Made by a program: the position numbers and the translations under genes
The notes under the pieces: model-generated
Databases searched by the model: none
Told to the model about the DNA's origin: nothing
What the model saw: only the letters and a program-made list of their open reading frames with translations
Part shown: positions 1-32,670 of the stretch, piece by piece
How positions within the stretch are numbered: the first letter of the stretch is position 1
Layout of the letters: each line of letters begins with the position of its first letter
UHGV virus genome: UHGV-0203498
Length of the DNA stretch: 32,670 nt
Reading direction: 5' to 3' (one strand)
Source of the DNA: a virus

Positions 1-2064
1 GTTTGGAGGATTCTGCGTATAGTCGTTACCCATTTCATCAACGCTATCCTTAAGCCCGCGGCTGAAGCCATCCCACAACGAAGCGTTTGCACCGGTCTGT
101 GCCTCCTGCACTTCGCGAAGCTTAGACAACGCCCGGTCAATATCGGTATCGTTAGCACCAACACGACGAAGGCGGTCGATTAGCTGTAATTCTTCGCGCA
201 GGTTAGCCGCTTCGCGAGTGGAAAGCGCATACCCAGCGGCGGTGGCTTTTAGCTCGGCGTTCTGGTTCTTAAGGAAGGCATCGATCTGCGCGCTCGCCTT
301 GATCTGCTTCTCTTTCGCGTCCAGCAATTTGGCTTCTTCGACGATCTGCTCGCGTACCGCTTTAACCGACTCGAACTCCGCCATTTGCTGCTTTTCTGCT
401 GCCGTTAGTGCCCTTTCCTTGCTTGCGGCGATTAACTGCTCATTATCTGCAATCAGCTTGTTAAGGGCCGCCTGCGCGCGCTGTGTGCGGGTCTGCGAAG
501 TAGCGTTAGCCTCGATCTGCTTGCCCGATTCACGAAGTTGCGCCAGTTCGCTCCGTGCGGCCTCCAGCATTTTAACACCAGCATCCACGCGAACAGCCGC
601 GGCCTTCTTCGGTGCCGGGTCTTTGTAGCGCTCGTTGACCTGCTTCACCGCCTCAGCCAGTTCTTTCTCGCTAATCACTCCACGCTTATTCAGCAAATTG
701 AGGCGGGCGATCTCATCGGCGCGCTTCTTAGCGTTGGTGGCGAACTCCTTCTCAAACGCGGCGCGGTCCCGGGCTGTGCGGTTGGCCTCCTCATTCGCTT
801 TCGCTGCCTGGTCCGCAGCGCTGGCGTTGTCCCGCTCCGCACGGTTACGCAGGGTGAGAGTCGCTACTACTTTCTCCTGGGCGACCATTTCGCTATAAAG
901 CATGTTAATACGTGCTTTCTGCGCCTCGGTCATTACCCCACCGGCAGCGTTGACCGCTTTCATCTCGGCATAGTAAGCCGTTGTCATGCGCTGCAAGGAC
1001 TCACGCGCTTTCATCTCGGACTCATTCGAGGACTGCGCGCGGCCCACATCCAGGATGGCATCCCACATAGATTTCGCTGCCGATGTGACGACGTTCATCG
1101 ACCGCTCAAGCGTACCCATGTTGGCCTTAATATCGTTGGTCATAGTGGTGAACGACGCAGCCGCTGTTTTGTTAGCCAACGCAACTGCGTCAGTCTCGCG
1201 GCCCATATCCACAAGTGACTGCACCTGCTGGATCTGCGCCTCGGTAACGACATGGTACTTGTCCGCCAGTGCGCGCAAGCCACCAACCGGGTCATTGGAC
1301 AACTTCGCCACCGCAGCGACCACATCGTCAATCGGCTGGCTGGACGCCTTCGCGAAGTCATTAACGGTCTTAGCCAGTGCGCCGAAGTCAGCACCCGCCT
1401 TAACGCCCGCCGCCGCCAGTGCCTGAATTGTGTCTCGCGTCTTGCGGAATGACCCGCCCATGCGCTCGGCGTTCTCCGATAACACCAGGATTTGGTTAGC
1501 GGTGAGGCCGGAGATGTTACCGGACAGCGCCAGCGTCTTGTTTAGCGCTGCGACCTGGTTTTCTGCACGGGTAGTAACTGCCACGCCGACGCCTAACGTT
1601 GCCGTTAATGCCGCTAGGCCGATCCCGACCGGACCGAGAACGCCCGCAACATAACGCAGCGTGCTACCCAGGCCACCAAACGCCCCTGTTAGCTGAGGTA
1701 ACTGCTGAAGCATAACGCGGTGCACCGGCATACCCATCTCAAGCGTGACCGCAATATCCTGTAACTGGAATGCGGCGTTACGAGAGGCAAAGCCCAGGTT
1801 TTTGGTCGACATGCCTAACCTGTTGGCTAGTCGCTCCTGTTTCGTCATGCCATCGGCGGCGCGCTGCGATTCATTCGCCAGCTTTTCCATTCCGCCCGCG
1901 GCGTCACTCGTCACCTTTTTGGATTTGCCGAGTGTGTCGTTTAATTTCTTAACCTTGTTTTCTGTGTTCTCGGATTTCTGTGCGAAGGAGTCCAGCACAG
2001 TATTCGCCGTTCTGATTTGTGCAACATCCGCCTTTAGCGTGATGCCTGCTGCTTGATCTGCCAT
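1..2064 (-). CDS. Tail tape measure protein, N-terminal ~688 aa; C-terminus lies beyond the window start
   Basis: Minus-strand ATG at 2064..2062 opens a frame that stays open to position 1. Translation (MADQAAGITLKADVAQIRTANTV...) is long, alpha-helical and A/Q/K/E-rich, typical of tape measure proteins. It sits downstream of the tail chaperone genes. The ORF track omits it because it has no stop inside the window. Confidence 0.75.
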   Translation of the reverse strand, partial: MADQAAGITLKADVAQIRTANTVLDSFAQKSENTENKVKKLNDTLGKSKKVTSDAAGGMEKLANESQRAADGMTKQERLANRLGMSTKNLGFASRNAAFQLQDIAVTLEMGMPVHRVMLQQLPQLTGAFGGLGSTLRYVAGVLGPVGIGLAALTATLGVGVAVTTRAENQVAALNKTLALSGNISGLTANQILVLSENAERMGGSFRKTRDTIQALAAAGVKAGADFGALAKTVNDFAKASSQPIDDVVAAVAKLSNDPVGGLRALADKYHVVTEAQIQQVQSLVDMGRETDAVALANKTAAASFTTMTNDIKANMGTLERSMNVVTSAAKSMWDAILDVGRAQSSNESEMKARESLQRMTTAYYAEMKAVNAAGGVMTEAQKARINMLYSEMVAQEKVVATLTLRNRAERDNASAADQAAKANEEANRTARDRAAFEKEFATNAKKRADEIARLNLLNKRGVISEKELAEAVKQVNERYKDPAPKKAAAVRVDAGVKMLEAARSELAQLRESGKQIEANATSQTRTQRAQAALNKLIADNEQLIAASKERALTAAEKQQMAEFESVKAVREQIVEEAKLLDAKEKQIKASAQIDAFLKNQNAELKATAAGYALSTREAANLREELQLIDRLRRVGANDTDIDRALSKLREVQEAQTGANASLWDGFSRGLKDSVDEMGNDYTQNPPN

Positions 2065-2126
2065 TATGCAGTCCCCTTTTTTATGCAGTTGCCGATTGAC
2101 ATTGTATCAGCGAATTTAAAACAATC

Positions 2127-2289
2127 CTTATGCAGTCTCAGACGAGGGGGGTGCCAGACCCCCCGTCTAGTCTGAAAGACTGGGGTGCTGTCCCGCTGTC
2201 CCGATCGGCTGAAACCCGCGGCAGCACTGCGGGGGACGGGGTGCTGTCCCGCTTTGTCCCGCCCCTGGTCTGTCCCGCTTTTTGTCCCG
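2127..2289. repeat. Copy A of a ~163-bp structured repeat element (imperfect long palindrome followed by a GTCCCGC heptamer array)
   Basis: 2128-2203 is identical to 18923-18999 and 2233-2289 is identical to 19027-19083; a ~29-nt variable segment separates the two identical arms. Contains the near-palindrome CAGTCTCAGACGAGGGGGGTGCCAGACCCCCCGTCTAGTCTGAAAGACTG. Confidence 0.85.
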
Positions 2290-2447
2290 TTTGTTTTATG
2301 TAGTAAAACTGAATAGGTATGCACTTTTTCAGGGGGTGCCGTAGCGGGACGTCCCGCTTGTCCCGCTTTTAGTTTATGCAATAAAAGTAAATAGGTATGC
2401 AGTTTTCGAGGGGCGGGACAAAACGGGACGTCCCGCTTGTCCCGCTT
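2290..2447. repeat. Two tandem ~79-bp units (TTTATGCAATAAAA...AGGGGG...GGGACGTCCCGCTTGTCCCGC)
   Basis: Units begin at 2295 and 2374 with TTTATG(C/T)A(A/G)TAAAA and end with GGGACGTCCCGCTTGTCCCGC. Perfect 10-bp palindromes GGGACGTCCC lie at 2346-2355 and 2425-2434. Confidence 0.8.
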
Positions 2448-2450
2448 TAT

Positions 2451-3126
2451 TATGCGGGGTTTTGCTGCGCCATTTCATCGAGCGCGATTCGCTCCATTAG
2501 CTTGATATCTTTAAACGCACGTTGCTCGTTTTCGATGCCGTGCATCTTAAATAGCCATTCCAGTACGCCGTAGTCGATGCCGTATGCGCCACCGAATCCG
2601 GTGCGCCATTGCGTGGCGCAATCCGTGAATACGGCGACTATCTTCGCGTTGTCGGGCCATAGCGCAACAGGCGGACAAACATCTTCGGGGGCCGCGCCCC
2701 ATAAACTCGCGGCTAAATCCTCGGAGGGTGGCGGCGGGCCATAATAGCGTCGCGCCGCCTCAATTAGTTTTTTTCACGCAATCCCATCAGTTCGAGATAG
2801 TACGAGGTATGGAACACGCCGAACGCGCGCGGATAGTTGACTACCAGGCGGCGGACGTTCTCCGCATTAAATTCGTCCGGCAGATTCCAGCCTTCGGCGA
2901 CGTGCATGATGGCCTCGACCATAACGTTAAAGCCATCAGGGTCGTTGTCGTCATATTCCGATAGCTTGCGTTCCGTTTCCTGCATGGTCTGCGAAAACTC
3001 GTCAATCGGGCGGTGCCGGACGGTAAACGTCATCTTGCCTGGTTCGTTCTCGCCAGGGCGCGGGATCTCAATCGGCAGCTTAAAGGTTGGCTTAGGGTCG
3101 AGTGTGAAGAGTGGGGCTTTAGCCAT
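2451..3126 (-). CDS. Tail assembly chaperone frameshift fusion (gpGT-like), made by a programmed -1 shift at A AAA AAC (2767-2773)
   Basis: The -1 frame downstream of the heptamer is open for ~104 codons (KKLIEAARRYYGPPPPSEDLAASLWGAAPEDVCPP...MAQQNPA, stop at 2453..2451) and has no start codon of its own. This is the conserved G/GT arrangement upstream of tape measure genes. Confidence 0.55.
2764..3126 (-). CDS. Tail assembly chaperone (lambda gpG-like), 0-frame product
   Basis: ATG at 3126 is preceded by GGAG. Position is between the major tail gene and tape measure gene. The ORF ends in the slippery run GAA AAA AAC TAA. Confidence 0.6.
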   Translation of the reverse strand: MAKAPLFTLDPKPTFKLPIEIPRPGENEPGKMTFTVRHRPIDEFSQTMQETERKLSEYDDNDPDGFNVMVEAIMHVAEGWNLPDEFNAENVRRLVVNYPRAFGVFHTSYYLELMGLREKN

Positions 3127-3141
3127 TGTAATATTCTCCAA

Positions 3142-3166
3142 TAAAAAAGGGGCCGTGCTGGCCCCA
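3142..3166 (-). terminator. Rho-independent terminator after the major tail gene
   Basis: Minus strand reads GGGGCC-agcac-GGCCCC followed by TTTTTTATT (plus-strand stem 3149-3154 / 3160-3165, A-run 3143-3148). Confidence 0.6.
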
Positions 3167-3195
3167 TATTATCACTCGCTATTTACGCGACCAAA

Positions 3196-3921
3196 TCAGG
3201 CGAGTGCCTCAACCAGGTCTTTACGGTAAATAACCATATCTGACTGCATGGTCAGGGTGGCTTGTACCGTCTCCACGTTGTTTACTTCAGCGGACGGAAT
3301 CTTCTGGAAAGATACCTTCGCCGGGTAAATACGAATTTCACCTTTGCCGCTTGCTGCCGCTGGGTTAGTGAACTGGATCACAGTGGTTTTCTGTGTATCG
3401 TCCAGGTCTTCCAGGATTGGGCGGATCGGGTCTTCTTCGTCGTGGGTGAAGGTGTAAGTCTGGACCAACGGGTTTTTCGTGGTGTTAAGACTGATTGCGG
3501 TGTTCACCTGCAACGGCTGGAAGGTAGTCGTCTGCTGGTCGCCACCCGACACGGCAACGTTAGTGATAAACGGGAAGTCGATAAAGCTCGACACCTTCAC
3601 CACTTCGCCCGGTGTGCCAGAGCTAAAAGCGCCGGTAGGGTATTTGGTCACGTCCGAGGAGTCGAAGCGCGCCAGCGTCACGTCGTTCTCGGATACTTTA
3701 CCCACGATGAATGCGCGGTTAAGCGCTCGGACCCACGGGGTCTTAGTGAACATAACAACGTCGCCAACAACCAGGCCATGCGAAGCCGCACAGGTAATTA
3801 CGCAACCTTGCGTAAGGTCGGAGATCGACGCGGCGGCGTTGGTGGCTGCCGTAACAGCGATACCATTGCCTAATACGGATCCAATCTGGACGCTGGATCC
3901 ATTGGGAAGTTGGTAGCCCAA
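3196..3921 (-). CDS. Major tail protein (putative)
   Basis: 241-aa ORF directly upstream of the chaperone and tape measure genes. TTG start at 3921 is preceded by AGGAGG at 6-nt spacing. Followed by an intrinsic terminator, as expected for an abundantly expressed structural gene. Confidence 0.55.
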   Translation of the reverse strand: MGYQLPNGSSVQIGSVLGNGIAVTAATNAAASISDLTQGCVITCAASHGLVVGDVVMFTKTPWVRALNRAFIVGKVSENDVTLARFDSSDVTKYPTGAFSSGTPGEVVKVSSFIDFPFITNVAVSGGDQQTTTFQPLQVNTAISLNTTKNPLVQTYTFTHDEEDPIRPILEDLDDTQKTTVIQFTNPAAASGKGEIRIYPAKVSFQKIPSAEVNNVETVQATLTMQSDMVIYRKDLVEALA

Positions 3922-4036
3922 AATATCCTCCTAAATCAATAGATTACAGTATTTGCAACCTGAGACATTTCAGGTCTTGACTAATCATACCACCAACGGT
4001 ATTATCCACCAAAATCGTTAACCAACCGGAGCGGCT

Positions 4037-4630
4037 ATGCGTAAAGGCATTCTTTTTGAAGGCATGACATTTAGAGGCGTTACTTTGTTGCGTAAAGGGC
4101 CAGGCCTTAAGTGGTTCTGTTCTTGCCCCATATGCGGCAACGAGACACTTCGCACTAACGGCGCGCTATTGGATTTCATGAGAGGCGACACACTGCGTTG
4201 GGTATGTACTTGTTTTGGTAAGAAATCGCGGCACGGTATGACCGGAACTCCAACAATGCTGTCATGGCAAGGCATGATCCAGCGATGCCACAACCCCAAT
4301 GCAGCTAAATACGAAATATATGGCGGTCGAGGGATTACGGTGTGCGACCGCTGGCGAGTATTCAAGAACTTCCTGGAGGATATGGGGCCGCGTCCCAAGG
4401 GCACTACGTTAGACCGTATTGATCAGAATGGTAATTACGAAAAAAGCAACTGCCGTTGGGCTTCGCAAGCTACGCAAAACGATAATACAAGGCGCATTAT
4501 ACATGTTCGTTTTAATGGCGAGGTGTACAACTTAAAATCGGCTTGCAAAGCCGCGGGGGTTAATTACGACACCGTGCGCAAGAAATGGAAAAAAAGCGGT
4601 GAGATGTTCCACCGCTTCGAGATAGTCTAG
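4037..4630 (+). CDS. HNH-type homing endonuclease-like protein with N-terminal Cys cluster
   Basis: Opposite strand to the flanking tail genes. Cys cluster CSCPICGN...CTC, and a C-terminal region YEIYGGRGITVCDRW...TLDRIDQNGNYEKSNCRWASQATQNDN that resembles phage HNH endonuclease signatures. GGAG 7 nt before the ATG. Confidence 0.5.
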   Translation: MRKGILFEGMTFRGVTLLRKGPGLKWFCSCPICGNETLRTNGALLDFMRGDTLRWVCTCFGKKSRHGMTGTPTMLSWQGMIQRCHNPNAAKYEIYGGRGITVCDRWRVFKNFLEDMGPRPKGTTLDRIDQNGNYEKSNCRWASQATQNDNTRRIIHVRFNGEVYNLKSACKAAGVNYDTVRKKWKKSGEMFHRFEIV

Positions 4631-5049
4631 CCGCAACAGCTATACATGACCGATACCACGATGCGGGCGCGATCAACATCCTCGACCACCGAACTGGTGT
4701 ATGGCGCGTCCTGAAGCTGGAAAGCCGCACCATCGATCTTGACGCCCTGCCATTTGTCAGACGTCGCGATGGCGTCCGCCAGTTCGCTCGCGTACTGTGT
4801 GCCAGTGCCCGCGGGAAACACAACGGCAACCTGGTAAACGCCTGCATAGATCCGGCCTTTCTGCTGAAGTCCAGCAAACTGGGTCGGGGCCGGTAGCAGG
4901 TACGGATCAAGATAGACGCCATTGCCGTTTGCGTGGTCCCCCTTCACGTTCTCCCAGTTAACCTGGATCGGGCGCTGGTTAGTGCTCAGGCTTACCGATA
5001 ACTCTTCTACTACGCTGTTAAGCGCCTTGCGGATTAGAGTATTGCTCAT
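4627..5049 (-). CDS. Structural protein, possibly tail terminator / tail completion
   Basis: 140-aa ORF between the neck-type genes and the major tail gene. Its ATG at 5049 overlaps the upstream stop (TAATG). Assignment is by position only. Confidence 0.4.
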   Translation of the reverse strand: MSNTLIRKALNSVVEELSVSLSTNQRPIQVNWENVKGDHANGNGVYLDPYLLPAPTQFAGLQQKGRIYAGVYQVAVVFPAGTGTQYASELADAIATSDKWQGVKIDGAAFQLQDAPYTSSVVEDVDRARIVVSVMYSCCG

Positions 5050-5642
5050 TATTTCACCTTAGAATTAATTTCTGCCGCTACTACGCGAACAATCCCTGCT
5101 GGCGCTTGTTTACTCCAGCCATATTCCAGTCGCTGGGCATACGGCACATTATTAGTAAACCAGATCGACCCATATTCCCCAGAATCGTAATGCGCCAGCA
5201 CTTCACGCCCCGCGGCTAATGTTGCCGTCCCGGCCTTGTCCACGCGGTCAATAGCGCCGACAGCCGGACGGTCGAACGTAACCTGCCAGTTGCCCCGGAA
5301 GCGTCCGCCGGTGTAATTCTTCGCGGCCCAGCCACGCTGGCGGAACGTGACGATGCCGTTTTTAGTTTTGAATGATACAAGCACACTGGCGTGCTTCTTC
5401 TGCCCGCGCTTCAGTTTACCGCCATTCTTGCGGCGCTGTGCGGCGTTAACCTTGTTTGCGTGCTGGCGAGCCATCGCGTACGCCCTGTTGATCTTCCACC
5501 GGCGGGGATCGCCCACCGGGGAAATCTCAATCAGGCGTCCGAGTATATGCATACCGGTAGCCCGCACCGCAAAGTCGTTGTTCTCCTTCGTCTTCTCTAC
5601 CCATGTTGCAATGGTAGCGGCGAACGAGTAGACCTCAGCCAC
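5049..5642 (-). CDS. Structural protein, possibly neck / head-tail joining
   Basis: 197-aa ORF with a GTG start at 5642 preceded by AAGGGG. Sits in the head-tail joining region. Assignment is by position. Confidence 0.4.
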   Translation of the reverse strand: MAEVYSFAATIATWVEKTKENNDFAVRATGMHILGRLIEISPVGDPRRWKINRAYAMARQHANKVNAAQRRKNGGKLKRGQKKHASVLVSFKTKNGIVTFRQRGWAAKNYTGGRFRGNWQVTFDRPAVGAIDRVDKAGTATLAAGREVLAHYDSGEYGSIWFTNNVPYAQRLEYGWSKQAPAGIVRVVAAEINSKVK

Positions 5643-5643
5643 G

Positions 5644-5997
5644 TTAGCCCCTTAGCTGTAATTGAAACAGCATGGTAGTTCCCGCCGGTTGCAGTGGGTT
5701 TGGGTTGATAACCCGGTAGTCTGTGCTATTCAGGTTAACCAGATCGCCTACCTGCACTTGCTCCGATGCCTGGCATAAGAACTTTACGTCACCGGCAATG
5801 ACACGAGTCCCATCGATCTCGCTGGGCTTGTACTCCTCCCGAAGACCGATGACATCAAACGACGTTGGCGGGACAACCACTTCGTCGCCGTCTACGCGGT
5901 CAACAGACCCTGGACGCGTCACCTTAACGGTCATGCCGTATTTTTTAATCCGCGGATTTACTTTCCGCTTCAAGCCTGCGTAATTAAAGCCCGCCAT
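5644..5997 (-). CDS. Head-tail adaptor-like protein
   Basis: ATG at 5997 preceded by AGGAGA at 9-nt spacing; ~117 aa; gene order is consistent with a head-tail adaptor. Confidence 0.4.
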   Translation of the reverse strand: MAGFNYAGLKRKVNPRIKKYGMTVKVTRPGSVDRVDGDEVVVPPTSFDVIGLREEYKPSEIDGTRVIAGDVKFLCQASEQVQVGDLVNLNSTDYRVINPNPLQPAGTTMLFQLQLRG

Positions 5998-6098
5998 CTT
6001 CTTCACTCTCCTGTGCCGGTGGTACTGGTTCTGGCTCCGGTTCCGGTGGCTGTTTGGTATTTGCGGCGATCATAGCCGCGAGTAATGCCGGATTCATA

Positions 6099-6599
6099 TT
6101 AGCCCCTGTACACGTCAAAGTTACCGGCGGCGTTGCCGTCTGTGTTCACCCAGTAGCCAAGCAGGCCATCCCACCACGGGAAAGACACCCCGCTACCAAT
6201 CGACGAGGCGTCATACTCCATCGTGATCGGTCCTACCGTTTCGCGGATAGTCTCCTTACCATCGCCTACCGGAGAAATATCAACATCGTCAGCCACCAGC
6301 ATTGCCAGCCGGTAAACGGCTTGCTCAACGGCAACAGGGATTGAGGCGAAGTCTACGATCTGCCCCGCGGGGACTACCGCCAAATCTTCAGTAAGCGTGT
6401 TCAGTACCGGCTTACCGTCTGATGGGTAGTTGATGCGGGGCCATGCGTCAATTCCGGTCGGGTCCGCGGGTTCGCCGATCCAGGTGATGCCGTTGAGGAA
6501 GTCATTAACGATGGTAATGTGTCGCGTTGCATCGCCCAGCGTAATTTCAACGCCTCGCGCCGCGGCATAAACAACAAAGGTTTGCGGGTCGCCATACAT
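6099..6599 (-). CDS. Head completion / connector-like structural protein
   Basis: ATG at 6599 preceded by AGGAG; it is the first gene after the capsid-gene terminator. The ORF-track start at 6629 would fall inside the terminator U-run, so 6599 is preferred. Confidence 0.4.
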   Translation of the reverse strand: MYGDPQTFVVYAAARGVEITLGDATRHITIVNDFLNGITWIGEPADPTGIDAWPRINYPSDGKPVLNTLTEDLAVVPAGQIVDFASIPVAVEQAVYRLAMLVADDVDISPVGDGKETIRETVGPITMEYDASSIGSGVSFPWWDGLLGYWVNTDGNAAGNFDVYRG

Positions 6600-6614
6600 T
6601 TTATTTGCTCCTAT

Positions 6615-6640
6615 AAAAAAGGCGGGCATAAGCCCGCCCC
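6615..6640 (-). terminator. Rho-independent terminator after the major capsid gene
   Basis: Minus strand reads GGCGGGC-ttat-GCCCGCC followed by TTTTTTAT (plus-strand stem 6621-6627 / 6632-6638). Confidence 0.65.
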
Positions 6641-6657
6641 TTTGGGATTTGCGCCGA

Positions 6658-7752
6658 TTAGGACGCGGTGGTCGCAGTCAGAGTAACCAGTACGCCAGCC
6701 GTTTCTTTGATGTGTCGGGTCGGCACTGCCTGCGCGGCCTGGGTCTTACGACGGCCTTTAGTGTCGCTATCGCCGCCAACGTCCTGAACGGTTGCCGGTG
6801 CGTTGTCTACCTGGCCCTGGTCCAGTTCCCAGTTTGCGGAAGTGGTAATATCGCTCAGTTTGAACGAGCGCACACCTTCGATCGGGGTGCGGGCGGACGC
6901 CTTCAGACGGTAGCCTTTAACAGCCACGTTGAAGTCGAACTCACCCTGCCACCAACGTTCGATGTTCTCGTTACCGCCTTTTTCCTGCGCCAGCATATCA
7001 AGGCCGTTGGTGGTAACTGCAACCGCGCCAGGGACCAGACCCAGCATGTTACCAGTACCCATCGCATCGGCAGCGGCATCGGAGATAATGAAACGACGGC
7101 CCAGGCCATCACCCATTACCTGCAGATCGCCGATTGCGAATACCTGCTCTGCAGACGGGAGCGCCTGGTATGCAATGAAGTTTGCCCAGGTAACGCCGTC
7201 CATAAACCAGGATTTAATCAAAGACGCCTGATCGCCGAACTTAGAAGCCGCCAGCGGGAAGTCTGCCAGGGTAGGGAAGGTACGACCGCCCACACCATCA
7301 ACGCGCTCCGGTTGGGTGTATTTTGCCGCTGCGTTGCTCTCGATCGCCGCTTTACTTGCGCCGATACCGGCCTTCAGGTAATGCAGCATAATCGCTTGAG
7401 TAGCCTGTGCCGCAATCTCAGCCGCAACGCTGTTAACGTTGGTTTCGATCTTAGCCATCATAGCCTTAGTGATTGCAACCGGACCCACTTTCGCGGAGAG
7501 GTTGACCGAGTTGGTCAGCATACGCGCCAGCACTTTAGCGGTCGCCGGAGTACCGACAGGGGCATATGCGTTACGGTCGGTAACGAGGTTGGCGATCAAG
7601 CCTACGGACATTTTCTCTACAACGTCCTTCAGCACTTCACCTGTACCGAGAACAACAGCGCCGTTAGCGGCAGCGTTGAACACGTTCAGGTTGTCGGGGA
7701 TCATTTGCGTAACCGCGGTAACGAGTTTACGCTGGAACACTGTTAAAGACAT
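6658..7752 (-). CDS. Major capsid protein
   Basis: 364-aa ORF directly downstream of the scaffold gene, AAGGA RBS, followed by a strong intrinsic terminator. Size and composition fit a phage major capsid protein. Confidence 0.7.
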   Translation of the reverse strand: MSLTVFQRKLVTAVTQMIPDNLNVFNAAANGAVVLGTGEVLKDVVEKMSVGLIANLVTDRNAYAPVGTPATAKVLARMLTNSVNLSAKVGPVAITKAMMAKIETNVNSVAAEIAAQATQAIMLHYLKAGIGASKAAIESNAAAKYTQPERVDGVGGRTFPTLADFPLAASKFGDQASLIKSWFMDGVTWANFIAYQALPSAEQVFAIGDLQVMGDGLGRRFIISDAAADAMGTGNMLGLVPGAVAVTTNGLDMLAQEKGGNENIERWWQGEFDFNVAVKGYRLKASARTPIEGVRSFKLSDITTSANWELDQGQVDNAPATVQDVGGDSDTKGRRKTQAAQAVPTRHIKETAGVLVTLTATTAS

Positions 7753-7823
7753 ATCGAAATCCTTTGAGTTGTGAGCATACGCCCAGTGACGTTAATGTTA
7801 CCTTAGATTTACGCGCTCGCAAA

Positions 7824-7845
7824 ATCGCCCGCTTTCGCGGGCGAT
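7824..7845 (-). terminator. Weak hairpin between scaffold and capsid genes (possible partial terminator)
   Basis: 9-bp stem ATCGCCCGC / GCGGGCGAT with loop TTTC, followed on the minus strand by only four U residues. Confidence 0.3.
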
Positions 7846-7849
7846 CTGC

Positions 7850-8554
7850 TTACTCGTCGTCGCCCATTTTAGCGATGATATCACCTGCCTGTTTCGTCAG
7901 GTCCGTGATGCCAAAGCTATGGCCCATCGAGATTTTCGGCTTCGCATCTTCAATAACCTGTGTCGGTTTGCTCGGAGCGCCACCTGCTGGCGTGCCAGCC
8001 AGGACGGATGCAAAATCGGCGTTATTACGGAACTCTTTTTCAAGCTCTTCCATAGTAAGGGCGGACGGTTTGCCATCCTGCAATACCCGCACTTTCAAGC
8101 TGCCGTCTTCGCCGTCTTCCAGCGCGAGGCGGTCCATTACGTGGCGTTGCATGATGCCGGCGTTCTTGCCGAACAGCTTCGACGCCAGGTCTTTGGCAGC
8201 GCTGCCGATGGTTAGATCGTGGATCTGCTTGCGGTAGGCTTCGATTTTACCCGATGTGTCTGCTTCGTATTTTGCAAACTTATCCTTCCAGGATTTATCG
8301 ATCGCTTCAAGGTCGCCATTTTTGCGCGCGGCGGCTTCCTCTTTCTCTTTCGCAAGGCGCTCAGCTTCGGCGCGGCGTTCAGCTTCTGCTTTCTTCTCGC
8401 TCACCAGCTTCGCATTGTTGTCTTTCAGACCCTTAATTTCCGCCTGCACTTCGTCAGCGGTCATAAATGTTGACTTATACCCATCGCCATCGGCAACAAA
8501 AAGCGCCTTCATACCTTCCGGCAACGCGTCGTATTCTGCTTTGGTAAGTTTCAT
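7850..8554 (-). CDS. Scaffolding protein
   Basis: Start MKLTKAEYD at 8554 preceded by AGGGGGA. K/E/A-rich, coiled-coil-like composition (AEAERRAEAERLAKEKEEAAARK). Lies immediately upstream of the capsid gene. Confidence 0.6.
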   Translation of the reverse strand: MKLTKAEYDALPEGMKALFVADGDGYKSTFMTADEVQAEIKGLKDNNAKLVSEKKAEAERRAEAERLAKEKEEAAARKNGDLEAIDKSWKDKFAKYEADTSGKIEAYRKQIHDLTIGSAAKDLASKLFGKNAGIMQRHVMDRLALEDGEDGSLKVRVLQDGKPSALTMEELEKEFRNNADFASVLAGTPAGGAPSKPTQVIEDAKPKISMGHSFGITDLTKQAGDIIAKMGDDE

Positions 8555-8644
8555 GCTATCCCCCTGGGATTGTGGCAGAGCGGGCCACCCGCTCGACTTC
8601 ACGCTTCTAATATTATCAGTGGTAAAAATAATCGCAAAATTCGC

Positions 8645-8674
8645 TTGCAATCTGGGTGTTGGTTGCACTATATT
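8645..8674 (+). promoter_or_regulatory. Putative sigma70-like promoter for the DnaN-like moron (TTGCAA-N18-TATATT), overlapping TTGGTTGCAC motifs
   Basis: TTGCAA at 8645-8650 and TATATT at 8669-8674; TTGGTTGCAC copies at 8659-8668 and 8673-8682; palindrome TTGGT-N5-ACCAA at 8673-8687 just before the RBS. Confidence 0.4.
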
Positions 8675-8703
8675 GGTTGCACACCAACAACGAGGAAATG
8701 AAA

Positions 8704-9216
8704 ATGATTAGAGTTAACTATGCCGACCTTAAGGCTGCTACGATGTGCGCCGCTACTAATGACGTCCGATACTACCTAAATGGTGTATTTTTCGACGAGA
8801 AAGGATTCATCGTGTCGACCGACGGCCACCGTTTGTTCTGCGGGTCCGCGGTTGTTCCAGAAGGTGAAAGTAAAATAGTATCAATTAAAGGCCGCTTACC
8901 TACTAAATTCGAATACTGCAACATCGACGGCACCTCCGCAGCGTTCTTCGATAGTAAAGACGTATTAATAGATACCATACCCTGCGAGATTGTAGACGGA
9001 CGCTTTCCAGACTGGAGAAGAGTTACGTCTTTCGTCAGCAATACCGTGGAGGCTATTGGGTTTAACGGGGCATACCTGGCCGACGCCTGCAAAATTGCTA
9101 AATTGTTCGACCGTAAGTTTGAGGGCTTAAAACTGGAATTCCAGGGTGTAGACAAAGCAACACGCGTGCTGTACAAAGGAGGTGCCTTCTTAGTTATCAT
9201 GCCGATGCGTTTGTAG
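8704..9216 (+). CDS. Truncated DNA polymerase III beta sliding-clamp (DnaN) homolog, 170 aa
   Basis: Translation carries DnaN signatures in order: DVRYYLNGVFF, STDGHRLF, VDGRFPDWRRV, IGFNGAYLADA and C-terminal FLVIMPMRL (E. coli DnaN: DVRYYLNGMLF, ATDGHRLAV, VDGRFPDYRRV, IGFNVSYVLDV, YVVMPMRL). ATG at 8704 is 7 nt after GAGGA. Alone on the plus strand among minus-strand head genes. Confidence 0.75.
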   Translation: MIRVNYADLKAATMCAATNDVRYYLNGVFFDEKGFIVSTDGHRLFCGSAVVPEGESKIVSIKGRLPTKFEYCNIDGTSAAFFDSKDVLIDTIPCEIVDGRFPDWRRVTSFVSNTVEAIGFNGAYLADACKIAKLFDRKFEGLKLEFQGVDKATRVLYKGGAFLVIMPMRL

Positions 9217-9221
9217 TTACC

Positions 9222-9255
9222 AAAAAGGGGGCCATTACAGCCCCCGAATTATTTT
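9222..9255. terminator. Bidirectional intrinsic terminator between the DnaN-like gene and the o-spanin gene
   Basis: Stem GGGGGC (9227-9232) / GCCCCC (9240-9245) with loop CATTACA. Flanked by A5 upstream (U5 on the minus strand) and GAATTATTTT downstream. Confidence 0.55.
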
Positions 9256-9465
9256 CTGCAACTCCAGCACTTGCGCCCTTAGCATAGCCCCGCATTCCAT
9301 ATTTTTAACATCAACCAGCAAGTCTTCGTCTGGGTCTGCCGAGGCATTCTCAAAAGTGCAAGGCGGTCTATAGACCGACTCGGTTAGCGGCGTCAATGGC
9401 ACGTTGCTTGATCCGCACGCGCTCAGCATCAAAACTGCAATCAGTACGGTCAGGACGCGTAACAT
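9235..9465 (-). CDS. Putative o-spanin (outer-membrane lipoprotein, Rz1-like)
   Basis: Signal peptide with lipobox LSAC-GSS; small Pro-containing mature region with Cys residues. AAGAGG RBS. Its start lies inside the 3' end of the upstream membrane-protein gene in another frame (overlapped spanin architecture). Confidence 0.5.
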   Translation of the reverse strand: MLRVLTVLIAVLMLSACGSSNVPLTPLTESVYRPPCTFENASADPDEDLLVDVKNMECGAMLRAQVLELQKIIRGL

Positions 9466-9679
9466 ATTTTACAACCTCTTTCGTGATAGTCCGGTATTCC
9501 ACATCGCGGGCCTGTTCGGCCTGCACTGCCCCCTCGACAACCTTAGTTTGCTGCCGTTGGGCTTTCGCTTGCGCCGCTTTCTCCTCTTTCACCACAACGC
9601 CAGCGCGGTAGGAGTCACCCAGCCAGAAGCCAACTGCCAGGCCGATAATTAATCCAATCGCTGCGTATTTAATCACGCC
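9368..9679 (-). CDS. Putative i-spanin (Rz-like; N-terminal transmembrane segment plus charged helical periplasmic region)
   Basis: GTG start at 9679 gives MIKYAAIGLIIGLAVGFWLG (TM segment) followed by KEEKAAQAKAQRQQTKVVEGAVQAEQ. The o-spanin candidate is embedded in and extends beyond its 3' end. Start codon is uncertain (TTG at 9706 is also possible). Confidence 0.45.
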   Translation of the reverse strand, partial: GVIKYAAIGLIIGLAVGFWLGDSYRAGVVVKEEKAAQAKAQRQQTKVVEGAVQAEQARDVEYRTITKEVVKYVTRPDRTDCSFDAERVRIKQRAIDAANRVGL

Positions 9680-10772
9680 ATAACCCCCGGTTTTTAAGCT
9701 GTGCAATAGTCATTAACTCACCCGCATCGGTGAACATTTTCGGCACTTTCACGCCGCGCATAATCTGGTCAGCGCGCTGCACCCCGTATAACTCCTCCAG
9801 AATATGGCGCGGCTGGCGCTGCACCCATGAGAAGAAATCAGTCTGCGCGTCTACATGTTCACTCAGCAACCGACCCGCGTCAGCCTTCAGTGCCGGACGC
9901 TTACCACTGGGCCAGTCTTCCATGCCCTTAACTTTCCACGTCTCCGTCGAACGGCAGCAATAATGCAGCTTACCCGGACCAGCGCCATACTGCGATCCAG
10001 CCACCACTTTTCCGCCGCGCTTTCCTTTGGTCTCGGGAGTGACGTCCACAGGATAAAACAGGCGATCGCGTAGCTGGCACATAGGGGAGGTATGAGTGTC
10101 CAATGTAGCCAACCATTGGCGACCTTCGAGAATATCGTCATTTGCTTTCACCATTAATTCGCGGGCGGTCGCCGCATAGTGGTTGACTGCGGACTTAACC
10201 ACGCTTGAGATGGCCTGCGCACTACGACCGCCGAGCGCGCGCCTTACGTCCGCAATTATTTCCATAGTCGGCTTGCCCTGGATGAATCCAGCGCGCACCT
10301 GATTCCCGATCTGCGTCCTGGTCCACTCAGAGAGTGAGTCAGGCCATTGCATCATCGTATTACCCTGAAACGGGTTTTTCATAGCCGTCGCTGCGATCTG
10401 CGCGCCGGTTACTACGCTCACTACCTCAACAGCTGGAACGGCAACCGCTGGCTGGATCGCTGCCGTTAATGTGTTGGCGAGATAATCAGCCTCCGTGTCG
10501 GCGAACTCCTGAAGGCTTTCTGCCAGCGCCTTAAACTCGGTGCGCAGTTCTGTCTTAACGGTCTTGTCGAGTTGCGTCAACAGTGTGGTAAGCGCCTTGT
10601 TATTCATGGACTTTTTGCCATCAAGCAACTCGGTCAGCTTCCCCAGTAGCGTGGGCCGGAACTTCTCCCACATAGCCAGCACCCTTCGCGCCTGGTCATT
10701 GCTCAGGCGCTGGGTGAAAATGTGACGGCGGATCATGCGATCCGCCAGATGTTGATTAATCGTTCTCGCCAT
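9669..10772 (-). CDS. Head morphogenesis protein (Mu F / SPP1 gp7-like minor head protein)
   Basis: 367-aa ORF immediately downstream of the portal gene and overlapping it by 17 nt. Region WLATLDTHTSPMCQLRDRLFYP resembles the Mu F-family conserved core. Confidence 0.6.
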   Translation of the reverse strand: MARTINQHLADRMIRRHIFTQRLSNDQARRVLAMWEKFRPTLLGKLTELLDGKKSMNNKALTTLLTQLDKTVKTELRTEFKALAESLQEFADTEADYLANTLTAAIQPAVAVPAVEVVSVVTGAQIAATAMKNPFQGNTMMQWPDSLSEWTRTQIGNQVRAGFIQGKPTMEIIADVRRALGGRSAQAISSVVKSAVNHYAATARELMVKANDDILEGRQWLATLDTHTSPMCQLRDRLFYPVDVTPETKGKRGGKVVAGSQYGAGPGKLHYCCRSTETWKVKGMEDWPSGKRPALKADAGRLLSEHVDAQTDFFSWVQRQPRHILEELYGVQRADQIMRGVKVPKMFTDAGELMTIAQLKNRGLWRD

Positions 10773-12276
10773 TGTCCGCTACCTTGTCCGGGTCTTCTTC
10801 GGTAGATTCTACCGCATCAGGTGACATTTGAGGCAATGGATTCTGATTTCGCAATTCGTCTTCCACCTGCTCGACGGTTTGCGAGTCGTCGATGACGCCC
10901 TGCGCCATCATCCACTTGATGAAATCAGCCAGGCGGACCGTACCAGTCTGCACACCCGACATCATCGCTGTCATAAGCTGCGCATCAACCGTGATTTCGG
11001 TGTAGAACTTGTTCAGCGTCACTCGCTGGTCCGCGGTGTCTCCAGTGAATAGCTGGACAATTTGCAGCGCACGGTTGAAAGCCTTCTCAACGTTACCGGC
11101 AATAAGTGACAGGATACTGTTATCAGTCTGCGCGTCGTAGGCCGCTTCTGTTGCCGTCTTAGGTGCAGTCCCCTTCTCAACCAGGGCCGCGCCAAGTTTA
11201 GCCATTTGCAACTCGCGGCGCTCGCACAACGCTACCGACAAGTTGCGCTCCTCGGCCTGGAGCAGTTTAGCGTCCATGTTCTGGCCCAGGATAACGCCCT
11301 TAGTTGCACCGAGAGCAATGCCACCCTTCAGGTTTTTGTCCGCCCATGATTGCGTCAGGCCCGTGGTGACAAGGGTCGGCTGGCCCACAATGTGCGCGAT
11401 CTCGGCAACGTCCGCTTCGGCGTTGTAGTGCTTAATATTGATAGACGCAATATCCGCCAGCGGCGCGGCGTCAGGCGATGCGTTGTTGTCCACCGCGCCA
11501 CACCAGCAAAATGGCAGTTGAGTAAGCGCGTTACCGGCTGCGTCCACCAACGGTACAAGGTCGGTTCGGGTGAAGCCACGCGGCAGGTCCATTTGCACCT
11601 CGGACGTGTCAGCGTTGTAAAACCAGCGGCGGGCGTGTGCCTTGCCGTCAATCATGCGAAGCTCGGTCCAGATGGTTACTTCGTGGTTTGCGAAGTCGTC
11701 CGGGTCTTCGGTGCTGATTTCGTCCGTTTCCTTCAGCACGATTAGCGTATCGACCCCGTGGGTCTGCCGCCAGTTGATGATCTGTTCTGCCGTATACAGG
11801 CGGATAAGCGGGCGGTGCGCAGCCATCTCGGCGGCGGTCTGCGGCACTACGTTACCCAGTTCGTCAAAGTTGGCCTGGTGGTCGTAGTCCACCATAAAGC
11901 CAGCGCGGCCAGATTGCAGCACTTCCGACATAGCACCGCGCAGGAGTTGCGGCAACGGCATACCGCTGCCGTCTACGTCATCAATCAGGTCAGCCATCGC
12001 CCCGGAAAGGTCCAGACTTACCGGTTTTGCAAAGGCAACGCCCAACAGCGCGTTAAGTGTGCGAGCGGTGGCGTTCAGGAATACAGCGCGTTGCTTATAC
12101 GCCTTATACCGCGCCCGTGATTTCGGGTCAGTATTGTCGCCGCTGGCGGGATGTGGCAGATACAAAGGGCCGCACGCCTTCACGGCGCGCTCCCCTGCTA
12201 CACAATCCCGGATCATTTTCCACTCTGGCGCGATGCGCGCATAAAGCGGGTGCTGGTTGTCAACGTTAACGGTCAT
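10756..12276 (-). CDS. Portal protein
   Basis: 506-aa ORF directly downstream of the large terminase gene; AAGGAA RBS; acidic C-terminus. Size and position fit a portal. Confidence 0.65.
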   Translation of the reverse strand: MTVNVDNQHPLYARIAPEWKMIRDCVAGERAVKACGPLYLPHPASGDNTDPKSRARYKAYKQRAVFLNATARTLNALLGVAFAKPVSLDLSGAMADLIDDVDGSGMPLPQLLRGAMSEVLQSGRAGFMVDYDHQANFDELGNVVPQTAAEMAAHRPLIRLYTAEQIINWRQTHGVDTLIVLKETDEISTEDPDDFANHEVTIWTELRMIDGKAHARRWFYNADTSEVQMDLPRGFTRTDLVPLVDAAGNALTQLPFCWCGAVDNNASPDAAPLADIASINIKHYNAEADVAEIAHIVGQPTLVTTGLTQSWADKNLKGGIALGATKGVILGQNMDAKLLQAEERNLSVALCERRELQMAKLGAALVEKGTAPKTATEAAYDAQTDNSILSLIAGNVEKAFNRALQIVQLFTGDTADQRVTLNKFYTEITVDAQLMTAMMSGVQTGTVRLADFIKWMMAQGVIDDSQTVEQVEDELRNQNPLPQMSPDAVESTEEDPDKVADNGEND

Positions 12277-12286
12277 GTTCGTTTCC

Positions 12287-13672
12287 TTAGTAGAAGTCTA
12301 CAGTTGGAACAACGGCGATTGGGCGAATCACAGGGAACAAGTGCGCAATTGGATAGCCCGCTGCATCGTTCATGTGGTCCACTCCGGCGGTTTTATCCGG
12401 CTCGCCTTTCTTCAGGTCGTAAACCTGCTGTTCCAGGCATTTCGCTAGTGTAGGGCATTTATCCAGGTTGACAAAATACTGGCGCACGCCCTTCGAGTTG
12501 CACATCATCGTATTCATCGCGATCAATCGGTCTTTCACAGGCGGGTTAACGCTGTCATATTCCACCTCGAAGCCTGCGTCTTCCAGTTGCGCGATATCTG
12601 ACGAAGAGGCGTTAACCGTCTTACGCGACTTGCCGCTGCTATCCGGGTAAACGACAACCCGACCGGCAGCACAATGATCGGGGTAGCGCTCCTCGATCGC
12701 CTCAATCATAGCCGGGGTGTCAAACAGGTCCACAAATTCATCCACTGCGTGGATTTCGTCGCGGAACTCCTTGTTCTCGGTAGTGCGCTGCCGTCTGACG
12801 TACACAACCGCAGCCATTTTCGTGACGTTAAAGTCCATACCAATAATCAACGTGTCATCCGGTTGCACTTCTTCGGTGCTGGCGTTCTCCTCACGGTTGA
12901 ACATCTTGTATACTGCGCCCGACGTAAGGTTGACAAACAGGCCGTTCAGGTACGCATCAATCAGGTTAGCCGGGTACTGACTGCGCAGCGTGTCGATAAA
13001 GTCTGCCGGTAGGTGGTGGTTATCGGTGGTCTTCGCCCGGATCAAACGCTTCTGGCTATCCTTCTCCACTTCAAAAATCTGGTACATCGCCCGGTAGCCT
13101 TCAGGCGTGGATACGATGACAAACTGGCGCACCAGACCCGCACGCAGACGACCAAGCAATTTGTGATACGCCGCAATTGCGACGTCCTGCTTAGTAGTGT
13201 CGAACTCATCGGCAACAATCCACGCGGCGTTAACACCGATAAGGCGGGTATAGTTCTCCATTGACTCACAAATAACGCGCGTCCATTTGCCTTTCACCAG
13301 CACGCTATAAATCTTGTCCTGCTTGTTGAACTTCCACCGGAAGCCAGCCTCGTCGAAAGCCTTCTCCAGCTCCGGATACATGATTTTAACCAGGAGTGGG
13401 ATAGTCGGCTCGGTCACGATGCCGTCATGACCAGGGTTCAGTGTCAGAAGCTGGATGACCTTACGTGCTGCAACCCATGACTTACCACCACCGAAGCCGG
13501 AACACAGACCGAGGATTTTAGTCTTAGTGTCCCGCAGTAGTTCCACCTGGTGCGGAAGGCAATCAGGCTGATACAGGCGGACGGCCTGTGCAACTCGCGT
13601 TGGGCGTGGCGGTCGGTTGCGCTTTGCGATCGCGCGTTCCAGGGCGCGGTGTTCTGCCGCATAGTTGCGCAT
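12287..13672 (-). CDS. Terminase large subunit
   Basis: Walker A GLCSGFGGGKSW and Walker B-like IVADEFD; 461 aa; its start overlaps the small-subunit stop (TAATG). Confidence 0.85.
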   Translation of the reverse strand: MRNYAAEHRALERAIAKRNRPPRPTRVAQAVRLYQPDCLPHQVELLRDTKTKILGLCSGFGGGKSWVAARKVIQLLTLNPGHDGIVTEPTIPLLVKIMYPELEKAFDEAGFRWKFNKQDKIYSVLVKGKWTRVICESMENYTRLIGVNAAWIVADEFDTTKQDVAIAAYHKLLGRLRAGLVRQFVIVSTPEGYRAMYQIFEVEKDSQKRLIRAKTTDNHHLPADFIDTLRSQYPANLIDAYLNGLFVNLTSGAVYKMFNREENASTEEVQPDDTLIIGMDFNVTKMAAVVYVRRQRTTENKEFRDEIHAVDEFVDLFDTPAMIEAIEERYPDHCAAGRVVVYPDSSGKSRKTVNASSSDIAQLEDAGFEVEYDSVNPPVKDRLIAMNTMMCNSKGVRQYFVNLDKCPTLAKCLEQQVYDLKKGEPDKTAGVDHMNDAAGYPIAHLFPVIRPIAVVPTVDFY

Positions 13673-14223
13673 TACTCACCCTGGCCTTTGCCTGTAGGTT
13701 CGACAACGACGTCGCCGTTATCATCTTCGTCATCATCCAGCGGAATATCGTCGCGGACGCCGTGGTTGGCTTTAAGCAGGAACGTAGCGAAGCCCGCCGC
13801 GATGGTGACGCCGCCAGCTTCCATCAGGAAAGTTTTCTGCAATTCCATAGCGTCCGCCATCGCCTCGGCGAACTCCTCATGTGCGCGCGCCCAGCGGTAC
13901 AGGCAGGCGATGCCAACCCCAATATCCGCAGCAAAGCGACCGAGAGTCGGCATCTTGTGGCGGGGAATGACTTGCGCAGCGCCCTTGTCGGAGTAGTTGA
14001 TCTGCCAGGCTACGGCATCGGCAAAATAGCGGCGAAGCTGGTCGCAATACACAGTGCGGTAGTCTGTCGGGCGCCCACATTTGCCGCCTTTACGACGCTT
14101 GCCATATTCGATCTCAGGTCCAAGATTGGTATGTTCGGTTTGCTCGCCTGGTTTACGGCGCGGGGTGACTGCCACTCGACCGTCCAGTTTGGCACGACGG
14201 CCCTTAACTCTGATTTCTGCCAT
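13672..14223 (-). CDS. Terminase small subunit
   Basis: Directly upstream of the large subunit gene. N-terminal basic DNA-binding-like region GRPTDYRTVYCDQLRRYF and an acidic C-terminus. Start taken at ATG 14223; ATG 14244 is also possible. Confidence 0.65.
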   Translation of the reverse strand: MAEIRVKGRRAKLDGRVAVTPRRKPGEQTEHTNLGPEIEYGKRRKGGKCGRPTDYRTVYCDQLRRYFADAVAWQINYSDKGAAQVIPRHKMPTLGRFAADIGVGIACLYRWARAHEEFAEAMADAMELQKTFLMEAGGVTIAAGFATFLLKANHGVRDDIPLDDDEDDNGDVVVEPTGKGQGE

Positions 14224-14353
14224 GATATAAGCCCTTTTATGCATATGCGCCGACCATCGGCAACATAGGAGACGGCCCTGCCATCTAAGGGGGATTATAA
14301 CAGGCACAAAAAAGCCCACCAAATCGGCAGGCTGGGAGGCTTACGGGTTGCCG

Positions 14354-15496
14354 TTACTTCAACATTTCCGGGCTAATGGTTAAGCGCGCTACTTCGCCGT
14401 AATTGGCGCTGTAGGTGATGACGTTGGCACTACGACCGGACATCCAACCGCCGCGGCTTGCATATGCGTCTTTCGCGGCGAGCGTCCGGTGCTGCTCAAC
14501 AATCATGTTACGGGATTCTACAATCTTCTGGTGGTGCAAGTGACCGACATGCGCGTAACTGTACTCGCTTTCGCCAAATGCTTTTCTGAACTTAGCAATC
14601 ATAACCGTCTCGATTGCATCAAAGCGTGCTTTGTGTCCGTGGTGGAAAAACAGCGTGGTTTTACCGTGCCGCACCATCTTGTATACGTCCGGGGACGTGT
14701 CAACATCGACGCGCGGCTCGTTCTCATACAGGGTATTGAACATCTCCGCAAGCCAAATCATACCAGACTCGTCATGGTTGCCCTGGACAATTAGCAGTTT
14801 GACTTTGTGGTGCTTTTGCAGCGCCAGATCAACCACGTTGCGCACCATGCGAATCATGTAGCGCACCAACTTCTGGTATCGGGTGTCCGCGTCCAGAATG
14901 TGACCACTTGCCGGAGTGACGGCATCGAGGCTGTCAAAGTGCGCCATATCCCCGAGGATATTGATTACGGCAGTTCCTGCGTCTGGTGCGCGGGCGAATG
15001 CTTCGACAAACCAGCGGTAGAACAGATCTTCGGCGATTGCCATATCCCAGTCTTCGCCAGTCTCCTCGCCCCATGCCAGCATTCCCAGGTGGAAGTCTGA
15101 CACTGTGTACAGGTTGAGTAGGTCAAGTGCCTGGATCGGGACTGGCGGGGCGCTAACTGGTGCTGCCGGTGTGATTTCGCTGTTCATACCCTCGACAACA
15201 GCGCGCATTGCTTCGAGTTGGCGCTCCTTGTCCTGCTCGGTGATAACCCATGACATGACCTCCTCGCCATTGCCACGCACCAGGGCGGAGACACGCTTGA
15301 CGCCGAATCCATCGGCAACGCGCTTACGGATCACAGCATCGTTGCCGTGTCCAATACCTTTCTTCGACAGTCTGGCTTTGCGCATGTAGACATTCCGAAG
15401 AGCAATGCCGTATTTCTTCGCAATCTCTTTCGATGTAGTGCCAGCTTGCAATTCAGCGATTAATTGCTCGTCGGTAATTTTAGTTTGCGGGTGCAT
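14354..15496 (-). CDS. Helix-turn-helix domain fused to a calcineurin-like metallophosphoesterase (SbcD/Mre11-like motif set)
   Basis: N-terminal HTH-like ITDEQLIAELQAGTTSKEIAKKYGIALRNVYMRKARL. Metallophosphoesterase motifs SDFHLG, GDMAHFD, VQGNHDE, FHHGH and GHLHH. Confidence 0.7.
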   Translation of the reverse strand: MHPQTKITDEQLIAELQAGTTSKEIAKKYGIALRNVYMRKARLSKKGIGHGNDAVIRKRVADGFGVKRVSALVRGNGEEVMSWVITEQDKERQLEAMRAVVEGMNSEITPAAPVSAPPVPIQALDLLNLYTVSDFHLGMLAWGEETGEDWDMAIAEDLFYRWFVEAFARAPDAGTAVINILGDMAHFDSLDAVTPASGHILDADTRYQKLVRYMIRMVRNVVDLALQKHHKVKLLIVQGNHDESGMIWLAEMFNTLYENEPRVDVDTSPDVYKMVRHGKTTLFFHHGHKARFDAIETVMIAKFRKAFGESEYSYAHVGHLHHQKIVESRNMIVEQHRTLAAKDAYASRGGWMSGRSANVITYSANYGEVARLTISPEMLK

Positions 15497-15649
15497 ATTA
15501 ATTTAATTCCTGATTGAGAGGACCGGGGACAATATACCACGGTCGCTATAGTAATTCGCAAATAACCATACCTACGAATGCCGCTGTGGCCCATATTGCC
15601 AATACCCAAATATCATTGCGTGTCATAGTGTGTTACTCCTTCTCGTTGA

Positions 15650-15685
15650 TTGGTTGCAGTATGGTCTCTATGTTGGTTGCAAGTC
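15650..15685 (+). promoter_or_regulatory. ATTGGTTGCA motif pair
   Basis: GATTGGTTGCAG and TGTTGGTTGCAA lie 24 bp apart, immediately beside the 15691-15716 hairpin. Confidence 0.45.
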
Positions 15686-15690
15686 AAGCA

Positions 15691-15716
15691 ATAAAAAGCC
15701 CGGATAATTCCGGGCT
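15691..15716 (-). terminator. Intrinsic terminator downstream of the endolysin-distal small gene
   Basis: Perfect 8-bp stem AGCCCGGA / TCCGGGCT with loop TAAT; on the minus strand it is followed by UUUUAU. Confidence 0.5.
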
Positions 15717-15722
15717 TCATGT

Positions 15723-15893
15723 TTACGCCTCCGGTCCTGCCGGTGGTTCCGGTGCCGCTGGTTCTGGCAGCTTCGCATCAAAGACACCCGCATGACTGAT
15801 AGTGTCAGCGATAATGGCGCGTGCGCCAGGGTCTTCGGTTTTAGCCAGCGCGGCGAGCGCGTCGGCGTTATGATCAAGAATGCTTTTTAACAT
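15723..15893 (-). CDS. Small hypothetical protein (56 aa) downstream of the endolysin gene
   Basis: ATG at 15893 preceded by GAGGAG at 7-nt spacing; sequence MLKSILDHNADALAALAKTEDPGARAIIADTISHAGVFDAKLPEPAAPEPPAGPEA. Confidence 0.45.
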   Translation of the reverse strand: MLKSILDHNADALAALAKTEDPGARAIIADTISHAGVFDAKLPEPAAPEPPAGPEA

Positions 15894-15909
15894 ACTGTGT
15901 CTCCTCGTA

Positions 15910-16401
15910 TTACACTGCGTTACGTCCAATTTTCTCGGCAACGTCCCACTGCTTACCATCGAATAGTGCCTGCCTGCCGATTGCACGACGGACAAGCCCC
16001 TTGAGCACTACCCCGCCTTGCTTGCGGAATTGTGGCAGTGTAGCTCGCACCTTAGCCCAGTCACCCAGTCGCACCGCATCGTCGAAGTCACCGGCTACGT
16101 CGTCCGGCATGACCGGACCCGGGCCAGCATTGATAACCAGGTCCACCAGCGCGTCGAATTGCGCCTGATTAATGCTCGGGTGTGCGTACTTGTTAACCCA
16201 GTTCTCGGCATACGCCACATCGCGCTTGAGTAGCTCCAGCGCTTCCGCTCGGGTAATGCTTCGAGGCGGGTTCGTGCCAGTATGCCCATAGCCCCAGGTG
16301 TACAGGCCGCGTGCCTGCTCTTTCTTAGTCGCGAAATACGGCACTGGGCTGAATTGCTCCCATGCTGCCGTAAATCTTAGACCGTTGTCACTGAATCGCA
16401 T
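15910..16401 (-). CDS. Endolysin, phage lysozyme (GH24-like)
   Basis: N-terminal region AAWEQFSPVPYF...GLYTWGYGHTGT matches the catalytic-Glu and GYGHT region of T4/P22-type lysozymes. Its start overlaps the upstream holin-like stop (ATGCGATTCAGTGA). Confidence 0.8.
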   Translation of the reverse strand: MRFSDNGLRFTAAWEQFSPVPYFATKKEQARGLYTWGYGHTGTNPPRSITRAEALELLKRDVAYAENWVNKYAHPSINQAQFDALVDLVINAGPGPVMPDDVAGDFDDAVRLGDWAKVRATLPQFRKQGGVVLKGLVRRAIGRQALFDGKQWDVAEKIGRNAV

Positions 16402-16633
16402 GTTTTACCCCATTCAAAACAGCATTACGCAGTGTGCGCAATGCAAATAACCAGATTAACGCGGCCCAGGTGGCGTCAGATACGTCTCCTGTTTGCAACA
16501 GACCCACAATACAGGTCATTGCCGTTAGCAGATATAACACCCGACCGAAGAAGCCATCCTGGACGGATGGCGCGTACACGTTAAACAGGGACGACGCCCC
16601 AATAATCACAAACAACAGGACGGTGAACATCAT
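16388..16633 (-). CDS. Holin / antiholin-like membrane protein (two predicted TM segments)
   Basis: Start MMFTVLLFVIIGASSLF at 16633 overlaps the upstream stop (AAATGATG). Hydrophobic segments, located directly upstream of the endolysin gene. Confidence 0.55.
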   Translation of the reverse strand: MMFTVLLFVIIGASSLFNVYAPSVQDGFFGRVLYLLTAMTCIVGLLQTGDVSDATWAALIWLFALRTLRNAVLNGVKHAIQ

Positions 16634-16920
16634 TTTGCGCCCCCCGGAAGGCTGACGGACGCAATTGCCTCCCTGATCCGGGCTGCGATTGGCATCCAAA
16701 AGATCGCGGTTACGAAGCCCAATCCGGCAACAGTGCGCTCACCAGATAAGCCAGCCCACTCGGCAATCGCTGGCGCACCGAAAATGGCGCACAAGAAGCC
16801 GACCACGATATATAACACAAAGTTTAATGGCCCTTTCGTGGCCTCGCCATGAATGCGAGCGCCAACGAAGCCCCCAGCGAGACATGCAAGGGCGAATAAC
16901 CACTCGTTCAGCTTATCCAT
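16630..16920 (-). CDS. Holin-like membrane protein (about three predicted TM segments)
   Basis: 96 aa with hydrophobic segments LFALACLAGGFVGA, FVLYIVVGFLCAIFGAPAI and LGFVTAIFWMPIA; first gene of the holin-endolysin cassette. Confidence 0.55.
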   Translation of the reverse strand: MDKLNEWLFALACLAGGFVGARIHGEATKGPLNFVLYIVVGFLCAIFGAPAIAEWAGLSGERTVAGLGFVTAIFWMPIAARIREAIASVSLPGGAK

Positions 16921-16956
16921 AAAAAAAGTCCCAGTAAGTTTTAACTCACTGGGACT
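16921..16956 (-). terminator. Hairpin plus U7 tract immediately upstream of the holin start codon
   Basis: 8-bp stem GTCCCAGT (16928-16935) / ACTGGGAC (16948-16955) with a 12-nt loop; on the minus strand it is followed by UUUUUUU (16927-16921) and then directly by the ATG at 16920. Confidence 0.45.
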
Positions 16957-16973
16957 ATATCACGCTTGCATAA

Positions 16974-17261
16974 TTAATCGAAAATTGACCACTTACCGAC
17001 GCCTTTCCATTCCCACCCGGATGATCGGATGGCTTCGAATGTTCGACCGCCTATCAAATCCCGATACCACATCCACCACATGCGCAGCCTGGTCGGGTGT
17101 TCCGTGATGCCGCGGCGCTTGTATATCTGGAACGACATGCGGGTAATGCTGGCAGCTTCCACGGCGGGCCATACCAGGCATACCCATATTGCACCCAGCA
17201 CTGCCGCGATGAGGCATAGTCCGCAGGCCAACCCAAACCAATATATCATTTCGTGTAACAT
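16974..17261 (-). CDS. Hypothetical membrane protein
   Basis: N-terminal hydrophobic stretch IYWFGLACGLCLIAAVLGAIWVCLVWPAV; lies in the lysis-proximal small-gene cluster. Confidence 0.4.
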   Translation of the reverse strand: MLHEMIYWFGLACGLCLIAAVLGAIWVCLVWPAVEAASITRMSFQIYKRRGITEHPTRLRMWWMWYRDLIGGRTFEAIRSSGWEWKGVGKWSIFD

Positions 17262-17394
17262 CGTATTGCCCCTTCTGGTTGTCCGATGTGGCGCGCCAAG
17301 GCACGCGCCACGAAGTAATTGCGGAACACTCGCCCGCCTATCTCAAAGCGGTTATGCACGAGCATATCACGGATGGTTGCGCTCATAGCACACC

Positions 17395-17796
17395 CTACCC
17401 CATACGGCAGAAGGCTTGCCAACTAAGGTCGCGGACAGCTTCGGCGTTAGTGCGGGCACGCAGGCAGTATTTGCGGCCCACTCGCTCATAGTTAACCAGC
17501 CCGAAGTACGTCATGCCTCTCTGTATGTTGCCCGCCACGCCGCCAACGCGGGTCTGCATACGAAGGCGATAAAAACCAACGTACTCCACGATCCATAGCT
17601 GCCCGTCGCGAATATCACGCAGCACATCGCCGCGCTCAATATCGTGGGTGAGTACGTCGTATTTCTCCGGCAGATTTGCCTTATCCGCCCACATGACGCG
17701 GTTGCTTGCTTCGTGCAGGAGGCGCACCCAGTTTTCTGTGGTCCGGATCGGCTTCAGTATGCGCCCGTCCGATTTACGGCGGAATAGTAATTTCAT
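17395..17796 (-). CDS. Hypothetical protein
   Basis: 133-aa ORF in a same-strand gene string; its ATG overlaps the upstream small-ORF stop (ATGA). Confidence 0.45.
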   Translation of the reverse strand: MKLLFRRKSDGRILKPIRTTENWVRLLHEASNRVMWADKANLPEKYDVLTHDIERGDVLRDIRDGQLWIVEYVGFYRLRMQTRVGGVAGNIQRGMTYFGLVNYERVGRKYCLRARTNAEAVRDLSWQAFCRMG

Positions 17797-17936
17797 TGCT
17801 CTGTCTCCTCAATCTCATCGGCAGTTTTAGTGTCGCCATCGCACACAGTAGCGATACCGTCCATCTCATAATCTGCTATGCAGGCATCAACAGAAATAAA
17901 CTTCTGCGAGAATCCCGCCATTAGTGCTGGTGTCAT
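17793..17936 (-). CDS. Small hypothetical protein (47 aa), translationally coupled on both sides
   Basis: ATG at 17936 overlaps the stop of the upstream gene and its own TGA overlaps the ATG of the downstream gene. Sequence MTPALMAGFSQKFISVDACIADYEMDGIATVCDGDTKTADEIEETEQ. Below the ORF-track size cutoff. Confidence 0.3.
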   Translation of the reverse strand: MTPALMAGFSQKFISVDACIADYEMDGIATVCDGDTKTADEIEETEQ

Positions 17937-18202
17937 TTGCTCAGTCTCCAGTGTTTGCCTACCCGCTCGACTGCGGGCTTTCGGCGTAATGTAATACGGA
18001 TCCCCATTGGTTGCAAGGAAGTCCGCACCCTGAAATCGTGCTTTGCTGCGAACTGGTGCAAGTAGCGAGTCTGCGTAAGCGGCTTCACATCATCGCGATA
18101 GCTCCAGTACACAGAATCGCCCTCAGTCGCATTCTTAGCCCATATTCGTATGCAGTGTAGGGGAATGCGCCATGAAAGCTGTTTAGCGCGCCTACGGCTC
18201 AT
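17933..18202 (-). CDS. Hypothetical protein
   Basis: 89-aa basic protein; ATG at 18202 preceded by AAGGGG at 6-nt spacing. Confidence 0.4.
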   Translation of the reverse strand: MSRRRAKQLSWRIPLHCIRIWAKNATEGDSVYWSYRDDVKPLTQTRYLHQFAAKHDFRVRTSLQPMGIRITLRRKPAVERVGKHWRLSK

Positions 18203-18211
18203 TCTAGCCCC

Positions 18212-18517
18212 TTATTTCGCAAGCTGAGCGAATAGTTCGCGCTGTGCTTTAATCCGGGCGACGTTTGTCACCGCCTTATCGCCAATACCGAAGCGATATG
18301 CCAGGCGCTCACGGGAGAATGCCTTCGCGTAGCCCTGGATGGCGTTCAGCAGCGAGGCCAGTTTGGCAATCGTGACACCCCTGGCAACGAGTGCACGACG
18401 GAGTGATAGGCGCGTCAGTATCACGGACCGGCACGCATCGTCTTCGTTGCCGTTCAGTGCTCTGGCCTCGTCCAGCTTCGCCACGGCCAGGGTGTAATTC
18501 CAGATTAGTGCTCGCAT
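18212..18517 (-). CDS. Hypothetical protein
   Basis: 101-aa ORF in the same-strand operon. Confidence 0.45.
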   Translation of the reverse strand: MRALIWNYTLAVAKLDEARALNGNEDDACRSVILTRLSLRRALVARGVTIAKLASLLNAIQGYAKAFSRERLAYRFGIGDKAVTNVARIKAQRELFAQLAK

Positions 18518-18711
18518 CGTTCGGTCCTCTTCGTGATGGTTACGCTGTCCAGGAACTGGAAAAGCGCCTCTTGTGCCTTGACGCGCATTGCTTCGTATCG
18601 GCGCTCTTTCTTAAAGTTGCCGAGTAGGTGTGCGGCTCGCGCTTGCAGGTCAGCATTGTTCTCCGCCTCAATCAGTTCTAACAGTTCGTCGACCAGGTCT
18701 TCGTGTTCCAT
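18505..18711 (-). CDS. Hypothetical acidic protein; first gene of the operon
   Basis: ATG at 18711 preceded by AGGAGGA and by the TTGGT-N5-ACCAA palindrome. The upstream region carries a TTGCAG-N16-TTATAT promoter-like arrangement overlapping two ATTGGTTGCA motifs. Confidence 0.45.
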   Translation of the reverse strand: MEHEDLVDELLELIEAENNADLQARAAHLLGNFKKERRYEAMRVKAQEALFQFLDSVTITKRTERCEH

Positions 18712-18732
18712 CGTTCAGTCCTCCTGTTGGTG

Positions 18733-18776
18733 TGCAACCAATATAACAGGGTGCCAGGGTGACTGCAACCAATATT
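18733..18776 (-). promoter_or_regulatory. ATTGGTTGCA motif pair with overlapping promoter-like hexamers upstream of gene 18711
   Basis: On the minus strand: ATATTGGTTGCAGTCACCCTGGCACCCTGTTATATTGGTTGCACACCAACAGGAGG. Confidence 0.45.
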
Positions 18777-18921
18777 AATCACGCGCATGAAAAAGTTGAT
18801 CGCTATCTGCTGAAACTGCAAACTGCATTTTTCACTCTCCATTCTGCAACTCGCATTGGTTGCCGAGTTCATCGACGACCGCAATTTGCATCATGTTGCC
18901 GTGCGTTATGCAATCCCGGAT

Positions 18922-19083
18922 TTTATGCAGTCTCAGACGAGGGGGGTGCCAGACCCCCCGTCTAGTCTGAAAGACTGGGGTGCTGTCCCGCTGTCCCGCT
19001 CCTCTGGAAGCCGCGTCATCCGTGGGCGGGACGGGGTGCTGTCCCGCTTTGTCCCGCCCCTGGTCTGTCCCGCTTTTTGTCCC
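18922..19083. repeat. Copy B of the ~163-bp structured repeat element
   Basis: 18923-18999 is identical to 2128-2203 and 19027-19083 is identical to 2233-2289, in the same orientation, 16.8 kb from copy A. Confidence 0.85.
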
Positions 19084-19132
19084 GCTTACTTTATGCAATA
19101 AAAATGCATAATTATTCACTATATTCACACTA

Positions 19133-19216
19133 CACGGCAACCAATACGACCAGCTAAAAACACGCAATCTGGCAACCAATGCGCGCAGAAATTAACCAAC
19201 ATGGCAACCAATGCGC
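19133..19216 (-). promoter_or_regulatory. Three ATTGGTTGCC motif copies, including an exact 17-bp direct repeat
   Basis: Plus-strand GGCAACCAATGCGCGCA occurs at 19172-19188 and 19200-19216; a third GGCAACCAAT is at 19133-19142. Located downstream of the primase gene stop. Confidence 0.5.
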
Positions 19217-19223
19217 GCAAATT

Positions 19224-21488
19224 TTAATCTTTCAAGTCATCGTCTGTCGCCGAAAGCGTGATTGGGATATCCGATTTGATAACCAAATTAGACGACCCAT
19301 ATATGGCCCCGGTGTGTGGATCTGTGTAAAAACCGAGCACGCCGCGCTCGACCATATCGTCAATTGCCTTCGTCGATGTGCCACCTTTCGCGAGTCCCGC
19401 CTGGCGGACAATTGCCGATTTACTGAATCCAGTATGATCCGGGTTATCTTCCATCAGTTTTTCCAGTGCCGCATAAAGCACTTTTTCTTTTTCTGTGCGC
19501 GGTCCGGCGGTGTTCTCTTCCTTAACTGCGGCTTTGCCCGCGGCCTTCGCCTGTTCGATAGCGAACGGTGCCAGGGCAACCGGTACGAGGTAGAGAGTCT
19601 CGTCGCGTGGCGTGGAGGCGATAGGCTTGACGTCCCAACCGGCAACCACATCGCCGAAGTCAGGCCCAGCGCTGGTGGACTGGTGGGCTTCGAACGCCTC
19701 GGACTTGCGGAGATCCACCTTCACCTTGCACTTGAGCAGGACGAAGCCGCGCGGCGCTTGCTTGATGCCGTTACGAGACTTCTCGTGGTACAGGTTGAGT
19801 TGGCCTGGCTGGTTGTCGTCTGGCTGTTCCAGGAAGAACGCAGAATCGACAGCACCATGAAGCGCGCCGGATCCGCGTGGCGTTCTGCTGCCGTTTGCAC
19901 CTTTAGCCGGGTGGTGGATGACGCCCGCGCTGCCGCCTGTATTTTCCGCAATGGCCTTCAGCGCCTTGACTACCTCGCCCATATCGCTGGCGTTGTTCTC
20001 GTCGAATGGCTTGGCATCGGCGGACCGCAGCGCGACAGTCTGGTTGAGTGAGTCGAATGCCACCAGGCCAACCGGTTCGCCATTCGCGGTGCGATTGATA
20101 AAGCTGATAACTTCGCGCAGGCCAGACTTGCTGGTGATATCCCAGCCGCGTGACTGCAGGTCTATAATGTGCAACTTGTCCAGGTCGTGCTCGTATTTGA
20201 TCTGCAATGCTTCCTTACGCTGGCTGGAGGCTTCGCCGCCTTCCGCATCGAAATAGAAGCAATGGGACTGGACGACCTTCGCACCGCCAAACGGGATACC
20301 AGCGGCAACCGCGCCCATCTGACCCAGCACGTAGAACGACTTACCGATGTTCGACTCACCGGCGAGATACCAGGTCGATTTGAAGTTAACCAGGCCTTCG
20401 ATGATCGGGTCGTGTTTACTGAACAGGGCGACCGGCTCGTTGTCCAGGTCTGCATCTGTGCATTCGCCGAACTCGTCGCCGTCACCGACCGCGTCCACGA
20501 TATGCTCGTAGCATGATTCCACTTCCTCGTCGTCCAGCCCCGGAAGGATGGCGGCGATCTGCTTACGTGACATGTTGTGCGGTTCGACGTTCAGGTGGTC
20601 CGGGATACCGATCAGACGCAGCGCCAGGTGCTGGTGTTTATTCAGTTCTGAGCAACACTCGTTACCGGTGTGCATACACTTGAAACGGATCTCGCCATCC
20701 TTAACCAGGATTGCCGTTGACCCTTCGCCACTGTGCAGGTGTTCGTTAGGACACGGCACTTCATAGCCGCGACCGGATGACAGGGGTTCAAAGCCCGCCT
20801 GGAAGCACCAGTCCAGGATGCCGTCTGCCACACCGCCGTCGCCCTGGGTCAGTTCGTGGCGTACTTCCTCTTTCTCAACTCCCAGCTTGTCAGCCAGGCG
20901 GAGCAGACGACGGACGCGGGCACGCTTGCCGTAGTGGCACTTAACGACAGCCTGCTGGTGCGGCAGGTACATAAGGCGGTTTGTGTCTTTCGTGCAATCG
21001 TCGAAAGCCACATCAGACAGGCCCAGTTGGTCTAACAACGCATACTGGACGCGGCCCAGGTCTTCCGCCGGTACAGGCTTGTCAGTGAGCACCAGGAAAC
21101 GAGCGCAACGCGTGCCACCTTTCAGCGGGTGTCGGTCGCCGGTAGTGGTGTGGAAGACGTGCTCCAGTCCCGCGTCGATGAACGCCTTACGGCAGCGGCG
21201 TAAGGTGCTGGTGTCGGTGCGGTCAATATCGAAGAACAGGATCGAGCGGTCCACCGCACTGGTCTTACGACGCAATCCGTCACGGGTATACGCCACTATG
21301 CCATCAGCCTTACGCTTGCGGCGCGCATACTCGGCTTTATCTTCCGTCTTGTTGATATGCACCGACGATATTTCTTTCGCATCTTTGATAAATTCGAAAA
21401 ATTCATCAGTGGTCATCTGGAAGTTTTCCGCCCTGGCTTTTTCGCCTTTTTTAGCGGGTTTTGTTACAGCGAATTTAATTAAGCTCAT
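19224..21488 (-). CDS. DNA primase / helicase (primase-polymerase-like N-terminal domain, zinc-binding middle region, P-loop ATPase C-terminal domain)
   Basis: N-terminal ILFFDIDRTD (hhhhDhD primase-polymerase-like motif); Cys/His cluster CPNEHLH...CMHTGNECC; Walker A AGESNIGKS and Walker B-like GLVAFDSLN. Confidence 0.8.
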   Translation of the reverse strand: MSLIKFAVTKPAKKGEKARAENFQMTTDEFFEFIKDAKEISSVHINKTEDKAEYARRKRKADGIVAYTRDGLRRKTSAVDRSILFFDIDRTDTSTLRRCRKAFIDAGLEHVFHTTTGDRHPLKGGTRCARFLVLTDKPVPAEDLGRVQYALLDQLGLSDVAFDDCTKDTNRLMYLPHQQAVVKCHYGKRARVRRLLRLADKLGVEKEEVRHELTQGDGGVADGILDWCFQAGFEPLSSGRGYEVPCPNEHLHSGEGSTAILVKDGEIRFKCMHTGNECCSELNKHQHLALRLIGIPDHLNVEPHNMSRKQIAAILPGLDDEEVESCYEHIVDAVGDGDEFGECTDADLDNEPVALFSKHDPIIEGLVNFKSTWYLAGESNIGKSFYVLGQMGAVAAGIPFGGAKVVQSHCFYFDAEGGEASSQRKEALQIKYEHDLDKLHIIDLQSRGWDITSKSGLREVISFINRTANGEPVGLVAFDSLNQTVALRSADAKPFDENNASDMGEVVKALKAIAENTGGSAGVIHHPAKGANGSRTPRGSGALHGAVDSAFFLEQPDDNQPGQLNLYHEKSRNGIKQAPRGFVLLKCKVKVDLRKSEAFEAHQSTSAGPDFGDVVAGWDVKPIASTPRDETLYLVPVALAPFAIEQAKAAGKAAVKEENTAGPRTEKEKVLYAALEKLMEDNPDHTGFSKSAIVRQAGLAKGGTSTKAIDDMVERGVLGFYTDPHTGAIYGSSNLVIKSDIPITLSATDDDLKD

Positions 21489-21498
21489 TGCCGTAGCC

Positions 21499-21828
21499 TT
21501 ACTTAGAAGTTTTATTATTGCGTACCCAGGAGCGCACTGTGCTCTGATTAATTCCGGTCAACTCGGCAATCATCGCCCATGACTTACCTTCGTCGCGCAA
21601 ACGGATAACCTGCTTTTTGTATTCTTCCATTTCTTCATTGTGTTTTTGCAGCTTGCTTGCTGCCGTGCCATTGAGCAATTCAAGCCTGGCGCGTAATTCT
21701 TTTTCGACACTGCGCAGGCGCTCGATTTCAAATAACACCGCACCAACGGCGTCGGTATAAGCCCAGGACCGGCTTGTTTCACCGCTAACAGTTTTCGTTA
21801 ACATTTCGATTGCGTCGTTTACATTCAT
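21499..21828 (-). CDS. Putative DNA-binding regulator (coiled-coil N-terminus, C-terminal helix-turn-helix)
   Basis: C-terminal KSWAMIAELTGINQSTVRSWVRNN is HTH-like. First gene of the primase operon, preceded by GAGGGAAG RBS and the palindrome GTTGGT-N5-ACCAAC (21842-21858). Confidence 0.5.
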   Translation of the reverse strand: MNVNDAIEMLTKTVSGETSRSWAYTDAVGAVLFEIERLRSVEKELRARLELLNGTAASKLQKHNEEMEEYKKQVIRLRDEGKSWAMIAELTGINQSTVRSWVRNNKTSK

Positions 21829-21859
21829 TGCTCTTCCCTCAGTTGGTTAATGACCAACG

Positions 21860-21889
21860 AAACTACACCCAAAACCGCACGGTGTCAAA
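21860..21889 (-). promoter_or_regulatory. Putative sigma70-like promoter for the minus-strand primase operon
   Basis: Minus-strand TTGACA (plus 21884-21889), ~18-nt spacer, TAGTTT (plus 21860-21865). The -10 is weak. Confidence 0.3.
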
Positions 21890-21979
21890 TACTTTGGTTA
21901 TTGAAACGGGCGCGCACGCGTGTAATAATAATTCCGTCTCATTGTCTCTTATTGGTTAGCGCCGTCGCATTTTGCCTTG

Positions 21980-22033
21980 GCGCTTTTTTTTTGAAATTAG
22001 TTGTTGACACCCCACATGCAACCAATCTAATAT
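21980..22033 (+). promoter_or_regulatory. Putative strong sigma70 promoter with upstream T-tract (UP-like element) for the plus-strand early operon
   Basis: TTGACA at 22004-22009, 18-nt spacer, TAATAT at 22028-22033; T9 tract at 21984-21992; the spacer contains GCAACCAAT. Confidence 0.5.
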
Positions 22034-22229
22034 TCACTCCGTCGACAGGATGCAGGACGCAAACTGGAGAGGGGCAACGCAGGGGCCGGATCGAAGTGTC
22101 AGGATTCCCAACCGTGATTATATAACCAGGTCCACTACCCGAACGGGAGAACGCGTAACCTGGCAATATGTTAAGGCCACCGACGAAGTTAACTGCCGAC
22201 ACCTAAACTTAACCAATCGGAGATATACC

Positions 22230-22760
22230 ATGTTTGAGCAAATCGTAAACCTGATCACACGCGGCGTAGTAGCACTGGAAACCATCGCGAAGCATTATGA
22301 AACCGTCGGTGCTGCCGTGGACCCAAAAGCGAACGGCACAGCTAAGAAAGGCAAGGCTAAGCCGGAAACCGAAGTCGAAGACGACGATCAGGACGAAGTA
22401 GAAGATACGCCTAAAGCGAAAAAAGGCGCGGCAAAAGAAACCAAGTCTAAAGGTAAGGCTAAGAAGGAAGTCGTAGAAGATGAAGACGACGAAGCGGAAG
22501 AAGAAGCTCCGGCGAAGTCTAAGAAAGCGAAAGGCAAAGGTAAGAAAGAAGCTGACCCGCTGGCAGAAATGCGCGACGAAATCAAACAGTATGCCGCTAT
22601 TATTGCAGGCGGTGATGATGATGATGCGAACGACGAATTTGATGACCTGCTGGAATCGTATGAAATTAAATCCATCGCCAAGCTGGAAGACGACGACGTC
22701 GAAGACTTCCACAAAGATTTAAAAGAAATCGTCGAAACCTATTTCGAACTGGAAGATTAA
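22230..22760 (+). CDS. Highly acidic, lysine-patch low-complexity protein (first early gene)
   Basis: ATG at 22230 preceded by GGAG at 8-nt spacing; alternating K-rich and D/E-rich blocks (KKGKAKPETEVEDDDQDEVED..., DEDDEAEEEAPAKSKKAKGKGKK). The ORF-track start at 22050 is unlikely. Confidence 0.5.
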   Translation: MFEQIVNLITRGVVALETIAKHYETVGAAVDPKANGTAKKGKAKPETEVEDDDQDEVEDTPKAKKGAAKETKSKGKAKKEVVEDEDDEAEEEAPAKSKKAKGKGKKEADPLAEMRDEIKQYAAIIAGGDDDDANDEFDDLLESYEIKSIAKLEDDDVEDFHKDLKEIVETYFELED

Positions 22761-22766
22761 TATTAT

Positions 22767-22796
22767 CCGGCCCGCTAATCTGCGGGCCTATTTTTA
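22767..22796 (+). terminator. Rho-independent terminator
   Basis: Stem GGCCCGC (22769-22775) / GCGGGCC (22782-22788) with loop TAATCT, followed by TATTTTTA. Confidence 0.6.
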
Positions 22797-22808
22797 GAGG
22801 ACGAGACA

Positions 22809-23060
22809 ATGGCACGCTTCACGCTAATCGAGGCAGTGGATTCACGCGACCAGCGCCCGTACTATTGGCTATTTGAACGCATCGGCAGCTTTCAGTCGCG
22901 AGTTGCCGTAATAGATAAACGCCGCAACACCCCCGCGCAAATTAAGCGCACCACCTTTACTAATCCCGACTTTTATCTTTGGGCTGATTCCAACCTGGAA
23001 TATGTTCGCTTTGCAGTTGCATCCGAAGCAAGAACAATCGACCGATGGGAGACTAAATAA
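22809..23060 (+). CDS. Hypothetical protein
   Basis: 83-aa ORF; GAGGA RBS at 8-nt spacing. Confidence 0.45.
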   Translation: MARFTLIEAVDSRDQRPYYWLFERIGSFQSRVAVIDKRRNTPAQIKRTTFTNPDFYLWADSNLEYVRFAVASEARTIDRWETK

Positions 23061-23248
23061 TGGCTATATTCTTTGTTTTATTTCGTTGCCGTATCACCGG
23101 CGACGAGCGACCGGAAATAATTAGGCATGAGAACTGGCTTTGCTGTTGGGGGAAAGCCTGCGACCTGGCTTTGACAATGAACGAAGATGCGAATCGTGCC
23201 AATGTTAAACATGATTATTACATCGCTCAATTTTCAAGGGTTGGATAA
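23060..23248 (+). CDS. Hypothetical small protein
   Basis: 62-aa ORF coupled through TAATG overlaps at both ends. Confidence 0.35.
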   Translation: MAIFFVLFRCRITGDERPEIIRHENWLCCWGKACDLALTMNEDANRANVKHDYYIAQFSRVG

Positions 23249-24678
23249 TGGCTATTAAACAAAAGCGCAAAACACAATCAGGTAGCAATACGGAACACTC
23301 ATTACTCGGGCCATCTGGATCTAAAAAATGGATGGGGTGCCCTGCCGCCCTGGTAGTTGAAAAAGATATCCCGAACGAATCCGGGCAAGCTGCGATTAAC
23401 GGTACGAGTATGCACACGGTATCGGAGGTCGTGCTAAACCGCATCATTGCCGGGGAAAAGCTGATAACCGCGAAGACGTACAAAGGGTGTTACGTCGAGA
23501 ACGAAGGTAAGGGGCCGGTAAAGGCGCACCCGAAAGCACCGAAAGGCGGCGTACTGGTCAGCGATGATATGGTGAAACAGTGCGATGCGTACATCGACCA
23601 CTGGCGACCGCTCCTGGAAGTGGCGGAGTTTGTCCAGCTTGAAATGCGCGCCGATCTGACCCGCGTCTTACACCCTGGCTTTGAGATGGACGGCAACAAG
23701 GTGAAGACGTTCGGCACCGCCGATATGGTCATGGTCATGAAGAAGACCGACGGCTCGTACATGCTGATTGTTGGCGACCTGAAGACCGGGCGACATAAGG
23801 TCGAGGCGAAAGAAAACAAACAGCTTATGTTGTATGCGCTGGGCCTGCTGCGCAAGCTGAAAACTATGTACGACATTACAACCGTGCGACTGGTTATCTT
23901 CCAGCCGTATTGCGGCGGGGCGTCGGAGTGGGATATTTCGGTAGAAGCCCTGGAGATATTCGCTAAGTTTGCGTCAAAGCGTGCTATCGCCGCCCTGGAA
24001 GCGTACGCCCGCGGCAAAAAGGGACTCACCCGTGCCGACTTCCGCCCTAGCGTTGACGCGTGCCAGTGGTGCCGATTTGCGGACCAGTGTAGTGCCCGCG
24101 CTAAGGTCGCAATCGACACGATGACACCACCAACGGCAACAGACGAAGACCTGGGCGACGACGTGAGCGTGGCGACAGAGGAAGAATGCGCCAATCATGA
24201 CCGCAATATGGCCCGCGAAGCTCGGAAAGCGGCACGACGTGCGAAGCGGGGCAAGAAGGAAGAAGCGCCAGGGGCGATGACCACGGCGGAACTGCGTAAG
24301 GCATACGAAGGTCTTGACGCAATACGCCAGCACATCAAGGCTATCGAGTCCGCAGTGTTCAAGGCCGTAATGGCGGGAGATGGTGAATCGCTGGGCCTCA
24401 AGATGGTTGCCGGTAAAGCTGGTGTCCGCAAGTGGGCGGACGAGAGCGAAGTGATTGAAATCTTCACGAAGGCCCGGATCAAGCGCGACGTGATGTACAA
24501 AGAAACATTGCTCAGTCCTACCGACGCCGAGAAGGTATTGAAGGACGAGAAACCGAAAGTGTGGGCAAAATTGTGTGATAAAATCACGCGCGCACCGGCT
24601 AAACCGGTATTAGCCCCTATCGACGACCCGCGCCCTGCGTGGTCTGAAGCTACCGACGAGGACTTAAGTAATGAATAA
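23248..24678 (+). CDS. PD-(D/E)xK nuclease of the Cas4 / RecB type with a four-Cys cluster and a ~170-aa C-terminal extension
   Basis: Nuclease motifs TADMVMV, VGDLKTGRHK and QLMLYA; Cys in WMGCPAAL plus CQWCRFADQC (putative Fe-S cluster). Confidence 0.75.
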   Translation: MAIKQKRKTQSGSNTEHSLLGPSGSKKWMGCPAALVVEKDIPNESGQAAINGTSMHTVSEVVLNRIIAGEKLITAKTYKGCYVENEGKGPVKAHPKAPKGGVLVSDDMVKQCDAYIDHWRPLLEVAEFVQLEMRADLTRVLHPGFEMDGNKVKTFGTADMVMVMKKTDGSYMLIVGDLKTGRHKVEAKENKQLMLYALGLLRKLKTMYDITTVRLVIFQPYCGGASEWDISVEALEIFAKFASKRAIAALEAYARGKKGLTRADFRPSVDACQWCRFADQCSARAKVAIDTMTPPTATDEDLGDDVSVATEEECANHDRNMAREARKAARRAKRGKKEEAPGAMTTAELRKAYEGLDAIRQHIKAIESAVFKAVMAGDGESLGLKMVAGKAGVRKWADESEVIEIFTKARIKRDVMYKETLLSPTDAEKVLKDEKPKVWAKLCDKITRAPAKPVLAPIDDPRPAWSEATDEDLSNE

Positions 24679-24913
24679 AGTATTCGCAGTCTTATTGATG
24701 TTTTTGCTAGGCGCGCTGGGATTTATCTTGCATTGCGTGCAAGGCGTGTTAATGGTGGCCTGGATGATTCGCCATCCAACCCAATGGCTGGACAATGGGT
24801 ATAGCGAAGCTGCCGTCGACTGGGTGGAGAAGAACATTGACCGCCCGCCGTTAAGCTGGATCGAGAACGCCACCAACTACGTGACACGAAATCTTTTTAA
24901 TGAAAATGCTTGA
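24671..24913 (+). CDS. Hypothetical small membrane protein
   Basis: N-terminal hydrophobic segments VFAVLLMFLLGALGFILH and VLMVAWMI; overlaps the upstream gene by 8 nt. Confidence 0.4.
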   Translation: MNKVFAVLLMFLLGALGFILHCVQGVLMVAWMIRHPTQWLDNGYSEAAVDWVEKNIDRPPLSWIENATNYVTRNLFNENA

Positions 24914-24923
24914 CCGCTCAGAC

Positions 24924-24950
24924 GCAACCAAGTAGATTAGCAACCAAGCC
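24924..24950 (-). promoter_or_regulatory. TTGGTTGC motif pair (variant) upstream of the SSB gene
   Basis: Plus-strand GCAACCAAG at 24926-24934 and again 16 bp later. Confidence 0.35.
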
Positions 24951-25003
24951 GAACGGGGTGGCTCACAATAACCCCGATACATGTGAAAATGAGGAATTGG
25001 AAA

Positions 25004-25795
25004 ATGGCTAAAGTCAACCTGAAAAATGTGCGCGTATGCTTCCTGAAAATTTGGGAGCGTGATACCCCAAAACAGGATGGGCAGAAACCGGCATACCGTG
25101 CCGTTATTCTTCTGGATAAAGAAGATCCGCAGGTGGACAAAGTGGAAGCGGCAGCGCGCGCAGTGCTCACCGACAAGCTGAAATCCGAGAAGAATGCCGA
25201 TAAGTGGATGGACCGCCACTACGCACAGGACTCTAAGGAGTGCGCCGTCCGCGACGGTGACGAGCGCGACGAAGTAACCGAAGAGTTTGAAGGCATGTTG
25301 TACATCAACGCCAAGTCGTTTAAACAGCCTAACATCCAAACGTCACTGGGCGAGAAGCAGACCGAACAGGGTCTGACCGTAGAAGGCGACGAGATCGAAG
25401 GCCAGGAGATCTACTCCGGTTGTTACTGCAACGTGTCCCTCGATATTTGGGCGTGGAACAACACCAACGGCAAAGGACTCGGTGCCGGATTGCTGGGTCT
25501 GCGCTTCCGCGAAGACGGTGATGCCTTCGGCGGTGGTGGGTCTTCTTGCACCGATGACGATCTGGACAACGACGACGAAGACGAAGCACCGCGCAAGTCT
25601 AAAAAGTCAAAACGTCGTGATGACGACGATGATGATGACAAGCCGCGCAAGTCCAAGAAATCCAAGCGCCGCGATGACGACGACGATGAGGAAGAGGAAA
25701 AACCTCGCAAACGTCGTAAGCCACGCGATGACGAAGATGAGGACGATGATGACGATGACGACGATGTAAAACCTCGCAAACGTCGCCGCCGTTAA
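25004..25795 (+). CDS. Single-stranded DNA-binding protein (gp2.5-like) with a repetitive basic/acidic C-terminal tail
   Basis: ATG at 25004 preceded by GAGGAA at 8-nt spacing. N-terminus MAKVNLKNVRVCFLKIWE resembles gp2.5-like phage SSBs. The C-terminus is built of repeats such as PRKSKKSKRRDDDDDDD. Confidence 0.55.
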   Translation: MAKVNLKNVRVCFLKIWERDTPKQDGQKPAYRAVILLDKEDPQVDKVEAAARAVLTDKLKSEKNADKWMDRHYAQDSKECAVRDGDERDEVTEEFEGMLYINAKSFKQPNIQTSLGEKQTEQGLTVEGDEIEGQEIYSGCYCNVSLDIWAWNNTNGKGLGAGLLGLRFREDGDAFGGGGSSCTDDDLDNDDEDEAPRKSKKSKRRDDDDDDDKPRKSKKSKRRDDDDDEEEEKPRKRRKPRDDEDEDDDDDDDDVKPRKRRRR

Positions 25796-25813
25796 GGGCT
25801 AAGCCCACTATTC

Positions 25814-25840
25814 AAGCCCGCTTAATGCGGGCTTTTTATT
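25814..25840 (+). terminator. Rho-independent terminator after the SSB gene
   Basis: Stem AAGCCCGC / GCGGGC with loop TTAAT, followed by TTTTTATT. Confidence 0.6.
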
Positions 25841-25853
25841 AGGACAATGAAAA

Positions 25854-26024
25854 ATGATTGTTAAAGCCAGCGAAGTAAAGGTCGGAATGAAGGTGTGGTC
25901 CAAATTGCTGGGCGAGTATTTCATCGTTGCCGAGATTCGCAACAACGGCGAGGAGATAACCCTTTCCGACGGTATCTTCTCCATGATCGGCAGCGCTGAC
26001 GCCGTAGTGAGGATAAAGCAATGA
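25854..26024 (+). CDS. Small hypothetical protein (56 aa) coupled to the DNA polymerase start
   Basis: ATG at 25854; its stop overlaps the polymerase ATG (ATGA). Sequence MIVKASEVKVGMKVWSKLLGEYFIVAEIRNNGEEITLSDGIFSMIGSADAVVRIKQ. Below the ORF-track size cutoff. Confidence 0.3.
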   Translation: MIVKASEVKVGMKVWSKLLGEYFIVAEIRNNGEEITLSDGIFSMIGSADAVVRIKQ

Positions 26025-28312
26025 AAGACTTCGAACGCCTGTTTCTCGACACCGAGACATTCAGCGAGGTGGACCTGAAGAAAGTCGGGGCGTACGCCTA
26101 CGCAGAACACCCATCGACCGAGATTATGATCTGCACCTACGCCATCGACGAGGGCCGCGTGCAGACATGGGACGCCACTGAATCCCCCACAATGCCGCGT
26201 GAACTGCGCAAGGCGCTCCGCCAGGTATCCCGCAAGAAAGCAAAAATCGTGATGGCTAACGGCCTCCTGTTTGACCGCCTGGTTATCAGTGAGAAGTGGG
26301 GAATCGACCTGCCGGTAAGCCAGATCGAAGACACCATGATTATGGCCTTCCGCCACGCGCTGCCAGGTAGCCTCGATATGCAGTGCCAGGTACTGGGCGT
26401 TGACGCAGAGCACGCGAAGGATAAGGCGGGTAAGGCGCTGATCAAACGGTTCTGTAAGCCTACCCCTAAGACCTACAAAATCCGCCGTTACACGCGCGAG
26501 ACGCACCCTGAAGAGTGGGCTAAATTCCTGCGCTATGCCGCGCTGGATATTGTTGCTATGCGTGAAGTCTACTGGCGCATACCAGACTGGGGCAACACGC
26601 CGAAGGAAGACGAAATCCTGCGCATCGACCAGATGATTAACGACCGAGGCTTCTATGTGGACGTTGACCTGGCGAACGCCGCGATCAAGGCGGTGCAGGC
26701 GCATAAGGAAGAATTGAAGGAAGAGGCATGGGAGCGGTTTGGCGGCAAGCTGACCGGCAACGACTTCCTGCCGATTCTGCGTGATATTGCCCCGGCGTTC
26801 ACTATTCACAACGCGCAGAAATCCACGCTGAACGACTTGCTCGAAGACCCGGACTTCCCTGATGAGGGCAAAGCGCTGATTGAGATGCGTCTCGGTGCAT
26901 CATCAACGGCATCGACTAAGTACAATCCGCTCGTCAATGGCCTGTCTGCCGATGGTCGCCGCCGTGGCTGTCTTCAGTATGGCGGGGCGAAGCGCACACT
27001 GCGTTGGGCCGGTAAAGGCTTTCAGCCTCAAAACCTGGCACGAGGCGAGTACAGCGATGACCACGAAGGGAAGATTAAACGCCGCGAGGGCGAAAGCGAC
27101 GTCTCGTTTTGGGTCCGGTCGCACATGCTCACCAACGGCATCAACTCCCTGTTACGCGGTACAGCGCACTGGGCATATGACATATCGAAGCTGACCGCCT
27201 CGACCGTTCGCGGGTGCATTATCCCTGCTAAGGGCAAGAAGTTTGTCGTAGCGGACTATTCAAACGTCGAAGGGCGCGGGCTTGCCTGGATCGCGGGCGA
27301 GAAAACTGCGCTCATGGTGTTTAAAGCCGGTCGTGATATTTATTGCGAGACAGCCGGTAAGATGTTTGGCCTCGACCCGGACTACATCAAAGCCAACCGC
27401 AAGGATTTACGCCAGATCGGCAAGGCTTGCGAGCTTGGCCTGGGCTATGGGGGTGGTGTCGCGGCGTTCTTGCAGTTCGCCAAAAACCTGGGCCTGGACC
27501 TGTACGCGATGGCGGAAGTCATGAAGGGCACATTCCCCGATCACATTTGGGCGGCGGCGAAACGCGGCTATGAGTACGCCCGCATTAACGAAGCGAAGCG
27601 CCCGCCGAAGCCTGGCAAGAAAGACGAGCGCCCAACCTACATACTGCCGAAAAACGTATGGCTGACTTGTGACGCAATCAAACGTATGTGGCGCGAGGCT
27701 CACCCGAAGACGGTCACCTTTTGGGCCGAGCTTGAGGACGCGGTGTTGTGTGCAATCCGCAATCCGGGCAAAGCATACTGGGCTGGCGCTAACGTTCGCC
27801 CGGATGGCAGAAAAGCGCTCAAGATAGTGCGCACGAAGGCGAAGCACGACCCTACCTTCGACGAGGAGCGCGACGACCCGAACGCGGCTGGGTGGTGGCT
27901 TAAAATTGAGTTGCCGTCAGGGCGCATCATGAGCTACCCTGGCATCGCGCTGTCTGTCACGACCGAGATCGACGAAGACACCGGCAAGAAGCGAACCAGT
28001 ACCCGCATCAAATACCAGGGCGAGAATCAGACGACGCGTCAGTGGGGATTCCAGTACACCTACGGCGGCAAACTTACGGAGAACATCGTACAGGCGTTGT
28101 GCCGCGATATTCTCGCATGGTCCATGCCTGGCGTTGAAGCTGCGGGGTATGAAATCGTCCTGTCGGTGCATGATGAATTGATAACTGAAGTGCCAGACAC
28201 GGATGACTACACGACTGAAGAGCTTTGCGCGCTGATGTGCGACCTGCCTATTTGGGCGAAAGGGTTCCCACTTGCCGCAGAGGGCGACATTATGTACAGG
28301 TACAGGAAGTAA
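26021..28312 (+). CDS. Family A DNA polymerase with 3'-5' proofreading exonuclease domain
   Basis: Exonuclease motifs LFLDTETFS, MANGLLFD and YAALDI; polymerase motif A ADYSNVEGRG, motif B RQIGKACELGLGYGGG, motif C SVHDELI. Confidence 0.9.
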   Translation: MKDFERLFLDTETFSEVDLKKVGAYAYAEHPSTEIMICTYAIDEGRVQTWDATESPTMPRELRKALRQVSRKKAKIVMANGLLFDRLVISEKWGIDLPVSQIEDTMIMAFRHALPGSLDMQCQVLGVDAEHAKDKAGKALIKRFCKPTPKTYKIRRYTRETHPEEWAKFLRYAALDIVAMREVYWRIPDWGNTPKEDEILRIDQMINDRGFYVDVDLANAAIKAVQAHKEELKEEAWERFGGKLTGNDFLPILRDIAPAFTIHNAQKSTLNDLLEDPDFPDEGKALIEMRLGASSTASTKYNPLVNGLSADGRRRGCLQYGGAKRTLRWAGKGFQPQNLARGEYSDDHEGKIKRREGESDVSFWVRSHMLTNGINSLLRGTAHWAYDISKLTASTVRGCIIPAKGKKFVVADYSNVEGRGLAWIAGEKTALMVFKAGRDIYCETAGKMFGLDPDYIKANRKDLRQIGKACELGLGYGGGVAAFLQFAKNLGLDLYAMAEVMKGTFPDHIWAAAKRGYEYARINEAKRPPKPGKKDERPTYILPKNVWLTCDAIKRMWREAHPKTVTFWAELEDAVLCAIRNPGKAYWAGANVRPDGRKALKIVRTKAKHDPTFDEERDDPNAAGWWLKIELPSGRIMSYPGIALSVTTEIDEDTGKKRTSTRIKYQGENQTTRQWGFQYTYGGKLTENIVQALCRDILAWSMPGVEAAGYEIVLSVHDELITEVPDTDDYTTEELCALMCDLPIWAKGFPLAAEGDIMYRYRK

Positions 28313-28316
28313 GATT

Positions 28317-28649
28317 ATGAAAAAAGTAAAAGTAGACGTTTATAGATACGAGTTTTTCGTCTCGCCGTGCGCCGACGAGGTGGCGGCAAAATGCAAGCGG
28401 ATAACAGGGTATCAACCTGATAGCGACGATTTTAGCGCTAATGCCTTCGTCGTTTTTGGTAAAGGGACGTGCCTGGTCTGGATGCCCCCAACGGCAAGTA
28501 TTAACACGGTGGCACATGAGGCCACACACGTAGCGATGAATCTCATGCGGGACTGCGGTATTGCGCCTGACCTCCATAACCAGGAGGTTATGGCGTATTT
28601 AATCGGGTATATCGTCGGCGAGATAAACCGGGCAAGGAACGCACAATGA
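28317..28649 (+). CDS. Small HExxH-motif protein (putative zinc metallopeptidase-like)
   Basis: ATG at 28317 preceded by AGGAAG; motif VAHEATHVAMNL; about 110 aa. Confidence 0.5.
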   Translation: MKKVKVDVYRYEFFVSPCADEVAAKCKRITGYQPDSDDFSANAFVVFGKGTCLVWMPPTASINTVAHEATHVAMNLMRDCGIAPDLHNQEVMAYLIGYIVGEINRARNAQ

Positions 28650-28924
28650 CCCCAGAAGGCAAGATTCAAAGCTACCTGATGCGTCGGGTGAAAGCGGTGG
28701 GTGGATTCTGCCGCAAAGTGGCCTGGGAGGGGCGCGCAGGTGCGCCCGACCTGATTATCATCATCAACGGCATCATTGTATTCGTCGAAGTGAAGCGCCC
28801 AGGGGGAAAACCGAAGCCGCACCAGGTGCGAGAGCATGCGCGGATGGCCCGCCGCGGTGCTGACGTTCGCGTCATTGACAACATAGCCGACTGTGATTTA
28901 TTGGTTGCTGAATTGGTCGCATAG
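28646..28924 (+). CDS. VRR-NUC domain nuclease
   Basis: GAPDLIII...VFVEVKRPGGKPKPHQ matches the PD-(D/E)xK core of VRR-NUC domains; start coupled to the upstream stop (ATGA). Confidence 0.8.
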   Translation: MTPEGKIQSYLMRRVKAVGGFCRKVAWEGRAGAPDLIIIINGIIVFVEVKRPGGKPKPHQVREHARMARRGADVRVIDNIADCDLLVAELVA

Positions 28925-28953
28925 CGGTATAGTGTGCCGGTTAGGAGGATTTT

Positions 28954-29127
28954 ATGATTGAAGAAAAACGTTGTAGTAACTGCGGCTGTGTTAAGCCGCT
29001 ATCCCAGTTCCACAAATACACCGGAAAGACTGCGCGCAGTCCAGACGGGCATCGGGCCGAGTGCAAATCGTGCCGCAATAAGAAAGAGCGAGAACGGCAG
29101 CGCCGCTACCGCGCAGAACAAGAATAA
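28954..29127 (+). CDS. Small zinc-ribbon protein (57 aa)
   Basis: ATG at 28954 preceded by AGGAGG at 5-nt spacing; CSNCGC...CKSCRN four-Cys arrangement with a basic C-terminus. Preferred over the overlapping TTG-initiated ORF 28958..29173. Confidence 0.45.
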   Translation: MIEEKRCSNCGCVKPLSQFHKYTGKTARSPDGHRAECKSCRNKKERERQRRYRAEQE

Positions 29128-29169
29128 TCAACACGGCGGGCTTGTCCCGCCTAAAAAGGAACCGGAACA

Positions 29170-30606
29170 ATGAGTAAAAAGATGGCACGATTCCGACGCC
29201 GCGAATATCAGAAATTGATAACTGCGTTTATCCTCAAACATGAGCGCTGCAATATATGGGCGACAATGGGATCCGGCAAAACCGGCGCGACTATGTGGGC
29301 GCTGAACAAAATGTTCCAGACCGGTATCCTGTCCAGCCAGAAGGACCGCGTACTGGTGCTGGCCCCACTGCGTGTTGCATCCGGCACCTGGCCACCGGAG
29401 CAAGAAAAATGGCGATTCCCCGCACTGCTGGTCGTAGACGGCACCGGACCGGAGAAGGACCGCATTGCAGCGCTGGAGAGCGACGCTAACGTCGTTTGTG
29501 TCAATTATGATGTAGTTGAGTGGCTTGTCGAGTATTGCGGCGACGAGTGGCCCTTTACGGTCGTTGTTGCCGATGAATCCACTAAGCTGAAAGGCTACCG
29601 CAGCAAGCAGGGCAGTAAGCGCGCCCGCGCACTGGCGGCGATTGCGCATAAGCACGTCAAGCGCTGGATTAACCTTACAGGCACACCAGCCCCAAACGGA
29701 CTGAAAGATTTATGGGGGCAGACGTGGTTCGTCGACGGTGGCGAACGTCTCGGCAGCAGCTATAAGGCATTCACCGATCGCTGGTTTATTAGCAAGCCTG
29801 TTAAGCCTGGCAGCTTCACGATGCAGCACGCTCCGTTAAAGAACTCCGAGAAAGAAATACAACAACGTCTGTCAGACGTATCCCTAACCGTTGACGCGGC
29901 TGAATATTTCGGATGCGACAAGCCAATCTATACTCCGGTTATTGTGGACCTGCCGAAGAAAGCCCGCAAGATTTACGACCAGTTTGAGGACGAACTATTC
30001 GCCGAACTGGAAAGCGGAACGGTAGAGGCGGCAAACGCCGCAGCGAAAACCGTTAAGTGTCTCCAGCTTGCATCCGGTGCCGTATATAAGGTGGACGAAG
30101 ACGGCGAACGGACCGACGAGTGGGAGAAGATTCACGATGTCAAGCTGGACGCGCTGGAGAGTATCGTGGAGGAGTTGAACGGCGCGCCGTTGCTCGTTGC
30201 ATACCAGTACAAGCATGATCTGGCACGTCTCAAGAAGAAATTTCCGCACGGCGTTGCGATGGGTAAGGGTAAGCAGGGTATCAAGGATATGGAGGCGTGG
30301 AACAGGGGCGAGATTCCCATCATGTTCGCACACCCGGCATCCGCCGGTCATGGCCTTAACCTGCAGGACGGCGGTCATCATCTGGCTATCTTCTCTGACA
30401 CGTGGAACTATGAGCACTTTGCGCAGATTGTGGAGCGTATCGGGCCGGTCCGCCAGATGCAAGCCGGACACCCCAGACCGGTATTCGTCTACATTATCCA
30501 GGCGCGCGGGACACTGGACGAACTGGTGGCAGACCGCCGCGATAGTAAGCGCGATATCCAGGATGACTTGATGGAATACATGAAAGCTAAGAAGGGGCGC
30601 AAGTGA
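29170..30606 (+). CDS. SNF2-family (SF2) helicase
   Basis: Walker A ATMGSGKTG, Walker B VVVADESTKLK, motif III LTGTPAPNG, and C-terminal helicase motifs HPASAGHGLNLQ. Confidence 0.85.
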   Translation: MSKKMARFRRREYQKLITAFILKHERCNIWATMGSGKTGATMWALNKMFQTGILSSQKDRVLVLAPLRVASGTWPPEQEKWRFPALLVVDGTGPEKDRIAALESDANVVCVNYDVVEWLVEYCGDEWPFTVVVADESTKLKGYRSKQGSKRARALAAIAHKHVKRWINLTGTPAPNGLKDLWGQTWFVDGGERLGSSYKAFTDRWFISKPVKPGSFTMQHAPLKNSEKEIQQRLSDVSLTVDAAEYFGCDKPIYTPVIVDLPKKARKIYDQFEDELFAELESGTVEAANAAAKTVKCLQLASGAVYKVDEDGERTDEWEKIHDVKLDALESIVEELNGAPLLVAYQYKHDLARLKKKFPHGVAMGKGKQGIKDMEAWNRGEIPIMFAHPASAGHGLNLQDGGHHLAIFSDTWNYEHFAQIVERIGPVRQMQAGHPRPVFVYIIQARGTLDELVADRRDSKRDIQDDLMEYMKAKKGRK

Positions 30607-31313
30607 CTATTGCAAAAATGACTATCTGGTCGTTGTTTGACGGCAGCGGCTTGATGATCGAGCGTGCTGCCGAAATGGGGCACAAATGCTACTGTTTCAA
30701 CTACTCCGAAGCCGACCACGGGTCTTACCTGGACTACCGTATTTACGGTCGCGGTATCCGATACCGTAATGAGTTTATCGATCTGGACTTCGTGGATCGC
30801 GCGATTAATGGCGATTTTGGTACGCCAGACATCATCTACGCTTTCCCGCCGTGTACGGATCTGGCGGTTAGCGGCGCGCCAGCGTTCCTGCGTAAGCGTG
30901 CTAAAGACCCAGCCTTCCAGCTTAAGGCCGTGCGCACCGCGAAGATCGCCGCTTACCTGGGTGACTTCTTCGAAGTGCCATATATGATTGAGAATCCGCG
31001 CAGTGTGCTTTCCACCCAGTGGCGCAAGCCGGATCACTCGTTTGACCCGTGGGAGTATGGTGGCTATCTGCCGGAGGGTGACGTACATCCGTTGTTCCCT
31101 GAATACATCAACGCCCGTGACGCATATCCGAAGCTGACCTGCTTATGGACCGGCAACGGCTTTCGAATGCCGGAGAAAAAGCCTGTATTCGTTGAAAAAG
31201 GGTACTCGAAGCAGTATAGTCGCCTCGGTGGCAAATCTGCCCGCACCAAATTAATCCGGTCGCTCACTCCGCGCGGCTTTGCAATAGCGGTCAATGAGGA
31301 AAATTTAAAATGA
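30603..31313 (+). CDS. Compact C5-cytosine methyltransferase-like protein (236 aa)
   Basis: Motif I-like SLFDGSGLM, motif IV-like AFPPCTDLAVSG (Pro-Cys catalytic dipeptide), motif VI-like MIENPRSV. No obvious target-recognition domain. GTG start at 30603 overlaps the helicase stop. Confidence 0.55.
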   Translation: MTIAKMTIWSLFDGSGLMIERAAEMGHKCYCFNYSEADHGSYLDYRIYGRGIRYRNEFIDLDFVDRAINGDFGTPDIIYAFPPCTDLAVSGAPAFLRKRAKDPAFQLKAVRTAKIAAYLGDFFEVPYMIENPRSVLSTQWRKPDHSFDPWEYGGYLPEGDVHPLFPEYINARDAYPKLTCLWTGNGFRMPEKKPVFVEKGYSKQYSRLGGKSARTKLIRSLTPRGFAIAVNEENLK

Positions 31314-31627
31314 CGTTCGAAACCATCGATTTTTCGGTCGCAATGACTAACCAGTTATTCACCTACGACAGCAAAACCGGCGTCATTCGTCTGAAGTCCA
31401 CTGGCTGCAAGATTGGCAACCTCAACACTGCCGATGGGGGCACACGTATCGAATACAACGGCAAAACGCTGTCCGGCGCACGCGTGGCGTGGATTATCGA
31501 GACGGGCAATACAATCCCTCCAGGATACGCCGTTGTGTGCCGACAGCGCACGCCAGGACACTACGGCAACCGCATGAGCAACCTTTACCTGGTAGACGTC
31601 GCACGCGACCCTAACTTTTATGCGTAA
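31310..31627 (+). CDS. Hypothetical protein, possibly a degenerate HNH-like endonuclease
   Basis: VAWIIETGNTIPPGYAVVCRQRTPGHYGNRMSNLYLV loosely resembles the HNH_3-type pattern; start coupled to the upstream stop (ATGA). Confidence 0.35.
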   Translation: MTFETIDFSVAMTNQLFTYDSKTGVIRLKSTGCKIGNLNTADGGTRIEYNGKTLSGARVAWIIETGNTIPPGYAVVCRQRTPGHYGNRMSNLYLVDVARDPNFYA

Positions 31628-31661
31628 ATTGGTTGCATAATCATATTGGTTGCATTATATT
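31628..31661 (+). promoter_or_regulatory. ATTGGTTGCAT motif pair forming a sigma70-like promoter (TTGCAT-N17-TATATT)
   Basis: Motifs at 31628-31638 and 31645-31655; -35 at 31633-31638 and -10 at 31656-31661. Confidence 0.45.
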
Positions 31662-31663
31662 GA

Positions 31664-31688
31664 GGGTGTCCGGTTGGACGCCCTTTTT
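31664..31688 (+). terminator. Intrinsic terminator overlapping the predicted transcription start
   Basis: Stem GGGTGTCC / GGACGCCC (one G-U pair) with loop GGTT, followed by TTTTT. Confidence 0.5.
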
Positions 31689-31707
31689 AATACCTGGAGA
31701 CTATACG

Positions 31708-32172
31708 ATGAAAATTTTACAAGAAGAGAAAAACTACTGGGCAGCACAATGCCTGGAAGCCCGTGAGCAAGCCGAACGCGCGAATGCGCTGGCGGACACC
31801 TACCTTGCGAGCTACGAAGGCGAGGAGAAGGTGCGCAAGGAGCTAGAGGAACGCTTCGATCTGCTATTCGAATTGATGGGTATTATGCAGCGCACCGGGT
31901 ACACGACCACCGTTGCGCTAAACCGCATCACTGCAGAAGGCCTGCGCGAACACTGCAAGCGGGCCGAGGAGTACGTGCGTCCGAAAGGTCGCCAGTCTTC
32001 GGTCCCCCGGAAAGATCTGGTGCTGATAGCGTGGCGGCATACATCAAACGGTGGTTATAGTACTGATATGCGCCCATTGAGCGCCGAGGAGTCAAAGCGC
32101 GTCCAGCGCGTCATGAAAACCGGCAATAAAGTCCCTTTATACGCGATAGATCCAGGTCATGCAGAAGAGTGA
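31708..32172 (+). CDS. Hypothetical protein
   Basis: ATG at 31708 preceded by GGAG at 8-nt spacing; 154 aa, helical and charged. The ORF-track start at 31633 lies inside the promoter/terminator region and is unlikely. Confidence 0.5.
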   Translation: MKILQEEKNYWAAQCLEAREQAERANALADTYLASYEGEEKVRKELEERFDLLFELMGIMQRTGYTTTVALNRITAEGLREHCKRAEEYVRPKGRQSSVPRKDLVLIAWRHTSNGGYSTDMRPLSAEESKRVQRVMKTGNKVPLYAIDPGHAEE

Positions 32173-32670
32173 GCAAAAAGATAGCTGGCGCACGCCGCCA
32201 GCGTTATTTAAACCGCTGCGCCGGAAGTACCGATTCCGATATGACATGGCGGCAAGCGATGCCAATCACCTGCTACCGCGTTACTTCACGGCAGAGCACA
32301 GCGCACTTGAGGTGGACTGGTCAGAGTTGAAGGGGTGGAAGTGGTGCAATCCGCCGTATTCCGATCCGCTGCCGTGGGTAGAGTGTGCCGCGCACGGACG
32401 CCGGACGGTCATGCTTCTGAATCAGGATACGACCACGAAGTGGGCCAAACTGGCAAGGCAAACAGCCAACCTGATTATTTTGCTGGACTGGCGGATCCGG
32501 TTTATACACGCCGTCACCGGTAAGGTCGGGCCGAGTAACAACAAATGCCAGCAATTGATAATCTTTGAAGAAGTGCCGCCAAACGGCAGCGCACAAATCG
32601 AAATAATGAGCGAAGGTGAATTAAATGAATATCTTAGTCGTCGATCGAAGCCCTCGCCAAACACACCCAA
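32159..32670 (+). CDS. dam: Phage Dam-family DNA N6-adenine methyltransferase (3' end beyond the window)
   Basis: ATG at 32159 overlaps the upstream gene's end. Translation contains WRTPPALF, DMAASDANHLLPRYFT and the catalytic WCNPPYS motif, and stays open to the window end. Not in the ORF track because there is no stop in the window. Confidence 0.8.
   Translation, partial: MQKSEQKDSWRTPPALFKPLRRKYRFRYDMAASDANHLLPRYFTAEHSALEVDWSELKGWKWCNPPYSDPLPWVECAAHGRRTVMLLNQDTTTKWAKLARQTANLIILLDWRIRFIHAVTGKVGPSNNKCQQLIIFEEVPPNGSAQIEIMSEGELNEYLSRRSKPSPNTP

What the first reader, a model, noticed from the sequence alone, without database searches (positions are those of the whole stretch)
2127..2289. A ~163-bp structured element present twice, upstream of the tape measure gene and upstream of the late/lysis operon
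Two near-identical direct copies (2127-2289 and 18922-19083) share 76-bp and 57-bp identical arms around a ~29-nt variable core. Each has a long imperfect palindrome (CAGTCTCAGACGAGGGGGG...CCCCCCGTCTAGTCTGAAAGACTG) followed by a GTCCCGC array. Both lie just upstream, in the minus-strand transcription direction, of gene strings that contain intrinsic terminators. That placement fits a cis-acting element such as an antitermination RNA (put/nut-like) or a binding array for a late regulator; iterons or a packaging site are alternatives. Copy A also occupies a ~390-bp gap between the chaperone frameshift gene and the tape measure gene, which are usually adjacent.
Basis: seen in the sequence. Interest (0 to 1): 0.8.

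Follow-up and report, generated by a model that had tools for sequence, protein, structure and literature searches.

The report
Duplicated phage replication-origin iteron module
The twice-occurring 163-bp element is most likely not an antitermination RNA but an array of binding sites (iterons plus a palindrome) for the phage's own primase-helicase, i.e. its replication origin, of which this phage genus unusually keeps a second copy inside the tail-gene operon.

Summary
Copy A (2128-2289) and copy B (18923-19084) share identical 76-bp and 57-bp arms around a 29-nt core. Each has a stable palindrome and an array of GTCCCGC repeats. The window is a Dhillonvirus (HK578/SO-1-like coliphage), and all 159 relatives carry the element, nearly always twice.

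The evidence points to a replication origin rather than an RNA. Copy B lies just downstream of the 754-aa primase-helicase gene. In 16 unrelated phage contigs, GCGGGAC arrays sit next to a homologous AAA_25 helicase gene, in most starting at its stop codon. No contig without an array has such a gene. Relatives picked by protein similarity have the same layout with lineage-specific repeats (CGGACAA, GGGGAGA, TCGCAA).

Two Salmonella-type phages have helicases 97-98% identical, except in the C-terminal winged-helix domain (43%). They have exactly swapped repeats. That domain is modelled as a winged helix.

RNA tests were negative: no covariation, weak z-scores, no Rfam hit, and conserved promoters lie downstream of both copies. 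Copy A is Dhillonvirus-specific and evolves in concert with copy B. Its role is inferred only; it could be a second origin, an enhancer or a copy-control site. The kind is known (SaPI Rep/ori, P4 ori/crr); the duplication into the tail operon is the unusual part.

The parts
2128..2289 (.). Copy A of the 162-bp module: left arm 2128-2203, copy-specific core 2204-2232, right arm 2233-2289
   Evidence: Present in all 159 Dhillonvirus records.
2133..2182 (.). Compound palindrome of copy A (CAGTCT CAGACGAGGGGGG-loop-CCCCCCGTCT AGTCTGAAAGACTG). Stems are invariant and the loop is hypervariable among relatives.
   Evidence: Alignment of 32 copies. DNA fold z = -4.7. Equivalent hairpins occur in relatives with 44-68% helicase identity.
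2190..2289 (+). GTCCCGC iteron array of copy A: 2190, 2198 (GTCCCG), 2246, 2256, 2272, 2284 (GTCCCG), plus an inverted GGGAC in the core. It reads GCGGGAC on the gene-sense minus strand.
   Evidence: Repeat positions are conserved while the spacers vary.
2290..2449 (.). Extension of region A: two 79-bp units. Each is an AT-rich module (2290-2335, 2368-2413; 60-77% AT) followed by head-to-head iterons (GCGGGAC·GTCCCGC TTGTCCCGC at 2344-2366 and 2413-2445).
   Evidence: (D3, D5, I3). On the + strand these read as terminator-like hairpins.
2101..2109 (-). Invariant extended -10 promoter element TGATACAAT between copy A and the tape measure start codon (2064)
   Evidence: Alignment of 16 relatives: CTGATACAAT is invariant.
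18923..19084 (.). Copy B of the module: palindrome 18928-18977; iterons at 18985, 18993, 19026 (inverted), 19041, 19051, 19067, 19079
19086..19130 (.). AT-rich module flanking copy B (70-80% AT). It is homologous to the AT-rich modules of region A and to GTGAATAGTTATGCAGAAAAAGTGAATAG in AH01, FSL SP-031 and L177.
   Evidence: (D3).
19224..21488 (-). Primase-helicase gene (754 aa; AAA_25 helicase at residues 357-531), the proposed initiator. Its stop codon is 139 nt upstream of copy B.
   Evidence: PHROG 3228 'replicative helicase-primase', E = 0. Pfam AAA_25, 1.3e-19.
19269..19496 (-). C-terminal winged-helix domain of the primase-helicase (residues about 665-740), the proposed iteron reader, followed by an acidic tail
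18740..18768 (-). Conserved promoter downstream of copy B: TTGCAG-N17-TATATT. The hexamers are conserved and the spacer is variable.
   Evidence: Alignment of 16 relatives.

Best explanation
The GTCCCGC repeats (GCGGGAC on the gene-sense strand) are iterons. They are short binding sites for the C-terminal winged-helix domain of the phage's own primase-helicase. Together with the adjacent palindrome and an AT-rich module they form the phage's replication-origin cassette.

Copy B, just downstream of the primase-helicase gene, is the ancestral origin. The protein would bind the array, assemble on it and open the neighbouring AT-rich or palindromic DNA. It would then load itself as the replicative helicase and prime synthesis. 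This is how self-loading initiator-helicases of SaPI islands and phage P4 work.

Copy A is a Dhillonvirus-specific duplicate of the same cassette, inserted between the tail chaperone (G/GT) and tape measure genes. It is elaborated with two extra units of AT-rich DNA plus inverted iterons. It should bind the same protein and act as a second origin or as a cis-acting partner of copy B, like P4 crr or the R6K origins.

Shown here: the sequence anatomy, the association of the arrays with helicase genes, the covariation of repeat sequence with the winged-helix domain, and concerted evolution of the two copies. Inferred: protein binding, origin firing, and the role of copy A.
For: 1. Association found by motif. 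Of 120 IMG/VR loci picked only by GTCCCGCNNNGTCCCGC, 24 carry arrays of at least 4 motifs per 300 bp. The only window protein with homologs next to them is the primase-helicase, in 14 of 24 array loci against 0 of 96 non-array loci. Pfam adds 2 more loci with Prim-Pol+AAA_25 proteins and 4 with other primase-type proteins, giving 20 of 24.

2. Position. In 11 distant loci (23-28% identity) the array starts from just before the stop codon of the helicase gene to 106 nt after it.

3. Replication. A second motif scan repeated the pattern. 6 of 9 new non-Dhillonvirus array loci have a helicase homolog, 5 of them with the array at the gene's 3' end. Of 7 non-array loci, none has a strong homolog and one has a marginal hit (E = 9e-6).

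4. Protein-first test. Relatives chosen by protein similarity all have a 280-580 bp non-coding gap after the gene with lineage-specific repeats. AH01 has CGGACAA/GGACAA x9, the strongest 6-mer cluster in its genome. L172 and L173 have TCGCAA x9-10, FSL SP-031 has GGGGAGA, L175 has GCGGAA, and L156 has GCGGGAC.

5. Specificity switch. The L177 and FSL SP-031 helicases are 98% and 97% identical in the N-terminal and helicase domains but 43% in the winged-helix domain. Their origins share flanks but have CGGACAA replaced by GGGGAGA at each position. Phages with the same repeat share the start of the recognition helix.

6. Fold. The C-terminal 100 aa models as a winged helix.

7. Origin-like anatomy. 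AT-rich modules are flanked by oppositely oriented repeats. A stable palindrome sits at the equivalent position in five lineages.

8. Conservation and concerted evolution. The element is in all 159 Dhillonvirus records. Within-genome A-B arm identity is 92.0%, against 89.3% (A-A), 89.5% (B-B) and 88.8% (A-B across genomes), permutation p = 0.0007. The core is copy-specific.

9. Precedent. SaPI Reps read 5-6-nt iterons placed immediately downstream of rep through a C-terminal winged helix (PMC9371898). The pRN1 origin is a stem-loop downstream of its primase-helicase gene (PMC4234260).
Against: No binding, melting or replication data exist for this phage.

Cumulative GC skew follows transcription direction and does not mark either copy.

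The window's winged-helix domain shows no significant profile similarity to the C-termini of the distant GCGGGAC-bearing helicases (hhalign E = 0.056). A shared reader for the shared 7-mer is therefore unproven, and the distant loci were ascertained by the motif itself.

Guernseyvirinae relatives (32% identity) show no array within 3 kb of the gene.

Copy A sits in a late structural operon, an odd place for an origin. Single-copy relatives such as AH01 evidently replicate without it.

The apparent compensatory changes in the palindrome could reflect inverted protein sites rather than a hairpin.
Confidence: 0.68

Rival explanations
1. Cis-acting RNA in the late (minus-strand) transcript, such as a put-like processive antiterminator. 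The palindrome folds in the nascent RNA and modifies RNA polymerase so that it reads through the terminators in the lysis, head and tail operons.
For: There are two copies in the same orientation upstream of long gene strings that contain some strong terminators. The palindrome is stable. Weak promoter-like sites ([TGMATA]-N17-[CATAAA], read by eye; TTGCCG-N18-AATAAT at 19140-19111) lie upstream of the arrays and could transcribe them. Read-through from upstream genes is also possible.
Against: Whole-element RNA stability is unremarkable (z = -1.9 and -1.3). RNAalifold on 31 distinct copies finds only the invariant palindrome and no compensatory pairs. Rfam gave no match. The conserved promoters lie downstream of both elements. 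Terminator-like sites are not enriched. This model does not explain why the repeats follow helicase genes in unrelated phages or switch with the winged-helix domain. AH01-type relatives have one copy only, next to the helicase gene.
Confidence: 0.06
2. Upstream activating or operator array. The repeats bind a protein, either the helicase itself or the 109-aa HTH protein encoded just upstream of it, to control the conserved promoters immediately downstream of each copy. This would time tape-measure and late-operon expression and would not initiate replication.
For: Each copy sits just upstream of a conserved promoter: 19 nt from an extended -10 for copy A, and about 155 nt from a -35 for copy B. 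An HTH gene (Sigma70_r4_2/HTH_23) precedes the helicase gene.
Against: The HTH protein has no homolog in the distant array loci; only the helicase does. In distant phages the arrays abut the 3' end of the helicase gene whatever lies downstream. Repeat type switches with the helicase's own winged-helix domain. No arrays precede the other late promoters in the window.
Confidence: 0.12
3. Copy A binds the primase-helicase but is not an origin. It could be a titration or handcuffing locus that limits or times initiation at copy B, like incA of plasmid P1 or incC of F. It could instead be a protein roadblock or terminator that sets the ratio of chaperone to tape-measure transcripts.
For: Single-copy relatives replicate with copy B alone. 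Region A has head-to-head repeats that form terminator-like hairpins, and HK578 annotators marked a terminator there. A separate promoter restarts transcription downstream. The two copies evolve in concert.
Against: Region A has the more complete origin anatomy, with two AT-rich modules each flanked by opposed repeats. Negative copy control has no obvious use in a lytic phage.
Confidence: 0.2
4. A small RNA gene on the plus strand, antisense to the late genes, running from the promoter-like site at 2096-2125 to the T-rich ends at about 2290, 2370 or 2450.
For: TTGACA-N18-AACAAT scores 10 of 12 and points into copy A. Plus-strand terminator-like hairpins follow it.
Against: The -10 reads AACAAA or AACCAA in all 14 relatives aligned, losing the key final T. 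Copy B has no equivalent promoter. There is no covariation and no Rfam hit.
Confidence: 0.03
5. A packaging (pac) recognition site or a mobile repeat (MITE).
For: Repeated motifs are typical of some pac sites.
Against: Neither copy is near the terminase genes (12287-14322). There are two copies 16.8 kb apart. There was no match in 5,426 E. coli genomes or 72,556 plasmids, and the element is confined to Dhillonvirus.
Confidence: 0.02

Closest known systems
SaPI Pri/Rep-ori replicons (self-loading initiator-helicases of Staphylococcus pathogenicity islands; PMC9371898)
   Same: The helicase, fused to a primase in SaPI5, carries a C-terminal winged-helix domain. That domain reads 5-6-nt iterons placed immediately downstream of its own ORF, around an AT-rich region with repeats in opposite directions. 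Repeat specificity differs between lineages.
   Different: SaPI Reps are placed with the AAA+ superfamily 3/MCM-type helicases (PMC9371898). This protein has a RecA-type AAA_25 (RepA-like) helicase, with no detectable homology. The repeat here is a 7-mer, accompanied by a G/C-rich palindrome. The host element is a lytic phage with a second copy 17 kb away.
Phage P4 alpha protein with ori and crr (from my own knowledge: Flensburg & Calendar 1987; Ziegelin et al. 1993; Yeo et al. 2002)
   Same: One polypeptide combines primase, helicase and a C-terminal winged-helix origin-binding domain. Its octamer repeats lie in two separate cis regions (ori and crr) several kb apart, one beside the alpha gene.
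   Different: P4 alpha is a superfamily-3 helicase. Here the two regions are near-identical duplicates kept alike by concerted evolution, and one lies in the tail operon. Whether both are required is untested.
pRN1 ORF904 and its stem-loop origin (PMC4234260)
   Same: A primase-helicase with a winged helix. The origin is a stem-loop in the non-coding DNA just downstream of the gene. The authors note similar arrangements in bacteriophages.
   Different: pRN1 is an archaeal plasmid with an SF3 helicase, and its origin is a 100-nt stem-loop without a described iteron array.
RSF1010 RepA helicase and oriV (from my own knowledge)
   Same: The helicase belongs to the same Pfam family (AAA_25). That origin combines repeats, GC-rich and AT-rich segments, and hairpin (ssi) priming signals.
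   Different: In RSF1010 the repeat binder (RepC), the helicase (RepA) and the primase (RepB') are separate proteins. The profile hit to PDB 1G8Y is not significant (E = 0.064).
Iteron plasmids with extra arrays (P1 incA, F incC, R6K alpha/beta/gamma; from my own knowledge)
   Same: A second array or origin at a distance binds the same initiator and communicates with the first by looping or handcuffing.
   Different: Those are low-copy plasmids with dedicated Rep proteins. Here the host is a lytic siphophage and the array is read by the helicase itself.
HK022 putL/putR antitermination RNAs (from my own knowledge)
   Same: Two related cis elements per genome, upstream of long operons.
   Different: put sites are two-stem-loop RNAs of about 70 nt directly downstream of promoters. 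No such conserved RNA structure or promoter placement was found here.

Membership tests
Iteron origin read by a self-loading initiator-helicase (SaPI Rep/ori type) | The initiator-helicase carries a C-terminal winged-helix DNA-binding domain | tested here: met
Iteron origin read by a self-loading initiator-helicase (SaPI Rep/ori type) | Six or more short direct or inverted repeats in the non-coding DNA immediately downstream of the initiator ORF | tested here: met
   Copy B has 7 GTCCCGC repeats 139-239 nt after the stop codon. In distant homologs the array starts from just before the stop codon to 106 nt after it. Protein-selected relatives also have arrays there.
Iteron origin read by a self-loading initiator-helicase (SaPI Rep/ori type) | An AT-rich region flanked by repeats pointing in opposite directions | tested here: met
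   Region A: the AT-rich modules 2290-2335 and 2368-2413 lie between + oriented and - oriented repeats. Region B has an AT-rich module (19086-19130) with repeats on one side only.
Iteron origin read by a self-loading initiator-helicase (SaPI Rep/ori type) | Repeat sequence is specific to the cognate initiator's DNA-binding domain | tested here: met
   L177 against FSL SP-031: 97-98% identity outside and 43% inside the winged helix, with CGGACAA replaced by GGGGAGA throughout. Same-repeat pairs share the start of the recognition helix. This is an in-silico correlation only.
Iteron origin read by a self-loading initiator-helicase (SaPI Rep/ori type) | Homology to SaPI Rep or P4 alpha (superfamily-3 AAA+ helicase) | tested here: not met
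   Pfam finds only AAA_25 (RecA-type, RepA-like), E = 1.3e-19. There was no PDB sequence hit. It works like these systems but is not a family member.
Iteron origin read by a self-loading initiator-helicase (SaPI Rep/ori type) | Specific binding, melting and initiation at the array | not testable with these tools
   Needs EMSA or ChIP, marker-frequency analysis and ori-plasmid assays.
P4-type bipartite origin (ori + crr) | Two separate repeat-bearing cis regions, both required for replication | tested here: inconclusive
   Two regions exist in all 159 relatives and evolve in concert. Whether both are required was not testable. Single-copy relatives exist.
put-like / processive antitermination RNA | A conserved multi-stem RNA structure supported by covariation | tested here: not met
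   There is only one invariant palindrome and no compensatory pairs in 31 distinct copies. z = -1.9 and -1.3. No Rfam match.
put-like / processive antitermination RNA | The element lies in the transcript, directly downstream of the operon promoter | tested here: inconclusive
   The conserved promoters lie downstream of both copies. Weak promoter-like sites upstream and read-through cannot be excluded without transcript mapping.
Intrinsic terminator | A G+C-rich hairpin followed by a T/U run | tested here: not met
   The main palindrome has no T run on either strand. Only the inverted repeats at 2343-2367 and 2424-2444 score, and only on the + strand, antisense to the genes.
AAA_25 / RepA-like replicative helicases | Pfam PF13481 domain above the gathering score | tested here: met
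   71 bits against a cut-off of 27. The same domain is present in 16 array-adjacent proteins of other phages.

The most novel reading that the evidence does not exclude
The second origin cassette inside the tail operon is a replication-coupled switch. Binding of the primase-helicase, or origin melting, at copy A would gate transcription from the chaperone genes into the tape measure and distal tail genes, tying late tail expression to DNA replication. The paired palindromic origins would also be the ssDNA-hairpin signal sensed by defences such as OLD or Lamassu. HK578 escapers of OLD map to this helicase gene and its promoter (bioRxiv 10.64898/2026.07.10.737580).
Probability: 0.12. Interest if true: 0.75.

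Novelty: new variant of a known kind. Interest (0 to 1): 0.5.

Why it matters
Dhillonviruses (HK578, SO-1 and the BASEL-collection members) are now used as model phages for defence-system studies. In the papers I could search, their origin of replication has not been mapped.

Assigning the two repeat regions as helicase-binding origin cassettes gives concrete targets for several experiments:
- replication mapping;
- engineering, such as ori plasmids or swaps of winged helix plus repeats;
- testing the recent proposal that OLD and Lamassu sense hairpins at phage origins.

Two further results are general and make testable predictions about how initiator specificity evolves. GGGAC-type repeats mark the 3' end of primase-helicase genes in many unrelated phages. 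The winged-helix domain and its repeats are also exchanged as one cassette between phages.

A duplicated origin kept alike by concerted evolution inside a tail operon is unusual. It may reveal coupling between replication and late gene expression.

Tried and rejected
Tests that came back negative or uninformative:
- Rfam gathering and E-value scans found only sub-threshold miRNA-hairpin noise. No tRNA or tmRNA was found.
- RNA folding of both strands and RNAalifold on 31 distinct copies gave no covariation.
- Cumulative GC skew of three full genomes follows gene orientation and is uninformative.
- hhalign of the window's winged helix against the C-termini of distant array-linked helicases was not significant.
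- The phmmer and profile searches of PDB gave no usable relative; RepA 1G8Y scored only E = 0.064.
- A homolog search with the C-terminal 195 aa alone returned nothing, so the full-length query was used instead.

Ideas rejected or left open:
- Host repeat or MITE: no match in E. coli genomes or plasmids.
- Third copies: the '3 places' in UAE_MI-01 is region A split by the record start.
- I tried to find copy A in the 68%-identity sister group (L016/L156). Two motif scans found only the helicase-side copy in that contig, but the tail region itself was not retrieved, so this stays open.

Literature:
- Searches for the 7-mer, for Dhillonvirus promoters or origins, and for P4 crr found nothing directly on this element.
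- The SO-1 GenBank record already annotates 'region A' and 'region B' as similar repeat regions, but its note is truncated in the tool output.

Full report
**What the window is.** Megablast of 1500-3500 matches 159 phage records at 80-93% identity, essentially all Dhillonvirus (HK578, SO-1, JL1, Gluttony and others). Late, lysis and structural genes run on the minus strand. The tape measure gene starts at 2064, and the G/GT chaperone (slippery AAAAAAAC at about 2770) ends at 2450. The 754-aa 'replicative helicase-primase' gene is at 19224-21488 (minus strand), preceded by a 109-aa HTH gene. Holins and endolysin lie further down.

- The two copies share identical runs of 76 bp (2128-2203 = 18923-18998) and 57 bp (2233-2289 = 19028-19084) around a 29-nt core.
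- The palindrome is far more stable than shuffles (DNA fold z = -4.7).
- GTCCCGC occurs 25 times against 6.3 expected, and 17 of those lie in the two regions.
- Region A extends to about 2449 with two more 79-bp units of AT-rich DNA plus head-to-head repeats.
- The claim about terminator-containing gene strings is weak: terminator-like sites are not enriched.
- All 159 relatives carry the element, almost always twice.
- The SO-1 GenBank record already annotates 'region A' and 'region B' as mutually similar repeat regions.

**RNA readings fail.**
- Rfam finds nothing.
- Whole-element RNA folds are barely better than shuffles (z = -1.9 minus strand, -1.3 plus strand).
- In an alignment of 32 copies from 15 or more genomes, the palindrome stems are invariant and the loop hypervariable. 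The seven repeat positions are conserved and their spacers vary. RNAalifold finds no compensatory pairs.
- Conserved sigma-70-type promoters lie between each element and the downstream genes. For copy A this is an invariant extended -10, CTGATACAAT, 19 nt after the element. For copy B it is TTGCAx-N17-TATATT, with a variable spacer, about 155 nt after the element. Transcripts from these promoters do not contain the element.

**The repeats follow primase-helicase genes.**
- An IMG/VR scan for GTCCCGCNNNGTCCCGC returned 120 loci, mostly chance hits. Of these, 24 carry dense arrays.
- tblastn of every window ORF against them found one shared protein, the primase-helicase. It was present in 14 of 24 array loci and 0 of 96 non-array loci.
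- In 11 distant loci (23-28% identity) the GCGGGAC array starts from just before the stop codon of that gene to 106 nt after it.
- Pfam shows AAA_25 helicases fused to either Prim-Pol or Toprim/Zn-ribbon primases. It adds six more array loci with primase-type proteins, giving 20 of 24.
- A second scan with a different pattern repeated the result.

**Protein-first test.** Relatives chosen by protein similarity have the same layout with their own repeats.
- Pantoea phage AH01 (50% identity) has GGACAA x9 plus a homologous palindrome after the gene. It has one copy only, and its chaperone and tape measure genes are adjacent.
- L156 (68%) has GCGGGAC.
- L172 and L173 have TCGCAA, FSL SP-031 has GGGGAGA, L175 has GCGGAA and L177 has CGGACAA.
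- Kagunavirus and Jerseyvirus homologs (32%) lack an adjacent array.

**The two copies.** Arm identity between A and B of the same genome (92.0%) exceeds A-A (89.3%), B-B (89.5%) and cross-genome A-B (88.8%), with permutation p = 0.0007. The 36-column core is copy-specific (A-A 86%, B-B 79%, A-B 56%). The arms are therefore homogenised by gene conversion or by co-selection with the protein, and the window is the extreme case at 100%. Copy B occupies the ancestral position. Copy A is a derived insertion seen only in Dhillonvirus so far. GC skew is uninformative. The element is absent from E. coli genomes and plasmids.

**Comparison with known systems.** The logic matches SaPI Rep/ori, where a C-terminal winged helix reads 5-6-nt repeats immediately downstream of rep around an AT-rich region (PMC9371898). 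It also matches pRN1, which has a stem-loop origin downstream of its primase-helicase gene (PMC4234260), and P4 alpha with ori and crr (my own knowledge). It is not a member of those families, because the helicase is AAA_25/RepA-like rather than superfamily 3.

A 2026 preprint reports that OLD-escape mutants of HK578 map to this helicase and its promoter, and proposes origin hairpins as the trigger. It does not locate the HK578 origin.

**Verdict.** The element is best explained as the phage's repeat-plus-palindrome origin cassette, read by its primase-helicase and present in a second, concertedly evolving copy in the tail operon. Binding, firing and the role of copy A remain inferences.

Noticed in passing
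window 18734-18773, 19137-19212, 8658-8680, 15649-15680, 28900-28920, 31628-31653: The 9-mer ATTGGTTGC occurs 13 times exactly, and 20 times with up to one mismatch against 9.3 expected, mostly in intergenic DNA. It overlaps the -35 (TTGCAx) of the conserved promoter TTGCAx-N17-TATATT downstream of copy B, and of its 21-nt inverted twin at 8669-8689. Three tandem copies lie between the helicase stop codon and copy B. It may be a phage promoter family or a regulator site, possibly for the 109-aa HTH protein.
   Followed up: partly
window 19086-19130, 2290-2335, 2368-2413; L151 45190-45230; L176 1409-1441: The AT-rich module beside the repeats is conserved across genera (GTGAATAGTTATGCAGAAAAAGTGAATAG in AH01, FSL SP-031 and L177), whatever the repeat type. 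Its 9-mers TGTGAATAT and AGTGAATAA match the relaxed DnaA-box consensus TGTGNAWAA at 8 of 9 positions. This may be a host-factor site or an unwinding element.
   Followed up: no
L177 (IMGVR_UViG_3300048927_000029) versus L176/L174 (Salmonella phage FSL SP-031): The last ~100 codons of the primase-helicase (the winged helix), the repeats and the palindromes are exchanged as one contiguous block of about 0.55 kb between two otherwise ~97% identical phages. This looks like a natural swap of the origin-specificity cassette.
   Followed up: yes
L007, L015, L026, L027, L038, L042, L045, L077, L078, L103, L113, L186, L188, L190, L193, L194: GCGGGAC/GGGACAA arrays of 5-14 copies sit at the 3' end of AAA_25 primase-helicase genes in many unrelated metagenomic phages. 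Their primase domains differ (Prim-Pol or Toprim plus Zn-ribbon). The same 7-mer core is shared despite 23-28% protein identity and no detectable similarity of the C-terminal domains.
   Followed up: partly
L071 8990-9050; L110 8590-8650: Alternating purine-pyrimidine tracts ((GC/GT)n, potentially Z-DNA-forming) lie between two GCGGGAC arrays downstream of Toprim-type primase genes.
   Followed up: no
window 2343-2367 and 2424-2444 (+ strand): The head-to-head repeats of region A form strong hairpins followed by T runs on the plus strand, antisense to the tail genes. They would terminate antisense transcription. HK578 annotators marked a rho-independent terminator at the equivalent place on the sense strand.
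   Followed up: partly
window 19227-19268 (minus strand; residues 741-754 of the helicase): The primase-helicase ends in a conserved acidic tail (...ATDDDLKD; D and L nearly invariant in 43 homologs). This recalls the acidic C-terminal tails that recruit polymerases in T7-type replisomes.
   Followed up: no
window 2767-2774 (minus strand): A slippery AAAAAAAC just before the G stop codon is consistent with the -1 frameshift that makes the G-T tail chaperone. The T frame ends at 2450 with two stop codons.
   Followed up: partly
window 22479-22522, 25559-25794: Short repeats rich in Asp and Glu codons (GATGACGACGAC...) lie within plus-strand early genes. They are probably acidic tails of replication or recombination proteins such as the Gp2.5-like SSB.
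   Followed up: no

What the first reader, a model, noticed from the sequence alone, without database searches (positions are those of the whole stretch)
2290..2447. Tandem 79-bp units with GGGACGTCCC palindromes and (T/C)GTCCCGC heptamer arrays
Copy A is extended by two tandem units, each ending in GGGACGTCCCGCTTGTCCCGC; about ten GTCCCGC-type heptamers occur in one orientation within 320 bp. Dense short direct repeats around a 10-bp perfect palindrome are characteristic of protein-binding arrays (iteron-like, or a centromere/packaging-type site). The chaperone frameshift ORF stops only 4 bp from the array.
Basis: seen in the sequence. Interest (0 to 1): 0.65.

Follow-up and report, generated by a model that had tools for sequence, protein, structure and literature searches.

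The report
Iteron arrays, probable phage replication origin
Two non-coding stretches of this E. coli phage carry dense arrays of the short motif CGGGAC(A), which look like binding sites for a phage protein; the most likely role is a loading site or replication origin for the phage's own helicase-primase, but no experiment has tested this.

Summary
The window is a Dhillonvirus (HK578/SO-1-like coliphage). The finding lies in a 385-bp non-coding gap (2065-2449) between the tail-assembly-chaperone stop and the tape-measure start. GTCCCGC occurs 10 times there, against 0.08 expected from shuffles of the gap itself. A 198-bp core (2128-2325) is repeated at 18923-19120, immediately 3' of the helicase-primase gene. 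CGGGACA is the most locally clustered 7-mer in all four Dhillonvirus genomes examined. Motif columns are about 77% invariant, against about 40% for spacer columns. Related phages keep the same layout after their helicase-primase gene (short repeats, then a GC hairpin, then the late genes), but the repeat differs by lineage: GGGGAGA, TTGCGAG(T), GGGGATC, TCGCCCCG. The helicase-primase is modelled as a primase-like N-terminal domain, a zinc cluster, an RSF1010 RepA-like helicase and a variable C-terminal winged-helix domain. The best reading (confidence about 0.45) is iteron arrays that act as origin or helicase-loading sites, analogous to SaPI Rep/ori and P4 ori/crr. The tandem 79-bp units would be an amplified second copy. 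Rivals are operator arrays at operon boundaries, RNA structure, and a pac site. The Sodalis phage SO-1 GenBank record already flags both loci as repeat regions A and B. Interest is moderate.

The parts
2065..2449 (-). Region A: the whole non-coding gap between the chaperone (G/GT) stop at 2450-2452 and the tape-measure ATG at 2064-2062. It contains everything in the finding.
   Evidence: Sequence; ORFs; Phage_TAC_4 chaperone; homologous gap annotated as 'repeat_region, region A' in SO-1.
2369..2447 (-). Tandem 79-bp unit next to the chaperone stop. It has four sites in a symmetric arrangement (CGGGAC aag CGGGAC|GTCCCG tttt GTCCCG, 2414-2445) plus an A+T-rich segment (2368-2410, 72% A+T) carrying TGCATA-N15-TGCATAA.
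   Evidence: conserved in 14 distinct Dhillonvirus sequences.
2290..2368 (-). Second tandem 79-bp unit. Sites at 2345-2366 (CGGGAC aag CGGGAC|GTCCCG; the fourth site has decayed in this phage) plus an A+T-rich segment (2290-2331, 74% A+T).
2128..2325 (-). Core copy A, the 198-bp direct repeat of copy B. It holds six forward CGGGAC sites in three pairs (+ strand GTCCCG at 2190, 2198, 2246, 2256, 2272, 2284), one inverted partial site, and the hairpin.
   Evidence: the repeat finder family D1, 89% identity; site positions.
2133..2182 (-). GC-rich hairpin: CAGTCTTTCAGACT-AGACGGGGGG-tctggca-CCCCCC(T)CGTCT-GAGACTG. The stem is fixed and the loop varies freely among relatives. No U-tract follows it on the sense strand.
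   Evidence: loop variants; DNA fold -12.5 kcal/mol, z = -3.0; equivalent hairpins in eiAU and Cornellvirus.
2101..2109 (-). Invariant extended -10-like element, TGATACAAT, about 37 nt upstream of the tape-measure ATG. It is a probable promoter for the tape-measure and distal tail genes.
   Evidence: Invariant in 14 of 14 distinct region-A sequences, while the neighbouring bases vary; coordinates. Promoter function is inferred.
18923..19120 (-). Core copy B: the same site pairs (+ strand GTCCCG at 18985, 18993, 19041, 19051, 19067, 19079; inverted at 19027) and an identical hairpin (18928-18977).
   Evidence: annotated as 'region B' in SO-1.
18712..19223 (-). Region B: the whole gap between the helicase-primase stop (19224-19226) and the first late gene (ATG at 18711-18709). 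In the direction of transcription it holds: GCGCGCATTGGTTGCC x2 (19171-19218); an A+T-rich segment with GTGAATA x2 and the inverted repeat TTATGCA-N7-TGCATAA (19086-19135, 76% A+T); the site array; the hairpin; and the promoter-like TTGCAG-N17-TATATT (18740-18768).
19224..21488 (-). 754-aa helicase-primase, the candidate binder. Domains: primase-like N-terminal domain with invariant D87/D89; Cys/His cluster C246-H287; RepA-like helicase about 355-590; winged-helix domain 666-737; acidic tail.
21499..21828 (-). 109-aa helix-turn-helix protein (HTH_23 / Sigma70_r4_2-like) encoded just upstream of the helicase-primase. It is the alternative candidate binder.
   Evidence: Its HTH segment is nearly identical in the L041 lineage, which keeps the same CGGGAC repeat.

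Best explanation
The CGGGAC(A) arrays are iterons: clustered binding sites for one lineage-specific phage DNA-binding protein. The most likely binder is the 754-aa helicase-primase, acting through its C-terminal winged-helix domain.

Region B lies directly 3' of that gene and would be the ancestral origin or helicase-loading site. Region A, which holds the finding, is a duplicated copy of the 198-bp core. It has been extended by two 79-bp units, each made of a symmetric four-site set and a 40-bp A+T-rich segment that could melt.

Proposed mechanism (inferred, not shown):
- Winged-helix domains of helicase-primase subunits dock on the paired and inverted sites.
- Rings assemble on either side of the A+T-rich segment and open it.
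- The neighbouring GC hairpin, extruded from single-stranded DNA, may serve as a priming or entry signal.
- Region A would then be a second origin or a distant cis-enhancer of initiation, as crr is for P4.

What is shown here: the enrichment, the conservation pattern, the two-locus arrangement, the lineage-specific motif replacement, and the predicted domain architecture.
For: 1. Enrichment far beyond local composition: 10 observed against 0.08 expected in the gap. CGGGACA/GCGGGAC is the most locally clustered 7-mer in the window, Gluttony, Ioannina and SO-1.
2. Motif columns are 76-79% invariant against 37-45% for the other columns of the array (Mann-Whitney p = 2e-6 and 3e-4). The sites, not the spacers, are under constraint.
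3. The gap immediately 3' of the helicase-primase ORF carries clustered short repeats in every lineage examined, and the repeat differs by lineage. The table gives identity of each lineage's helicase-primase to the window's.

| Lineage | Identity to window | Repeat |
|---|---|---|
| Dhillonvirus, and L041 | L041: 68% | CGGGACA |
| L042, L043 | 49%, 48% | TTGCGAG(T) |
| L044 | 46% | GGGGATC |
| Cornellvirus | 44% | GGGGAGA (7 of 9 genome copies lie there) |
| Eiauvirus eiAU-183 | not measured over the full length | TCGCCCCG |

Sources.

4. Where two loci exist, both carry the same lineage-specific motif (Dhillonvirus; eiAU 52-nt shared block). This implies one common binder.
6. The small HTH gene upstream belongs to a different family in Dhillonvirus/L041 (HTH_23) than in the other lineages (Cro-like HTH_3), yet the array layout is the same. 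The conserved helicase-primase is therefore the more parsimonious binder.
7. No other initiator-like protein was detected.
8. Precedent: SaPI Rep and the fused PriRep5 are self-loading helicases whose C-terminal winged-helix domain recognises 5-6-bp iterons. There are 6-12 iterons immediately downstream of rep, around an A+T-rich centre, with iterons on each side pointing in opposite directions (PMC9371898). In region A the A+T-rich segments (72-74% A+T) are flanked in this way.
Against: - No binding, melting or origin activity has been tested.
- Grouping by iteron type follows overall phylogeny. The primase-like N-terminal domain gives the same groups, so the co-variation does not single out the winged-helix domain.
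- In region B the sites lie on only one side of the A+T-rich segment.
- RecA-fold RepA/DnaB-type helicases are usually loaded by a separate initiator; RSF1010 RepA is loaded through RepC (own knowledge).
- Phages with this kind of replication gene set (family-A DNA polymerase, gp2.5-like single-strand-binding protein, exonuclease) can start replication from transcripts, as T7 does (own knowledge).
- An origin inside the tail operon is unusual.
- Both loci also sit at operon boundaries with promoter-like elements, which equally suits a transcriptional role.
Confidence: 0.45

Rival explanations
1. The arrays are operators for a phage transcription regulator, for example the 109-aa HTH protein or an unidentified early or late protein. 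On this reading they sit at two operon boundaries and control read-through, insulation or activation of the promoters just downstream, those for the late operon and for the tape-measure and tail genes.
For: - Both loci lie between an operon end and a conserved promoter-like element: TTGCAG-N17-TATATT before the first late gene, and the invariant TGATACAAT before the tape-measure gene.
- Ioannina-type phages have a canonical intrinsic terminator right after the chaperone gene, so region A is a true inter-operon spacer there.
- The HTH protein's HTH segment is almost identical in the L041 lineage, which has the same repeat.
- Precedent from own knowledge: the omega repressor of pSM19035 binds arrays of heptads in direct and inverted orientation.
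Against: - The arrays lie 60-330 bp upstream of the promoter-like elements and are separated from them by the hairpin.
- The small-HTH family is swapped between lineages while the layout stays the same.
- The recognition helices of the Cro-like proteins do not track the repeat type: L042 and L043 share a repeat but differ as much from each other as from SP-031.
- Promoter-associated motifs (TTGGTTGC, GTGAATAGT) are shared across genera, whereas the repeats are not.
Confidence: 0.2
2. The element works as RNA. The inverted sites and the GC hairpin would fold in the late transcript, or in an antisense transcript, as terminators, processing or stability signals, or an antitermination site present at two places, as the lambda nut sites are.
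For: - The sense RNA of the gap folds at -153 kcal/mol, z = -6.0.
- The hairpin stem is fixed while its loop varies, and equivalent hairpins with different sequence exist in eiAU and Cornellvirus.
- On the + (antisense) strand each unit reads as a terminator-like hairpin followed by a T-run.
- WFI annotators called a terminator here.
Against: - No U-tract follows any of the hairpins on the sense strand.
- Most of the folding energy is a trivial consequence of inverted copies of one motif.
- The forward sites outnumber the inverted ones 10 to 3, and most have no pairing partner.
- No Rfam family matches.
- An RNA role does not explain why the motif is replaced lineage by lineage while spacing and orientation patterns are kept.
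Confidence: 0.12
3. The array is a packaging (pac) recognition site bound by the small terminase subunit, as in the hexamer arrays of P1 pac.
For: - Dhillonviruses package by a headful mechanism (PhageTerm on Opt-212, PMC9022532), so a pac site must exist somewhere.
- Repeated short motifs flanking a cut site are known for P1 pac (own knowledge).
- A few public records begin or end inside the region.
Against: - There are two loci per genome, 4.6 kb upstream and about 11 kb downstream of the terS-like gene (13672-14322).
- Cornellvirus has only the locus next to the helicase-primase.
- Sf6/P22-type small terminases normally recognise a site within or next to their own gene (own knowledge).
- Record ends coincide with repeat boundaries (window 2128 is exactly the edge of repeat D1), and start positions are otherwise scattered. 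This is the pattern of assembly breaks.
Confidence: 0.05
4. The array is a selfish or neutral repeat, for example a duplicated intergenic segment amplified by slippage or recombination, with no function of its own.
For: - Region A is absent from Cornellvirus, so it is not universally required.
- Hairpin-loop variants are shuffled between A and B in different genomes, which indicates recombination or gene conversion.
Against: - Region A is present at the same position in at least 152 of the 159 matching phage records.
- The motif positions are selectively conserved.
- An analogous gap at the same place in Eiauvirus carries that genus's own motif.
Confidence: 0.05

Closest known systems
SaPI replication origins with Rep / PriRep self-loading helicases (Staphylococcus aureus pathogenicity islands)
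   Same: - Short (5-6 bp) iterons, 6-12 copies, immediately downstream of the helicase or primase-helicase ORF.
- An A+T-rich centre with iterons on each side in opposite orientation.
- A helicase carrying a C-terminal winged-helix domain.
- Iteron sequence specific to each element (PMC9371898).
- Here: 7-13 sites per locus, copy B directly 3' of the gene, a predicted winged-helix domain, and lineage-specific repeats.
   Different: - There is a second, amplified locus inside the tail operon.
- A conserved GC hairpin sits next to the array.
- The element is in a virulent phage, not a satellite.
Satellite phage P4 ori and crr with the alpha primase-helicase (own knowledge)
   Same: - Two separated cis elements carry the same short iteron.
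- One of them (crr) is built from tandem direct repeats, each holding several iterons.
- A single primase-helicase-DNA-binding polypeptide recognises both.
   Different: - P4 alpha is a superfamily-3 helicase. No homology was detected here.
- The spacing between the two loci is 16.8 kb, against about 4.5 kb in P4.
- A requirement for the second site has not been tested.
IncQ plasmid RSF1010 oriV with RepA, RepB' and RepC (own knowledge, plus structure match)
   Same: - The helicase domain is structurally closest to RSF1010 RepA.
- The origin combines iterons, GC-rich and A+T-rich segments, and hairpin-forming single-strand initiation sites used by a dedicated primase.
   Different: - RSF1010 iterons are about 20 bp and are bound by a separate initiator, RepC. 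No RepC-like protein was found here.
- Primase, helicase and the putative DNA-binding domain are fused in one protein.
SV40 / polyomavirus core origin (own knowledge)
   Same: Four copies of a pentanucleotide (GAGGC) are arranged as two forward and two inverted sites. They are flanked by an A+T tract and an imperfect palindrome, and are bound by the origin-binding domain of the replicative helicase. Each 79-bp unit here has the same forward-forward-inverted-inverted arrangement beside an A+T-rich segment.
   Different: The proteins and hosts are unrelated. This is a resemblance of layout only.
'Region A' and 'region B' repeat_region features in the Sodalis phage SO-1 GenBank record (NC_013600.1)
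   Same: These are the same two loci in a congeneric phage. They are described as 'direct, inverted and palindromic repeat sequences' with mutual similarity.
   Different: This is an annotation only. No paper describing their function was found in the searchable library.

Membership tests
Iteron-type origin served by a self-loading initiator-helicase (SaPI Rep/ori type) | Six or more short (5-8 bp) repeats clustered in a non-coding segment, far above chance | tested here: met
   13 CGGGAC sites in region A and 7 in region B; 10 GTCCCGC against 0.08 expected.
Iteron-type origin served by a self-loading initiator-helicase (SaPI Rep/ori type) | Array lies immediately downstream of the helicase (or primase-helicase) ORF | tested here: met
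   Met for copy B and for the equivalent gap in six other lineages. Not met for region A itself, which lies between the chaperone and tape-measure genes.
Iteron-type origin served by a self-loading initiator-helicase (SaPI Rep/ori type) | A+T-rich segment flanked by iterons pointing in opposite directions | tested here: met
   Region A: segments of 72-74% A+T (2290-2331, 2368-2410) have inverted sites on one side and forward sites on the other. Region B: sites lie on one side only.
Iteron-type origin served by a self-loading initiator-helicase (SaPI Rep/ori type) | Helicase carries a sequence-specific winged-helix DNA-binding domain | tested here: inconclusive
   [not shown]
Iteron-type origin served by a self-loading initiator-helicase (SaPI Rep/ori type) | Helicase homologous to SaPI Rep (AAA+ type) | tested here: not met
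   Pfam AAA_25; best structural match is RSF1010 RepA, followed by DnaB, gp41 and T7 gp4. The relationship is functional analogy, not family membership.
Iteron-type origin served by a self-loading initiator-helicase (SaPI Rep/ori type) | Supports initiator-dependent replication | not testable with these tools
   Needs marker-frequency analysis, 2D gels or plasmid-based origin assays.
P4 ori/crr two-site origin | Two separated loci share the same iteron, one of them built from tandem repeat units | tested here: met
   198-bp shared core, with two 79-bp units in region A only.
P4 ori/crr two-site origin | P4 alpha-type (D5/SF3) primase-helicase | tested here: not met
   No D5/SF3 signature; the helicase is of RepA type.
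IncQ (RSF1010) oriV | About 20-bp iterons bound by a separate RepC initiator | tested here: not met
   Sites are 6-7 bp. No RepC-like protein was found among the window ORFs scanned or in the annotations.
Headful packaging site (pac) bound by small terminase | A single site per genome, in or next to the terS gene, coinciding with the first packaging cut | tested here: not met
   Two loci, 4.6 and about 11 kb from the terS-like ORF at 13672-14322.
Partition centromere (parC/parS/omega-heptad type) | Accompanying partition NTPase and centromere-binding protein genes | tested here: not met
   None in the window ORFs scanned or in complete Dhillonvirus annotations.
Rho-independent terminator | GC-rich hairpin directly followed by a U-tract on the transcribed strand | tested here: not met
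   Nothing on the sense (minus) strand. Two terminator-like sites were found, but only on the antisense (+) strand, at 2343-2367 and 2424-2444.
Described RNA families (Rfam 15) | Covariance-model match at gathering score | tested here: not met
   0 matches in the whole window.

The most novel reading that the evidence does not exclude
A virulent siphophage uses a two-site origin system. A RepA-type primase-helicase loads itself through a C-terminal winged-helix domain onto lineage-specific 6-7-bp iterons. The second, amplified site sits between the tail chaperone and tape-measure genes. It acts as a distant enhancer of initiation, or couples replication-fork entry to expression of the distal tail genes from the adjacent promoter. 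This would be the first self-loading, origin-recognising helicase of the RecA-fold (SF4) class, and a P4 crr-like element in a lytic phage.
Probability: 0.15. Interest if true: 0.65.

Novelty: new member of a known kind. Interest (0 to 1): 0.42.

Why it matters
No paper in the searchable library describes the replication origin of the HK578/SO-1-like coliphages, and I know of none for their Salmonella and Edwardsiella relatives. These phages are common in sewage and gut samples, are used in defence-system screens (the BASEL collection) and are considered for therapy.

The arrays give a concrete, testable candidate for the origin and for its recognition protein. They come with a natural series of five different repeat/protein pairs, which could be used for specificity-swap experiments.

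If the helicase-primase itself reads the sites, initiator-helicase fusion would extend from the AAA+/SF3 helicases (SaPI Rep, P4 alpha, viral large T antigen and E1) to the RepA/DnaB class.

There is also a practical point. The 198-bp repeat and the tandem units break short-read assemblies and set arbitrary genome ends in public records.

Tried and rejected
- GC skew of a complete genome (Gluttony). The minimum lies at the divergent early promoter region and simply follows gene orientation, so it says nothing about an origin.
- Rfam. No hit in the window.
- Literature. Searches for Dhillonvirus, HK578, SO-1, EP23 and SSL-2009a with 'repeat', 'origin' or 'iteron', and for the motif itself, found no description of these regions. 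The motif search returned only primer sequences.
- Sequence searches of the helicase-primase against PDB sequences. The single-sequence and profile searches gave only weak or spurious hits, BurrH and RepA at E > 1e-4. Structure prediction was needed.
- DnaA boxes. TTATGCA(G/A)T matches TTATNCACA only in 7 of 9 positions and fails at the two 3' positions, so I did not claim DnaA boxes.
- 'CGGCA(A/G)C' as a shared transcription-start motif. The scan showed it is common in coding sequence, and I dropped it.
- Antisense promoter TTGACA-N18-AACAAT (2096-2125, + strand). The TTGACA part is not conserved among relatives, whereas the sense-strand TGATACAAT is invariant. I rejected the antisense promoter as a conserved feature.
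- Record and contig ends inside the region (Maverick, UAE_MI-01, eiAU-183, IMG/VR 3300045988_009799). I considered them as possible physical termini and rejected this, because they coincide with repeat edges and other records start at scattered positions.
- CsrA-sponge, G-quadruplex or R-loop ideas for the G-rich repeats. I did not pursue them: in eiAU the repeat is C-rich on the sense strand, so strand bias is not conserved.
- Plasmid homologues that might have proven origins. Only one full-length hit was found, a 44-kb phage-sized record at 33% identity.
- Region A in the 68%-identity lineage. The attempt to retrieve it failed, because its chaperone is too divergent for the pattern search.
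Full report
**Identity of the window.** The window is 88.5-90% identical over most of its length to HK578/SO-1-like coliphages of the genus Dhillonvirus, such as bov22_1, Gluttony and BF9. Genes from position 1 to 21828 run on the minus strand. The finding therefore has to be read on the minus strand.

**Checking the observation.**
- The region 2065-2449 is a non-coding gap. It lies between the stop of the frameshifted tail-assembly chaperone (TAA at 2450-2452; G ORF 2764-3141 = Pfam Phage_TAC_4; slippery A-run at 2770-2776) and the ATG of the tape-measure gene (2064-2062).
- Tandem Repeats Finder reports a period-78 array at 2295-2448, 2.0 copies, 82% matches.
- GGGACGTCCC occurs twice, at 2346 and 2425.
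- GTCCCG(C) occurs ten times on the + strand and three times inverted.
- In the whole window there are 25 GTCCCGC against 6.3 expected.
- Against 2000 dinucleotide-preserving shuffles of the gap itself, 10 are observed against 0.08 expected (maximum 2). Inside 2290-2447 the figures are 6 against 0.02.

**A second locus.** The 198-bp core 2128-2325 is repeated at 89% identity at 18923-19120. That copy lies in the 512-bp gap between the stop of a 754-aa helicase-primase (19224) and the first gene of the late operon (ATG at 18711). A complete genome (Gluttony) has just these two loci.

Read in the direction of transcription, both loci share this order:
1. an A+T-rich segment carrying TGCATA(A) motifs;
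2. pairs of CGGGAC(A) sites spaced 8-12 bp apart;
3. one inverted site;
4. a further pair of sites;
5. a GC-rich hairpin (AGACGGGGGG-loop-CCCCCC(T)CGTCT with extended flanks);
6. a promoter-like element;
7. the next gene.

Region A adds two 79-bp units. Each consists of a symmetric four-site set (CGGGAC-n3-CGGGAC|GTCCCG-n4-GTCCCG) and a 40-bp segment of 72-74% A+T. The window average is 45.5% A+T.

**Prior knowledge.** The GenBank record of Sodalis phage SO-1 (Dhillonvirus SO1) already annotates both gaps as repeat_region 'region A' and 'region B'. Its note reads 'consists of direct, inverted and palindromic repeat sequences; sequence similarity with region B; possible ...'. One other record, WFI, marks a terminator in region A. 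I found no paper in the searchable library that describes or tests these regions.

**Conservation within the genus.**
- The 391-bp query spanning region A (window 2060-2450) matches 159 phage records, and 152 of them hold at least 80% of it.
- An exact-pattern scan of IMG/VR, together with the GenBank genomes, gave 14 distinct region-A and 17 distinct region-B sequences.
- Within the arrays, columns belonging to CGGGAC/GTCCCG sites are 76% (A) and 79% (B) invariant. The remaining columns are 45% and 37% invariant (Mann-Whitney p = 2e-6 and 3e-4).
- The hairpin stem is fixed while its 6-8-nt loop takes at least six different sequences. The same loop variants appear in A of one genome and B of another, so the two loci exchange sequence.
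- An extended -10-like TGATACAAT, about 37 nt before the tape-measure ATG, is invariant.
- Ioannina-type phages have a canonical intrinsic terminator directly after the chaperone gene. Region A is therefore an inter-operon spacer, as region B is.

**Comparison across genera.** This is the most informative result. Homologues of the helicase-primase at 43-69% identity were located, and their genomic neighbourhoods were fetched. Every one has a gap of 290-900 bp immediately after the gene. Each gap holds clustered short repeats followed by a hairpin-forming inverted repeat. The repeat differs by lineage; the table gives identity of each lineage's helicase-primase to the window's.

| Lineage | Identity to window | Repeat |
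|---|---|---|
| Dhillonvirus | window's own genus | CGGGACA |
| L041 | 68% | CGGGACA |
| L042, L043 | 49%, 48% | TTGCGAG(T), both orientations |
| L044 | 46% | GGGGATC / GATCCCT |
| Cornellvirus (FSL SP-031/038) | 44% | GGGGAGA, 7 of 9 genome copies in this gap |
| Eiauvirus eiAU-183 | not measured over the full length | TCGCCCCG |

- Cornellvirus has no gap between the chaperone and tape-measure genes, so it has only the region-B locus.
- Eiauvirus has both gaps. They share a 52-nt block (88% identity) that carries its own motif, and a hairpin homologous to the Dhillonvirus one sits just before the tape-measure gene.
- Two things follow. The layout is older than the motif. And where there are two loci, they carry the same lineage-specific motif. 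This is the pattern expected for sites read by a co-evolving, phage-encoded DNA-binding protein.

**Who could bind.** The 754-aa protein matches only Pfam AAA_25 and PHROG 3228, 'replicative helicase-primase'. An alignment of 40 homologues and an AlphaFold2 model (pLDDT 75.5) give this domain map:
- an N-terminal alpha/beta domain with invariant D87 and D89. I read this as primase-like, from the DxD motif and weak PHROG 'DNA primase' hits at residues 24-176; its fold class was not confirmed;
- an invariant Cys/His cluster (C246, H252, C271, H273, C279, H285, H287);
- a C-terminal helix-helix-helix-strand-strand module at 666-737;
- an acidic tail.

The other candidate is the small helix-turn-helix protein encoded just upstream. 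It is an HTH_23/sigma-region-4-like protein in Dhillonvirus and L041. In the other lineages it is an unrelated Cro-like HTH_3 protein, whose recognition helices do not follow repeat type. The array layout survives this family swap, so the conserved helicase-primase is the more economical candidate. The co-variation does not exceed what phylogeny alone would give, however: the primase-like N-terminal domain yields the same groups. No other initiator-like or partition protein was detected.

**Most likely mechanism.** The arrangement closely parallels the origins of staphylococcal pathogenicity islands. According to PMC9371898, Rep, or the fused primase-Rep of SaPI5, is a self-loading helicase. 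Its C-terminal winged-helix domain recognises penta- or hexanucleotide iterons. Six to twelve iterons lie immediately downstream of the rep ORF, around an A+T-rich centre, with at least two on each side pointing in opposite directions.

The two-locus arrangement, with tandem units in one locus, recalls P4 ori and crr. The four-site symmetric set beside an A+T tract recalls the SV40 core origin. The RepA-type helicase with iterons and hairpins recalls RSF1010 oriV. These last three comparisons rest on my own knowledge.

I therefore propose that regions A and B are helicase-primase loading sites, that is, origins or an origin plus an enhancer. Region A would be a duplicated and amplified copy. 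Confidence is about 0.45. The steps from 'sites' to 'bound by the winged-helix domain' to 'origin melting at the A+T segments' to 'hairpin as a priming signal' are all inferred.

**Rival explanations.**
- *Operator arrays (0.2).* The sites could control read-through and the promoters at two operon boundaries. The positions and the nearby promoter-like elements fit. The distance from those elements, the intervening hairpin, and the lack of correspondence with the Cro-like proteins argue against it.
- *RNA structure (0.12).* The sense RNA folds with z = -6.0. This mostly reflects inverted copies of one motif. There is no U-tract on the sense strand, terminator-like shapes exist only on the antisense strand, and Rfam has no match.
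- *A pac site (0.05).* Packaging is headful. But there are two loci far from terS, and the record ends in the region coincide with repeat edges.
- *Neutral repeat (0.05).* Positional conservation and the selective constraint on the sites argue against this.
- *Partition centromere.* Not supported: there are no partition genes.

**Novelty and interest.** The repeat regions themselves were noticed by the SO-1 annotators. What is added here:
- the statistical and comparative demonstration that the short motif is the constrained unit;
- its replacement by four other motifs in related genera with the layout kept;
- the match of motifs between the two loci within a genome;
- the predicted winged-helix domain on a RepA-type primase-helicase.

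If correct, this is a new member of a known kind (iteron origins read by an initiator-helicase) in a helicase class where self-loading through a winged-helix domain has not, to my knowledge, been described. It comes with an unusual second site inside the tail operon. It is moderately interesting and readily testable. It is not categorically new.

Noticed in passing
window 8669-8689 (+) and 18725-18745 (-); TTGGTTGC pairs at 8659/8673, 15650/15673, 18734/18765, 19137/19172/19204, 24924/24940, 31629/31646: A perfect 21-nt inverted repeat, TATATTGGTTGCACACCAACA, marks the promoter-like element plus leader of the first late gene. The same sequence precedes a + strand ORF at 8656-9216, placed among the minus-strand genes of the head region. 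TTGGTTGC occurs mostly in pairs. The pairs I checked lie in the region-B gap and at this inverted-repeat copy near 8.67 kb; I did not check whether the others are intergenic. It is also the most clustered motif in Eiauvirus (GCAACCA). It looks like a phage-specific promoter or operator motif, distinct from the CGGGAC sites.
   Followed up: partly
window 19171-19218 (minus strand): Two copies of GCGCGCATTGGTTGCC, 32 bp apart, lie just after the helicase-primase stop codon (a third, partial copy is at 19137-19144). They are conserved in most Dhillonviruses, some of which have a palindromic variant. Function unknown.
   Followed up: no
window 19091-19111 (minus strand); L009 13781-13813; L007 4356-4424 and 4777-4845: The inverted repeat TTATGCA-N7-TGCATAA has a freely varying 7-nt spacer among Dhillonviruses. 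The adjacent GTGAATA(G)T motif is shared with Cornellvirus and with Kagunavirus promoters next to a small HTH gene. This is probably an operator or promoter module older than the iterons.
   Followed up: partly
window 2770-2776 (minus-strand A7 run): This is the slippery sequence for the programmed -1 frameshift of the tail-assembly chaperone (G 2764-3141, GT extension to 2450). It is ordinary for siphophages, but several public records annotate the extension as a separate hypothetical protein or as 'tape measure'.
   Followed up: partly
L003 (Ioannina) 11420-11445; also the region-A sequence taken from L038: A canonical intrinsic terminator (GGCCGG-taat-TCCGGCC + TTTTTC) is inserted between the chaperone stop and the array in one Dhillonvirus sub-lineage only.
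   Followed up: no
window 2128 and 2171; L055 (contig end); KF772234 record start: Several public genome records and a metagenomic contig begin or end inside region A, one exactly at the edge of the 198-bp repeat. These are most likely assembly break points caused by the repeat, not physical genome ends.
   Followed up: partly
window 20627-20751 (codons for residues 246-287 of the helicase-primase): An invariant Cys/His cluster (C246, H252, C271, H273, C279, H285, H287) lies between the primase-like and helicase domains. It is presumably a zinc-binding module, and could take part in template or site recognition.
   Followed up: no
window 22371-22760 and 25559-25794: GA(A/C)GA(C/T)GA-type codon repeats encode long Asp/Glu-rich stretches. 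One is in the 236-aa ORF (22050-22760). The other is in the 270-aa ORF (24983-25795), the positional counterpart of the gp2.5-like single-strand-binding protein annotated in Gluttony. They account for most of the other direct-repeat families in the window.
   Followed up: no
L011 367-720 (eiAU-183 record 42367-42720, reverse strand): The Eiauvirus counterpart of region A holds a reverse-strand ORF (O197_54) inside the chaperone/tape-measure gap. It may be an inserted mobile gene. I did not examine it.
   Followed up: no
Hairpin loops in regions A and B: loci L012-L040, plus window 2152-2158 and 18947-18953: The same few loop sequences (TCTGGCA, TCAATGG, TCAGTGG, TCAGCGG, TATTGT) are distributed between region A and region B in different combinations in different genomes. 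This indicates gene conversion or recombination between the two loci or between phages.
   Followed up: partly

What the first reader, a model, noticed from the sequence alone, without database searches (positions are those of the whole stretch)
2451..3126. Programmed -1 frameshift producing a G/GT-type tail chaperone pair
The chaperone ORF ends ...CGT GAA AAA AAC TAA; the heptamer A AAA AAC is a known slippery sequence. The -1 frame is open for ~104 further codons with no start codon of its own, giving a proline-rich extension (GPPPPSEDLAASLW...). This matches the conserved frameshift upstream of tape measure genes and supports the tail-gene assignments.
Basis: partly seen in the sequence, partly recalled or inferred. 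Interest (0 to 1): 0.5.

Follow-up and report, generated by a model that had tools for sequence, protein, structure and literature searches.

The report
Tail chaperone G/GT frameshift site
This is the ordinary programmed -1 ribosomal frameshift that lets a long-tailed phage (here an E. coli Dhillonvirus) make a short and a long tail-assembly chaperone from one gene pair; it is real and strongly conserved, but it is a well-known kind of feature that happens to be unannotated in this phage genus.

Summary
Confirmed. All features are on the minus strand. A 120-codon ORF (3126..2764, Pfam Phage_TAC_4, E 9e-24) ends CGT GAA AAA AAC TAA. The -1 frame opens at a TGA directly 5' of the heptamer A AAA AAC (2773..2767). 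It runs 105 sense codons to TAA TAA (2452..2447), and its first possible start is codon 75. That extension is a full-length Pfam DUF1799 domain (E 7e-21) and folds confidently (pLDDT 94). Its best structural matches are annotated "tape measure chaperone" proteins, including annotated frameshift fusions. The pair lies between the major tail gene and the tape measure gene.

In 20 distinct Dhillonvirus sequences, substitutions in the extension fall mainly on third codon positions of the -1 frame (23/11/68). A AAA AAC followed directly by a stop occurs in 92 of 103 distinct contexts, including a clade only about 40-45% identical in protein. More distant family members have G GGA AAC plus stop, which argues for ribosomal rather than transcriptional slippage.

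One addition: a GC hairpin 7 nt downstream lies in the most nucleotide-invariant stretch of the locus and may stimulate the shift.

None of the 51 annotated Dhillonvirus records among 60 sampled names this region as a chaperone product. It is a new member of a known kind, of low interest.

The parts
3196..3921 (-). Major tail (tube) protein gene, directly upstream of the chaperone pair
   Evidence: 241 aa. Pfam Phage_tail_3 PF08813, E 1.4e-32; phrog_584 'major tail protein', E 1e-73. Annotated as major tail protein in relatives.
3141..3165 (-). Terminator-like hairpin (GGGGCCAGCACGGCCCC followed by TTTTTT) between the major tail gene and G
   Evidence: Consensus scan. Invariant in the three-phage alignment. 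Scapp carries an annotated terminator at the equivalent place. That it lowers chaperone expression relative to tube protein is inference.
2764..3126 (-). G: the short tail assembly chaperone ORF, 120 aa, ending ...REKN then TAA
   Evidence: Translation. Pfam Phage_TAC_4 PF08748, E 8.7e-24, profile positions 1-124 of 124. Variable columns by codon position 10/6/79 across 20 Dhillonvirus sequences.
2767..2773 (-). Slippery heptamer A AAA AAC (X XXY YYZ in the G frame). The G stop codon TAA follows directly at 2766..2764, and a -1-frame TGA lies directly 5' at 2776..2774
   Evidence: Invariant in all 20 Dhillonvirus sequences. AAAAAAC plus stop in 92 of 103 distinct homologous contexts. The only AAAAAAC in the window.
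2453..2767 (-). T: the -1 frame extension, 105 codons (LIEAARRYYGPPPP...QQNPA), which joined to G gives a 225-aa GT protein. Double stop TAA TAA at 2452..2447
   Evidence: Pfam DUF1799 PF08809, E 6.8e-21. No start codon before codon 75. Variable columns by T-frame codon position 23/11/68. AlphaFold2 mean pLDDT 94.3. BFVD matches to tape measure chaperone products.
2730..2759 (-). Candidate stimulatory hairpin: arms GGCGGCG (2759..2753) and CGCCGCC (2736..2730) with a 16-nt loop, starting 7 nt 3' of the heptamer
   Evidence: MFE -17.0 kcal/mol against -11.8 +/- 2.6 for shuffles, z -2.0. Both arms are invariant in 20 sequences and variation is confined to the loop. The 17-codon window over slip site and hairpin has 2 variable codons, against at least 8 in every non-overlapping window; permutation gave 0 of 20,000. 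No covariation is available, so function is inferred.
1..2064 (-). Tape measure protein gene. ATG at 2064..2062; the gene runs off the left edge of the window
   Evidence: Pfam TMP_2 PF06791, E 6e-43; phrog_24, E 9e-137. Aligned with the annotated tape measure start in Haito_Bas83 and Pandora71.

Best explanation
Most ribosomes translating the chaperone mRNA read G to Asn120 and terminate at TAA, giving the 120-aa chaperone G. A minority slip back one nucleotide while tRNA-Lys (AAA) and tRNA-Asn (AAC) occupy A AAA AAC. They re-pair on AAA AAA, continue with CTA ATT GAG..., and make a 225-aa GT protein whose C-terminal 105 residues are a DUF1799 domain.

By analogy with lambda gpG/gpGT, the G part of both proteins coats the tape measure protein and the rarer T part recruits the major tail protein. 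The fixed G:GT ratio then sets up correct tail polymerisation, and neither protein ends up in the virion.

A AAA AAC is a weak shift site in E. coli, which fits a low GT fraction. The stop codon directly 3' of the heptamer and a GC hairpin 7 nt downstream may raise or tune the efficiency.

Shown here: the sequence anatomy, the homology, the selection on the -1 frame and the conservation of the site. Inferred: the slip itself, its efficiency, the roles of the hairpin and the stop codon, and the protein functions.
For: - Anatomy: the heptamer is in register, the -1 frame opens exactly at it, and no start codon occurs for 74 codons.
- Both parts are full-length members of phage families: PF08748 at E 9e-24 and PF08809 at E 7e-21. 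They sit between PF08813 (major tail) and PF06791 (tape measure).
- phrog_17368 covers both halves in one profile.
- Purifying selection acts in the T frame: variable columns 23/11/68 by codon position.
- A AAA AAC plus stop occurs in 92 of 103 distinct contexts, including relatives about 40-45% identical in protein.
- T1-like Drexlerviridae have GTA AAA AAC TAA, with only six A's. Ralstonia, Pseudomonas, Xanthomonas and Acidovorax phages have G GGA AAC followed by a stop. What is conserved is therefore the X XXA AAC heptamer logic, not a homopolymer run.
- Every G homologue examined except Scapp's (REKY), 16 of 17 recovered, ends in ...(K/G)N.
- The Scapp homologue is deposited as a joined frameshift CDS.
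- The T model has pLDDT 94.3, and its best BFVD matches are tape measure chaperone fusion products of 210-277 aa.
- DUF1799 homologues among 1.84 billion cluster representatives: 1050 at E <= 0.001. The best 150 are 38-150 aa with ragged N-termini and none is fused in frame to a G domain, as expected for a start-less extension ORF.
- Literature: lambda G:GT is 30:1 and the frameshift is widely conserved. A_AAA_AAC is much less shift-prone than A_AAA_AAG in E. coli, and it is used for g-t in the haloarchaeal virus HCTV-2 (PMC5009743).
Against: - There is no direct evidence that GT is made: no proteomics and no reporter assay.
- A AAA AAC is a poor shifter in E. coli, so efficiency may be very low unless it is stimulated.
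- The hairpin has only conservation in its favour, not covariation, and an 87-nt downstream fold is no more stable than shuffles (z 0.04).
- The more distant clades show no common downstream structure.
- The seven-A run in Dhillonviruses leaves room for some contribution from RNA polymerase slippage.
Confidence: 0.9

Rival explanations
1. The shift is transcriptional. RNA polymerase stutters on the run of seven A's (template T's) and inserts one extra A in a fraction of mRNAs, and standard translation of those transcripts then gives GT.
For: The window and all Dhillonviruses have G AAAAAAA C, a seven-A run. A one-base insertion would give the same protein frame. Bacterial RNA polymerase slippage is established for homopolymer runs (PMC5009743).
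Against: The review reports efficient slippage in vivo for runs of 9 A or T; here the run is 7. Relatives in the same protein family keep the architecture with 6 A's (GTA AAA AAC; L037 and L092, T1-like phages). Others have no run at all (G GGA AAC), where only the ribosomal heptamer rule applies. The final C, which fixes the AAC codon, is conserved, and a polymerase-slippage site would not need it.
Confidence: 0.05
2. T is made as a separate protein by independent or coupled (termination-reinitiation) initiation at a non-canonical codon near the G stop, for example the ATT at 2764..2762 that shares one base with the TAA stop codon. No fusion protein would exist.
For: ATT shares one base with the TAA stop, which resembles stop-start coupling. 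Gene callers in databases do call stand-alone DUF1799 ORFs of 38-150 aa.
Against: No ATG/GTG/TTG occurs before codon 75, which is after most of the domain. There is no Shine-Dalgarno-like sequence upstream of ATT. The codon at that position is not conserved (ATT, ATA, ACA, AAA, ACC, ATC) while the heptamer is. The called stand-alone ORFs have ragged, non-homologous N-termini, and in Dhillonviruses they are only a 38-aa fragment. phrog_17368 and the BFVD fusion entries treat G and T as one chain.
Confidence: 0.03
3. The -1 ORF is a non-functional remnant, or an open frame that arises by chance from base composition.
For: Long open -1 stretches after stop codons are common in this window: 18 of 103 ORFs.
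Against: Full-length Pfam match at E 7e-21. Third-position bias 23/11/68. The frame is open in all relatives examined, down to about 30-40% identity across more than 1100 phage records. Confident fold prediction.
Confidence: 0.01

Closest known systems
Bacteriophage lambda gpG/gpGT tail assembly chaperones (Levin, Hendrix & Casjens 1993; Xu, Hendrix & Duda 2004, 2013, 2014, as cited in PMC5009743)
   Same: Two overlapping ORFs lie between the major tail gene and the tape measure gene. A -1 shift on an X XXY YYZ heptamer near the 3' end of G gives a C-terminally extended GT, and the second ORF has no start of its own.
   Different: There is no detectable sequence homology to the lambda G or T families; the families here are PF08748 and PF08809. 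The heptamer is A AAA AAC rather than G GGA AAG. In the window the zero-frame stop abuts the heptamer. A candidate downstream hairpin is present. The tape measure gene is 385 nt away rather than adjacent.
Serratia phage Scapp tape measure chaperone pair CPT_Scapp_029/030 (MH553517.1), deposited with a joined frameshift CDS
   Same: Same protein family (T part 39% identical). Same gene order, a terminator before the pair, and a -1 frame that opens at a TGA directly 5' of the AAA codon. It is the best structural match of the T model.
   Different: The Scapp site is GAA AAG TAT TAA, an A AAG-type site with one further codon before the stop. This differs from A AAA AAC followed directly by the stop.
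T1-like Drexlerviridae chaperone pairs (TfmA/TfmS of the Tlsvirus FSL SP-126; 'tape measure chaperone' of IsaakIselin)
   Same: DUF1799 extension, the same heptamer A AAA AAC followed directly by TAA, and the same gene order.
   Different: About 37-40% identity in T. The preceding base is T (GTA AAA AAC), so the run is six A's. The tape measure gene follows within about 25-45 nt. The downstream sequence differs and lacks the Dhillonvirus hairpin.
E. coli dnaX gamma/tau -1 frameshift (A AAA AAG with an upstream Shine-Dalgarno-like sequence and a downstream stem-loop)
   Same: An A-rich lysine heptamer and a GC stem-loop a few nucleotides downstream.
   Different: dnaX uses AAG in the A site, which is far more shift-prone in E. 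coli, and about half of ribosomes shift. No conserved Shine-Dalgarno-like element lies upstream here: the GGN codon about 9 nt upstream varies freely at its third base.

Membership tests
G/GT-type phage tail assembly chaperone pair with programmed -1 frameshift (Xu et al. 2004) | Two overlapping ORFs located between the major tail protein gene and the tape measure gene, on the same strand | tested here: met
   Order on the minus strand: PF08813 (3921..3196), G (3126..2764), T (2767..2453), PF06791 (from 2064). The 385-nt gap before the tape measure gene is atypical.
G/GT-type phage tail assembly chaperone pair with programmed -1 frameshift (Xu et al. 2004) | A slippery sequence, in register, inside the overlap of the two frames, allowing a -1 shift | tested here: met
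   A AAA AAC at 2773..2767. The overlap window is exactly 7 nt, bounded by the -1-frame TGA and the zero-frame TAA.
G/GT-type phage tail assembly chaperone pair with programmed -1 frameshift (Xu et al. 2004) | The downstream ORF lacks its own translation start and ribosome-binding site | tested here: met
   The first ATG/GTG/TTG is codon 75 of 105. The ORF listing finds no T-frame ORF of at least 40 aa.
G/GT-type phage tail assembly chaperone pair with programmed -1 frameshift (Xu et al. 2004) | The arrangement (both frames and the slip site) is conserved in relatives despite sequence divergence | tested here: met
   92 of 103 distinct contexts have AAAAAAC plus stop, and others have GGGAAAC plus stop. 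Codon-position bias in both frames.
G/GT-type phage tail assembly chaperone pair with programmed -1 frameshift (Xu et al. 2004) | Both G and GT proteins are produced at a fixed low GT:G ratio, are required for tail assembly, and are absent from virions | not testable with these tools
   This needs proteomics, reporter assays or genetics.
Pfam Phage_TAC_4 (PF08748) | Score above the Pfam gathering threshold over the whole domain | tested here: met
   84.5 bits against a cut-off of 21.1; residues 1-120 match profile positions 1-124 of 124.
Pfam DUF1799 (PF08809) | Score above the Pfam gathering threshold over the whole domain | tested here: met
   74.7 bits against a cut-off of 26; residues 23-99 of the extension match profile positions 1-80 of 80.
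-1 PRF with a 3' stimulatory RNA structure (dnaX or IS911 type) | A stable stem-loop or pseudoknot 5-9 nt downstream of the heptamer, supported by covariation or mutagenesis | tested here: inconclusive
   A hairpin with a 7-nt spacer is present: -17 kcal/mol, z -2.0. It lies in the most invariant stretch of the locus. The sequences offer no compensatory changes, and distant clades show no shared structure.
Transcriptional slippage recoding site | A homopolymer run long enough for RNA polymerase realignment (efficient at about 9 A or T) that is conserved as a run | tested here: not met
   The run is 7 here, 6 in T1-like and some other relatives, and absent in the GGGAAAC relatives. The length threshold is from PMC5009743.

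The most novel reading that the evidence does not exclude
In the Phage_TAC_4/DUF1799 chaperone clade, the frameshift cassette may be more than a bare heptamer. The zero-frame stop codon abutting X XXA AAC is nearly universal in the family. In Dhillonviruses, the GC hairpin 7 nt downstream sits in a 17-codon window with almost no synonymous variation. Both could be genuine efficiency-setting elements that compensate for the weak A AAA AAC site in E. coli. That would make this a stimulated G/GT frameshift, which is not the usual picture of G/GT sites.
Probability: 0.3. Interest if true: 0.3.

Novelty: new member of a known kind. Interest (0 to 1): 0.2.

Why it matters
The practical value is for annotation. 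In the 51 annotated records among the 60 Dhillonvirus records sampled, the T region is labelled 'hypothetical protein', 'DUF1799 domain-containing protein', 'gp16' or nothing. Spurious small ORFs are called across it, and no sampled record names it as a chaperone frameshift product. Recognising the G/GT pair fixes the tail module annotation of a common group of E. coli phages used in phage collections and therapy screens. It also links Pfam DUF1799 to a function, the T domain of tail assembly chaperones. Biologically it adds no new principle. It does offer a convenient E. coli system for asking how a weak heptamer (A AAA AAC) is tuned by an abutting stop codon and a downstream hairpin.

Tried and rejected
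- The search for homologous proteins with the GT fusion gave only two G-only hits. It was uninformative because of the word-index limit.
- The search for related loci with the 50-sequence T alignment failed in both collections, and with the 12-sequence alignment it failed on genome contigs, because no stretch was conserved enough. The viral-contig scan with the 12-sequence alignment worked.
- An 87-nt downstream fold showed no excess stability (z 0.04). Only the local 41-nt hairpin stands out.
- I looked for an upstream Shine-Dalgarno-like stimulator as in dnaX. Only ATGGGA about 9 nt upstream resembles one, and its third G-codon base varies freely (GGA, GGG, GGC) among close relatives, so I rejected it.
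- I looked for a shared downstream structure across the distant clades and found none.
- Sequence search of the PDB and Foldseek against the PDB found no solved relative of G or T. NCBIfam has no model for either.
- Rfam at gathering thresholds found nothing in the window.
- Phage Zar3M seemed to carry A AAA AAT, but its record is full of N's in this stretch and I did not use it.
- Literature searches for Dhillonvirus or HK578 together with frameshift or chaperone terms, and for DUF1799, found no description of this site.

Full report
**What the window is.** The window is about 90% identical in DNA to some 159 phage records, nearly all E. coli or Shigella phages of the genus Dhillonvirus (HK578-like siphoviruses). 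The structural genes in the left part of the window are on the minus strand.

**Observation.** All coordinates below are read on the minus strand.
- An ORF runs from ATG 3126 to TAA 2766..2764. It encodes 120 aa and ends ...CTG ATG GGA TTG CGT GAA AAA AAC TAA.
- The heptamer A AAA AAC (2773..2767) is in the X XXY YYZ register of that ORF.
- The -1 frame has a TGA at 2776..2774, so it opens exactly at the heptamer. After a slip the next codon is CTA (2767..2765).
- The frame then stays open for 105 sense codons (LIEAARRYYGPPPPSEDLAASLW...MAQQNPA) up to TAA TAA at 2452..2447.
- The first ATG, GTG or TTG in that frame is codon 75 of the 105.
- AAAAAAC occurs nowhere else in the window.

The only corrections concern strand, 105 rather than about 104 codons, and the "proline-rich" label, since there is just one PPPP run.

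**Is it more than chance?** An open -1 frame alone is not. 18 of 103 long ORFs in this gene-dense window have at least 100 open codons in the -1 frame after their stop, and 6 of 103 have an in-frame X XXY YYZ heptamer in their last ten codons. Content and conservation decide the matter.
- The 120-aa product is a full-length Pfam Phage_TAC_4 domain (PF08748, E 8.7e-24).
- The start-less extension is a full-length Pfam DUF1799 domain (PF08809, E 6.8e-21, profile positions 1-80 of 80).
- One PHROG profile, phrog_17368, matches G at profile positions 1-107 and the extension at 150-212.
- The flanking genes are the major tail protein (3921..3196, PF08813) and the tape measure protein (ATG 2064, running off the window edge, PF06791).

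**Selection.** I compared 20 distinct Dhillonvirus sequences of the G-T region: the window, 5 GenBank records (L001, L002, L023, L024, L106) and 14 IMG/VR contigs.
- Variable alignment columns fall 10/6/79 on codon positions 1/2/3 of G.
- They fall 23/11/68 on codon positions 1/2/3 of the -1 frame in the extension.

The extension is therefore a protein-coding sequence under purifying selection in exactly the frame that has no start.

**Conservation of the site.**
- Loci recovered from IMG/VR with the G protein and with a T alignment include a large clade only about 40-45% identical in protein.
- Over all fetched loci, 92 of 103 distinct sequence contexts have AAAAAAC followed immediately by TGA or TAA. 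The extension behind them is 100-106 codons.
- A tblastn search with T finds 1154 phage records.
- Samples from the outer reaches of that set show GTA AAA AAC TAA in T1-like Drexlerviridae. They show G GGA AAC TGA/TAA in Ralstonia, Pseudomonas, Xanthomonas and Acidovorax phages, and GAA AAG TAT TAA in Serratia phage Scapp.
- All but one of the G homologues examined (16 of 17; Scapp's ends REKY) end in ...(K/G)N.
- Scapp is deposited with a joined CDS noted as "Tape Measure Chaperone Frameshift Product".

**The T domain as a protein.**
- A search of 1.84 billion cluster representatives found 1050 DUF1799 relatives at E <= 0.001.
- The best 150 are 38-150 aa with ragged N-termini and none is fused in frame to a G domain. 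This is what a start-less extension ORF looks like to gene callers.
- AlphaFold2 on a 50-sequence alignment gives mean pLDDT 94.3 and pTM 0.80, a mainly helical domain with a small hairpin.
- Foldseek finds no solved structure (best E 2.2).
- In BFVD the top matches are "Tape measure chaperone" entries, including fusion products: Scapp 236 aa (E 1e-5, TM 0.77), Klebsiella phage Solomon 210 aa, and further chaperones from Caulobacter, Salmonella and Acinetobacter phages.

**Mechanism.** The best-supported mechanism is tandem -1 ribosomal slippage of tRNA-Lys and tRNA-Asn on A AAA AAC. This gives mostly G and a small share of a 225-aa GT.
- According to the review PMC5009743, A_AAA_AAC is much less shift-prone in E. 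coli than A_AAA_AAG. The same review gives a G:GT ratio of about 30:1 for lambda. A weak site is therefore what this system would need.
- The same heptamer is reported for g-t in the haloarchaeal virus HCTV-2.
- Transcriptional slippage on the seven-A run is the main rival. The review reports efficient RNA polymerase slippage for runs of nine. The run here is seven, six in T1-like and some other relatives, and replaced by GGGAAAC in others. What is conserved is the heptamer rule and the AAC codon, not a homopolymer.
- Independent initiation of T is unlikely. There is no start codon for 74 codons, no ribosome-binding site, and the ATT that overlaps the stop is not conserved.

**Possible stimulators.**
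- A hairpin lies seven nucleotides after the heptamer: GGCGGCG, a 16-nt loop, then CGCCGCC (2759..2730). Its energy is -17.0 kcal/mol against -11.8 +/- 2.6 for shuffles (z -2.0).
- Among the 20 Dhillonvirus sequences, the longest invariant nucleotide run of the whole 677-nt region is 26 nt, from 5 nt before the heptamer through the 5' arm. The joint second longest, 15 nt, covers the 3' arm. Variation falls in the loop.
- The 17-codon window over slip site and hairpin has 2 variable codons. Every non-overlapping window has at least 8, and 0 of 20,000 permutations reach 2.
- G ends at the heptamer, so the downstream stretch is single-coding. This synonymous constraint therefore points to an RNA-level function.
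- The evidence is still only conservation. No compensatory changes exist in the data, a longer fold is unremarkable (z 0.04), and distant clades share no structure.
- The near-universal zero-frame stop directly after the heptamer could act as a "shifty stop". That is inference.
- No conserved upstream Shine-Dalgarno-like element exists.

**Comparison with what is known.**
- This works like lambda gpG/gpGT and meets every computationally testable criterion of the conserved tail-chaperone frameshift of Xu et al. 2004.
- The protein families differ from lambda's, and so does the heptamer (G GGA AAG in lambda).
- Within the same Pfam families, the frameshift is already annotated in at least one phage, Scapp.
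- Within Dhillonvirus I found no record that annotates it. In the 51 annotated records among 60 sampled, the T region carries "hypothetical protein", "DUF1799 domain-containing protein", "gp16" or nothing. The six Dhillonvirus records inspected in detail call either a 38-aa C-terminal fragment or spurious out-of-frame ORFs.
- Literature searches found no description of the site.

**Verdict.** It is a new, unannotated member of a thoroughly known kind. Interest is low (0.2). The only mildly novel angle is the candidate hairpin and the abutting stop as efficiency-setting elements.

Noticed in passing
window 2065..2449 (minus strand), between the T stop and the tape measure ATG: The chaperone pair and the tape measure gene are separated by a 385-nt non-coding gap. 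In the related phages inspected (Scapp, IsaakIselin, FSL SP-126, Medea1) the tape measure gene follows within about 10-95 nt, though OP1 and Aval also have larger gaps. The gap is packed with GCGGGAC(A/G) octamers (10 copies here; 22 in the window against 3.6 +/- 2.1 expected). It also holds two units of about 78 nt containing the palindrome GGGACGTCCC, and ACTGCATA motifs (7 in the window against 0.6 expected). It is conserved in Haito_Bas83 and Pandora71. Other records annotate 'terminator (x3/x4)' or 'repeat_region' here. It may be a terminator, promoter or regulator-binding array that uncouples tape measure expression from G/GT.
   Followed up: partly
window 2120..2305 and 18920..19105 (both minus strand): A non-coding element of about 185 nt is duplicated almost exactly in two intergenic regions. 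It consists of four or more GCGGGACA repeats followed by a long imperfect hairpin, CAGTCTTTCAGACTAGACGGGGGGTCTGGCACCCCCCTCGTCTGAGACTG, and then ACTGCATAA. One copy precedes the tape measure gene. The other follows the 754-aa ORF (21488..19224) and precedes a run of small minus-strand ORFs. No Rfam family matches. Its function is unknown; it could be a shared promoter or operator cassette, or a structured RNA.
   Followed up: partly
window 3141..3165 (minus strand): A terminator-like hairpin, GGGGCCAGCACGGCCCC followed by TTTTTT, lies between the major tail gene and the chaperone gene. It is invariant in three phages. It may attenuate transcription so that the chaperones are made in lower amounts than tube protein.
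   Followed up: no
window 2547..2702 (minus strand) and the equivalent stretches in relatives (L001 4558..4713 and others): A 51-codon arginine-rich ORF in the third frame inside the T region is called as a 'hypothetical protein' in some deposited genomes (Haito_Bas83). Other records call only a 38-aa C-terminal piece of T from a GTG that is GTA in this window. These are likely annotation artefacts caused by the missing frameshift call.
   Followed up: partly
L105 (Escherichia phage vB_EcoS_Zar3M, NC_073065.1) 1150..1300: This RefSeq record has many N's scattered through the G-T region and shows GAAAAAAATTAA (AAT instead of AAC) at the slip site. The sequence looks low quality, so the variant heptamer should not be trusted.
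   Followed up: no

What the first reader, a model, noticed from the sequence alone, without database searches (positions are those of the whole stretch)
4037..4630. Endonuclease-like gene on the opposite strand within the tail-gene string
An HNH-like protein with a Cys cluster interrupts the minus-strand structural operon in the opposite orientation, convergent with and overlapping the 3' end of gene 4627-5049 by 4 nt. This is typical of a free-standing homing endonuclease insertion and marks a likely recent mobile-element event; related phages may lack it.
Basis: partly seen in the sequence, partly recalled or inferred. Interest (0 to 1): 0.45.

Follow-up and report, generated by a model that had tools for sequence, protein, structure and literature searches.

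The report
Mobile endonuclease-like gene lacking catalytic histidine
A small selfish gene cassette sits between two tail genes of this E. coli phage and is absent from almost all relatives, as homing endonuclease genes usually are, but its nuclease-like domain has arginine where every such enzyme normally has its catalytic histidine.

Summary
ORF 4037-4630 (+) is a real gene under purifying selection. It is convergent with the tail-terminator gene and shares 4 nt (CTAG) with it. The window is a Dhillonvirus. Of 159 matching GenBank phage records, only JLBYU27 carries the gene. The others have a conserved 61-bp spacer at this position.

Twelve further insert-carrying loci were recovered (JLBYU27 plus metagenome contigs). 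All carry the gene at exactly this site, and the alleles are diverged (down to 59% aa identity) and mosaic. Carriers differ consistently from non-carriers only at the cassette edges: five silent or start-codon changes in the first 24 nt of the major-tail-protein gene (ATG becomes TTG or ATC) and the terminator gene's stop codon. This fits a site-specific mobile cassette of about 3898-4630. It is an old polymorphism, not a recent insertion.

"HNH" is only partly right. The fold is beta-beta-alpha, and the closest solved structure is PacI. The protein aligns colinearly with I-HmuI, but the catalytic His is Arg in 431 of 438 family copies and is never His. The metal-binding Asn is Gln. No Pfam, NCBIfam or PDB sequence match exists, although the family has about 195,000 50%-identity clusters. 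Nuclease activity is inferred, not shown.

The parts
4037..4630 (+). Endonuclease-like gene, 197 aa including the stop codon. It has an N-terminal Cys-cluster beta domain (aa 1-60), a helical plus beta-beta-alpha core (aa 62-152) and a C-terminal beta-hairpin plus helix-turn-helix (aa 155-190).
   Evidence: ORF list. PHROG HNH-labelled families at 7e-48. AF2 models with pLDDT 83 and 85. dN/dS 0.12-0.17.
4037..4216 (+). N-terminal Cys-cluster module (aa 1-60), probably a zinc-binding DNA-binding module. It comes in two unrelated allelic types: A here, B in L006 and L007.
4220..4492 (+). Core domain: three helices followed by beta-beta-alpha (strands aa 123-127 and 139-143, helix 144-151). The motif is D126-R127-x-D129...Y134...N138-C-R-W141...Q147..N150. 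The conserved residues H66, C84, C103 and C139 are candidate Zn ligands.
4499..4606 (+). C-terminal beta-hairpin plus helix-turn-helix, resembling the I-HmuI NUMOD-like DNA-binding domain.
   Evidence: It aligns colinearly with I-HmuI residues 124-158 (PF22083 region) in hhalign. Two family members carry PF22083 or PF07460.
3977..4005 (+). Sigma-70-like promoter for the gene: TTGACT, 17 nt, TATTAT (10 of 12 matches).
   Evidence: Consensus scan. A promoter-like site sits at the same place in JLBYU27 (TTGACT-17-TACTAT) and in the diverged type-B cassette L007 (TTGCCA-17-TACTAT). This is a consensus match only; function is not shown.
4028..4031 (+). Shine-Dalgarno GGAG, 5 nt before the ATG.
   Evidence: Read from the sequence.
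3958..3975 (.). Inverted repeat ACCTGA-gacatt-TCAGGT, ending 1 nt upstream of the -35 hexamer (3977). It may be an operator or an RNA element.
   Evidence: Read from the sequence. It is conserved in type-A alleles. Type B has a different palindrome at the equivalent position. Function is unknown.
3922..3936 (-). Cassette-supplied translation signals for the major tail protein: AGGAGG (3927-3932 on the minus strand) followed by ATATT. These replace the native CAGGAG...CATT leader.
   Evidence: Alignment of carriers and non-carriers.
3898..3921 (-). Recoded first 8 codons of the major tail protein gene. The start codon is TTG instead of ATG, and there are silent changes at 3916, 3913, 3901 and 3898. 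This is the left edge of the mobile unit and the candidate immunity or co-conversion tract.
   Evidence: Apart from the stop-codon position 4628, these are the only fixed differences between six type-A carriers and nine non-carriers across 1741 flank columns. Enrichment has Fisher p = 2e-7. Type-B carriers have ATC in place of ATG.
4627..4630 (.). Right edge of the cassette: CTAG, shared by the stop codons of the endonuclease-like gene (+) and the tail terminator gene (-). The terminator's stop codon is TGA in non-carriers and TAG or TAA in carriers.
4583..4618 (-). Intrinsic-terminator-like hairpin on the late-operon strand: a 10-bp stem followed by seven T. It lies inside the last 15 codons of the endonuclease-like gene, starting 9 nt downstream of the tail terminator gene's stop codon.
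   Evidence: Scan. Fold energy -24.1 kcal/mol, z = -3.5. The hairpin is conserved in L006 and L007 and weakened by one mismatch in JLBYU27.
3196..3921 (-). Major tail protein gene, the left flank.
   Evidence: phrog_584, 1e-73.
4627..5049 (-). Tail terminator gene, the right flank.
   Evidence: phrog_179, 1e-25. PF13554 is recorded for the orthologues.

Best explanation
A self-contained mobile cassette of about 730 bp (3898-4630) replaces the conserved 61-bp spacer between the tail-terminator and major-tail-protein genes of a Dhillonvirus. It carries its own sigma-70-like promoter and ribosome-binding site and one gene.

The protein has the modular build of a phage homing endonuclease: an N-terminal Cys-cluster module, a beta-beta-alpha-metal-type core related to the I-HmuI/HNH_3 and PacI folds, and a C-terminal NUMOD-like helix-turn-helix.

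Inferred mechanism. In a mixed infection the protein binds the insert-less allele, meaning the conserved spacer plus the first codons of the major tail protein gene, and nicks or cuts it. Recombinational repair from the carrier genome then copies in the cassette together with the first 24 nt of the tail gene. Carrier alleles would be immune because the spacer is gone and the adjoining codons, including the ATG, are recoded.

What is shown: the gene is real and under selection, the presence/absence pattern, the site specificity, allele mosaicism, the edge-restricted fixed differences, and the fold and residue pattern.

What is inferred: DNA cleavage, the target site, and the catalytic chemistry. 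That chemistry cannot be the canonical His-general-base mechanism. It may instead use the family-invariant Arg127 with Tyr134, Gln147 and Asp126, as PacI uses a Tyr.
For: Presence and absence. Only 1 of 159 related GenBank records carries the insert. Nine non-carriers share a highly conserved spacer.

Site specificity. Twelve further carrier loci (L001, L003-L007, L019-L022) have the gene at the identical site and with the same 4-nt convergent overlap (JLBYU27 record). They include alleles at 94, 84, 76 and 59% aa identity and a phage whose flanks are only 52-75% identical.

Mobility. JLBYU27's flanks are closest to non-carrier phages (Neck1 98% to ZCEC11 and JLBYU60) and not to the window. 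The alleles are mosaics of modules M1-M4 in different combinations.

Edge signature. The only fixed carrier/non-carrier differences in 1741 flank columns are five sites in the first 24 nt of the tail gene plus the stop codon (p = 2e-7). Two unrelated cassette types both removed the ATG, giving TTG and ATC.

Functional protein. dN/dS is 0.12-0.17 and every allele is intact.

Active-site-like conservation over 438 copies: R127 98%, N138 98%, W141 98%, Y134 93%, Q147 87%, D/E126 87%.

Precedent. PacI is an active His-less member of the superfamily that uses an omega-loop Tyr (PMC5714182 and PMC4081073).
Against: The general-base His that defines His-Me finger nucleases is never present at position 127; it is Arg in 431 of 438 copies. 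The metal-binding Asn is Gln. Two of the three known His-less groups, Smad MH1 and ENPP, are catalytically dead DNA or substrate binders (PMC5714182).

Tyr134 is Phe in 6% of copies.

No cleavage or homing experiment exists for this family in the literature searched. The promoter is a consensus match only. The edge-restricted differences could be hitch-hiking donor polymorphism, or adaptation of the translation-initiation region, rather than nuclease immunity.
Confidence: 0.6

Rival explanations
1. The protein is a domesticated or catalytically dead HNH derivative. It would be a sequence-specific DNA-binding protein, such as a regulator or exclusion factor, that keeps the beta-beta-alpha scaffold only for DNA binding. 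The cassette would then spread passively, by ordinary homologous recombination between the conserved flanking tail genes, and persist because it benefits the phage.
For: The catalytic His is absent in every one of 438 copies, and the metal-binding Asn is replaced by Gln. Smad MH1 and ENPP are precedents for inactive His-less His-Me fingers that retain binding (PMC5714182). The cassette has a moron-like layout with its own promoter, in opposite orientation, and a hairpin at the gene end. Purifying selection fits any functional protein. Distant relatives sit co-oriented inside early or recombination operons rather than as obvious insertions.
Against: The identical insertion site recurs in phages whose flanks are only 52-75% identical. 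Two unrelated N-terminal and promoter modules are found at that one site. Fixed differences confined to the 24 nt next to the junction, including convergent loss of the ATG, are hard to explain by passive recombination. The strongest conservation falls at exactly the positions that form the active site in HNH_3 enzymes, namely D/E126, R127, N138 and Q147, plus an omega-loop Tyr as in the active His-less enzyme PacI. The family's size and sporadic distribution are typical of selfish nucleases.
Confidence: 0.25
2. One reading: a recent insertion of a canonical HNH homing endonuclease gene into this particular phage lineage.
For: Most relatives lack the gene. PHROG labels its families HNH endonuclease.
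Against: The alleles at this site have diverged to 59% aa identity with saturated dS, and they are mosaic. The window's allele is only 94% identical to its nearest relative. Canonical HNH features fail: no His, and no Pfam HNH or HNH_3 hit.
Confidence: 0.1
3. There is no real gene: a chance ORF on the antisense strand of an intergenic insert.
For: None beyond the opposite orientation.
Against: 7976 homologues and about 195,000 cluster representatives. dN/dS is 0.12-0.17. The structure prediction is confident.
Confidence: 0.01

Closest known systems
I-HmuI (Bacillus phage SPO1 intron-encoded HNH_3 nicking homing endonuclease, PDB 1U3E) and HNH_3/NUMOD free-standing phage endonucleases
   Same: Both have a modular build, with a beta-beta-alpha-metal segment followed by a NUMOD-like helix-turn-helix. 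The profile alignment is colinear over 65 columns (E = 1e-4). The scaffold residues are shared: D74/D126, D77/D129, N87/N138, R89/R140, W90/W141 and N99/N150. Both are phage-borne and sporadically distributed.
   Different: H75, the general base and invariant in 42 I-HmuI relatives, is Arg here. The metal ligand N96 is Gln. There is no NUMOD4 N-terminal domain; a Cys-cluster module and a three-helix segment take its place. No Pfam HNH_3 hit was found. This gene is free-standing and intergenic, not intron-encoded.
PacI restriction endonuclease (His-Me finger group 20, PDB 3M7K/3LDY)
   Different: Sequence identity is only 16% and there is no sequence-level hit. The equivalence of Tyr134 to the PacI Tyr was not verified. 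PacI is a homodimeric 8-bp restriction enzyme of a bacterium. This is a phage gene with extra DNA-binding modules and the population genetics of a homing element.
Free-standing homing endonuclease genes of T-even phages (segs, mobE; e.g. PMC2790892)
   Same: The location is intergenic between conserved essential genes, with its own expression signals. Close relatives show presence/absence polymorphism. The neighbouring gene differs in sequence exactly next to the insertion, consistent with target-site immunity and co-conversion.
   Different: Those enzymes are GIY-YIG or canonical HNH proteins with demonstrated cleavage. No activity is demonstrated here and the catalytic residue set is different. 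Here the cassette also supplies the neighbouring essential gene's ribosome-binding site and changes its start codon.
Phage morons (independent promoter-gene-terminator units between late genes)
   Same: The cassette is an independent transcription unit inserted between two late structural genes, in opposite orientation, and absent from relatives.
   Different: The protein belongs to an endonuclease-like family rather than to host-fitness factors. The insertion site is strictly conserved across diverged phages and carries an edge-recoding signature.

Membership tests
HNH / His-Me finger (beta-beta-alpha-metal) nuclease superfamily | Beta-beta-alpha core fold | tested here: met
HNH / His-Me finger (beta-beta-alpha-metal) nuclease superfamily | Catalytic general-base His at the end of the first beta strand ('nearly invariant', PMC5714182) | tested here: not met
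   The aligned position is R127. It is Arg in all 50 and all 66 aligned homologues and in 431 of 438 domain copies from 281 diverse proteins, and it is never His.
HNH / His-Me finger (beta-beta-alpha-metal) nuclease superfamily | Metal-binding Asn or His in the first turn of the helix, and an acidic residue preceding the catalytic position | tested here: inconclusive
   The helix position is Q147 (Gln 380, Asn 14 of 438), not Asn or His. The acidic D/E126 is retained (379 of 438). Gln could ligate a metal, but this was not tested.
HNH / His-Me finger (beta-beta-alpha-metal) nuclease superfamily | Structural Asn in the omega loop (the middle N of H-N-H) | tested here: met
   N138 aligns with I-HmuI N87 and is present in 431 of 438 copies.
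Pfam HNH (PF01844) / HNH_3 (PF13392) | Match to the curated model above the gathering score | tested here: not met
   No HNH-clan hit appeared even at E <= 10 for the whole protein or for the isolated core. I-HmuI, run as a positive control, hits HNH_3 at 1.8e-10. NCBIfam gave no hits.
PacI-like His-less His-Me finger (group 20 of PMC5714182) | Omega-loop Tyr that substitutes for the His | tested here: inconclusive
PacI-like His-less His-Me finger (group 20 of PMC5714182) | Structural zinc sites flanking the active site | not testable with these tools
   The conserved residues H66, C84, C103 and C139 are candidates. Their geometry could not be inspected.
Free-standing homing endonuclease gene (functional class) | Sporadic presence at one specific site among otherwise syntenic relatives | tested here: met
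   1 of 159 GenBank relatives carries it. All 12 further carrier loci found have it at the same junctions. Flank haplotypes are discordant with cassette relationships.
Free-standing homing endonuclease gene (functional class) | Own expression signals in an intergenic position | tested here: inconclusive
   A promoter-like site scoring 10 of 12 plus GGAG are present, and promoter-like sites are at the equivalent place in two other cassette types. These are consensus matches only. The count in this region does not exceed the shuffles.
Free-standing homing endonuclease gene (functional class) | The insert-less allele carries a target site near the insertion point, and the carrier allele is altered there | tested here: inconclusive
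   The spacer and the tail-gene start are highly conserved in non-carriers. In carriers the spacer is entirely replaced, with no residual homology. The only fixed flank differences lie within 24 nt of the junction. This is consistent with the feature, but cleavage has not been shown.
Free-standing homing endonuclease gene (functional class) | Site-specific DNA cleavage and super-Mendelian inheritance | not testable with these tools
   This needs biochemistry and mixed-infection crosses.
NUMOD-type DNA-binding module | Match to NUMOD1 or the I-HmuI NUMOD-like domain | tested here: inconclusive
   The window protein has no Pfam hit, only a weak HTH_28 match at 0.09. hhalign aligns aa 155-186 with the PF22083 region of I-HmuI. 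Two homologues carry PF22083 or PF07460.

The most novel reading that the evidence does not exclude
This gene represents an enormous phage-borne clade of beta-beta-alpha-metal proteins: about 195,000 clusters at 50% identity, with no Pfam or NCBIfam model and no solved structure. In this clade the otherwise near-universal catalytic His is replaced by an invariant Arg and the metal-binding Asn by Gln. Even so, its members behave as active homing elements. That would imply a distinct catalytic solution for His-Me-finger-type nucleases, for example the omega-loop Tyr134 acting as base or nucleophile as in PacI, with Arg127 stabilising the transition state. It would also mean a large share of phage 'HNH endonuclease' annotations rest on an untested mechanism.
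Probability: 0.3. Interest if true: 0.65.

Novelty: new variant of a known kind. Interest (0 to 1): 0.5.

Why it matters
This locus is a clean natural experiment for a homing-type element. There are dozens of sequenced insert-less Dhillonviruses, many of them cultured (for example BASEL phages Bas83 and Bas85), with an invariant candidate target. There are several diverged, modular carrier alleles. The predicted footprint is sharply delimited, at 24 recoded nucleotides that include the start codon of an essential, highly expressed gene.

The locus also exposes an annotation problem. One of the largest endonuclease-labelled phage protein families lacks the residue that defines HNH catalysis. 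[quoted passage not shown] If the modules that vary between alleles (M1, M3) set specificity, the family could supply programmable DNA-binding or nicking parts.

Tried and rejected
- Pfam at E up to 10, on the whole protein and on three fragments, gave no HNH-clan hit; only DUF3797 appeared, below its cut-off. NCBIfam gave nothing.
- PDB sequence searches with the protein and with a 50-sequence profile found no relative. Actinohivin and L24e were noise.
- Foldseek against PDB gave nothing below E = 0.7.
- The first profile-profile run produced an artefactual 91% match between gappy alignment tails and was discarded. It was redone on trimmed alignments.
- A search for paralogues in the window found none.
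- Tests for remnants of the 61-bp spacer at either end of the cassette were not significant (p = 0.23 and 0.66), so this is a replacement and not a simple insertion.
- Literature searches for Dhillonvirus homing endonucleases, His-less phage HNH proteins and the family's motif strings found nothing specific. The motif search was swamped by 'Aldridge'-type words.
- The PacI structure paper (PMC2886031) is not held, so PacI residue numbers could not be compared.
- An attempt to megablast 25,001 bases of the window failed on the length limit and was not repeated.
- The packaging-type HNH next to terminase was considered and rejected as an explanation. This gene is sporadic and sits between tail genes, and the ten other window genes that were scanned are ordinary Dhillonvirus functions.

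Full report
**1. Observation**

The ORF 4037..4630 on the plus strand (197 aa, ATG start, GGAG five bases upstream) is present as described. It ends in the tetranucleotide CTAG at 4627-4630, which supplies the TAG stop of both this ORF and the minus-strand ORF 4627..5049. The 4-nt convergent overlap is therefore exact.

The neighbours on the minus strand are the tail assembly chaperone, the major tail protein (3196..3921, phrog_584 1e-73), the tail terminator (4627..5049, phrog_179 1e-25) and the Neck1/tail-completion protein. The gene is thus a lone plus-strand gene inside a minus-strand head-tail string.

It is a real gene. Two PHROG families labelled 'HNH endonuclease' match at 7e-48 and 1e-45. 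There are 7976 homologues in the 90%-clustered database. Pairwise dN/dS between alleles is 0.12-0.17.

**2. What the window is, and who has the gene**

Megablast of 3000-6000 finds 159 phage records, essentially all of genus Dhillonvirus (HK578-like E. coli siphoviruses). Only Escherichia phage JLBYU27 covers the whole query. Every other record covers 76% or less, in two pieces. A sensitive search with the insert alone again finds only JLBYU27, at 83% identity.

In nine insert-less phages that I fetched, a 61-bp spacer joins the tail-terminator stop codon (TGA) to the ATG of the major tail protein gene. This spacer is unusually conserved, even in LM40P1, whose flanking genes are only about 78% identical.

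In the window the whole spacer is replaced. Neither end of the insert shows significant residual similarity to the spacer. The exact window protein exists in GenBank as a TPA metagenome entry, DAG74030.1 'hypothetical protein'. Cluster mates are labelled 'DUF3797' or 'homing endonuclease'.

**3. Site specificity and age**

Look-ups of the 94%, 76% and 59% identical proteins and of three further cluster members returned metagenome contigs, several of about 44 kb. In every one the gene lies between the same two genes, with the same orientation and the same 4-nt overlap.

One of these (L007) is a distinct phage whose flanking genes are only 52-75% identical to the window's.

The alleles are mosaic:
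- **Module 1** (promoter region plus N-terminal Cys domain, 3900-4210) has two unrelated types. Type A is in the window, L003-5, L019-21 and JLBYU27. Type B is in L006 and L007.
- **Module 2** (4220-4370) has two variants, which assort independently of module 1.
- **Module 3** (4380-4540, the beta-beta-alpha plus beta-hairpin) has at least four or five variants, as low as 52-58% nucleotide identity.
- **Module 4** (4540-4626) is conserved.

The window is 1A+2a+3x, L003 is 1A+2b+3x, L006 is 1B+2b+3x and JLBYU27 is 1A+2a+3y.

JLBYU27's flanking genes are closest to insert-less phages (Neck1 98% to ZCEC11 and JLBYU60, against 91% to the window). The cassette is therefore an old polymorphism that recombines and moves between backgrounds. 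It is not a recent arrival.

**4. The edge signature**

I compared six type-A carriers with nine non-carriers over 1741 aligned columns of the three flanking genes. Only six positions are fixed differences: 3921, 3916, 3913, 3901 and 3898, all within the first 24 nt of the major tail protein gene, and 4628 in the tail-terminator stop codon. The enrichment next to the junction has Fisher p = 2e-7.

All of these changes are synonymous except the start codon, which is ATG in every non-carrier and TTG in all type-A carriers. The unrelated type-B cassettes (L006, L007) have ATC there. An in-frame stop lies three codons upstream and there is no other start before about codon 55, while the N-terminal peptide remains conserved.

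Two different cassette types have thus independently removed the ATG of an essential, abundantly expressed gene. I read this as evidence that the target of the encoded protein spans the spacer/start-codon region and that carriers must differ there. This is an inference. Hitch-hiking or re-tuning of translation initiation are alternatives. The cassette also supplies a new, stronger Shine-Dalgarno sequence (AGGAGG) for the tail gene.

**5. Expression signals**

A near-consensus sigma-70 promoter (TTGACT-17-TATTAT, 3977-4005) precedes the gene. Promoter-like sites sit at the same place in JLBYU27 and in the diverged L007 cassette. These are pattern matches only.

An inverted repeat (3958-3975) ends one base upstream of the -35 element.

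On the opposite strand, a 10-bp hairpin followed by seven T (4618..4583) lies inside the last 15 codons of the gene, starting 9 nt downstream of the tail-terminator stop. Its fold energy is -24.1 kcal/mol, z = -3.5. It is conserved in L006 and L007.

**6. What the protein is**

AlphaFold models, of the full protein (pLDDT 83) and of the core alone (pLDDT 85), give three parts:
- an N-terminal beta domain carrying the Cys cluster;
- a three-helix segment followed by two strands and a helix;
- a C-terminal hairpin plus helix-turn-helix.

I verified the I-HmuI sequence against phage SPO1 (100% identity) and confirmed its NUMOD4, HNH_3 and NUMOD-like domains. I then built a 42-member alignment in which H75 is invariant.

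Profile-profile comparison with the 50-member alignment of the present family gives a colinear 65-column alignment (E = 1e-4, probability 58%) through the beta-beta-alpha and the NUMOD-like helix-turn-helix. The residue correspondences are D126/D74, R127/H75, D129/D77, N138/N87, W141/W90, Q147/N96 and N150/N99.

So the scaffold of an HNH_3 enzyme is present. However, the general-base His is Arg and the metal-binding Asn is Gln.

**7. The family**

An exhaustive profile search finds 194,988 representatives of 50%-identity clusters at E <= 1e-3, and 84,160 at E <= 1e-30. Many proteins contain two or more copies of the domain, and some have up to eleven copies of the N-terminal Cys module.

Conservation in 438 core copies from 281 diverse proteins:

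| Position | Residue counts (of 438) |
|---|---|
| 127 | Arg 431; never His |
| N138 | 431 |
| W141 | 428 |
| W106 | 432 |
| Y134 | 409 (Phe 26) |
| Q147 | 380 (Asn 14) |
| N150 | 384 |
| D/E126 | 379 |
| C84 | 420 |
| C103 | 379 |
| C139 | 360 |

Neither Pfam nor NCBIfam has a model for this family.

[quoted passage not shown] Only three groups lack it. PacI is active and an omega-loop Tyr takes over. Smad MH1 and the ENPP nuclease-like domain are both inactive (PMC5714182; PMC4081073).

The present family has a conserved omega-loop Tyr, and PacI is its nearest solved structure. That makes a PacI-like chemistry a reasonable but untested idea.

**8. Interpretation**

The population-genetic behaviour matches a free-standing homing endonuclease gene: one precise site, sporadic carriage, discordant flanks, allele shuffling, an intact gene under selection, and edge-restricted recoding. 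The modular architecture matches phage homing enzymes.

I therefore favour an active, site-specific nicking or cutting enzyme with a non-canonical active site (confidence about 0.6 for the whole statement). The 'mobile cassette' part is much firmer than the 'nuclease' part.

The main rival, at about 0.25, is a catalytically dead DNA-binding derivative carried on a moron-like cassette that spreads by ordinary recombination.

It is wrong on 'recent', and imprecise on 'HNH'.

**9. Novelty and score**

Free-standing endonuclease-like genes in phage structural operons are commonplace, and this one is already in GenBank, unannotated.

What is less ordinary is threefold:
- the defining catalytic residue is missing throughout a very large, uncurated family that is nevertheless labelled 'HNH endonuclease';
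- the locus has a very clean, testable anatomy;
- the cassette rewrites the start codon and ribosome-binding site of the major tail protein gene.

I rate this as a new variant of a known kind, with interest 0.5.

Noticed in passing
window 4583-4618 (minus strand); L006 750-775; L007 1868-1893: A strong terminator-like hairpin for the late (minus) strand is embedded in the last 15 codons of the plus-strand gene, starting 9 nt downstream of the tail-terminator stop and upstream of the highly expressed major tail protein gene. Insert-less phages have a smaller hairpin (GCGCA-nTTC-TGCGC) at the equivalent place in the spacer. Its effect on tail-gene expression is unknown. In L007 the same stem also qualifies as a plus-strand terminator.
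   Followed up: partly
window 3919-3921; L006 and L007 tail-gene starts (L007 about 1206-1208): The major tail protein gene starts with TTG in type-A carriers. In type-B carriers it apparently starts with the non-canonical ATC: an in-frame stop lies three codons upstream, there is no alternative start for about 55 codons, and the N-terminal peptide is conserved. All nine insert-less phages use ATG.
   Followed up: partly
window 4037-4626 versus L001, L003, L006, L007, L019-L021: Alleles of the gene are mosaics of four modules that assort independently. Module 3 (aa 115-168, the beta-beta-alpha helix and the following beta-hairpin) is hypervariable, with at least 4-5 variants at 52-82% nucleotide identity. 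The amino-acid changes concentrate on what are likely DNA-facing elements.
   Followed up: partly
proteins P0258, P0329, P0331, P0344, P0397 and others: Some family members contain up to 11 tandem copies of the N-terminal Cys-cluster module, or 2-5 copies of the whole unit. This suggests the Cys module is a reusable DNA-binding repeat comparable to NUMODs.
   Followed up: no
window 3958-3975: A perfect 6-bp inverted repeat (ACCTGA/TCAGGT, 6-nt loop) ends one base before the -35 hexamer of the gene's promoter-like site. Type-B cassettes carry a different palindrome (CCGnTCATGAnCGG) at the equivalent position. This could be an autoregulatory operator or an element of the tail-gene 5' UTR.
   Followed up: no
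L009 (phage SM_A2) 3964-4170: Another Dhillonvirus has a different extra plus-strand ORF, in an expansion of about 450 bp between the head-closure and adaptor genes. That points to a second variable insertion spot in the same structural operon.
   Followed up: no
L001 / OK272475.1: The only GenBank isolate carrying the cassette, JLBYU27, is deposited as a 'complete genome' of 16,547 bp, whereas relatives are about 44-45 kb. The record is evidently partial, and the gene is annotated only as a hypothetical protein.
   Followed up: no
window 28415-28837 (minus strand): A 141-aa ORF with no PHROG match at 1e-5, lying among otherwise well-annotated early or replication genes (SSB/annealing protein, methyltransferase, ligase).
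   Followed up: no

What the first reader, a model, noticed from the sequence alone, without database searches (positions are those of the whole stretch)
8659..8688. Recurrent ATTGGTTGCA motif confined to intergenic regions, often in pairs and in both orientations
TTGGTTGC occurs about 14 times in the window, all in non-coding DNA: 8659 and 8673; 15652 and 15676; 18733 and 18764 (minus); 18854; 19133, 19172 and 19200 (minus); 22016; 24926 pair; 31628 and 31645. An 8-mer is expected roughly once per 32 kb on both strands by chance. In several cases the TTGCA(T/G/C) part coincides with a -35-like hexamer that has a TATATT or TTATAT at the right distance. But the motif also occurs in the opposite orientation to the nearest gene and inside promoter spacers. 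It could therefore be an extended promoter element or an operator for a phage regulator.
Basis: seen in the sequence. Interest (0 to 1): 0.7.

Follow-up and report, generated by a model that had tools for sequence, protein, structure and literature searches.

The report
Conserved promoter-overlapping operator motif in Dhillonviruses
An exact 8-9 base DNA word, (A)TTGGTTGC, is stamped onto the core of nearly every recognisable promoter of this E. coli phage and its relatives, which marks it as the binding site of a still-unidentified phage-wide gene regulator.

Summary
TTGGTTGC occurs 17 times in the window (1.6 expected), and 15 copies lie in the 11% of the window that is non-coding. The window is a Dhillonvirus (HK578-like coliphage). 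Complete relatives show the same enrichment. So does Edwardsiella phage eiAU (a different genus), a lineage at about 72% nucleotide identity, and a contig with no nucleotide similarity at all. Related phages that share the replication genes lack the motif.

The conserved unit is (A/G)TTGGTTGC. Copies overlap sigma-70-type core promoters in four registers and both orientations: at -35, inside the spacer (direct or inverted), and abutting the -10.

This fits an operator for a sequence-specific protein, most likely acting by occlusion. It does not fit an RNA-polymerase-read promoter element.

- The 380-aa protein is excluded. It is a metallophosphoesterase, absent from motif-bearing eiAU and present in motif-free St162.
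- The 109-aa HTH protein is plausible, but it is absent from eiAU.

The best-tracking candidate is gp35 (28954-29127), an uncharacterised 57-aa zinc-finger protein.

The parts
8659..8666 (+). Motif copy. It lies in the spacer of the TTGCAA-18-TATATT promoter of the + strand 'PolIII-beta-like' moron gene (start 8704).
8673..8680 (+). Motif copy abutting and overlapping the -10 (TATATTGGTTGC), so it covers the discriminator and start site. On the other strand a TATAGT hexamer sits between the two copies, facing gp8.
15650..15657 (+). Motif copy, inverted relative to the - strand genes. It lies immediately downstream of the -10 of the - strand promoter TTGACT-18-CATACT (15687-15658).
15673..15680 (+). 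Motif copy, inverted, directly after the -35 in the spacer of the same - strand promoter. It follows the gp57 terminator (15718-15695).
18007..18014 (+). The only copy well inside a coding sequence (gp51). It could be a chance copy or a functional one.
18765..18772 (-). Motif copy supplying the -35-like TTGCAG of the gp49 promoter (18768-18740, - strand; 17-bp spacer to TATATT).
18734..18741 (-). Motif copy overlapping the end of that -10 (TATATTGGTTGC). It is followed by ACCAACAGGAGG and the gp49 start codon.
18856..18863 (+). ATTGGTTGCC copy on the left flank of the iteron block (region B), pointing inward.
19137..19144 (-). ATTGGTTGCC copy on the right flank of the iteron block. Its TTGCCG is the -35-like part of a TTGCCG-18-AATAAT site (19140-19111) that points into the iterons.
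19172..19179 (-). GCGCGCATTGGTTGCC copy, second of three direct copies downstream of the helicase-primase stop codon.
19204..19211 (-). GCGCGCATTGGTTGCC copy, third of the three.
22018..22025 (-). Inverted copy (GCAACCAATC) filling the -10-proximal half of the spacer of the rightward early promoter TTGACA-18-TAATAT (22004-22033, + strand). It is invariant across lineages while the rest of the spacer varies.
24924..24931 (-). Inverted copy in the spacer, abutting the -10 of the + strand promoter TTGACC-17-TAGATT (24910-24938), upstream of the Enc34-type SSB gene.
24940..24947 (-). Inverted copy immediately downstream of that -10.
28901..28908 (+). Copy in the last codons of gp36. Its TTGCTG is the -35-like part of the gp35 promoter (28905-28933; 17-bp spacer to TATAGT).
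28913..28920 (+). Variant copy TTGGTCGC, 12 bp after the previous one, in the spacer of the gp35 promoter. The same variant at the same place is conserved in L151, L153, L176 and L163.
31629..31636 (+). Copy supplying the -35-like TTGCAT of the promoter at 31633-31661 (17-bp spacer to TATATT), between the HNH gene and the next gene.
31646..31653 (+). Copy in the spacer of that promoter, ending 2 bp before the -10.
21843..21857 (+). Degenerate palindromic relative of the motif (TTGGTTAATGACCAA). It lies between the -10 of the 109-aa HTH gene's promoter (TTGACA-17-TAGTTT, 21888-21860, - strand) and its start codon. The 72% lineage has an exact copy at the orthologous place.
3187..3194 (-). Second TTGGTCGC variant in non-coding DNA, between the JK_16P homologue and the major tail protein gene. 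It is a possible weak site.
28954..29127 (+). gp35, a 57-aa four-cysteine zinc-finger protein with a basic C-terminal helix. It is the best-tracking candidate reader of the motif.
21499..21828 (-). 109-aa protein with a variable N-terminus, a 57-residue helix, and an invariant C-terminal sigma-r4/HTH_23-type helix-turn-helix. It is the second candidate reader.

Best explanation
(A/G)TTGGTTGC is a cis-regulatory DNA site, an operator. A small sequence-specific DNA-binding protein encoded by the phage binds each asymmetric copy as a single unit.

The copies are built into the core of host sigma-70-type promoters: over the -35, inside the spacer, or across the -10/start-site junction, in either orientation. 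A bound protein would therefore compete with RNA polymerase. That gives phage-wide, probably negative and self-limiting, control of almost all phage transcription units, including those flanking the replication-origin iterons.

The most likely reader is gp35 (28954-29127), a 57-aa zinc-finger protein whose own promoter carries two copies. The 109-aa HTH protein (21499-21828) is the second candidate.

Shown:
- enrichment of the motif
- its restriction to intergenic DNA
- its exactness
- its overlap with promoter-like sites
- its deep conservation
- its phylogenetic co-occurrence with gp35

Inferred:
- that a protein binds the motif
- which protein that is
- that the effect is repression
For: Enrichment and location:
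- 17 copies against 1.6 expected, with 15 of 17 in the 11.5% non-coding DNA.
- The same holds genome-wide: AV129 15 of 20, SO-1 16 of 21, and eiAU 17 of 23 copies in 7-10% non-coding DNA.
- Every intergenic region of the window holds either a terminator or a motif-bearing promoter-like site.

A footprint that is not explained by RNA polymerase:
- The early promoter keeps TTGAC, then 8-9 variable bases with indels, then an invariant GCAACCAATCTA plus TAnnAT, in 18 sequences down to about 72% identity. One lineage fills the variable part with a second copy.

Sharp specificity:
- One-mismatch variants are at chance level in non-coding DNA: 2 of 31, 5 of 37 and 4 of 39.

Geometry:
- 53 of 66 non-coding cores from six lineages overlap -38..+8 of a -10-like hexamer, against 64% of background positions (p = 0.002).
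- There are four preferred registers and both orientations. Such variable placement suits steric occlusion.

A lineage-specific reader:
- The base before the core is A in 60 of 82 Dhillon-type copies but G in 15 of 22 eiAU copies.
- The first core base is T only in the Dhillonviruses, T or A in eiAU, and C in L161.

gp35:
- The long-loop form (FHKY.G.T.RSPDGHRA) is present in every motif-bearing genome, including eiAU, and L161, which shares no nucleotide similarity with the window.
- A short-loop form, or no gp35 at all, is found in all 14 motif-free genomes and loci.
- Motif density is 5.5-20 per 10 kb with long-loop gp35 and 0.4-3.8 without.
- A two-copy promoter sits directly upstream of gp35 in the window, L151, L153, L176 and L161.
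- Its zinc module recurs in PHROG families of endonuclease VII and HNH nucleases.
Against: - No binding, footprinting or transcript data exist for any of these phages.
- The gp35 correlation is confounded by phylogeny. Motif-bearing and motif-free genomes form two clades, so it amounts to roughly one evolutionary event.
- gp35 has no Pfam, NCBIfam or PDB relative, and its fold matches are generic and non-significant. DNA binding is therefore only plausible, not shown.
- If the protein repressed every promoter that carries the site, including those upstream of the terminase/head and gp8 operons, late expression would need another route.
- The existence of preferred registers could also indicate a stereospecific (activating) contact with RNA polymerase.
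- An exact 8-mer with almost no tolerated variants is tighter than most known operator sets.
Confidence: 0.6

Rival explanations
1. The same kind of site, but activating. The bound protein marks phage promoters and recruits or re-directs host RNA polymerase, standing in for a weak -35. This would resemble T4 MotA boxes or the P1 Lpa late-operator in the promoter spacer.
For: - Nearly all phage promoter-like sites carry the motif.
- Promoters where the motif itself sits at -35 have poor -35 hexamers (TTGCAT, TTGCAG, TTGCTG) but good -10s.
- The - strand TATAGT facing gp8 has no usable -35.
- Preferred registers exist.
Against: - There are four different registers and both orientations, including copies downstream of the -10 where an activator would block the polymerase.
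- Promoters with near-consensus TTGACA/TAATAT also carry the site in their spacer.
- No MotA/AsiA-like or Ogr-like domain was found in any protein scanned.
Confidence: 0.2
2. The reader is the 109-aa HTH protein (21499-21828), a Cro-like early regulator encoded next to the divergent early promoters.
For: - Its C-terminal 62 residues, including the recognition helix STVRSWVRN, are almost invariant in 24 clusters while the N-terminus is replaced repeatedly.
- It passes the Pfam thresholds for HTH_23 and Sigma70_r4_2.
- The model is confident, with a DNA-binding-type HTH like LuxR/NarL/resolvase.
- It co-occurs with the motif in all Dhillon-type lineages.
- In the 72% lineage its own promoter is followed by an exact copy, and in the window by a degenerate one.
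Against: - It is absent from the complete eiAU genome, which has 23 copies, by BLAST and by profile search.
- eiAU's own resolvase-type HTH protein P858_54 is not detectably homologous (hhalign probability 7.7%).
- In L160 the recognition helix differs at six positions (STIKNWIYR), yet the motif is unchanged and the copy at its own promoter is degenerate.
Confidence: 0.2
3. The motif is read by a conserved host (enterobacterial) DNA-binding protein that these phages exploit.
For: The identical core is kept in phages of E. coli and Edwardsiella whose early regulators differ, while other phage-specific sites (the origin iterons) change between lineages.
Against: - The flank and first-base preferences differ by lineage.
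- Related phages of the same host range, and phages sharing the replication module, have none.
- I know of no E. coli regulator with this site (own knowledge, not tested). PdhR/UxuR-type ATTGGT half-sites need a 3-bp-spaced palindrome, which is not present here.
Confidence: 0.12
4. It is an extended promoter element read directly by RNA polymerase (a -35 TTGCA with an upstream extension).
For: TTGCAN lies 17 bp upstream of TATATT or TATAGT at 18765, 28901 and 31629, and in eiAU at 18147 and 42944. Pooled over lineages, seven copies are in that register.
Against: - Most copies are not in that register, and many are inverted or lie downstream of the -10.
- The final A is not conserved (G10/A8/C6 in the 72% lineage).
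- TTGCAT matches TTGACA at only 3 of 6 positions.
- An invariant inverted copy inside a spacer has no known polymerase contact that would explain it.
Confidence: 0.05
5. The copies are replication-origin sites (iteron-like) for the initiator or helicase-primase.
For: Four copies flank the iteron block downstream of the helicase-primase gene. The same region holds 5-9 copies in L151, L153, L160 and eiAU.
Against: - Region A (2064-2460) duplicates the iteron block without a single copy.
- 13 of 17 copies are elsewhere, at promoters.
- The true iterons change with lineage (TGTCCCGC, GGTGCCA-type, GGGGGAGA) while this motif does not.
Confidence: 0.05

Closest known systems
Phage P1 C1 repressor operators (own knowledge)
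   Same: Asymmetric, non-palindromic sites read one at a time. More than a dozen copies are dispersed over the genome, each overlapping the promoter of a different operon, in either orientation.
   Different: P1 operators are 17 bp long and tolerate mismatches. P1 is temperate, and C1 is an immunity repressor.
Mycobacteriophage L5 gp71 'stoperators' (own knowledge)
   Same: About 20-30 copies of a short asymmetric site confined to short intergenic regions, bound by a monomeric HTH repressor.
   Different: Stoperators share one orientation relative to transcription and act on elongation. Here about 11 copies are co-oriented with the local genes and about 6 are opposed, and the sites overlap promoter cores rather than lying within transcripts. 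The lifestyle is also different.
T4 MotA box, and the P1 Lpa late-operator in the promoter spacer (own knowledge)
   Same: A phage-specific short word built into host-type promoters in place of, or next to, the -35, marking a class of phage promoters.
   Different: Those sites have one fixed position and orientation relative to the -10. This motif has four registers and two orientations. No MotA, AsiA or Lpa homologue was found among the proteins scanned.
NarL/GerE-type heptamer sites (own knowledge; structural neighbours of the 109-aa HTH)
   Same: Short asymmetric units used singly or in pairs, with variable spacing and orientation.
   Different: These belong to host two-component regulators and have degenerate heptamers. 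The similarity of the phage HTH to these domains is only local (34-44 residues, E > 0.5).

Membership tests
Sigma-70 promoter -35 / extended -35 element | Fixed position 16-18 bp upstream of a -10 hexamer, on the same strand | tested here: not met
   Only 3 of 17 window copies and 7 of 66 pooled non-coding copies are in that register. Others lie in the spacer, abut the -10, or are inverted.
Sigma-70 promoter -35 / extended -35 element | Resemblance to TTGACA is the part that is conserved | tested here: not met
   Position +9 (the A of TTGCA) is G10/A8/C6 in the 72% lineage, whereas TTGG is invariant.
Dispersed asymmetric phage operators (P1 C1 type) | Non-palindromic site, many dispersed copies, each overlapping a promoter | tested here: met
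   There is no dyad symmetry in the consensus. Copies fall in 8 separate intergenic regions and overlap promoter-like sites.
Dispersed asymmetric phage operators (P1 C1 type) | Bound by a phage-encoded repressor | not testable with these tools
   There are two candidates (gp35 and the 109-aa HTH), supported only by profiling.
Mycobacteriophage stoperators | One orientation relative to the direction of transcription | tested here: not met
   About 11 copies are co-oriented and about 6 opposed to the flanking genes.
Replication-origin iterons | Clustered direct repeats confined to the origin, co-varying with the initiator | tested here: not met
   13 of 17 copies are elsewhere. The duplicate iteron block (region A) has none. 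The motif is unchanged where the iterons changed.
T4 MotA-box / sigma appropriation | Single fixed box centred near -30, plus MotA/AsiA-type proteins | tested here: not met
   The registers are variable. No such domains were found in the 40 or so proteins scanned. Not every ORF was scanned.
P2 Ogr / P4 Delta zinc-finger activators (considered for gp35) | Membership of the Ogr/Delta zinc-finger family | tested here: not met
   gp35 has no Pfam family at E <= 0.05 and no NCBIfam hit at E <= 1.
Known RNA families | Match to an Rfam covariance model | tested here: not met
   There are no matches at gathering threshold anywhere in the window. The motif also occurs in both orientations relative to transcription.

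The most novel reading that the evidence does not exclude
gp35 is the founding member of an unrecognised family of very small (about 57 aa) zinc-finger transcription regulators of virulent phages. It reads an exact TGGTTGC core as a monomer and gates essentially every promoter of the genome from positions inside the core promoter. The protein and its site have been co-inherited across genera whose other regulators and origin iterons have all been replaced.
Probability: 0.3. Interest if true: 0.7.

Novelty: new variant of a known kind. Interest (0 to 1): 0.55.

Why it matters
Dhillonviruses are among the most frequently isolated coliphages. They belong to standard collections such as BASEL and are used in phage-therapy and defence-system studies, yet nothing is known about how they time their gene expression.

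This motif gives a ready-made map of their promoters and a single word whose reader should control the whole programme. Because the site is an exact 8-mer present about 20 times per genome, it is easy to mutate, to use as bait, or to use for engineering (synthetic control of phage genes, or a decoy array that titrates the regulator).

The work also corrects an annotation that has spread through GenBank: the 380-aa 'transcriptional regulator' is a metallophosphoesterase unrelated to the motif.

Tried and rejected
- Scanning IMG/VR for two copies within 40 bp was swamped by unrelated tandem repeats and said nothing about taxonomic spread.
- A greedy ORF mask for coding versus non-coding was too crude and was replaced by the deposited annotations.
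- The 380-aa 'transcriptional regulator' as reader was rejected by its phylogenetic profile and domain content.
- eiAU P858_54 as a distant homologue of the 109-aa HTH was not supported: BLASTP found nothing, and hhalign gave 7.7% probability.
- eiAU P858_33 as a profile hit matched only a coiled-coil segment and has no HTH.
- gp27/DUF6378, shared by AV129 and eiAU, is also present in a motif-free locus (L145) and is not DNA-binding by annotation.
- Dam and the HNH protein are the only other non-virion proteins exclusive to the motif-bearing genomes. No rationale connects either with a 9-bp asymmetric site, so they were not pursued.
- Sigma-54, DnaA-box, NtrC, CytR and PdhR/UxuR-type sites were compared from memory. 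None fits the word or its spacing.
- An RNA-level role (the UUGGU...ACCAA hairpin at 8673 and 18734) was rejected. It occurs at only 2 of 17 copies, the copies are in both orientations, and the predicted start site falls inside the motif.
- Conservation contrast among the close Dhillonviruses was weak because the flanks are also about 90% identical. The deep comparisons were needed.
- Structure and fold searches for both candidate proteins gave only generic matches.
- A literature search found no description of the motif and no transcript map for the genus.

Full report
**What the window is.** The window is about 90% identical over its length to Escherichia phages of the genus Dhillonvirus (HK578-like siphoviruses), and runs in reverse orientation relative to phage AV129. 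I transferred AV129's annotation by tblastn, which gives this map:
- 1-8554: virion genes on the minus strand.
- 8704-9216: a plus-strand 'PolIII-beta-like' moron.
- 9371-15496: head and terminase genes, plus a 380-aa protein, on the minus strand.
- 15768-18711: lysis genes and small genes on the minus strand.
- 19227-21488: helicase-primase, preceded by a 109-aa HTH protein (21499-21828), both on the minus strand.
- From 22230: a long plus-strand replication operon.

**The observation.** TTGGTTGC occurs 17 times against 1.56 expected (maximum 4 in 100 shuffles). With the transferred annotation, 15 of 17 copies lie in the 11.5% of the window that is non-coding (p = 8.5e-13). Shuffling the non-coding DNA alone gives 0.12 copies expected against 15 observed. 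Among unbiased 8-mer counts it is the most frequent non-coding word. The consensus has no conserved flanks beyond an A before the core (13 of 17) and a weaker A after it (10 of 17).

**The element is sharply defined.** One-mismatch variants are not enriched in non-coding DNA: 2 of 31 in the window, 5 of 37 in AV129 and 4 of 39 in SO-1, all at chance level. The only recurrent variant is TTGGTCGC. It occurs at 28913, where it is conserved at the same promoter position in L151, L153, L176 and L163, and at 3187.

**Conservation far beyond the genus.** AV129 has 15 of 20 copies, SO-1 16 of 21, and Edwardsiella phage eiAU (genus Eiauvirus, about 66% nucleotide identity in its best gene) 17 of 23, in the 7-10% of each genome that is non-coding.

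All 15 close Dhillonvirus loci from IMG/VR carry the motif. Nine distant loci that share the helicase-primase at 37-45% identity do not, and neither does Kagunavirus St162. Three contigs of a lineage at about 72% nucleotide identity (L151, L153, L155) and a fourth (L160) have 10-13 copies each at orthologous promoters. In those same lineages the origin iterons have been replaced: TGTCCCGC here, GGTGCCA-type there, GGGGGAGA in St162.

The invariant core is TGGTTGC. The first base of the 8-mer is T only in the Dhillonviruses, T or A in eiAU, and C in L161. The preceding base is A in 60 of 82 Dhillon-type copies but G in 15 of 22 eiAU copies. The base after the core is not conserved in the 72% lineage.

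**Where the copies sit.** Each intergenic region of the window contains either a terminator or a motif-bearing promoter-like site. There are two layouts.

In the first layout the motif has the orientation of the gene. Its TTGC(A/T)N stands 17 bp upstream of TATATT or TATAGT, and a second copy lies in the spacer or overlaps the end of the -10. Examples:
- 18768-18740
- 28905-28933
- 31633-31661
- eiAU 18147/18115 and 42944/42932

In the second layout a good TTGACN -35 and a -10 bracket one or two inverted copies. Examples:
- 22004-22033
- 24910-24938
- 15687-15658
- several promoters in L151

Pooled over six lineages, 53 of 66 non-coding cores overlap -38..+8 of a -10-like hexamer, against 64% of background intergenic positions (p = 0.002). 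Thirty-four cores fall in four registers:
- abutting the -10 downstream: 12
- in the spacer, direct: 6
- in the spacer, inverted: 9
- at -35: 7

**The footprint that decides between 'promoter element' and 'operator'.** I aligned the early divergent region from 18 sequences. The rightward promoter keeps TTGAC, then 8-9 bases that vary freely and include an indel, then an invariant GCAACCAATCTA running into TAnnAT. In L151 and L155 the variable part is itself a second copy. No known polymerase contact explains an invariant inverted 9-mer in a spacer, but a bound protein does. Together with the non-conserved final A, and the 3-of-6 match of TTGCAT to TTGACA, this rules out the 'extended -35' reading as the general explanation.

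**Not an origin element.** Four ATTGGTTGCC copies converge on the TGTCCCGC iteron block downstream of the helicase-primase, and the same region is motif-rich in every lineage. However, region A (2064-2460) is a near-duplicate of the iteron block and has no copy. In addition, 13 of 17 copies are elsewhere. The copies near the origin therefore look like promoters or regulatory sites flanking it. One of them is a TTGCCG-18-AATAAT site that points into the iterons.

The 380-aa protein (14354-15496) is a metallophosphoesterase / 'DNA repair exonuclease' (PHROG 704, E = 1.8e-161) with, at best, a sub-threshold LuxR-type HTH. It is absent from eiAU and 70% identical in motif-free St162. It is excluded.

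The 109-aa protein passes the Pfam thresholds for HTH_23 and Sigma70_r4_2. Its C-terminal 62 residues are almost invariant in 24 clusters, while the N-terminal 45 are replaced repeatedly. A confident model (pLDDT 89) shows a 57-residue helix ending in a three-helix HTH like those of LuxR/NarL regulators and recombinases. In the 72% lineage its own promoter is followed by an exact copy, and in the window by the degenerate TTGGTTAATGACCAA.

Against it:
- It has no homologue in the complete eiAU genome.
- eiAU's own resolvase-type HTH protein P858_54, although it sits behind four or five copies, is not detectably related.
- The one distant full-length relative found among 1.8 billion representatives (P0027, in contig L160) has a recognition helix changed at six positions, while the motif is unchanged.

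**Who reads it: a third candidate.** gp35 (28954-29127) is a 57-aa protein with two CxxC pairs and a basic C-terminal helix. The model has pLDDT 80 and shows a zinc-ribbon hairpin plus helix. It matches PHROG 5558 and the zinc modules of endonuclease VII and HNH families. It has no Pfam, NCBIfam or PDB relative.

Its 'long-loop' form (FHKY.G.T.RSPDGHRA) is present at 59-75% identity in every motif-bearing lineage: L176, L151, L153, L160, eiAU, L162 and L161. L161 has no nucleotide similarity to the window and a different gene order, yet it has five TGGTTGC cores in the two intergenic regions flanking the gene. These include a 12-bp-spaced pair in front of a -10, as in the window.

A 'short-loop' form with a three-residue deletion occurs in motif-free St162 and L179-L182, where the gene has no promoter of its own. 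The gene is undetectable in nine other motif-free loci. Overall, loci with long-loop gp35 have 5.5-20 cores per 10 kb, and all others have 0.4-3.8. This is the best profile of any protein tested, but the two states coincide with two clades, so it is suggestive rather than proof.

**Mechanism.** I commit to this: a small phage-encoded protein binds each asymmetric copy singly. Because the copies lie within the polymerase footprint in several registers and both orientations, binding occludes the promoter.

Variable geometry favours occlusion over a stereospecific activating contact. The existence of preferred registers, the weak -35s of the first layout, and the presence of the site at late-operon promoters keep an activating or dual role alive. 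The lineage-specific flank preferences argue for a phage-encoded rather than a host reader.

**Comparison with known systems and novelty.** The closest analogues are the dispersed asymmetric operators of P1 C1 and the L5 'stoperators' (own knowledge). This case differs in several ways: the phage is virulent, the core is a shorter and essentially exact word, there is no orientation rule, the sites are placed inside core promoters, and there is no related repressor. It fails the defining tests for a -35 element, origin iterons, MotA boxes, Ogr-type activators and Rfam RNAs (see the membership table).

Full-text searches found no description of the motif and no transcript map for these phages.

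Noticed in passing
window 18926-19095 (region B) and 2064-2460 (region A): There are two near-duplicate blocks of TGTCCCGC iterons (18 copies in the window, 14 of them non-coding), each with a GC-rich hairpin (GACGAGGGGGGT...ACCCCCCGTC). One lies downstream of the helicase-primase and one inside the tail module between the chaperone and tape-measure genes. The SO-1 record annotates them as repeat regions A and B. The iteron word is lineage-specific: GGTGCCA-type in L151/L160, and GGGGGAGA in St162. They are candidate replication origins, and the second copy in the tail module is unexplained. AV129 annotates a 53-aa ORF over part of each block, which is probably spurious.
   Followed up: partly
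window regions A and B, e.g. 2067-2073, 2083-2089, 2130-2136, 2376-2382, 19094-19100, 19106-19112: A third repeated word, TTATGCA (TGCATAA), has 13 copies, 11 of them non-coding. It is often part of (A)ATAG(G/T)TATGCA and is interleaved with the iterons. Similar words occur in the origin-like regions of St162, L153 and eiAU, so unlike the iterons it is conserved across lineages.
   Followed up: no
window about 22040-22195: A block of about 150 bp in the 5' leader of the rightward early operon is present in most Dhillonviruses but cleanly absent from L126, L129, L131, L137 and the 72% lineage. Part of it (22066-22117) matches unannotated intergenic DNA of T1-like phages (swan01, tunus, JLBYU38) and Klebsiella phages at 86-92% identity. 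It has no Rfam match and folds no better than shuffled sequence (z = 0.07). It appears to be a mobile intergenic element of unknown nature.
   Followed up: partly
window 21901-21995 (+): A short candidate transcription unit. The best sigma-70-like match of the scanned region (TTGAAA-17-AATAAT with an upstream TG) is followed by about 60 nt containing CATTGTCTC direct repeats (2-3 copies depending on lineage), then a GC hairpin with a T9 run. Its position is conserved in all lineages. It could be a small RNA, or the repeats could be the operator of another regulator.
   Followed up: no
window 14354-15496 (-): The gene annotated 'transcriptional regulator' in several GenBank records is a calcineurin-like metallophosphoesterase / SbcD-like exonuclease (PHROG 704, E = 1.8e-161). 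The LuxR-type HTH hit is below threshold (16.7 bits against a cut-off of 23.5).
   Followed up: yes
window 21499-21828 (-) and homologues P0001-P0027: The 109-aa HTH protein has an almost invariant C-terminal 62 residues, but at least four unrelated N-terminal 30-45-residue segments among otherwise close phages. This is a striking case of domain swapping that may reflect a variable partner or target.
   Followed up: partly
window 3922-4629: This 708-bp stretch is absent from AV129 and lies between the major tail protein gene and the gp13 homologue. It carries a plus-strand 197-aa ORF (4037-4630) opposed to the tail genes, with only a sub-threshold DUF3797 hit. It is probably an inserted moron.
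   Followed up: partly
window 26021-28312 (+): The DNA polymerase I gene is uninterrupted here (763 aa). AV129 and SO-1 carry an insertion of about 265 residues (annotated in SO-1 as a group I intron with its own ORF), so this phage is an intron-less allele.
   Followed up: no
window 8682-8695, 18720-18733, 21843-21857; St162 (L125) about 13020: The 5' leaders of several genes share CACCAACA(A/G)GAGG immediately before the start codon. With a preceding motif copy this forms TTGGT-N5-ACCAA. It is also present in motif-free St162, so it is a separate, conserved translation-initiation context.
   Followed up: no
L124 (eiAU) 42150-43015 (-): eiAU carries a three-gene minus-strand cassette inside its tail module, at the position of Dhillonvirus region A. 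It includes a 117-aa protein with a Hin-like GRPRA arm plus an HTH, and it is driven by tandem motif-pair promoters. This is a second, unrelated small HTH protein associated with the motif.
   Followed up: partly

What the first reader, a model, noticed from the sequence alone, without database searches (positions are those of the whole stretch)
8673..8687. Palindrome (G)TTGGT-N5-ACCAA(C) in the leader of three operon-first genes
The same small inverted repeat sits 10-20 nt before the RBS of the DnaN-like gene (8673-8687), of gene 18711 (TTGGTTGCACACCAACAGGAGG on the minus strand) and of the HTH gene at 21828 (GTTGGTCATTAACCAAC, 21842-21858). Two of the three share the identical TGCAC loop. 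As DNA it is a classic dimeric operator; as RNA it would form a 5-6 bp hairpin next to the Shine-Dalgarno sequence.
Basis: seen in the sequence. Interest (0 to 1): 0.55.

Follow-up and report, generated by a model that had tools for sequence, protein, structure and literature searches.

The report
Phage operator motif inside early promoters
The small palindrome is real, but it is the two-sided form of a 9-base motif (ATTGGTTGCA) that sits inside about ten promoters of this virulent coliphage, most likely as the DNA binding site of a phage-encoded regulator rather than an RNA hairpin.

Summary
The window is a Dhillonvirus (HK578/SO-1/EP23-like virulent coliphage). TTGGT-N5-ACCAA occurs exactly three times, at the stated places (0.04 expected). 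No other spacing from N0 to N15 occurs. It is conserved in most relatives.

The 9-10-mer ATTGGTTGC(A) occurs 17 times (about 1.6 expected). Fifteen of the 17 copies lie in the 12% of the window that is intergenic. Each of 8 complete relatives has 17-23 copies, and divergent relatives have it too. A syntenic Hafnia phage without the candidate regulator lacks it.

Every cluster lies inside a predicted sigma-70-type promoter, over the -35, the spacer or the -10/+1. The three palindromes span -8..+7 (two cases) and -4..+11, so the predicted transcription starts fall inside them. As RNA the hairpin is weak (-3 kcal/mol, z -0.5), lies outside the Shine-Dalgarno sequence and shows no compensatory changes.

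Best reading: these are DNA operators of a phage regulator. The best candidate is gp50 (21499-21828, minus strand), a predicted long helix plus C-terminal helix-turn-helix. The three palindromes probably act as repressing or autoregulatory sites.

This is an undescribed member of a familiar kind of system. No binding or transcript data exist.

The parts
8673..8687 (+). Palindrome A, TTGGTTGCACACCAA. It spans -8..+7 of predicted promoter P_A, upstream of the DnaN-like gene. Its left part is a full 9-mer, TTGGTTGCA.
8659..8667 (+). Second 9-mer TTGGTTGCA, in the spacer of P_A just upstream of the -10.
8645..8674 (+). Predicted sigma-70-type promoter P_A: TTGCAA, 18 nt, TATATT. Predicted start about 8681. 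Both hexamers are invariant in 8 genomes, while the spacer stretch 8651-8658 varies.
18727..18741 (-). Palindrome B, same 15-mer as A. It spans -8..+7 of predicted promoter P_B, upstream of the 68-aa ORF 18505-18711.
18740..18772 (-). P_B: 9-mer TTGGTTGCA (18772-18764) whose TTGCAG serves as the -35, a 17-nt variable spacer, and -10 TATATT (18745-18740). Predicted start about 18733.
21843..21857 (-). Palindrome H, TTGGTCATTAACCAA on the gene strand. It spans -4..+11 of predicted P_gp50 and is the probable autoregulatory operator.
21860..21888 (-). Predicted P_gp50: TTGACA (21888-21883), 17 nt, TAGTTT (21865-21860). Predicted start about 21853.
21499..21828 (-). gp50, 109 aa. Variable N-terminus, predicted long helix 23-79 and an invariant C-terminal helix-turn-helix. 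Best candidate for the protein that binds the motif.
15650..15681 (+). Two 9-mers (15650-15658, 15673-15681), reversed relative to the minus-strand gene hyp63. They lie at about -6 and -29 of predicted promoter TTGACT-18-CATACT (15687-15658).
19137..19211 (-). Three direct copies of (GCGCGC)ATTGGTTGCC just downstream of the helicase-primase gene. The last one overlaps a predicted -35 (TTGCCG-18-AATAAT). Copy number is 2-3 among relatives.
18856..18863 (+). Isolated 8-mer TTGGTTGC in the same intergenic region.
22004..22033 (+). Predicted rightward early promoter TTGACA-18-TAATAT, with a reversed 9-mer TGCAACCAA (22017-22025) in the spacer next to the -10.
24910..24947 (+). Predicted promoter of the SSB gene, TTGACC-17-TAGATT, flanked by two reversed 8-mers GCAACCAA (24924-24931 and 24940-24947).
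28901..28933 (+). Predicted promoter upstream of hyp39/helicase: TTGGTTGCT (its TTGCTG serves as the -35), TTGGTCGCA in the spacer, and -10 TATAGT.
31629..31661 (+). Predicted promoter after the HNH gene: TTGGTTGCA (its TTGCAT serves as the -35), a second TTGGTTGCA in the spacer, and -10 TATATT.
18007..18014 (+). Copy of the 8-mer inside the coding sequence of hyp54. Conserved in relatives; significance unknown.

Best explanation
The palindrome is a DNA element, not an RNA one. It is the two-sided version of an operator whose unit is the asymmetric 9-10-mer ATTGGTTGC(A).

This unit is embedded, singly or in pairs and in either orientation, in about ten sigma-70-type promoters of the phage's early, replication and accessory genes. 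It covers the -35, the spacer next to the -10, or the -10/+1.

A phage-encoded DNA-binding protein reads it. The best candidate is gp50, the first gene of the gp50/helicase-primase operon. It is a 109-aa protein with a long, probably dimerising helix and an invariant C-terminal helix-turn-helix.

At the three palindromes two half-sites, TTGGT and ACCAA, lie one helical turn apart across the transcription start. A dimer bound there would occlude RNA polymerase. It would repress the DnaN-like gene and the orf68 operon, and would autoregulate gp50.

Shown: the motif, its enrichment, its conservation, its position relative to promoter-like hexamers, and its co-distribution with gp50.

Inferred: that the hexamers are real promoters, where transcription starts, that gp50 is the binder, and that the effect is repression.

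The confidence of 0.6 is for 'protein-bound DNA operator in promoters'. That gp50 is the binder I put at about 0.4, and that the net effect at the palindromes is repression at about 0.5.
For: Occurrence and enrichment:
- The palindrome occurs 3 times against 0.04 expected, and only at spacing N5.
- TTGGTTGC occurs 17 times against 1.56 expected. It is among the top over-represented 8/9-mers in the window, TheodorHerzl, SO-1 and HK578.
- 15 of 17 copies lie in the 12% of the window that is intergenic (binomial p = 2e-12).
- Seven fetched complete Dhillonvirus genomes have 17-23 copies each and HK578 has 19.
- Relatives whose gp50 is only about 60-67% identical over near full length have 11-13 copies per 13-20 kb, at the same kinds of place.

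Position in promoters:
- Each motif-bearing intergenic region holds a sigma-70-like hexamer pair with the motif at -39/-40, -27/-29, -21/-22 or -5/-8.
- The palindromes span -8..+7 (A and B) and -4..+11 (H).

Phylogenetic footprints:
- Motif, -35 and -10 are invariant. The spacers between them vary in sequence and keep their length, apart from a 1-nt deletion at site A in LM40P1.
- 136 of 157 motif positions are invariant against 665 of 915 other intergenic positions (Fisher p = 1.4e-4).
- In gp50 leaders of two clades, ACCAA sits exactly 12 nt after the -10 and 13-14 nt before the ATG, although the surrounding sequence differs.

gp50 as the binder:
- Pfam hits to HTH_23, Sigma70_r4_2 and HTH_28.
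- Residues 47-106 are nearly invariant while the N-terminus varies.
- The AlphaFold2 model has pLDDT 88, with a helix at 23-79 followed by an HTH.
- Among 30 window proteins, only gp50 and a Dcm methylase are found in all motif-bearing divergent loci and absent from Hafnia phage TS33. TS33 has a syntenic replication module, a Cro-like gene in gp50's place and only 1 copy of the motif.
- The other weak HTH candidate, hyp63, is missing from divergent loci that keep the motif.
Against: - There are no transcription-start, binding or expression data for any Dhillonvirus in the searchable literature. Promoters and starts are consensus predictions, and several -35 hexamers are weak (3/6).
- Most sites are single asymmetric 9-mers with variable pair spacing (9-35 bp) and both orientations. 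That is unusual for a simple symmetric dimer.
- HK578 has a divergent gp50 (48% identity over the HTH region, 142 aa) and lacks palindrome H. It still keeps 19 copies of the motif and palindromes A and B. So either the HTH specificity is retained or gp50 is not the binder.
- The co-distribution argument rests on few genomes, and the divergent loci cover only 13-20 kb.
- Forward copies whose TTGCAN serves as the -35 hexamer could mean activation or a promoter-recognition role rather than repression.
Confidence: 0.6

Rival explanations
1. The 9-mer is a promoter-recognition element rather than a repressor site. A phage factor, for example gp50 with its sigma-region-4-like HTH, or a Mor/C- or MotA-like activator, binds forward copies centred on -35. 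There it substitutes for poor -35 recognition and switches on middle genes. Copies at -22/-8 and the palindromes would give a second, negative or timing input.
For: - In five or six promoters the TTGCAN inside a forward 9-mer lies 16-18 bp upstream of a good -10. These are P_B, P_hyp39, P_hyp33, region B, and TheodorHerzl hyp26 and hyp29. L008 shows the same.
- Reversed copies occur only in promoters that have their own TTGAC-type -35.
- gp50 scores above the Pfam cut-off for Sigma70_r4_2.
Against: - A site centred at -35 would compete with sigma region 4 unless sigma is remodelled, and no AsiA-like partner is known here.
- The same motif also covers the -10/+1 and the spacer, where binding should block polymerase.
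- There is no sequence match to the Mor family or to MotA.
- The -39 position is partly a consequence of choosing TTGCAN as the -35 hexamer.
Confidence: 0.17
2. The motif belongs to replication control. A phage initiator or helicase-loader, gp50 or a domain of the helicase-primase, binds DnaA-box-like 9-mers. The triple repeat next to the iteron- and AT-rich region is part of an origin, and the promoter copies couple transcription to replication.
For: - Three direct copies lie right after the helicase-primase gene. An AT-rich stretch and six GCGGGACA iterons follow.
- The SO-1 record annotates this region as a repeat region.
- gp50 is co-transcribed with the helicase-primase.
- An asymmetric 9-mer in varied orientation and spacing is the grammar of DnaA boxes (my own knowledge).
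Against: - Most copies are far from that region and lie inside promoters.
- In L008 the iterons are replaced by GGTGCCA-type repeats while TTGGTTGC stays. The iteron binder and the 9-mer binder therefore differ.
- The second iteron region (2189-2438) has no TTGGTTGC.
Confidence: 0.1
3. The palindrome acts in the mRNA. A 5-bp hairpin next to the Shine-Dalgarno sequence would modulate translation or stability.
For: - All three copies end 1-4 nt before a Shine-Dalgarno sequence.
- The arms are intact in most relatives, and two contigs vary only in the loop.
Against: - The predicted -10 hexamers overlap or abut the left arm, so the predicted 5' ends fall in the loop or left arm. At site A the divergent 143-bp intergenic region leaves no room for a better upstream promoter.
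- The minimum free energy is -3 kcal/mol with z about -0.5. In the gp50 leader the palindrome is not part of the predicted fold.
- The Shine-Dalgarno sequence is not sequestered.
- One-sided changes occur without compensation: G->A in Envy and EP23, T->C in LM40P1, and the left arm is lost in L008 and L150 while ACCAA stays.
- There is no Rfam match.
Confidence: 0.04
4. A host regulator binds the sites, for example a GntR/FadR-family protein such as PdhR. The PdhR box AATTGGTnnnACCAATT has the same half-sites.
For: - The half-site ATTGGT/ACCAA(T) is identical to the PdhR box (PMC7660256).
- 13 of 17 copies have A before TTGGT.
Against: - The spacing is N5, not N3, and no N3 pair exists in the window.
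- Most copies are non-palindromic and need TGC, which is not part of the PdhR box.
- The motif tracks a phage clade, not the host. It is absent from TS33, which infects Hafnia, another enterobacterium.
Confidence: 0.04
5. There is no regulatory protein. The similarity reflects duplicated promoter cassettes and a preferred -35-like sequence (TTGGTT/TTGCAN) kept by selection for promoter strength alone.
For: - Sites A and B share 21 identical nt that include the -10.
- The motif contains two overlapping TTGNNN hexamers.
Against: - Copies in the spacer, at +1 and in reverse orientation cannot serve as the -35, yet they are invariant.
- ACCAA downstream of the start is conserved at a fixed distance across clades that share no other leader sequence.
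Confidence: 0.05

Closest known systems
Classic phage operator/repressor pairs: dimeric helix-turn-helix proteins on inverted repeats overlapping a promoter (lambda Cro/CI, P22 c2/Cro)
   Same: - Inverted half-sites one helical turn apart.
- Placed over the -10/+1.
- One copy lies in front of the candidate regulator's own gene.
- Several promoters are controlled by one site type.
   Different: - This is a virulent phage with no lysogeny module in the window.
- Most sites are single asymmetric 9-mers in variable arrangement, not 17-bp dyads.
- The candidate protein is a long helix plus a C-terminal HTH of the LuxR/sigma-4/resolvase type, not a Cro/CI fold.
Mycobacteriophage L5 gp71 repressor and its 'stoperators' (Brown et al. 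1997, as cited in PMC11447400; details from my own knowledge)
   Same: A short asymmetric site for a phage HTH protein, repeated some 20-30 times in intergenic regions of the phage genome, including an early promoter.
   Different: - Stoperators have one orientation relative to transcription and act on elongation between genes. Here the sites occur in both orientations and inside promoters.
- L5 is temperate.
- The sequences are unrelated.
21-nt direct repeats aaATAGCACnnnTTGnTAAAA of phage TLS, T1 and Rtp (PMC11447400)
   Same: A genus-specific short repeat found about 20 times, mostly intergenic and upstream of genes, in a virulent coliphage that uses host RNA polymerase. Its function and binder are unknown.
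   Different: - Different sequence and length.
- The TLS repeats are all co-oriented with transcription and lie about 76 nt upstream of start codons.
- The Dhillonvirus 9-mers lie inside the core promoter and include palindromic versions.
Phage Mu Mor and C activators (PDB 1rr7, 9l0x) and their promoter sites
   Same: - They act at promoters with poor -35 hexamers.
   Different: - No sequence or Pfam relationship.
- Mor/C sites are dyads centred near -43.5 (my own knowledge), whereas these palindromes cover the start site.
E. coli PdhR box AATTGGTnnnACCAATT (PMC7660256)
   Same: Identical half-site sequence, ATTGGT / ACCAAT-like.
   Different: - The spacer is 5 nt, not 3.
- Most phage copies are half-sites extended by TGCA.
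- The distribution follows the phage clade.

Membership tests
Dimeric HTH operator overlapping a core promoter | Inverted repeat with a single fixed spacing, half-site centres about one helical turn apart | tested here: met
   Three copies, all N5. None occurs at N0-4 or N6-15 in either arrangement.
Dimeric HTH operator overlapping a core promoter | Overlaps the -35, -10 or +1 of a promoter | tested here: met
   Met on predicted promoters only. The palindromes span -8..+7 (A, B) and -4..+11 (H). Hexamers and spacer length are conserved. No experimental start sites exist.
Dimeric HTH operator overlapping a core promoter | The half-site sequence itself is conserved, while flanks vary | tested here: met
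   Invariant in 8-9 genomes at sites A and B. Loop variants with intact arms occur in 2 contigs.
Dimeric HTH operator overlapping a core promoter | A cognate protein binds the site and changes transcription | not testable with these tools
   Only circumstantial: gp50's fold, conservation and co-distribution with the motif.
cis-acting mRNA leader hairpin | Both arms are present in the transcript | tested here: inconclusive
   The predicted starts (8681, 18733, 21853) lie inside the palindromes, which argues against. No 5'-end data are available.
cis-acting mRNA leader hairpin | The structure is more stable than chance and involves the ribosome binding site | tested here: not met
   Energy is -3 kcal/mol, z -0.5. 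It is not in the predicted fold of the gp50 leader. The Shine-Dalgarno sequence lies outside the stem.
cis-acting mRNA leader hairpin | Pairing is kept through compensatory changes | tested here: not met
   Only one-sided changes are seen: G->A in Envy and EP23, T->C in LM40P1. The left arm is absent in L008 and L150 while ACCAA is kept.
L5-type stoperators | Asymmetric site repeated many times in intergenic DNA of the phage | tested here: met
   17-23 copies per genome; 15 of 17 intergenic in the window.
L5-type stoperators | Single orientation relative to transcription, acting downstream of promoters | tested here: not met
   Both orientations occur. All clusters lie inside predicted core promoters.
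Mu Mor/C activator system | The protein belongs to the Mor family by sequence | tested here: not met
   [not shown]
Mu Mor/C activator system | Dyad site upstream of or overlapping the -35 of a promoter without a -35 | tested here: not met
   The palindromes lie at the start site. Only single forward 9-mers overlap the -35.
PdhR box (GntR/FadR family operator) | AATTGGT-N3-ACCAATT | tested here: not met
   The half-sites match but the spacer is N5, and no N3 pair exists in the window.

The most novel reading that the evidence does not exclude
One 9-mer, read in an orientation- and position-dependent way by a small sigma-region-4-like / Mor-like protein (gp50), would run the whole early-to-middle switch of a virulent siphophage that has no RNA polymerase of its own.

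Forward copies that replace the -35 hexamer would recruit polymerase to middle promoters. Reversed or palindromic copies over the spacer, -10 and +1 would shut off the TTGAC-type early promoters, including gp50's own.

The same sites upstream of the DnaN-like gene sit at about -60 and -74 of the divergent promoter of the scaffold/capsid operon. They might therefore also feed into late expression.
Probability: 0.15. Interest if true: 0.7.

Novelty: new member of a known kind. Interest (0 to 1): 0.45.

Why it matters
Dhillonviruses are among the commonest virulent coliphages in collections such as BASEL, and more than 150 genomes are available. I found nothing on how they time gene expression.

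A single conserved motif that marks about ten promoters, together with a named candidate regulator, gives a directly testable map of the early regulon. It also explains why unrelated 'moron' genes downstream of site A keep the same leader.

The motif and gp50 also offer compact, portable promoter/operator parts and a handle for engineering these phages.

Conceptually it is a familiar arrangement, a phage regulator and its operators, so it does not overturn anything.

Tried and rejected
- Literature searches for the motif, Dhillonvirus or HK578 promoters and transcriptomics found nothing relevant.
- An exact scan of IMG/VR for the 15-mer gave over 120 scattered hits, as expected by chance for 15 bases in that volume. 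It was uninformative.
- Rfam gave no family at gathering score, and only a chance-level hit in the divergent region.
- Foldseek against PDB gave no significant whole-protein match for gp50, only HTH-level superpositions. A profile search of PDB sequences gave one short HTH hit to an entry named 'CAP REPEAT', plus coiled-coil noise.
- The search for related loci with the gp50 alignment returned only close relatives, so no distant gp50 with a changed motif could be examined.
- HK578 was examined as a natural experiment because its gp50 is divergent. It is ambiguous: the motif is kept, the gp50-leader palindrome is lost, and the recognition-helix residues ST.R.W are kept.
- A sigma-54 promoter reading (TGGCAC-N5-TTGCA) and NtrC-type sites were considered by eye and rejected because the GG/GC spacing does not fit.
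- hyp63 (weak GerE-like HTH plus metallophosphoesterase) was considered as the binder. It was set aside because divergent motif-bearing loci lack it.
- A first automated conservation run was distorted by indels and a one-sequence alignment. It was redone with narrower regions.

Full report
**What the window is.** Megablast of 7000-12000 finds 159 phage records. Nearly all are Escherichia or Shigella Dhillonvirus (HK578, SO-1, EP23, BASEL phages) at 90-95% identity. Mapping the annotated proteins of phage TheodorHerzl onto the window gives the gene order:
- tail and head genes on the minus strand;
- a lone plus-strand DnaN-like gene (8698-9216);
- portal and terminase genes, hyp63, the lysis cassette and small genes, all on the minus strand;
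- a 512-bp intergenic region (18712-19223);
- helicase-primase (19224-21488) and the small HTH gene gp50 (21499-21828), both on the minus strand;
- a divergent control region (21829-22229);
- the plus-strand replication genes.

TTGGT-N5-ACCAA occurs at 8673, 18727 and 21843 and nowhere else. Shuffles give 0.04 expected. No TTGGT/ACCAA inverted pair exists at any other spacing from 0 to 15. Each copy ends 1-4 nt before the Shine-Dalgarno sequence of the first gene of a transcription unit. The copies are kept at the same three loci in 6 of 7 fetched genomes. LM40P1 has one base changed in the third copy. They are also kept in most of 15 further IMG/VR contigs.

**The larger pattern.** The two copies with the 'identical TGCAC loop' share 21 identical bases, TATATTGGTTGCACACCAACA. 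Each has a second TTGGTTGCA 14 or 31 bp upstream.
- TTGGTTGC occurs 17 times in the window against 1.56 expected.
- It is among the most over-represented 8/9-mers in the window, TheodorHerzl, SO-1 and HK578.
- The consensus is A(13/17)-TTGGTTGC-A(10/17).
- Fifteen of 17 copies lie in the 12% of the window that is intergenic (p = 2e-12).
- They form nine clusters: 8659/8673; 15650/15673; 18734/18765; 18856; 19137/19172/19204; 22018; 24924/24940; 28901 (plus TTGGTCGCA at 28913); 31629/31646.
- The left arm plus 'loop' of palindromes A and B is simply one copy of this 9-mer.
- Each complete relative has 17-23 copies.
- No copies lie in front of the structural operons. The one exception is the divergent region at site A.

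**Position relative to promoters.** The scan tool finds TTGCAA-18-TATATT at 8645-8674, TTGACA-18-TAATAT at 22004-22033 and TTGCCG-18-AATAAT at 19140-19111. A slightly more permissive scan gives one plausible sigma-70-type hexamer pair, oriented toward the downstream gene, in every motif-bearing region. Taking +1 as 7 nt after the -10, the positions are:
- Palindromes A and B span -8..+7. Palindrome H spans -4..+11.
- Other copies start at -39/-40, where their TTGCAN is the -35 hexamer. This holds for P_B, P_hyp39, P_hyp33 and region B, and for hyp26 and hyp29 in TheodorHerzl.
- The remaining copies start at -27/-29, at -21/-22 (spacer next to the -10) or at -5/-6.
- Reversed copies occur only in promoters with their own TTGAC-type -35 (P_R, P_SSB, P_hyp63). 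Forward copies occur in TTGCA-type promoters.

These are predictions, but alignments support them. Motif, -35 and -10 are invariant. The spacer between them varies in sequence and keeps its length, apart from a 1-nt deletion at site A in LM40P1. Over eight regions, 136 of 157 motif positions are invariant against 665 of 915 other intergenic positions (p = 1.4e-4).

At site A the downstream gene differs among phages: a DnaN-like gene, a 254-aa protein or small ORFs. The promoter and operator block is the same in all.

**DNA or RNA.** On the predicted promoters the transcripts begin inside the palindromes, giving leaders of about 17, 22 and 25 nt. The hairpin could then not form. At site A the 143-bp divergent intergenic region offers only weaker alternatives upstream.

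Even if transcribed, the hairpin is -3 kcal/mol and no better than shuffled sequence (z about -0.5). In the gp50 leader it is not part of the predicted fold. It never includes the Shine-Dalgarno sequence.

Natural variation is one-sided. The sixth pair is lost in Envy and EP23. TTGGT is CTGGT in LM40P1 with no compensating change. In a divergent clade (L008, L150) the left arm is absent while xGCAACCAA is kept. That site lies exactly 12 nt after the -10 and 13-14 nt before the ATG, as in the window. This is sequence-specific conservation at a fixed promoter position, as expected for protein recognition of DNA. There is no Rfam family here.

**Who binds.** Among early-region proteins, only gp50 has a clear DNA-binding domain: HTH_23, Sigma70_r4_2 and HTH_28, all above the Pfam cut-offs. 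PHROG labels it 'transposase', and records call it 'resolvase' or 'transposase'.
- Its homologues are confined to Dhillonvirus-like phages.
- Residues 47-106 are almost invariant while the first 45 residues vary.
- The AlphaFold2 model (pLDDT 88) is a short helix, one long helix (23-79) with a heptad pattern of L/I/V/M, and a C-terminal HTH. I read the heptad pattern as a likely coiled-coil dimer; that is an inference.
- The HTH superposes on LuxR/GerE, sigma region 4, IS21 and resolvase DNA-binding domains.

The co-distribution also points to gp50.
- Three divergent relatives (gp50 59-67% identical over near full length, or 82% over the conserved C-terminal part) keep 11-13 copies per 13-20 kb at equivalent places.
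- Hafnia phage TS33 has a syntenic replication module (helicase-primase 44% identical) and a Cro-like gene where gp50 would be. It has 1 copy and no palindrome.
- In a presence/absence table of 30 window proteins, only gp50 and a Dcm methylase are found in all the motif-bearing divergent loci and absent from TS33. hyp63, which has a weak GerE-like HTH, is missing from divergent loci that keep the motif.

The evidence is circumstantial. HK578 is a caution. Its gp50 is 142 aa and only 48% identical over the HTH region, and the gp50-leader palindrome is replaced together with the gene. Yet the other sites remain. The recognition helix keeps ST.R.W, so unchanged specificity is plausible but unproven.

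**Mechanism proposed.** A phage regulator, probably a gp50 dimer, binds ATTGGTTGC(A). At the three palindromes both subunits find a TTGGT half-site one turn apart across the start site. These should be the tightest sites. They should repress P_A and P_B and autoregulate P_gp50. Copies in spacers and at -5/-8 should also occlude polymerase.

The class where the motif supplies a weak -35 hexamer could instead be activated. This is the main rival, with Mor/C and MotA as functional analogies. A replication role for the triple repeat next to the iteron region cannot be excluded. However, the iterons (GCGGGACA) change to another repeat in L008 while the 9-mer stays.

Host PdhR shares the half-site but needs N3 spacing.

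**Comparison with known systems and novelty.** The arrangement works like classic phage operators. In its dispersed asymmetric copies it recalls the L5 repressor with its stoperators and the uncharacterised 21-nt repeats of TLS/T1. It fails defining features of each:
- stoperators: orientation and position (inside promoters) do not fit;
- the Mor family: no sequence relationship;
- the PdhR box: wrong spacing.

I found no description of this motif or of Dhillonvirus transcription control in the searchable literature. The SO-1 GenBank record only flags 'repeat regions A and B'. I therefore rate it a new member of a known kind, of moderate interest. It is a clean, testable regulon in a much-used phage genus, without a new principle unless the dual activator/repressor reading proves true.

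Noticed in passing
window 2189-2438 and 18984-19078: Two clusters of 6-7 copies of (A)GCGGGACA iterons, 18 copies in the window against 1.1 expected. They lie next to AT-rich DNA and overlap small ORFs annotated in relatives (hyp18, hyp52). They match SO-1 'repeat regions A and B' and are likely replication origin(s). In the divergent relative L008 the equivalent region carries GGTGCCA-type repeats instead.
   Followed up: partly
window, dispersed (e.g. 398, 3845, 8099, 9550, 10459, 11965, 12787, 16364, 19887, 21659): The 8-mers ACGGCAGC and ACGGCAAC are about 10-fold over-represented (18 and 19 copies against 2.2 and 1.5 expected). They lie mostly inside genes, and ACGGCAGC is largely co-oriented with the minus-strand genes. 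The same 8-mers are over-represented in HK578, SO-1, TheodorHerzl and the distant Hafnia phage TS33. Unexplained; possibly a polar Chi-like or primase-type signal, or a codon effect.
   Followed up: partly
window 21901-21998 (+): A good promoter (TTGAAA-17-AATAAT with an upstream TG, 21901-21929) is followed after about 25 nt by a strong terminator-like hairpin with a T-run (about 21958-21998). This suggests a transcript of about 60 nt, either a small RNA or an attenuated leader, in the divergent control region. No Rfam match.
   Followed up: partly
window 22040-22229, especially 22066-22117: The roughly 190-nt stretch between promoter 22004 and the hyp48 start is more conserved than most coding DNA among Dhillonviruses. 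A 52-nt core is 92-94% identical to unannotated DNA in unrelated T1-like phages (slyngel, tunus, swan01) and 88% identical in Enterobacter phage Arya. An in-frame ATG at 22050 could extend hyp48, so this could be a coding extension or a structured leader.
   Followed up: no
window 3922-4629 (ORF 4037-4630, +): A 708-bp insertion between the major tail and tail terminator genes, absent from TheodorHerzl. It carries an opposite-strand 197-aa ORF with its own promoter-like site (TTGACT-17-TATTAT, 3977-4005). The only domain hit is a weak DUF3797. It looks like a moron of unknown function and has no TTGGTTGC nearby.
   Followed up: partly
window 8555-8697 (-): A weak minus-strand promoter (TTGCGA-16-TAATAT, predicted start about 8603) points to the scaffold/capsid operon. 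It places the two 9-mers of site A at about -60 and -74 of that late promoter. The same sites might therefore act on both divergent promoters.
   Followed up: no
L014 (HK578) 35500-36003: In HK578, gp50 and the downstream half of its promoter and leader are replaced as one cassette by a 142-aa homologue that is only 48% identical over the HTH region. The mosaic joint lies just after the -35 TTGACA.
   Followed up: partly
window 14354-15496 (-): hyp63 combines a weak N-terminal GerE/LuxR-like HTH with a calcineurin-like metallophosphoesterase domain. Records annotate it variously as a regulator, phosphoesterase or DNA repair exonuclease. Its promoter carries two copies of the 9-mer.
   Followed up: partly
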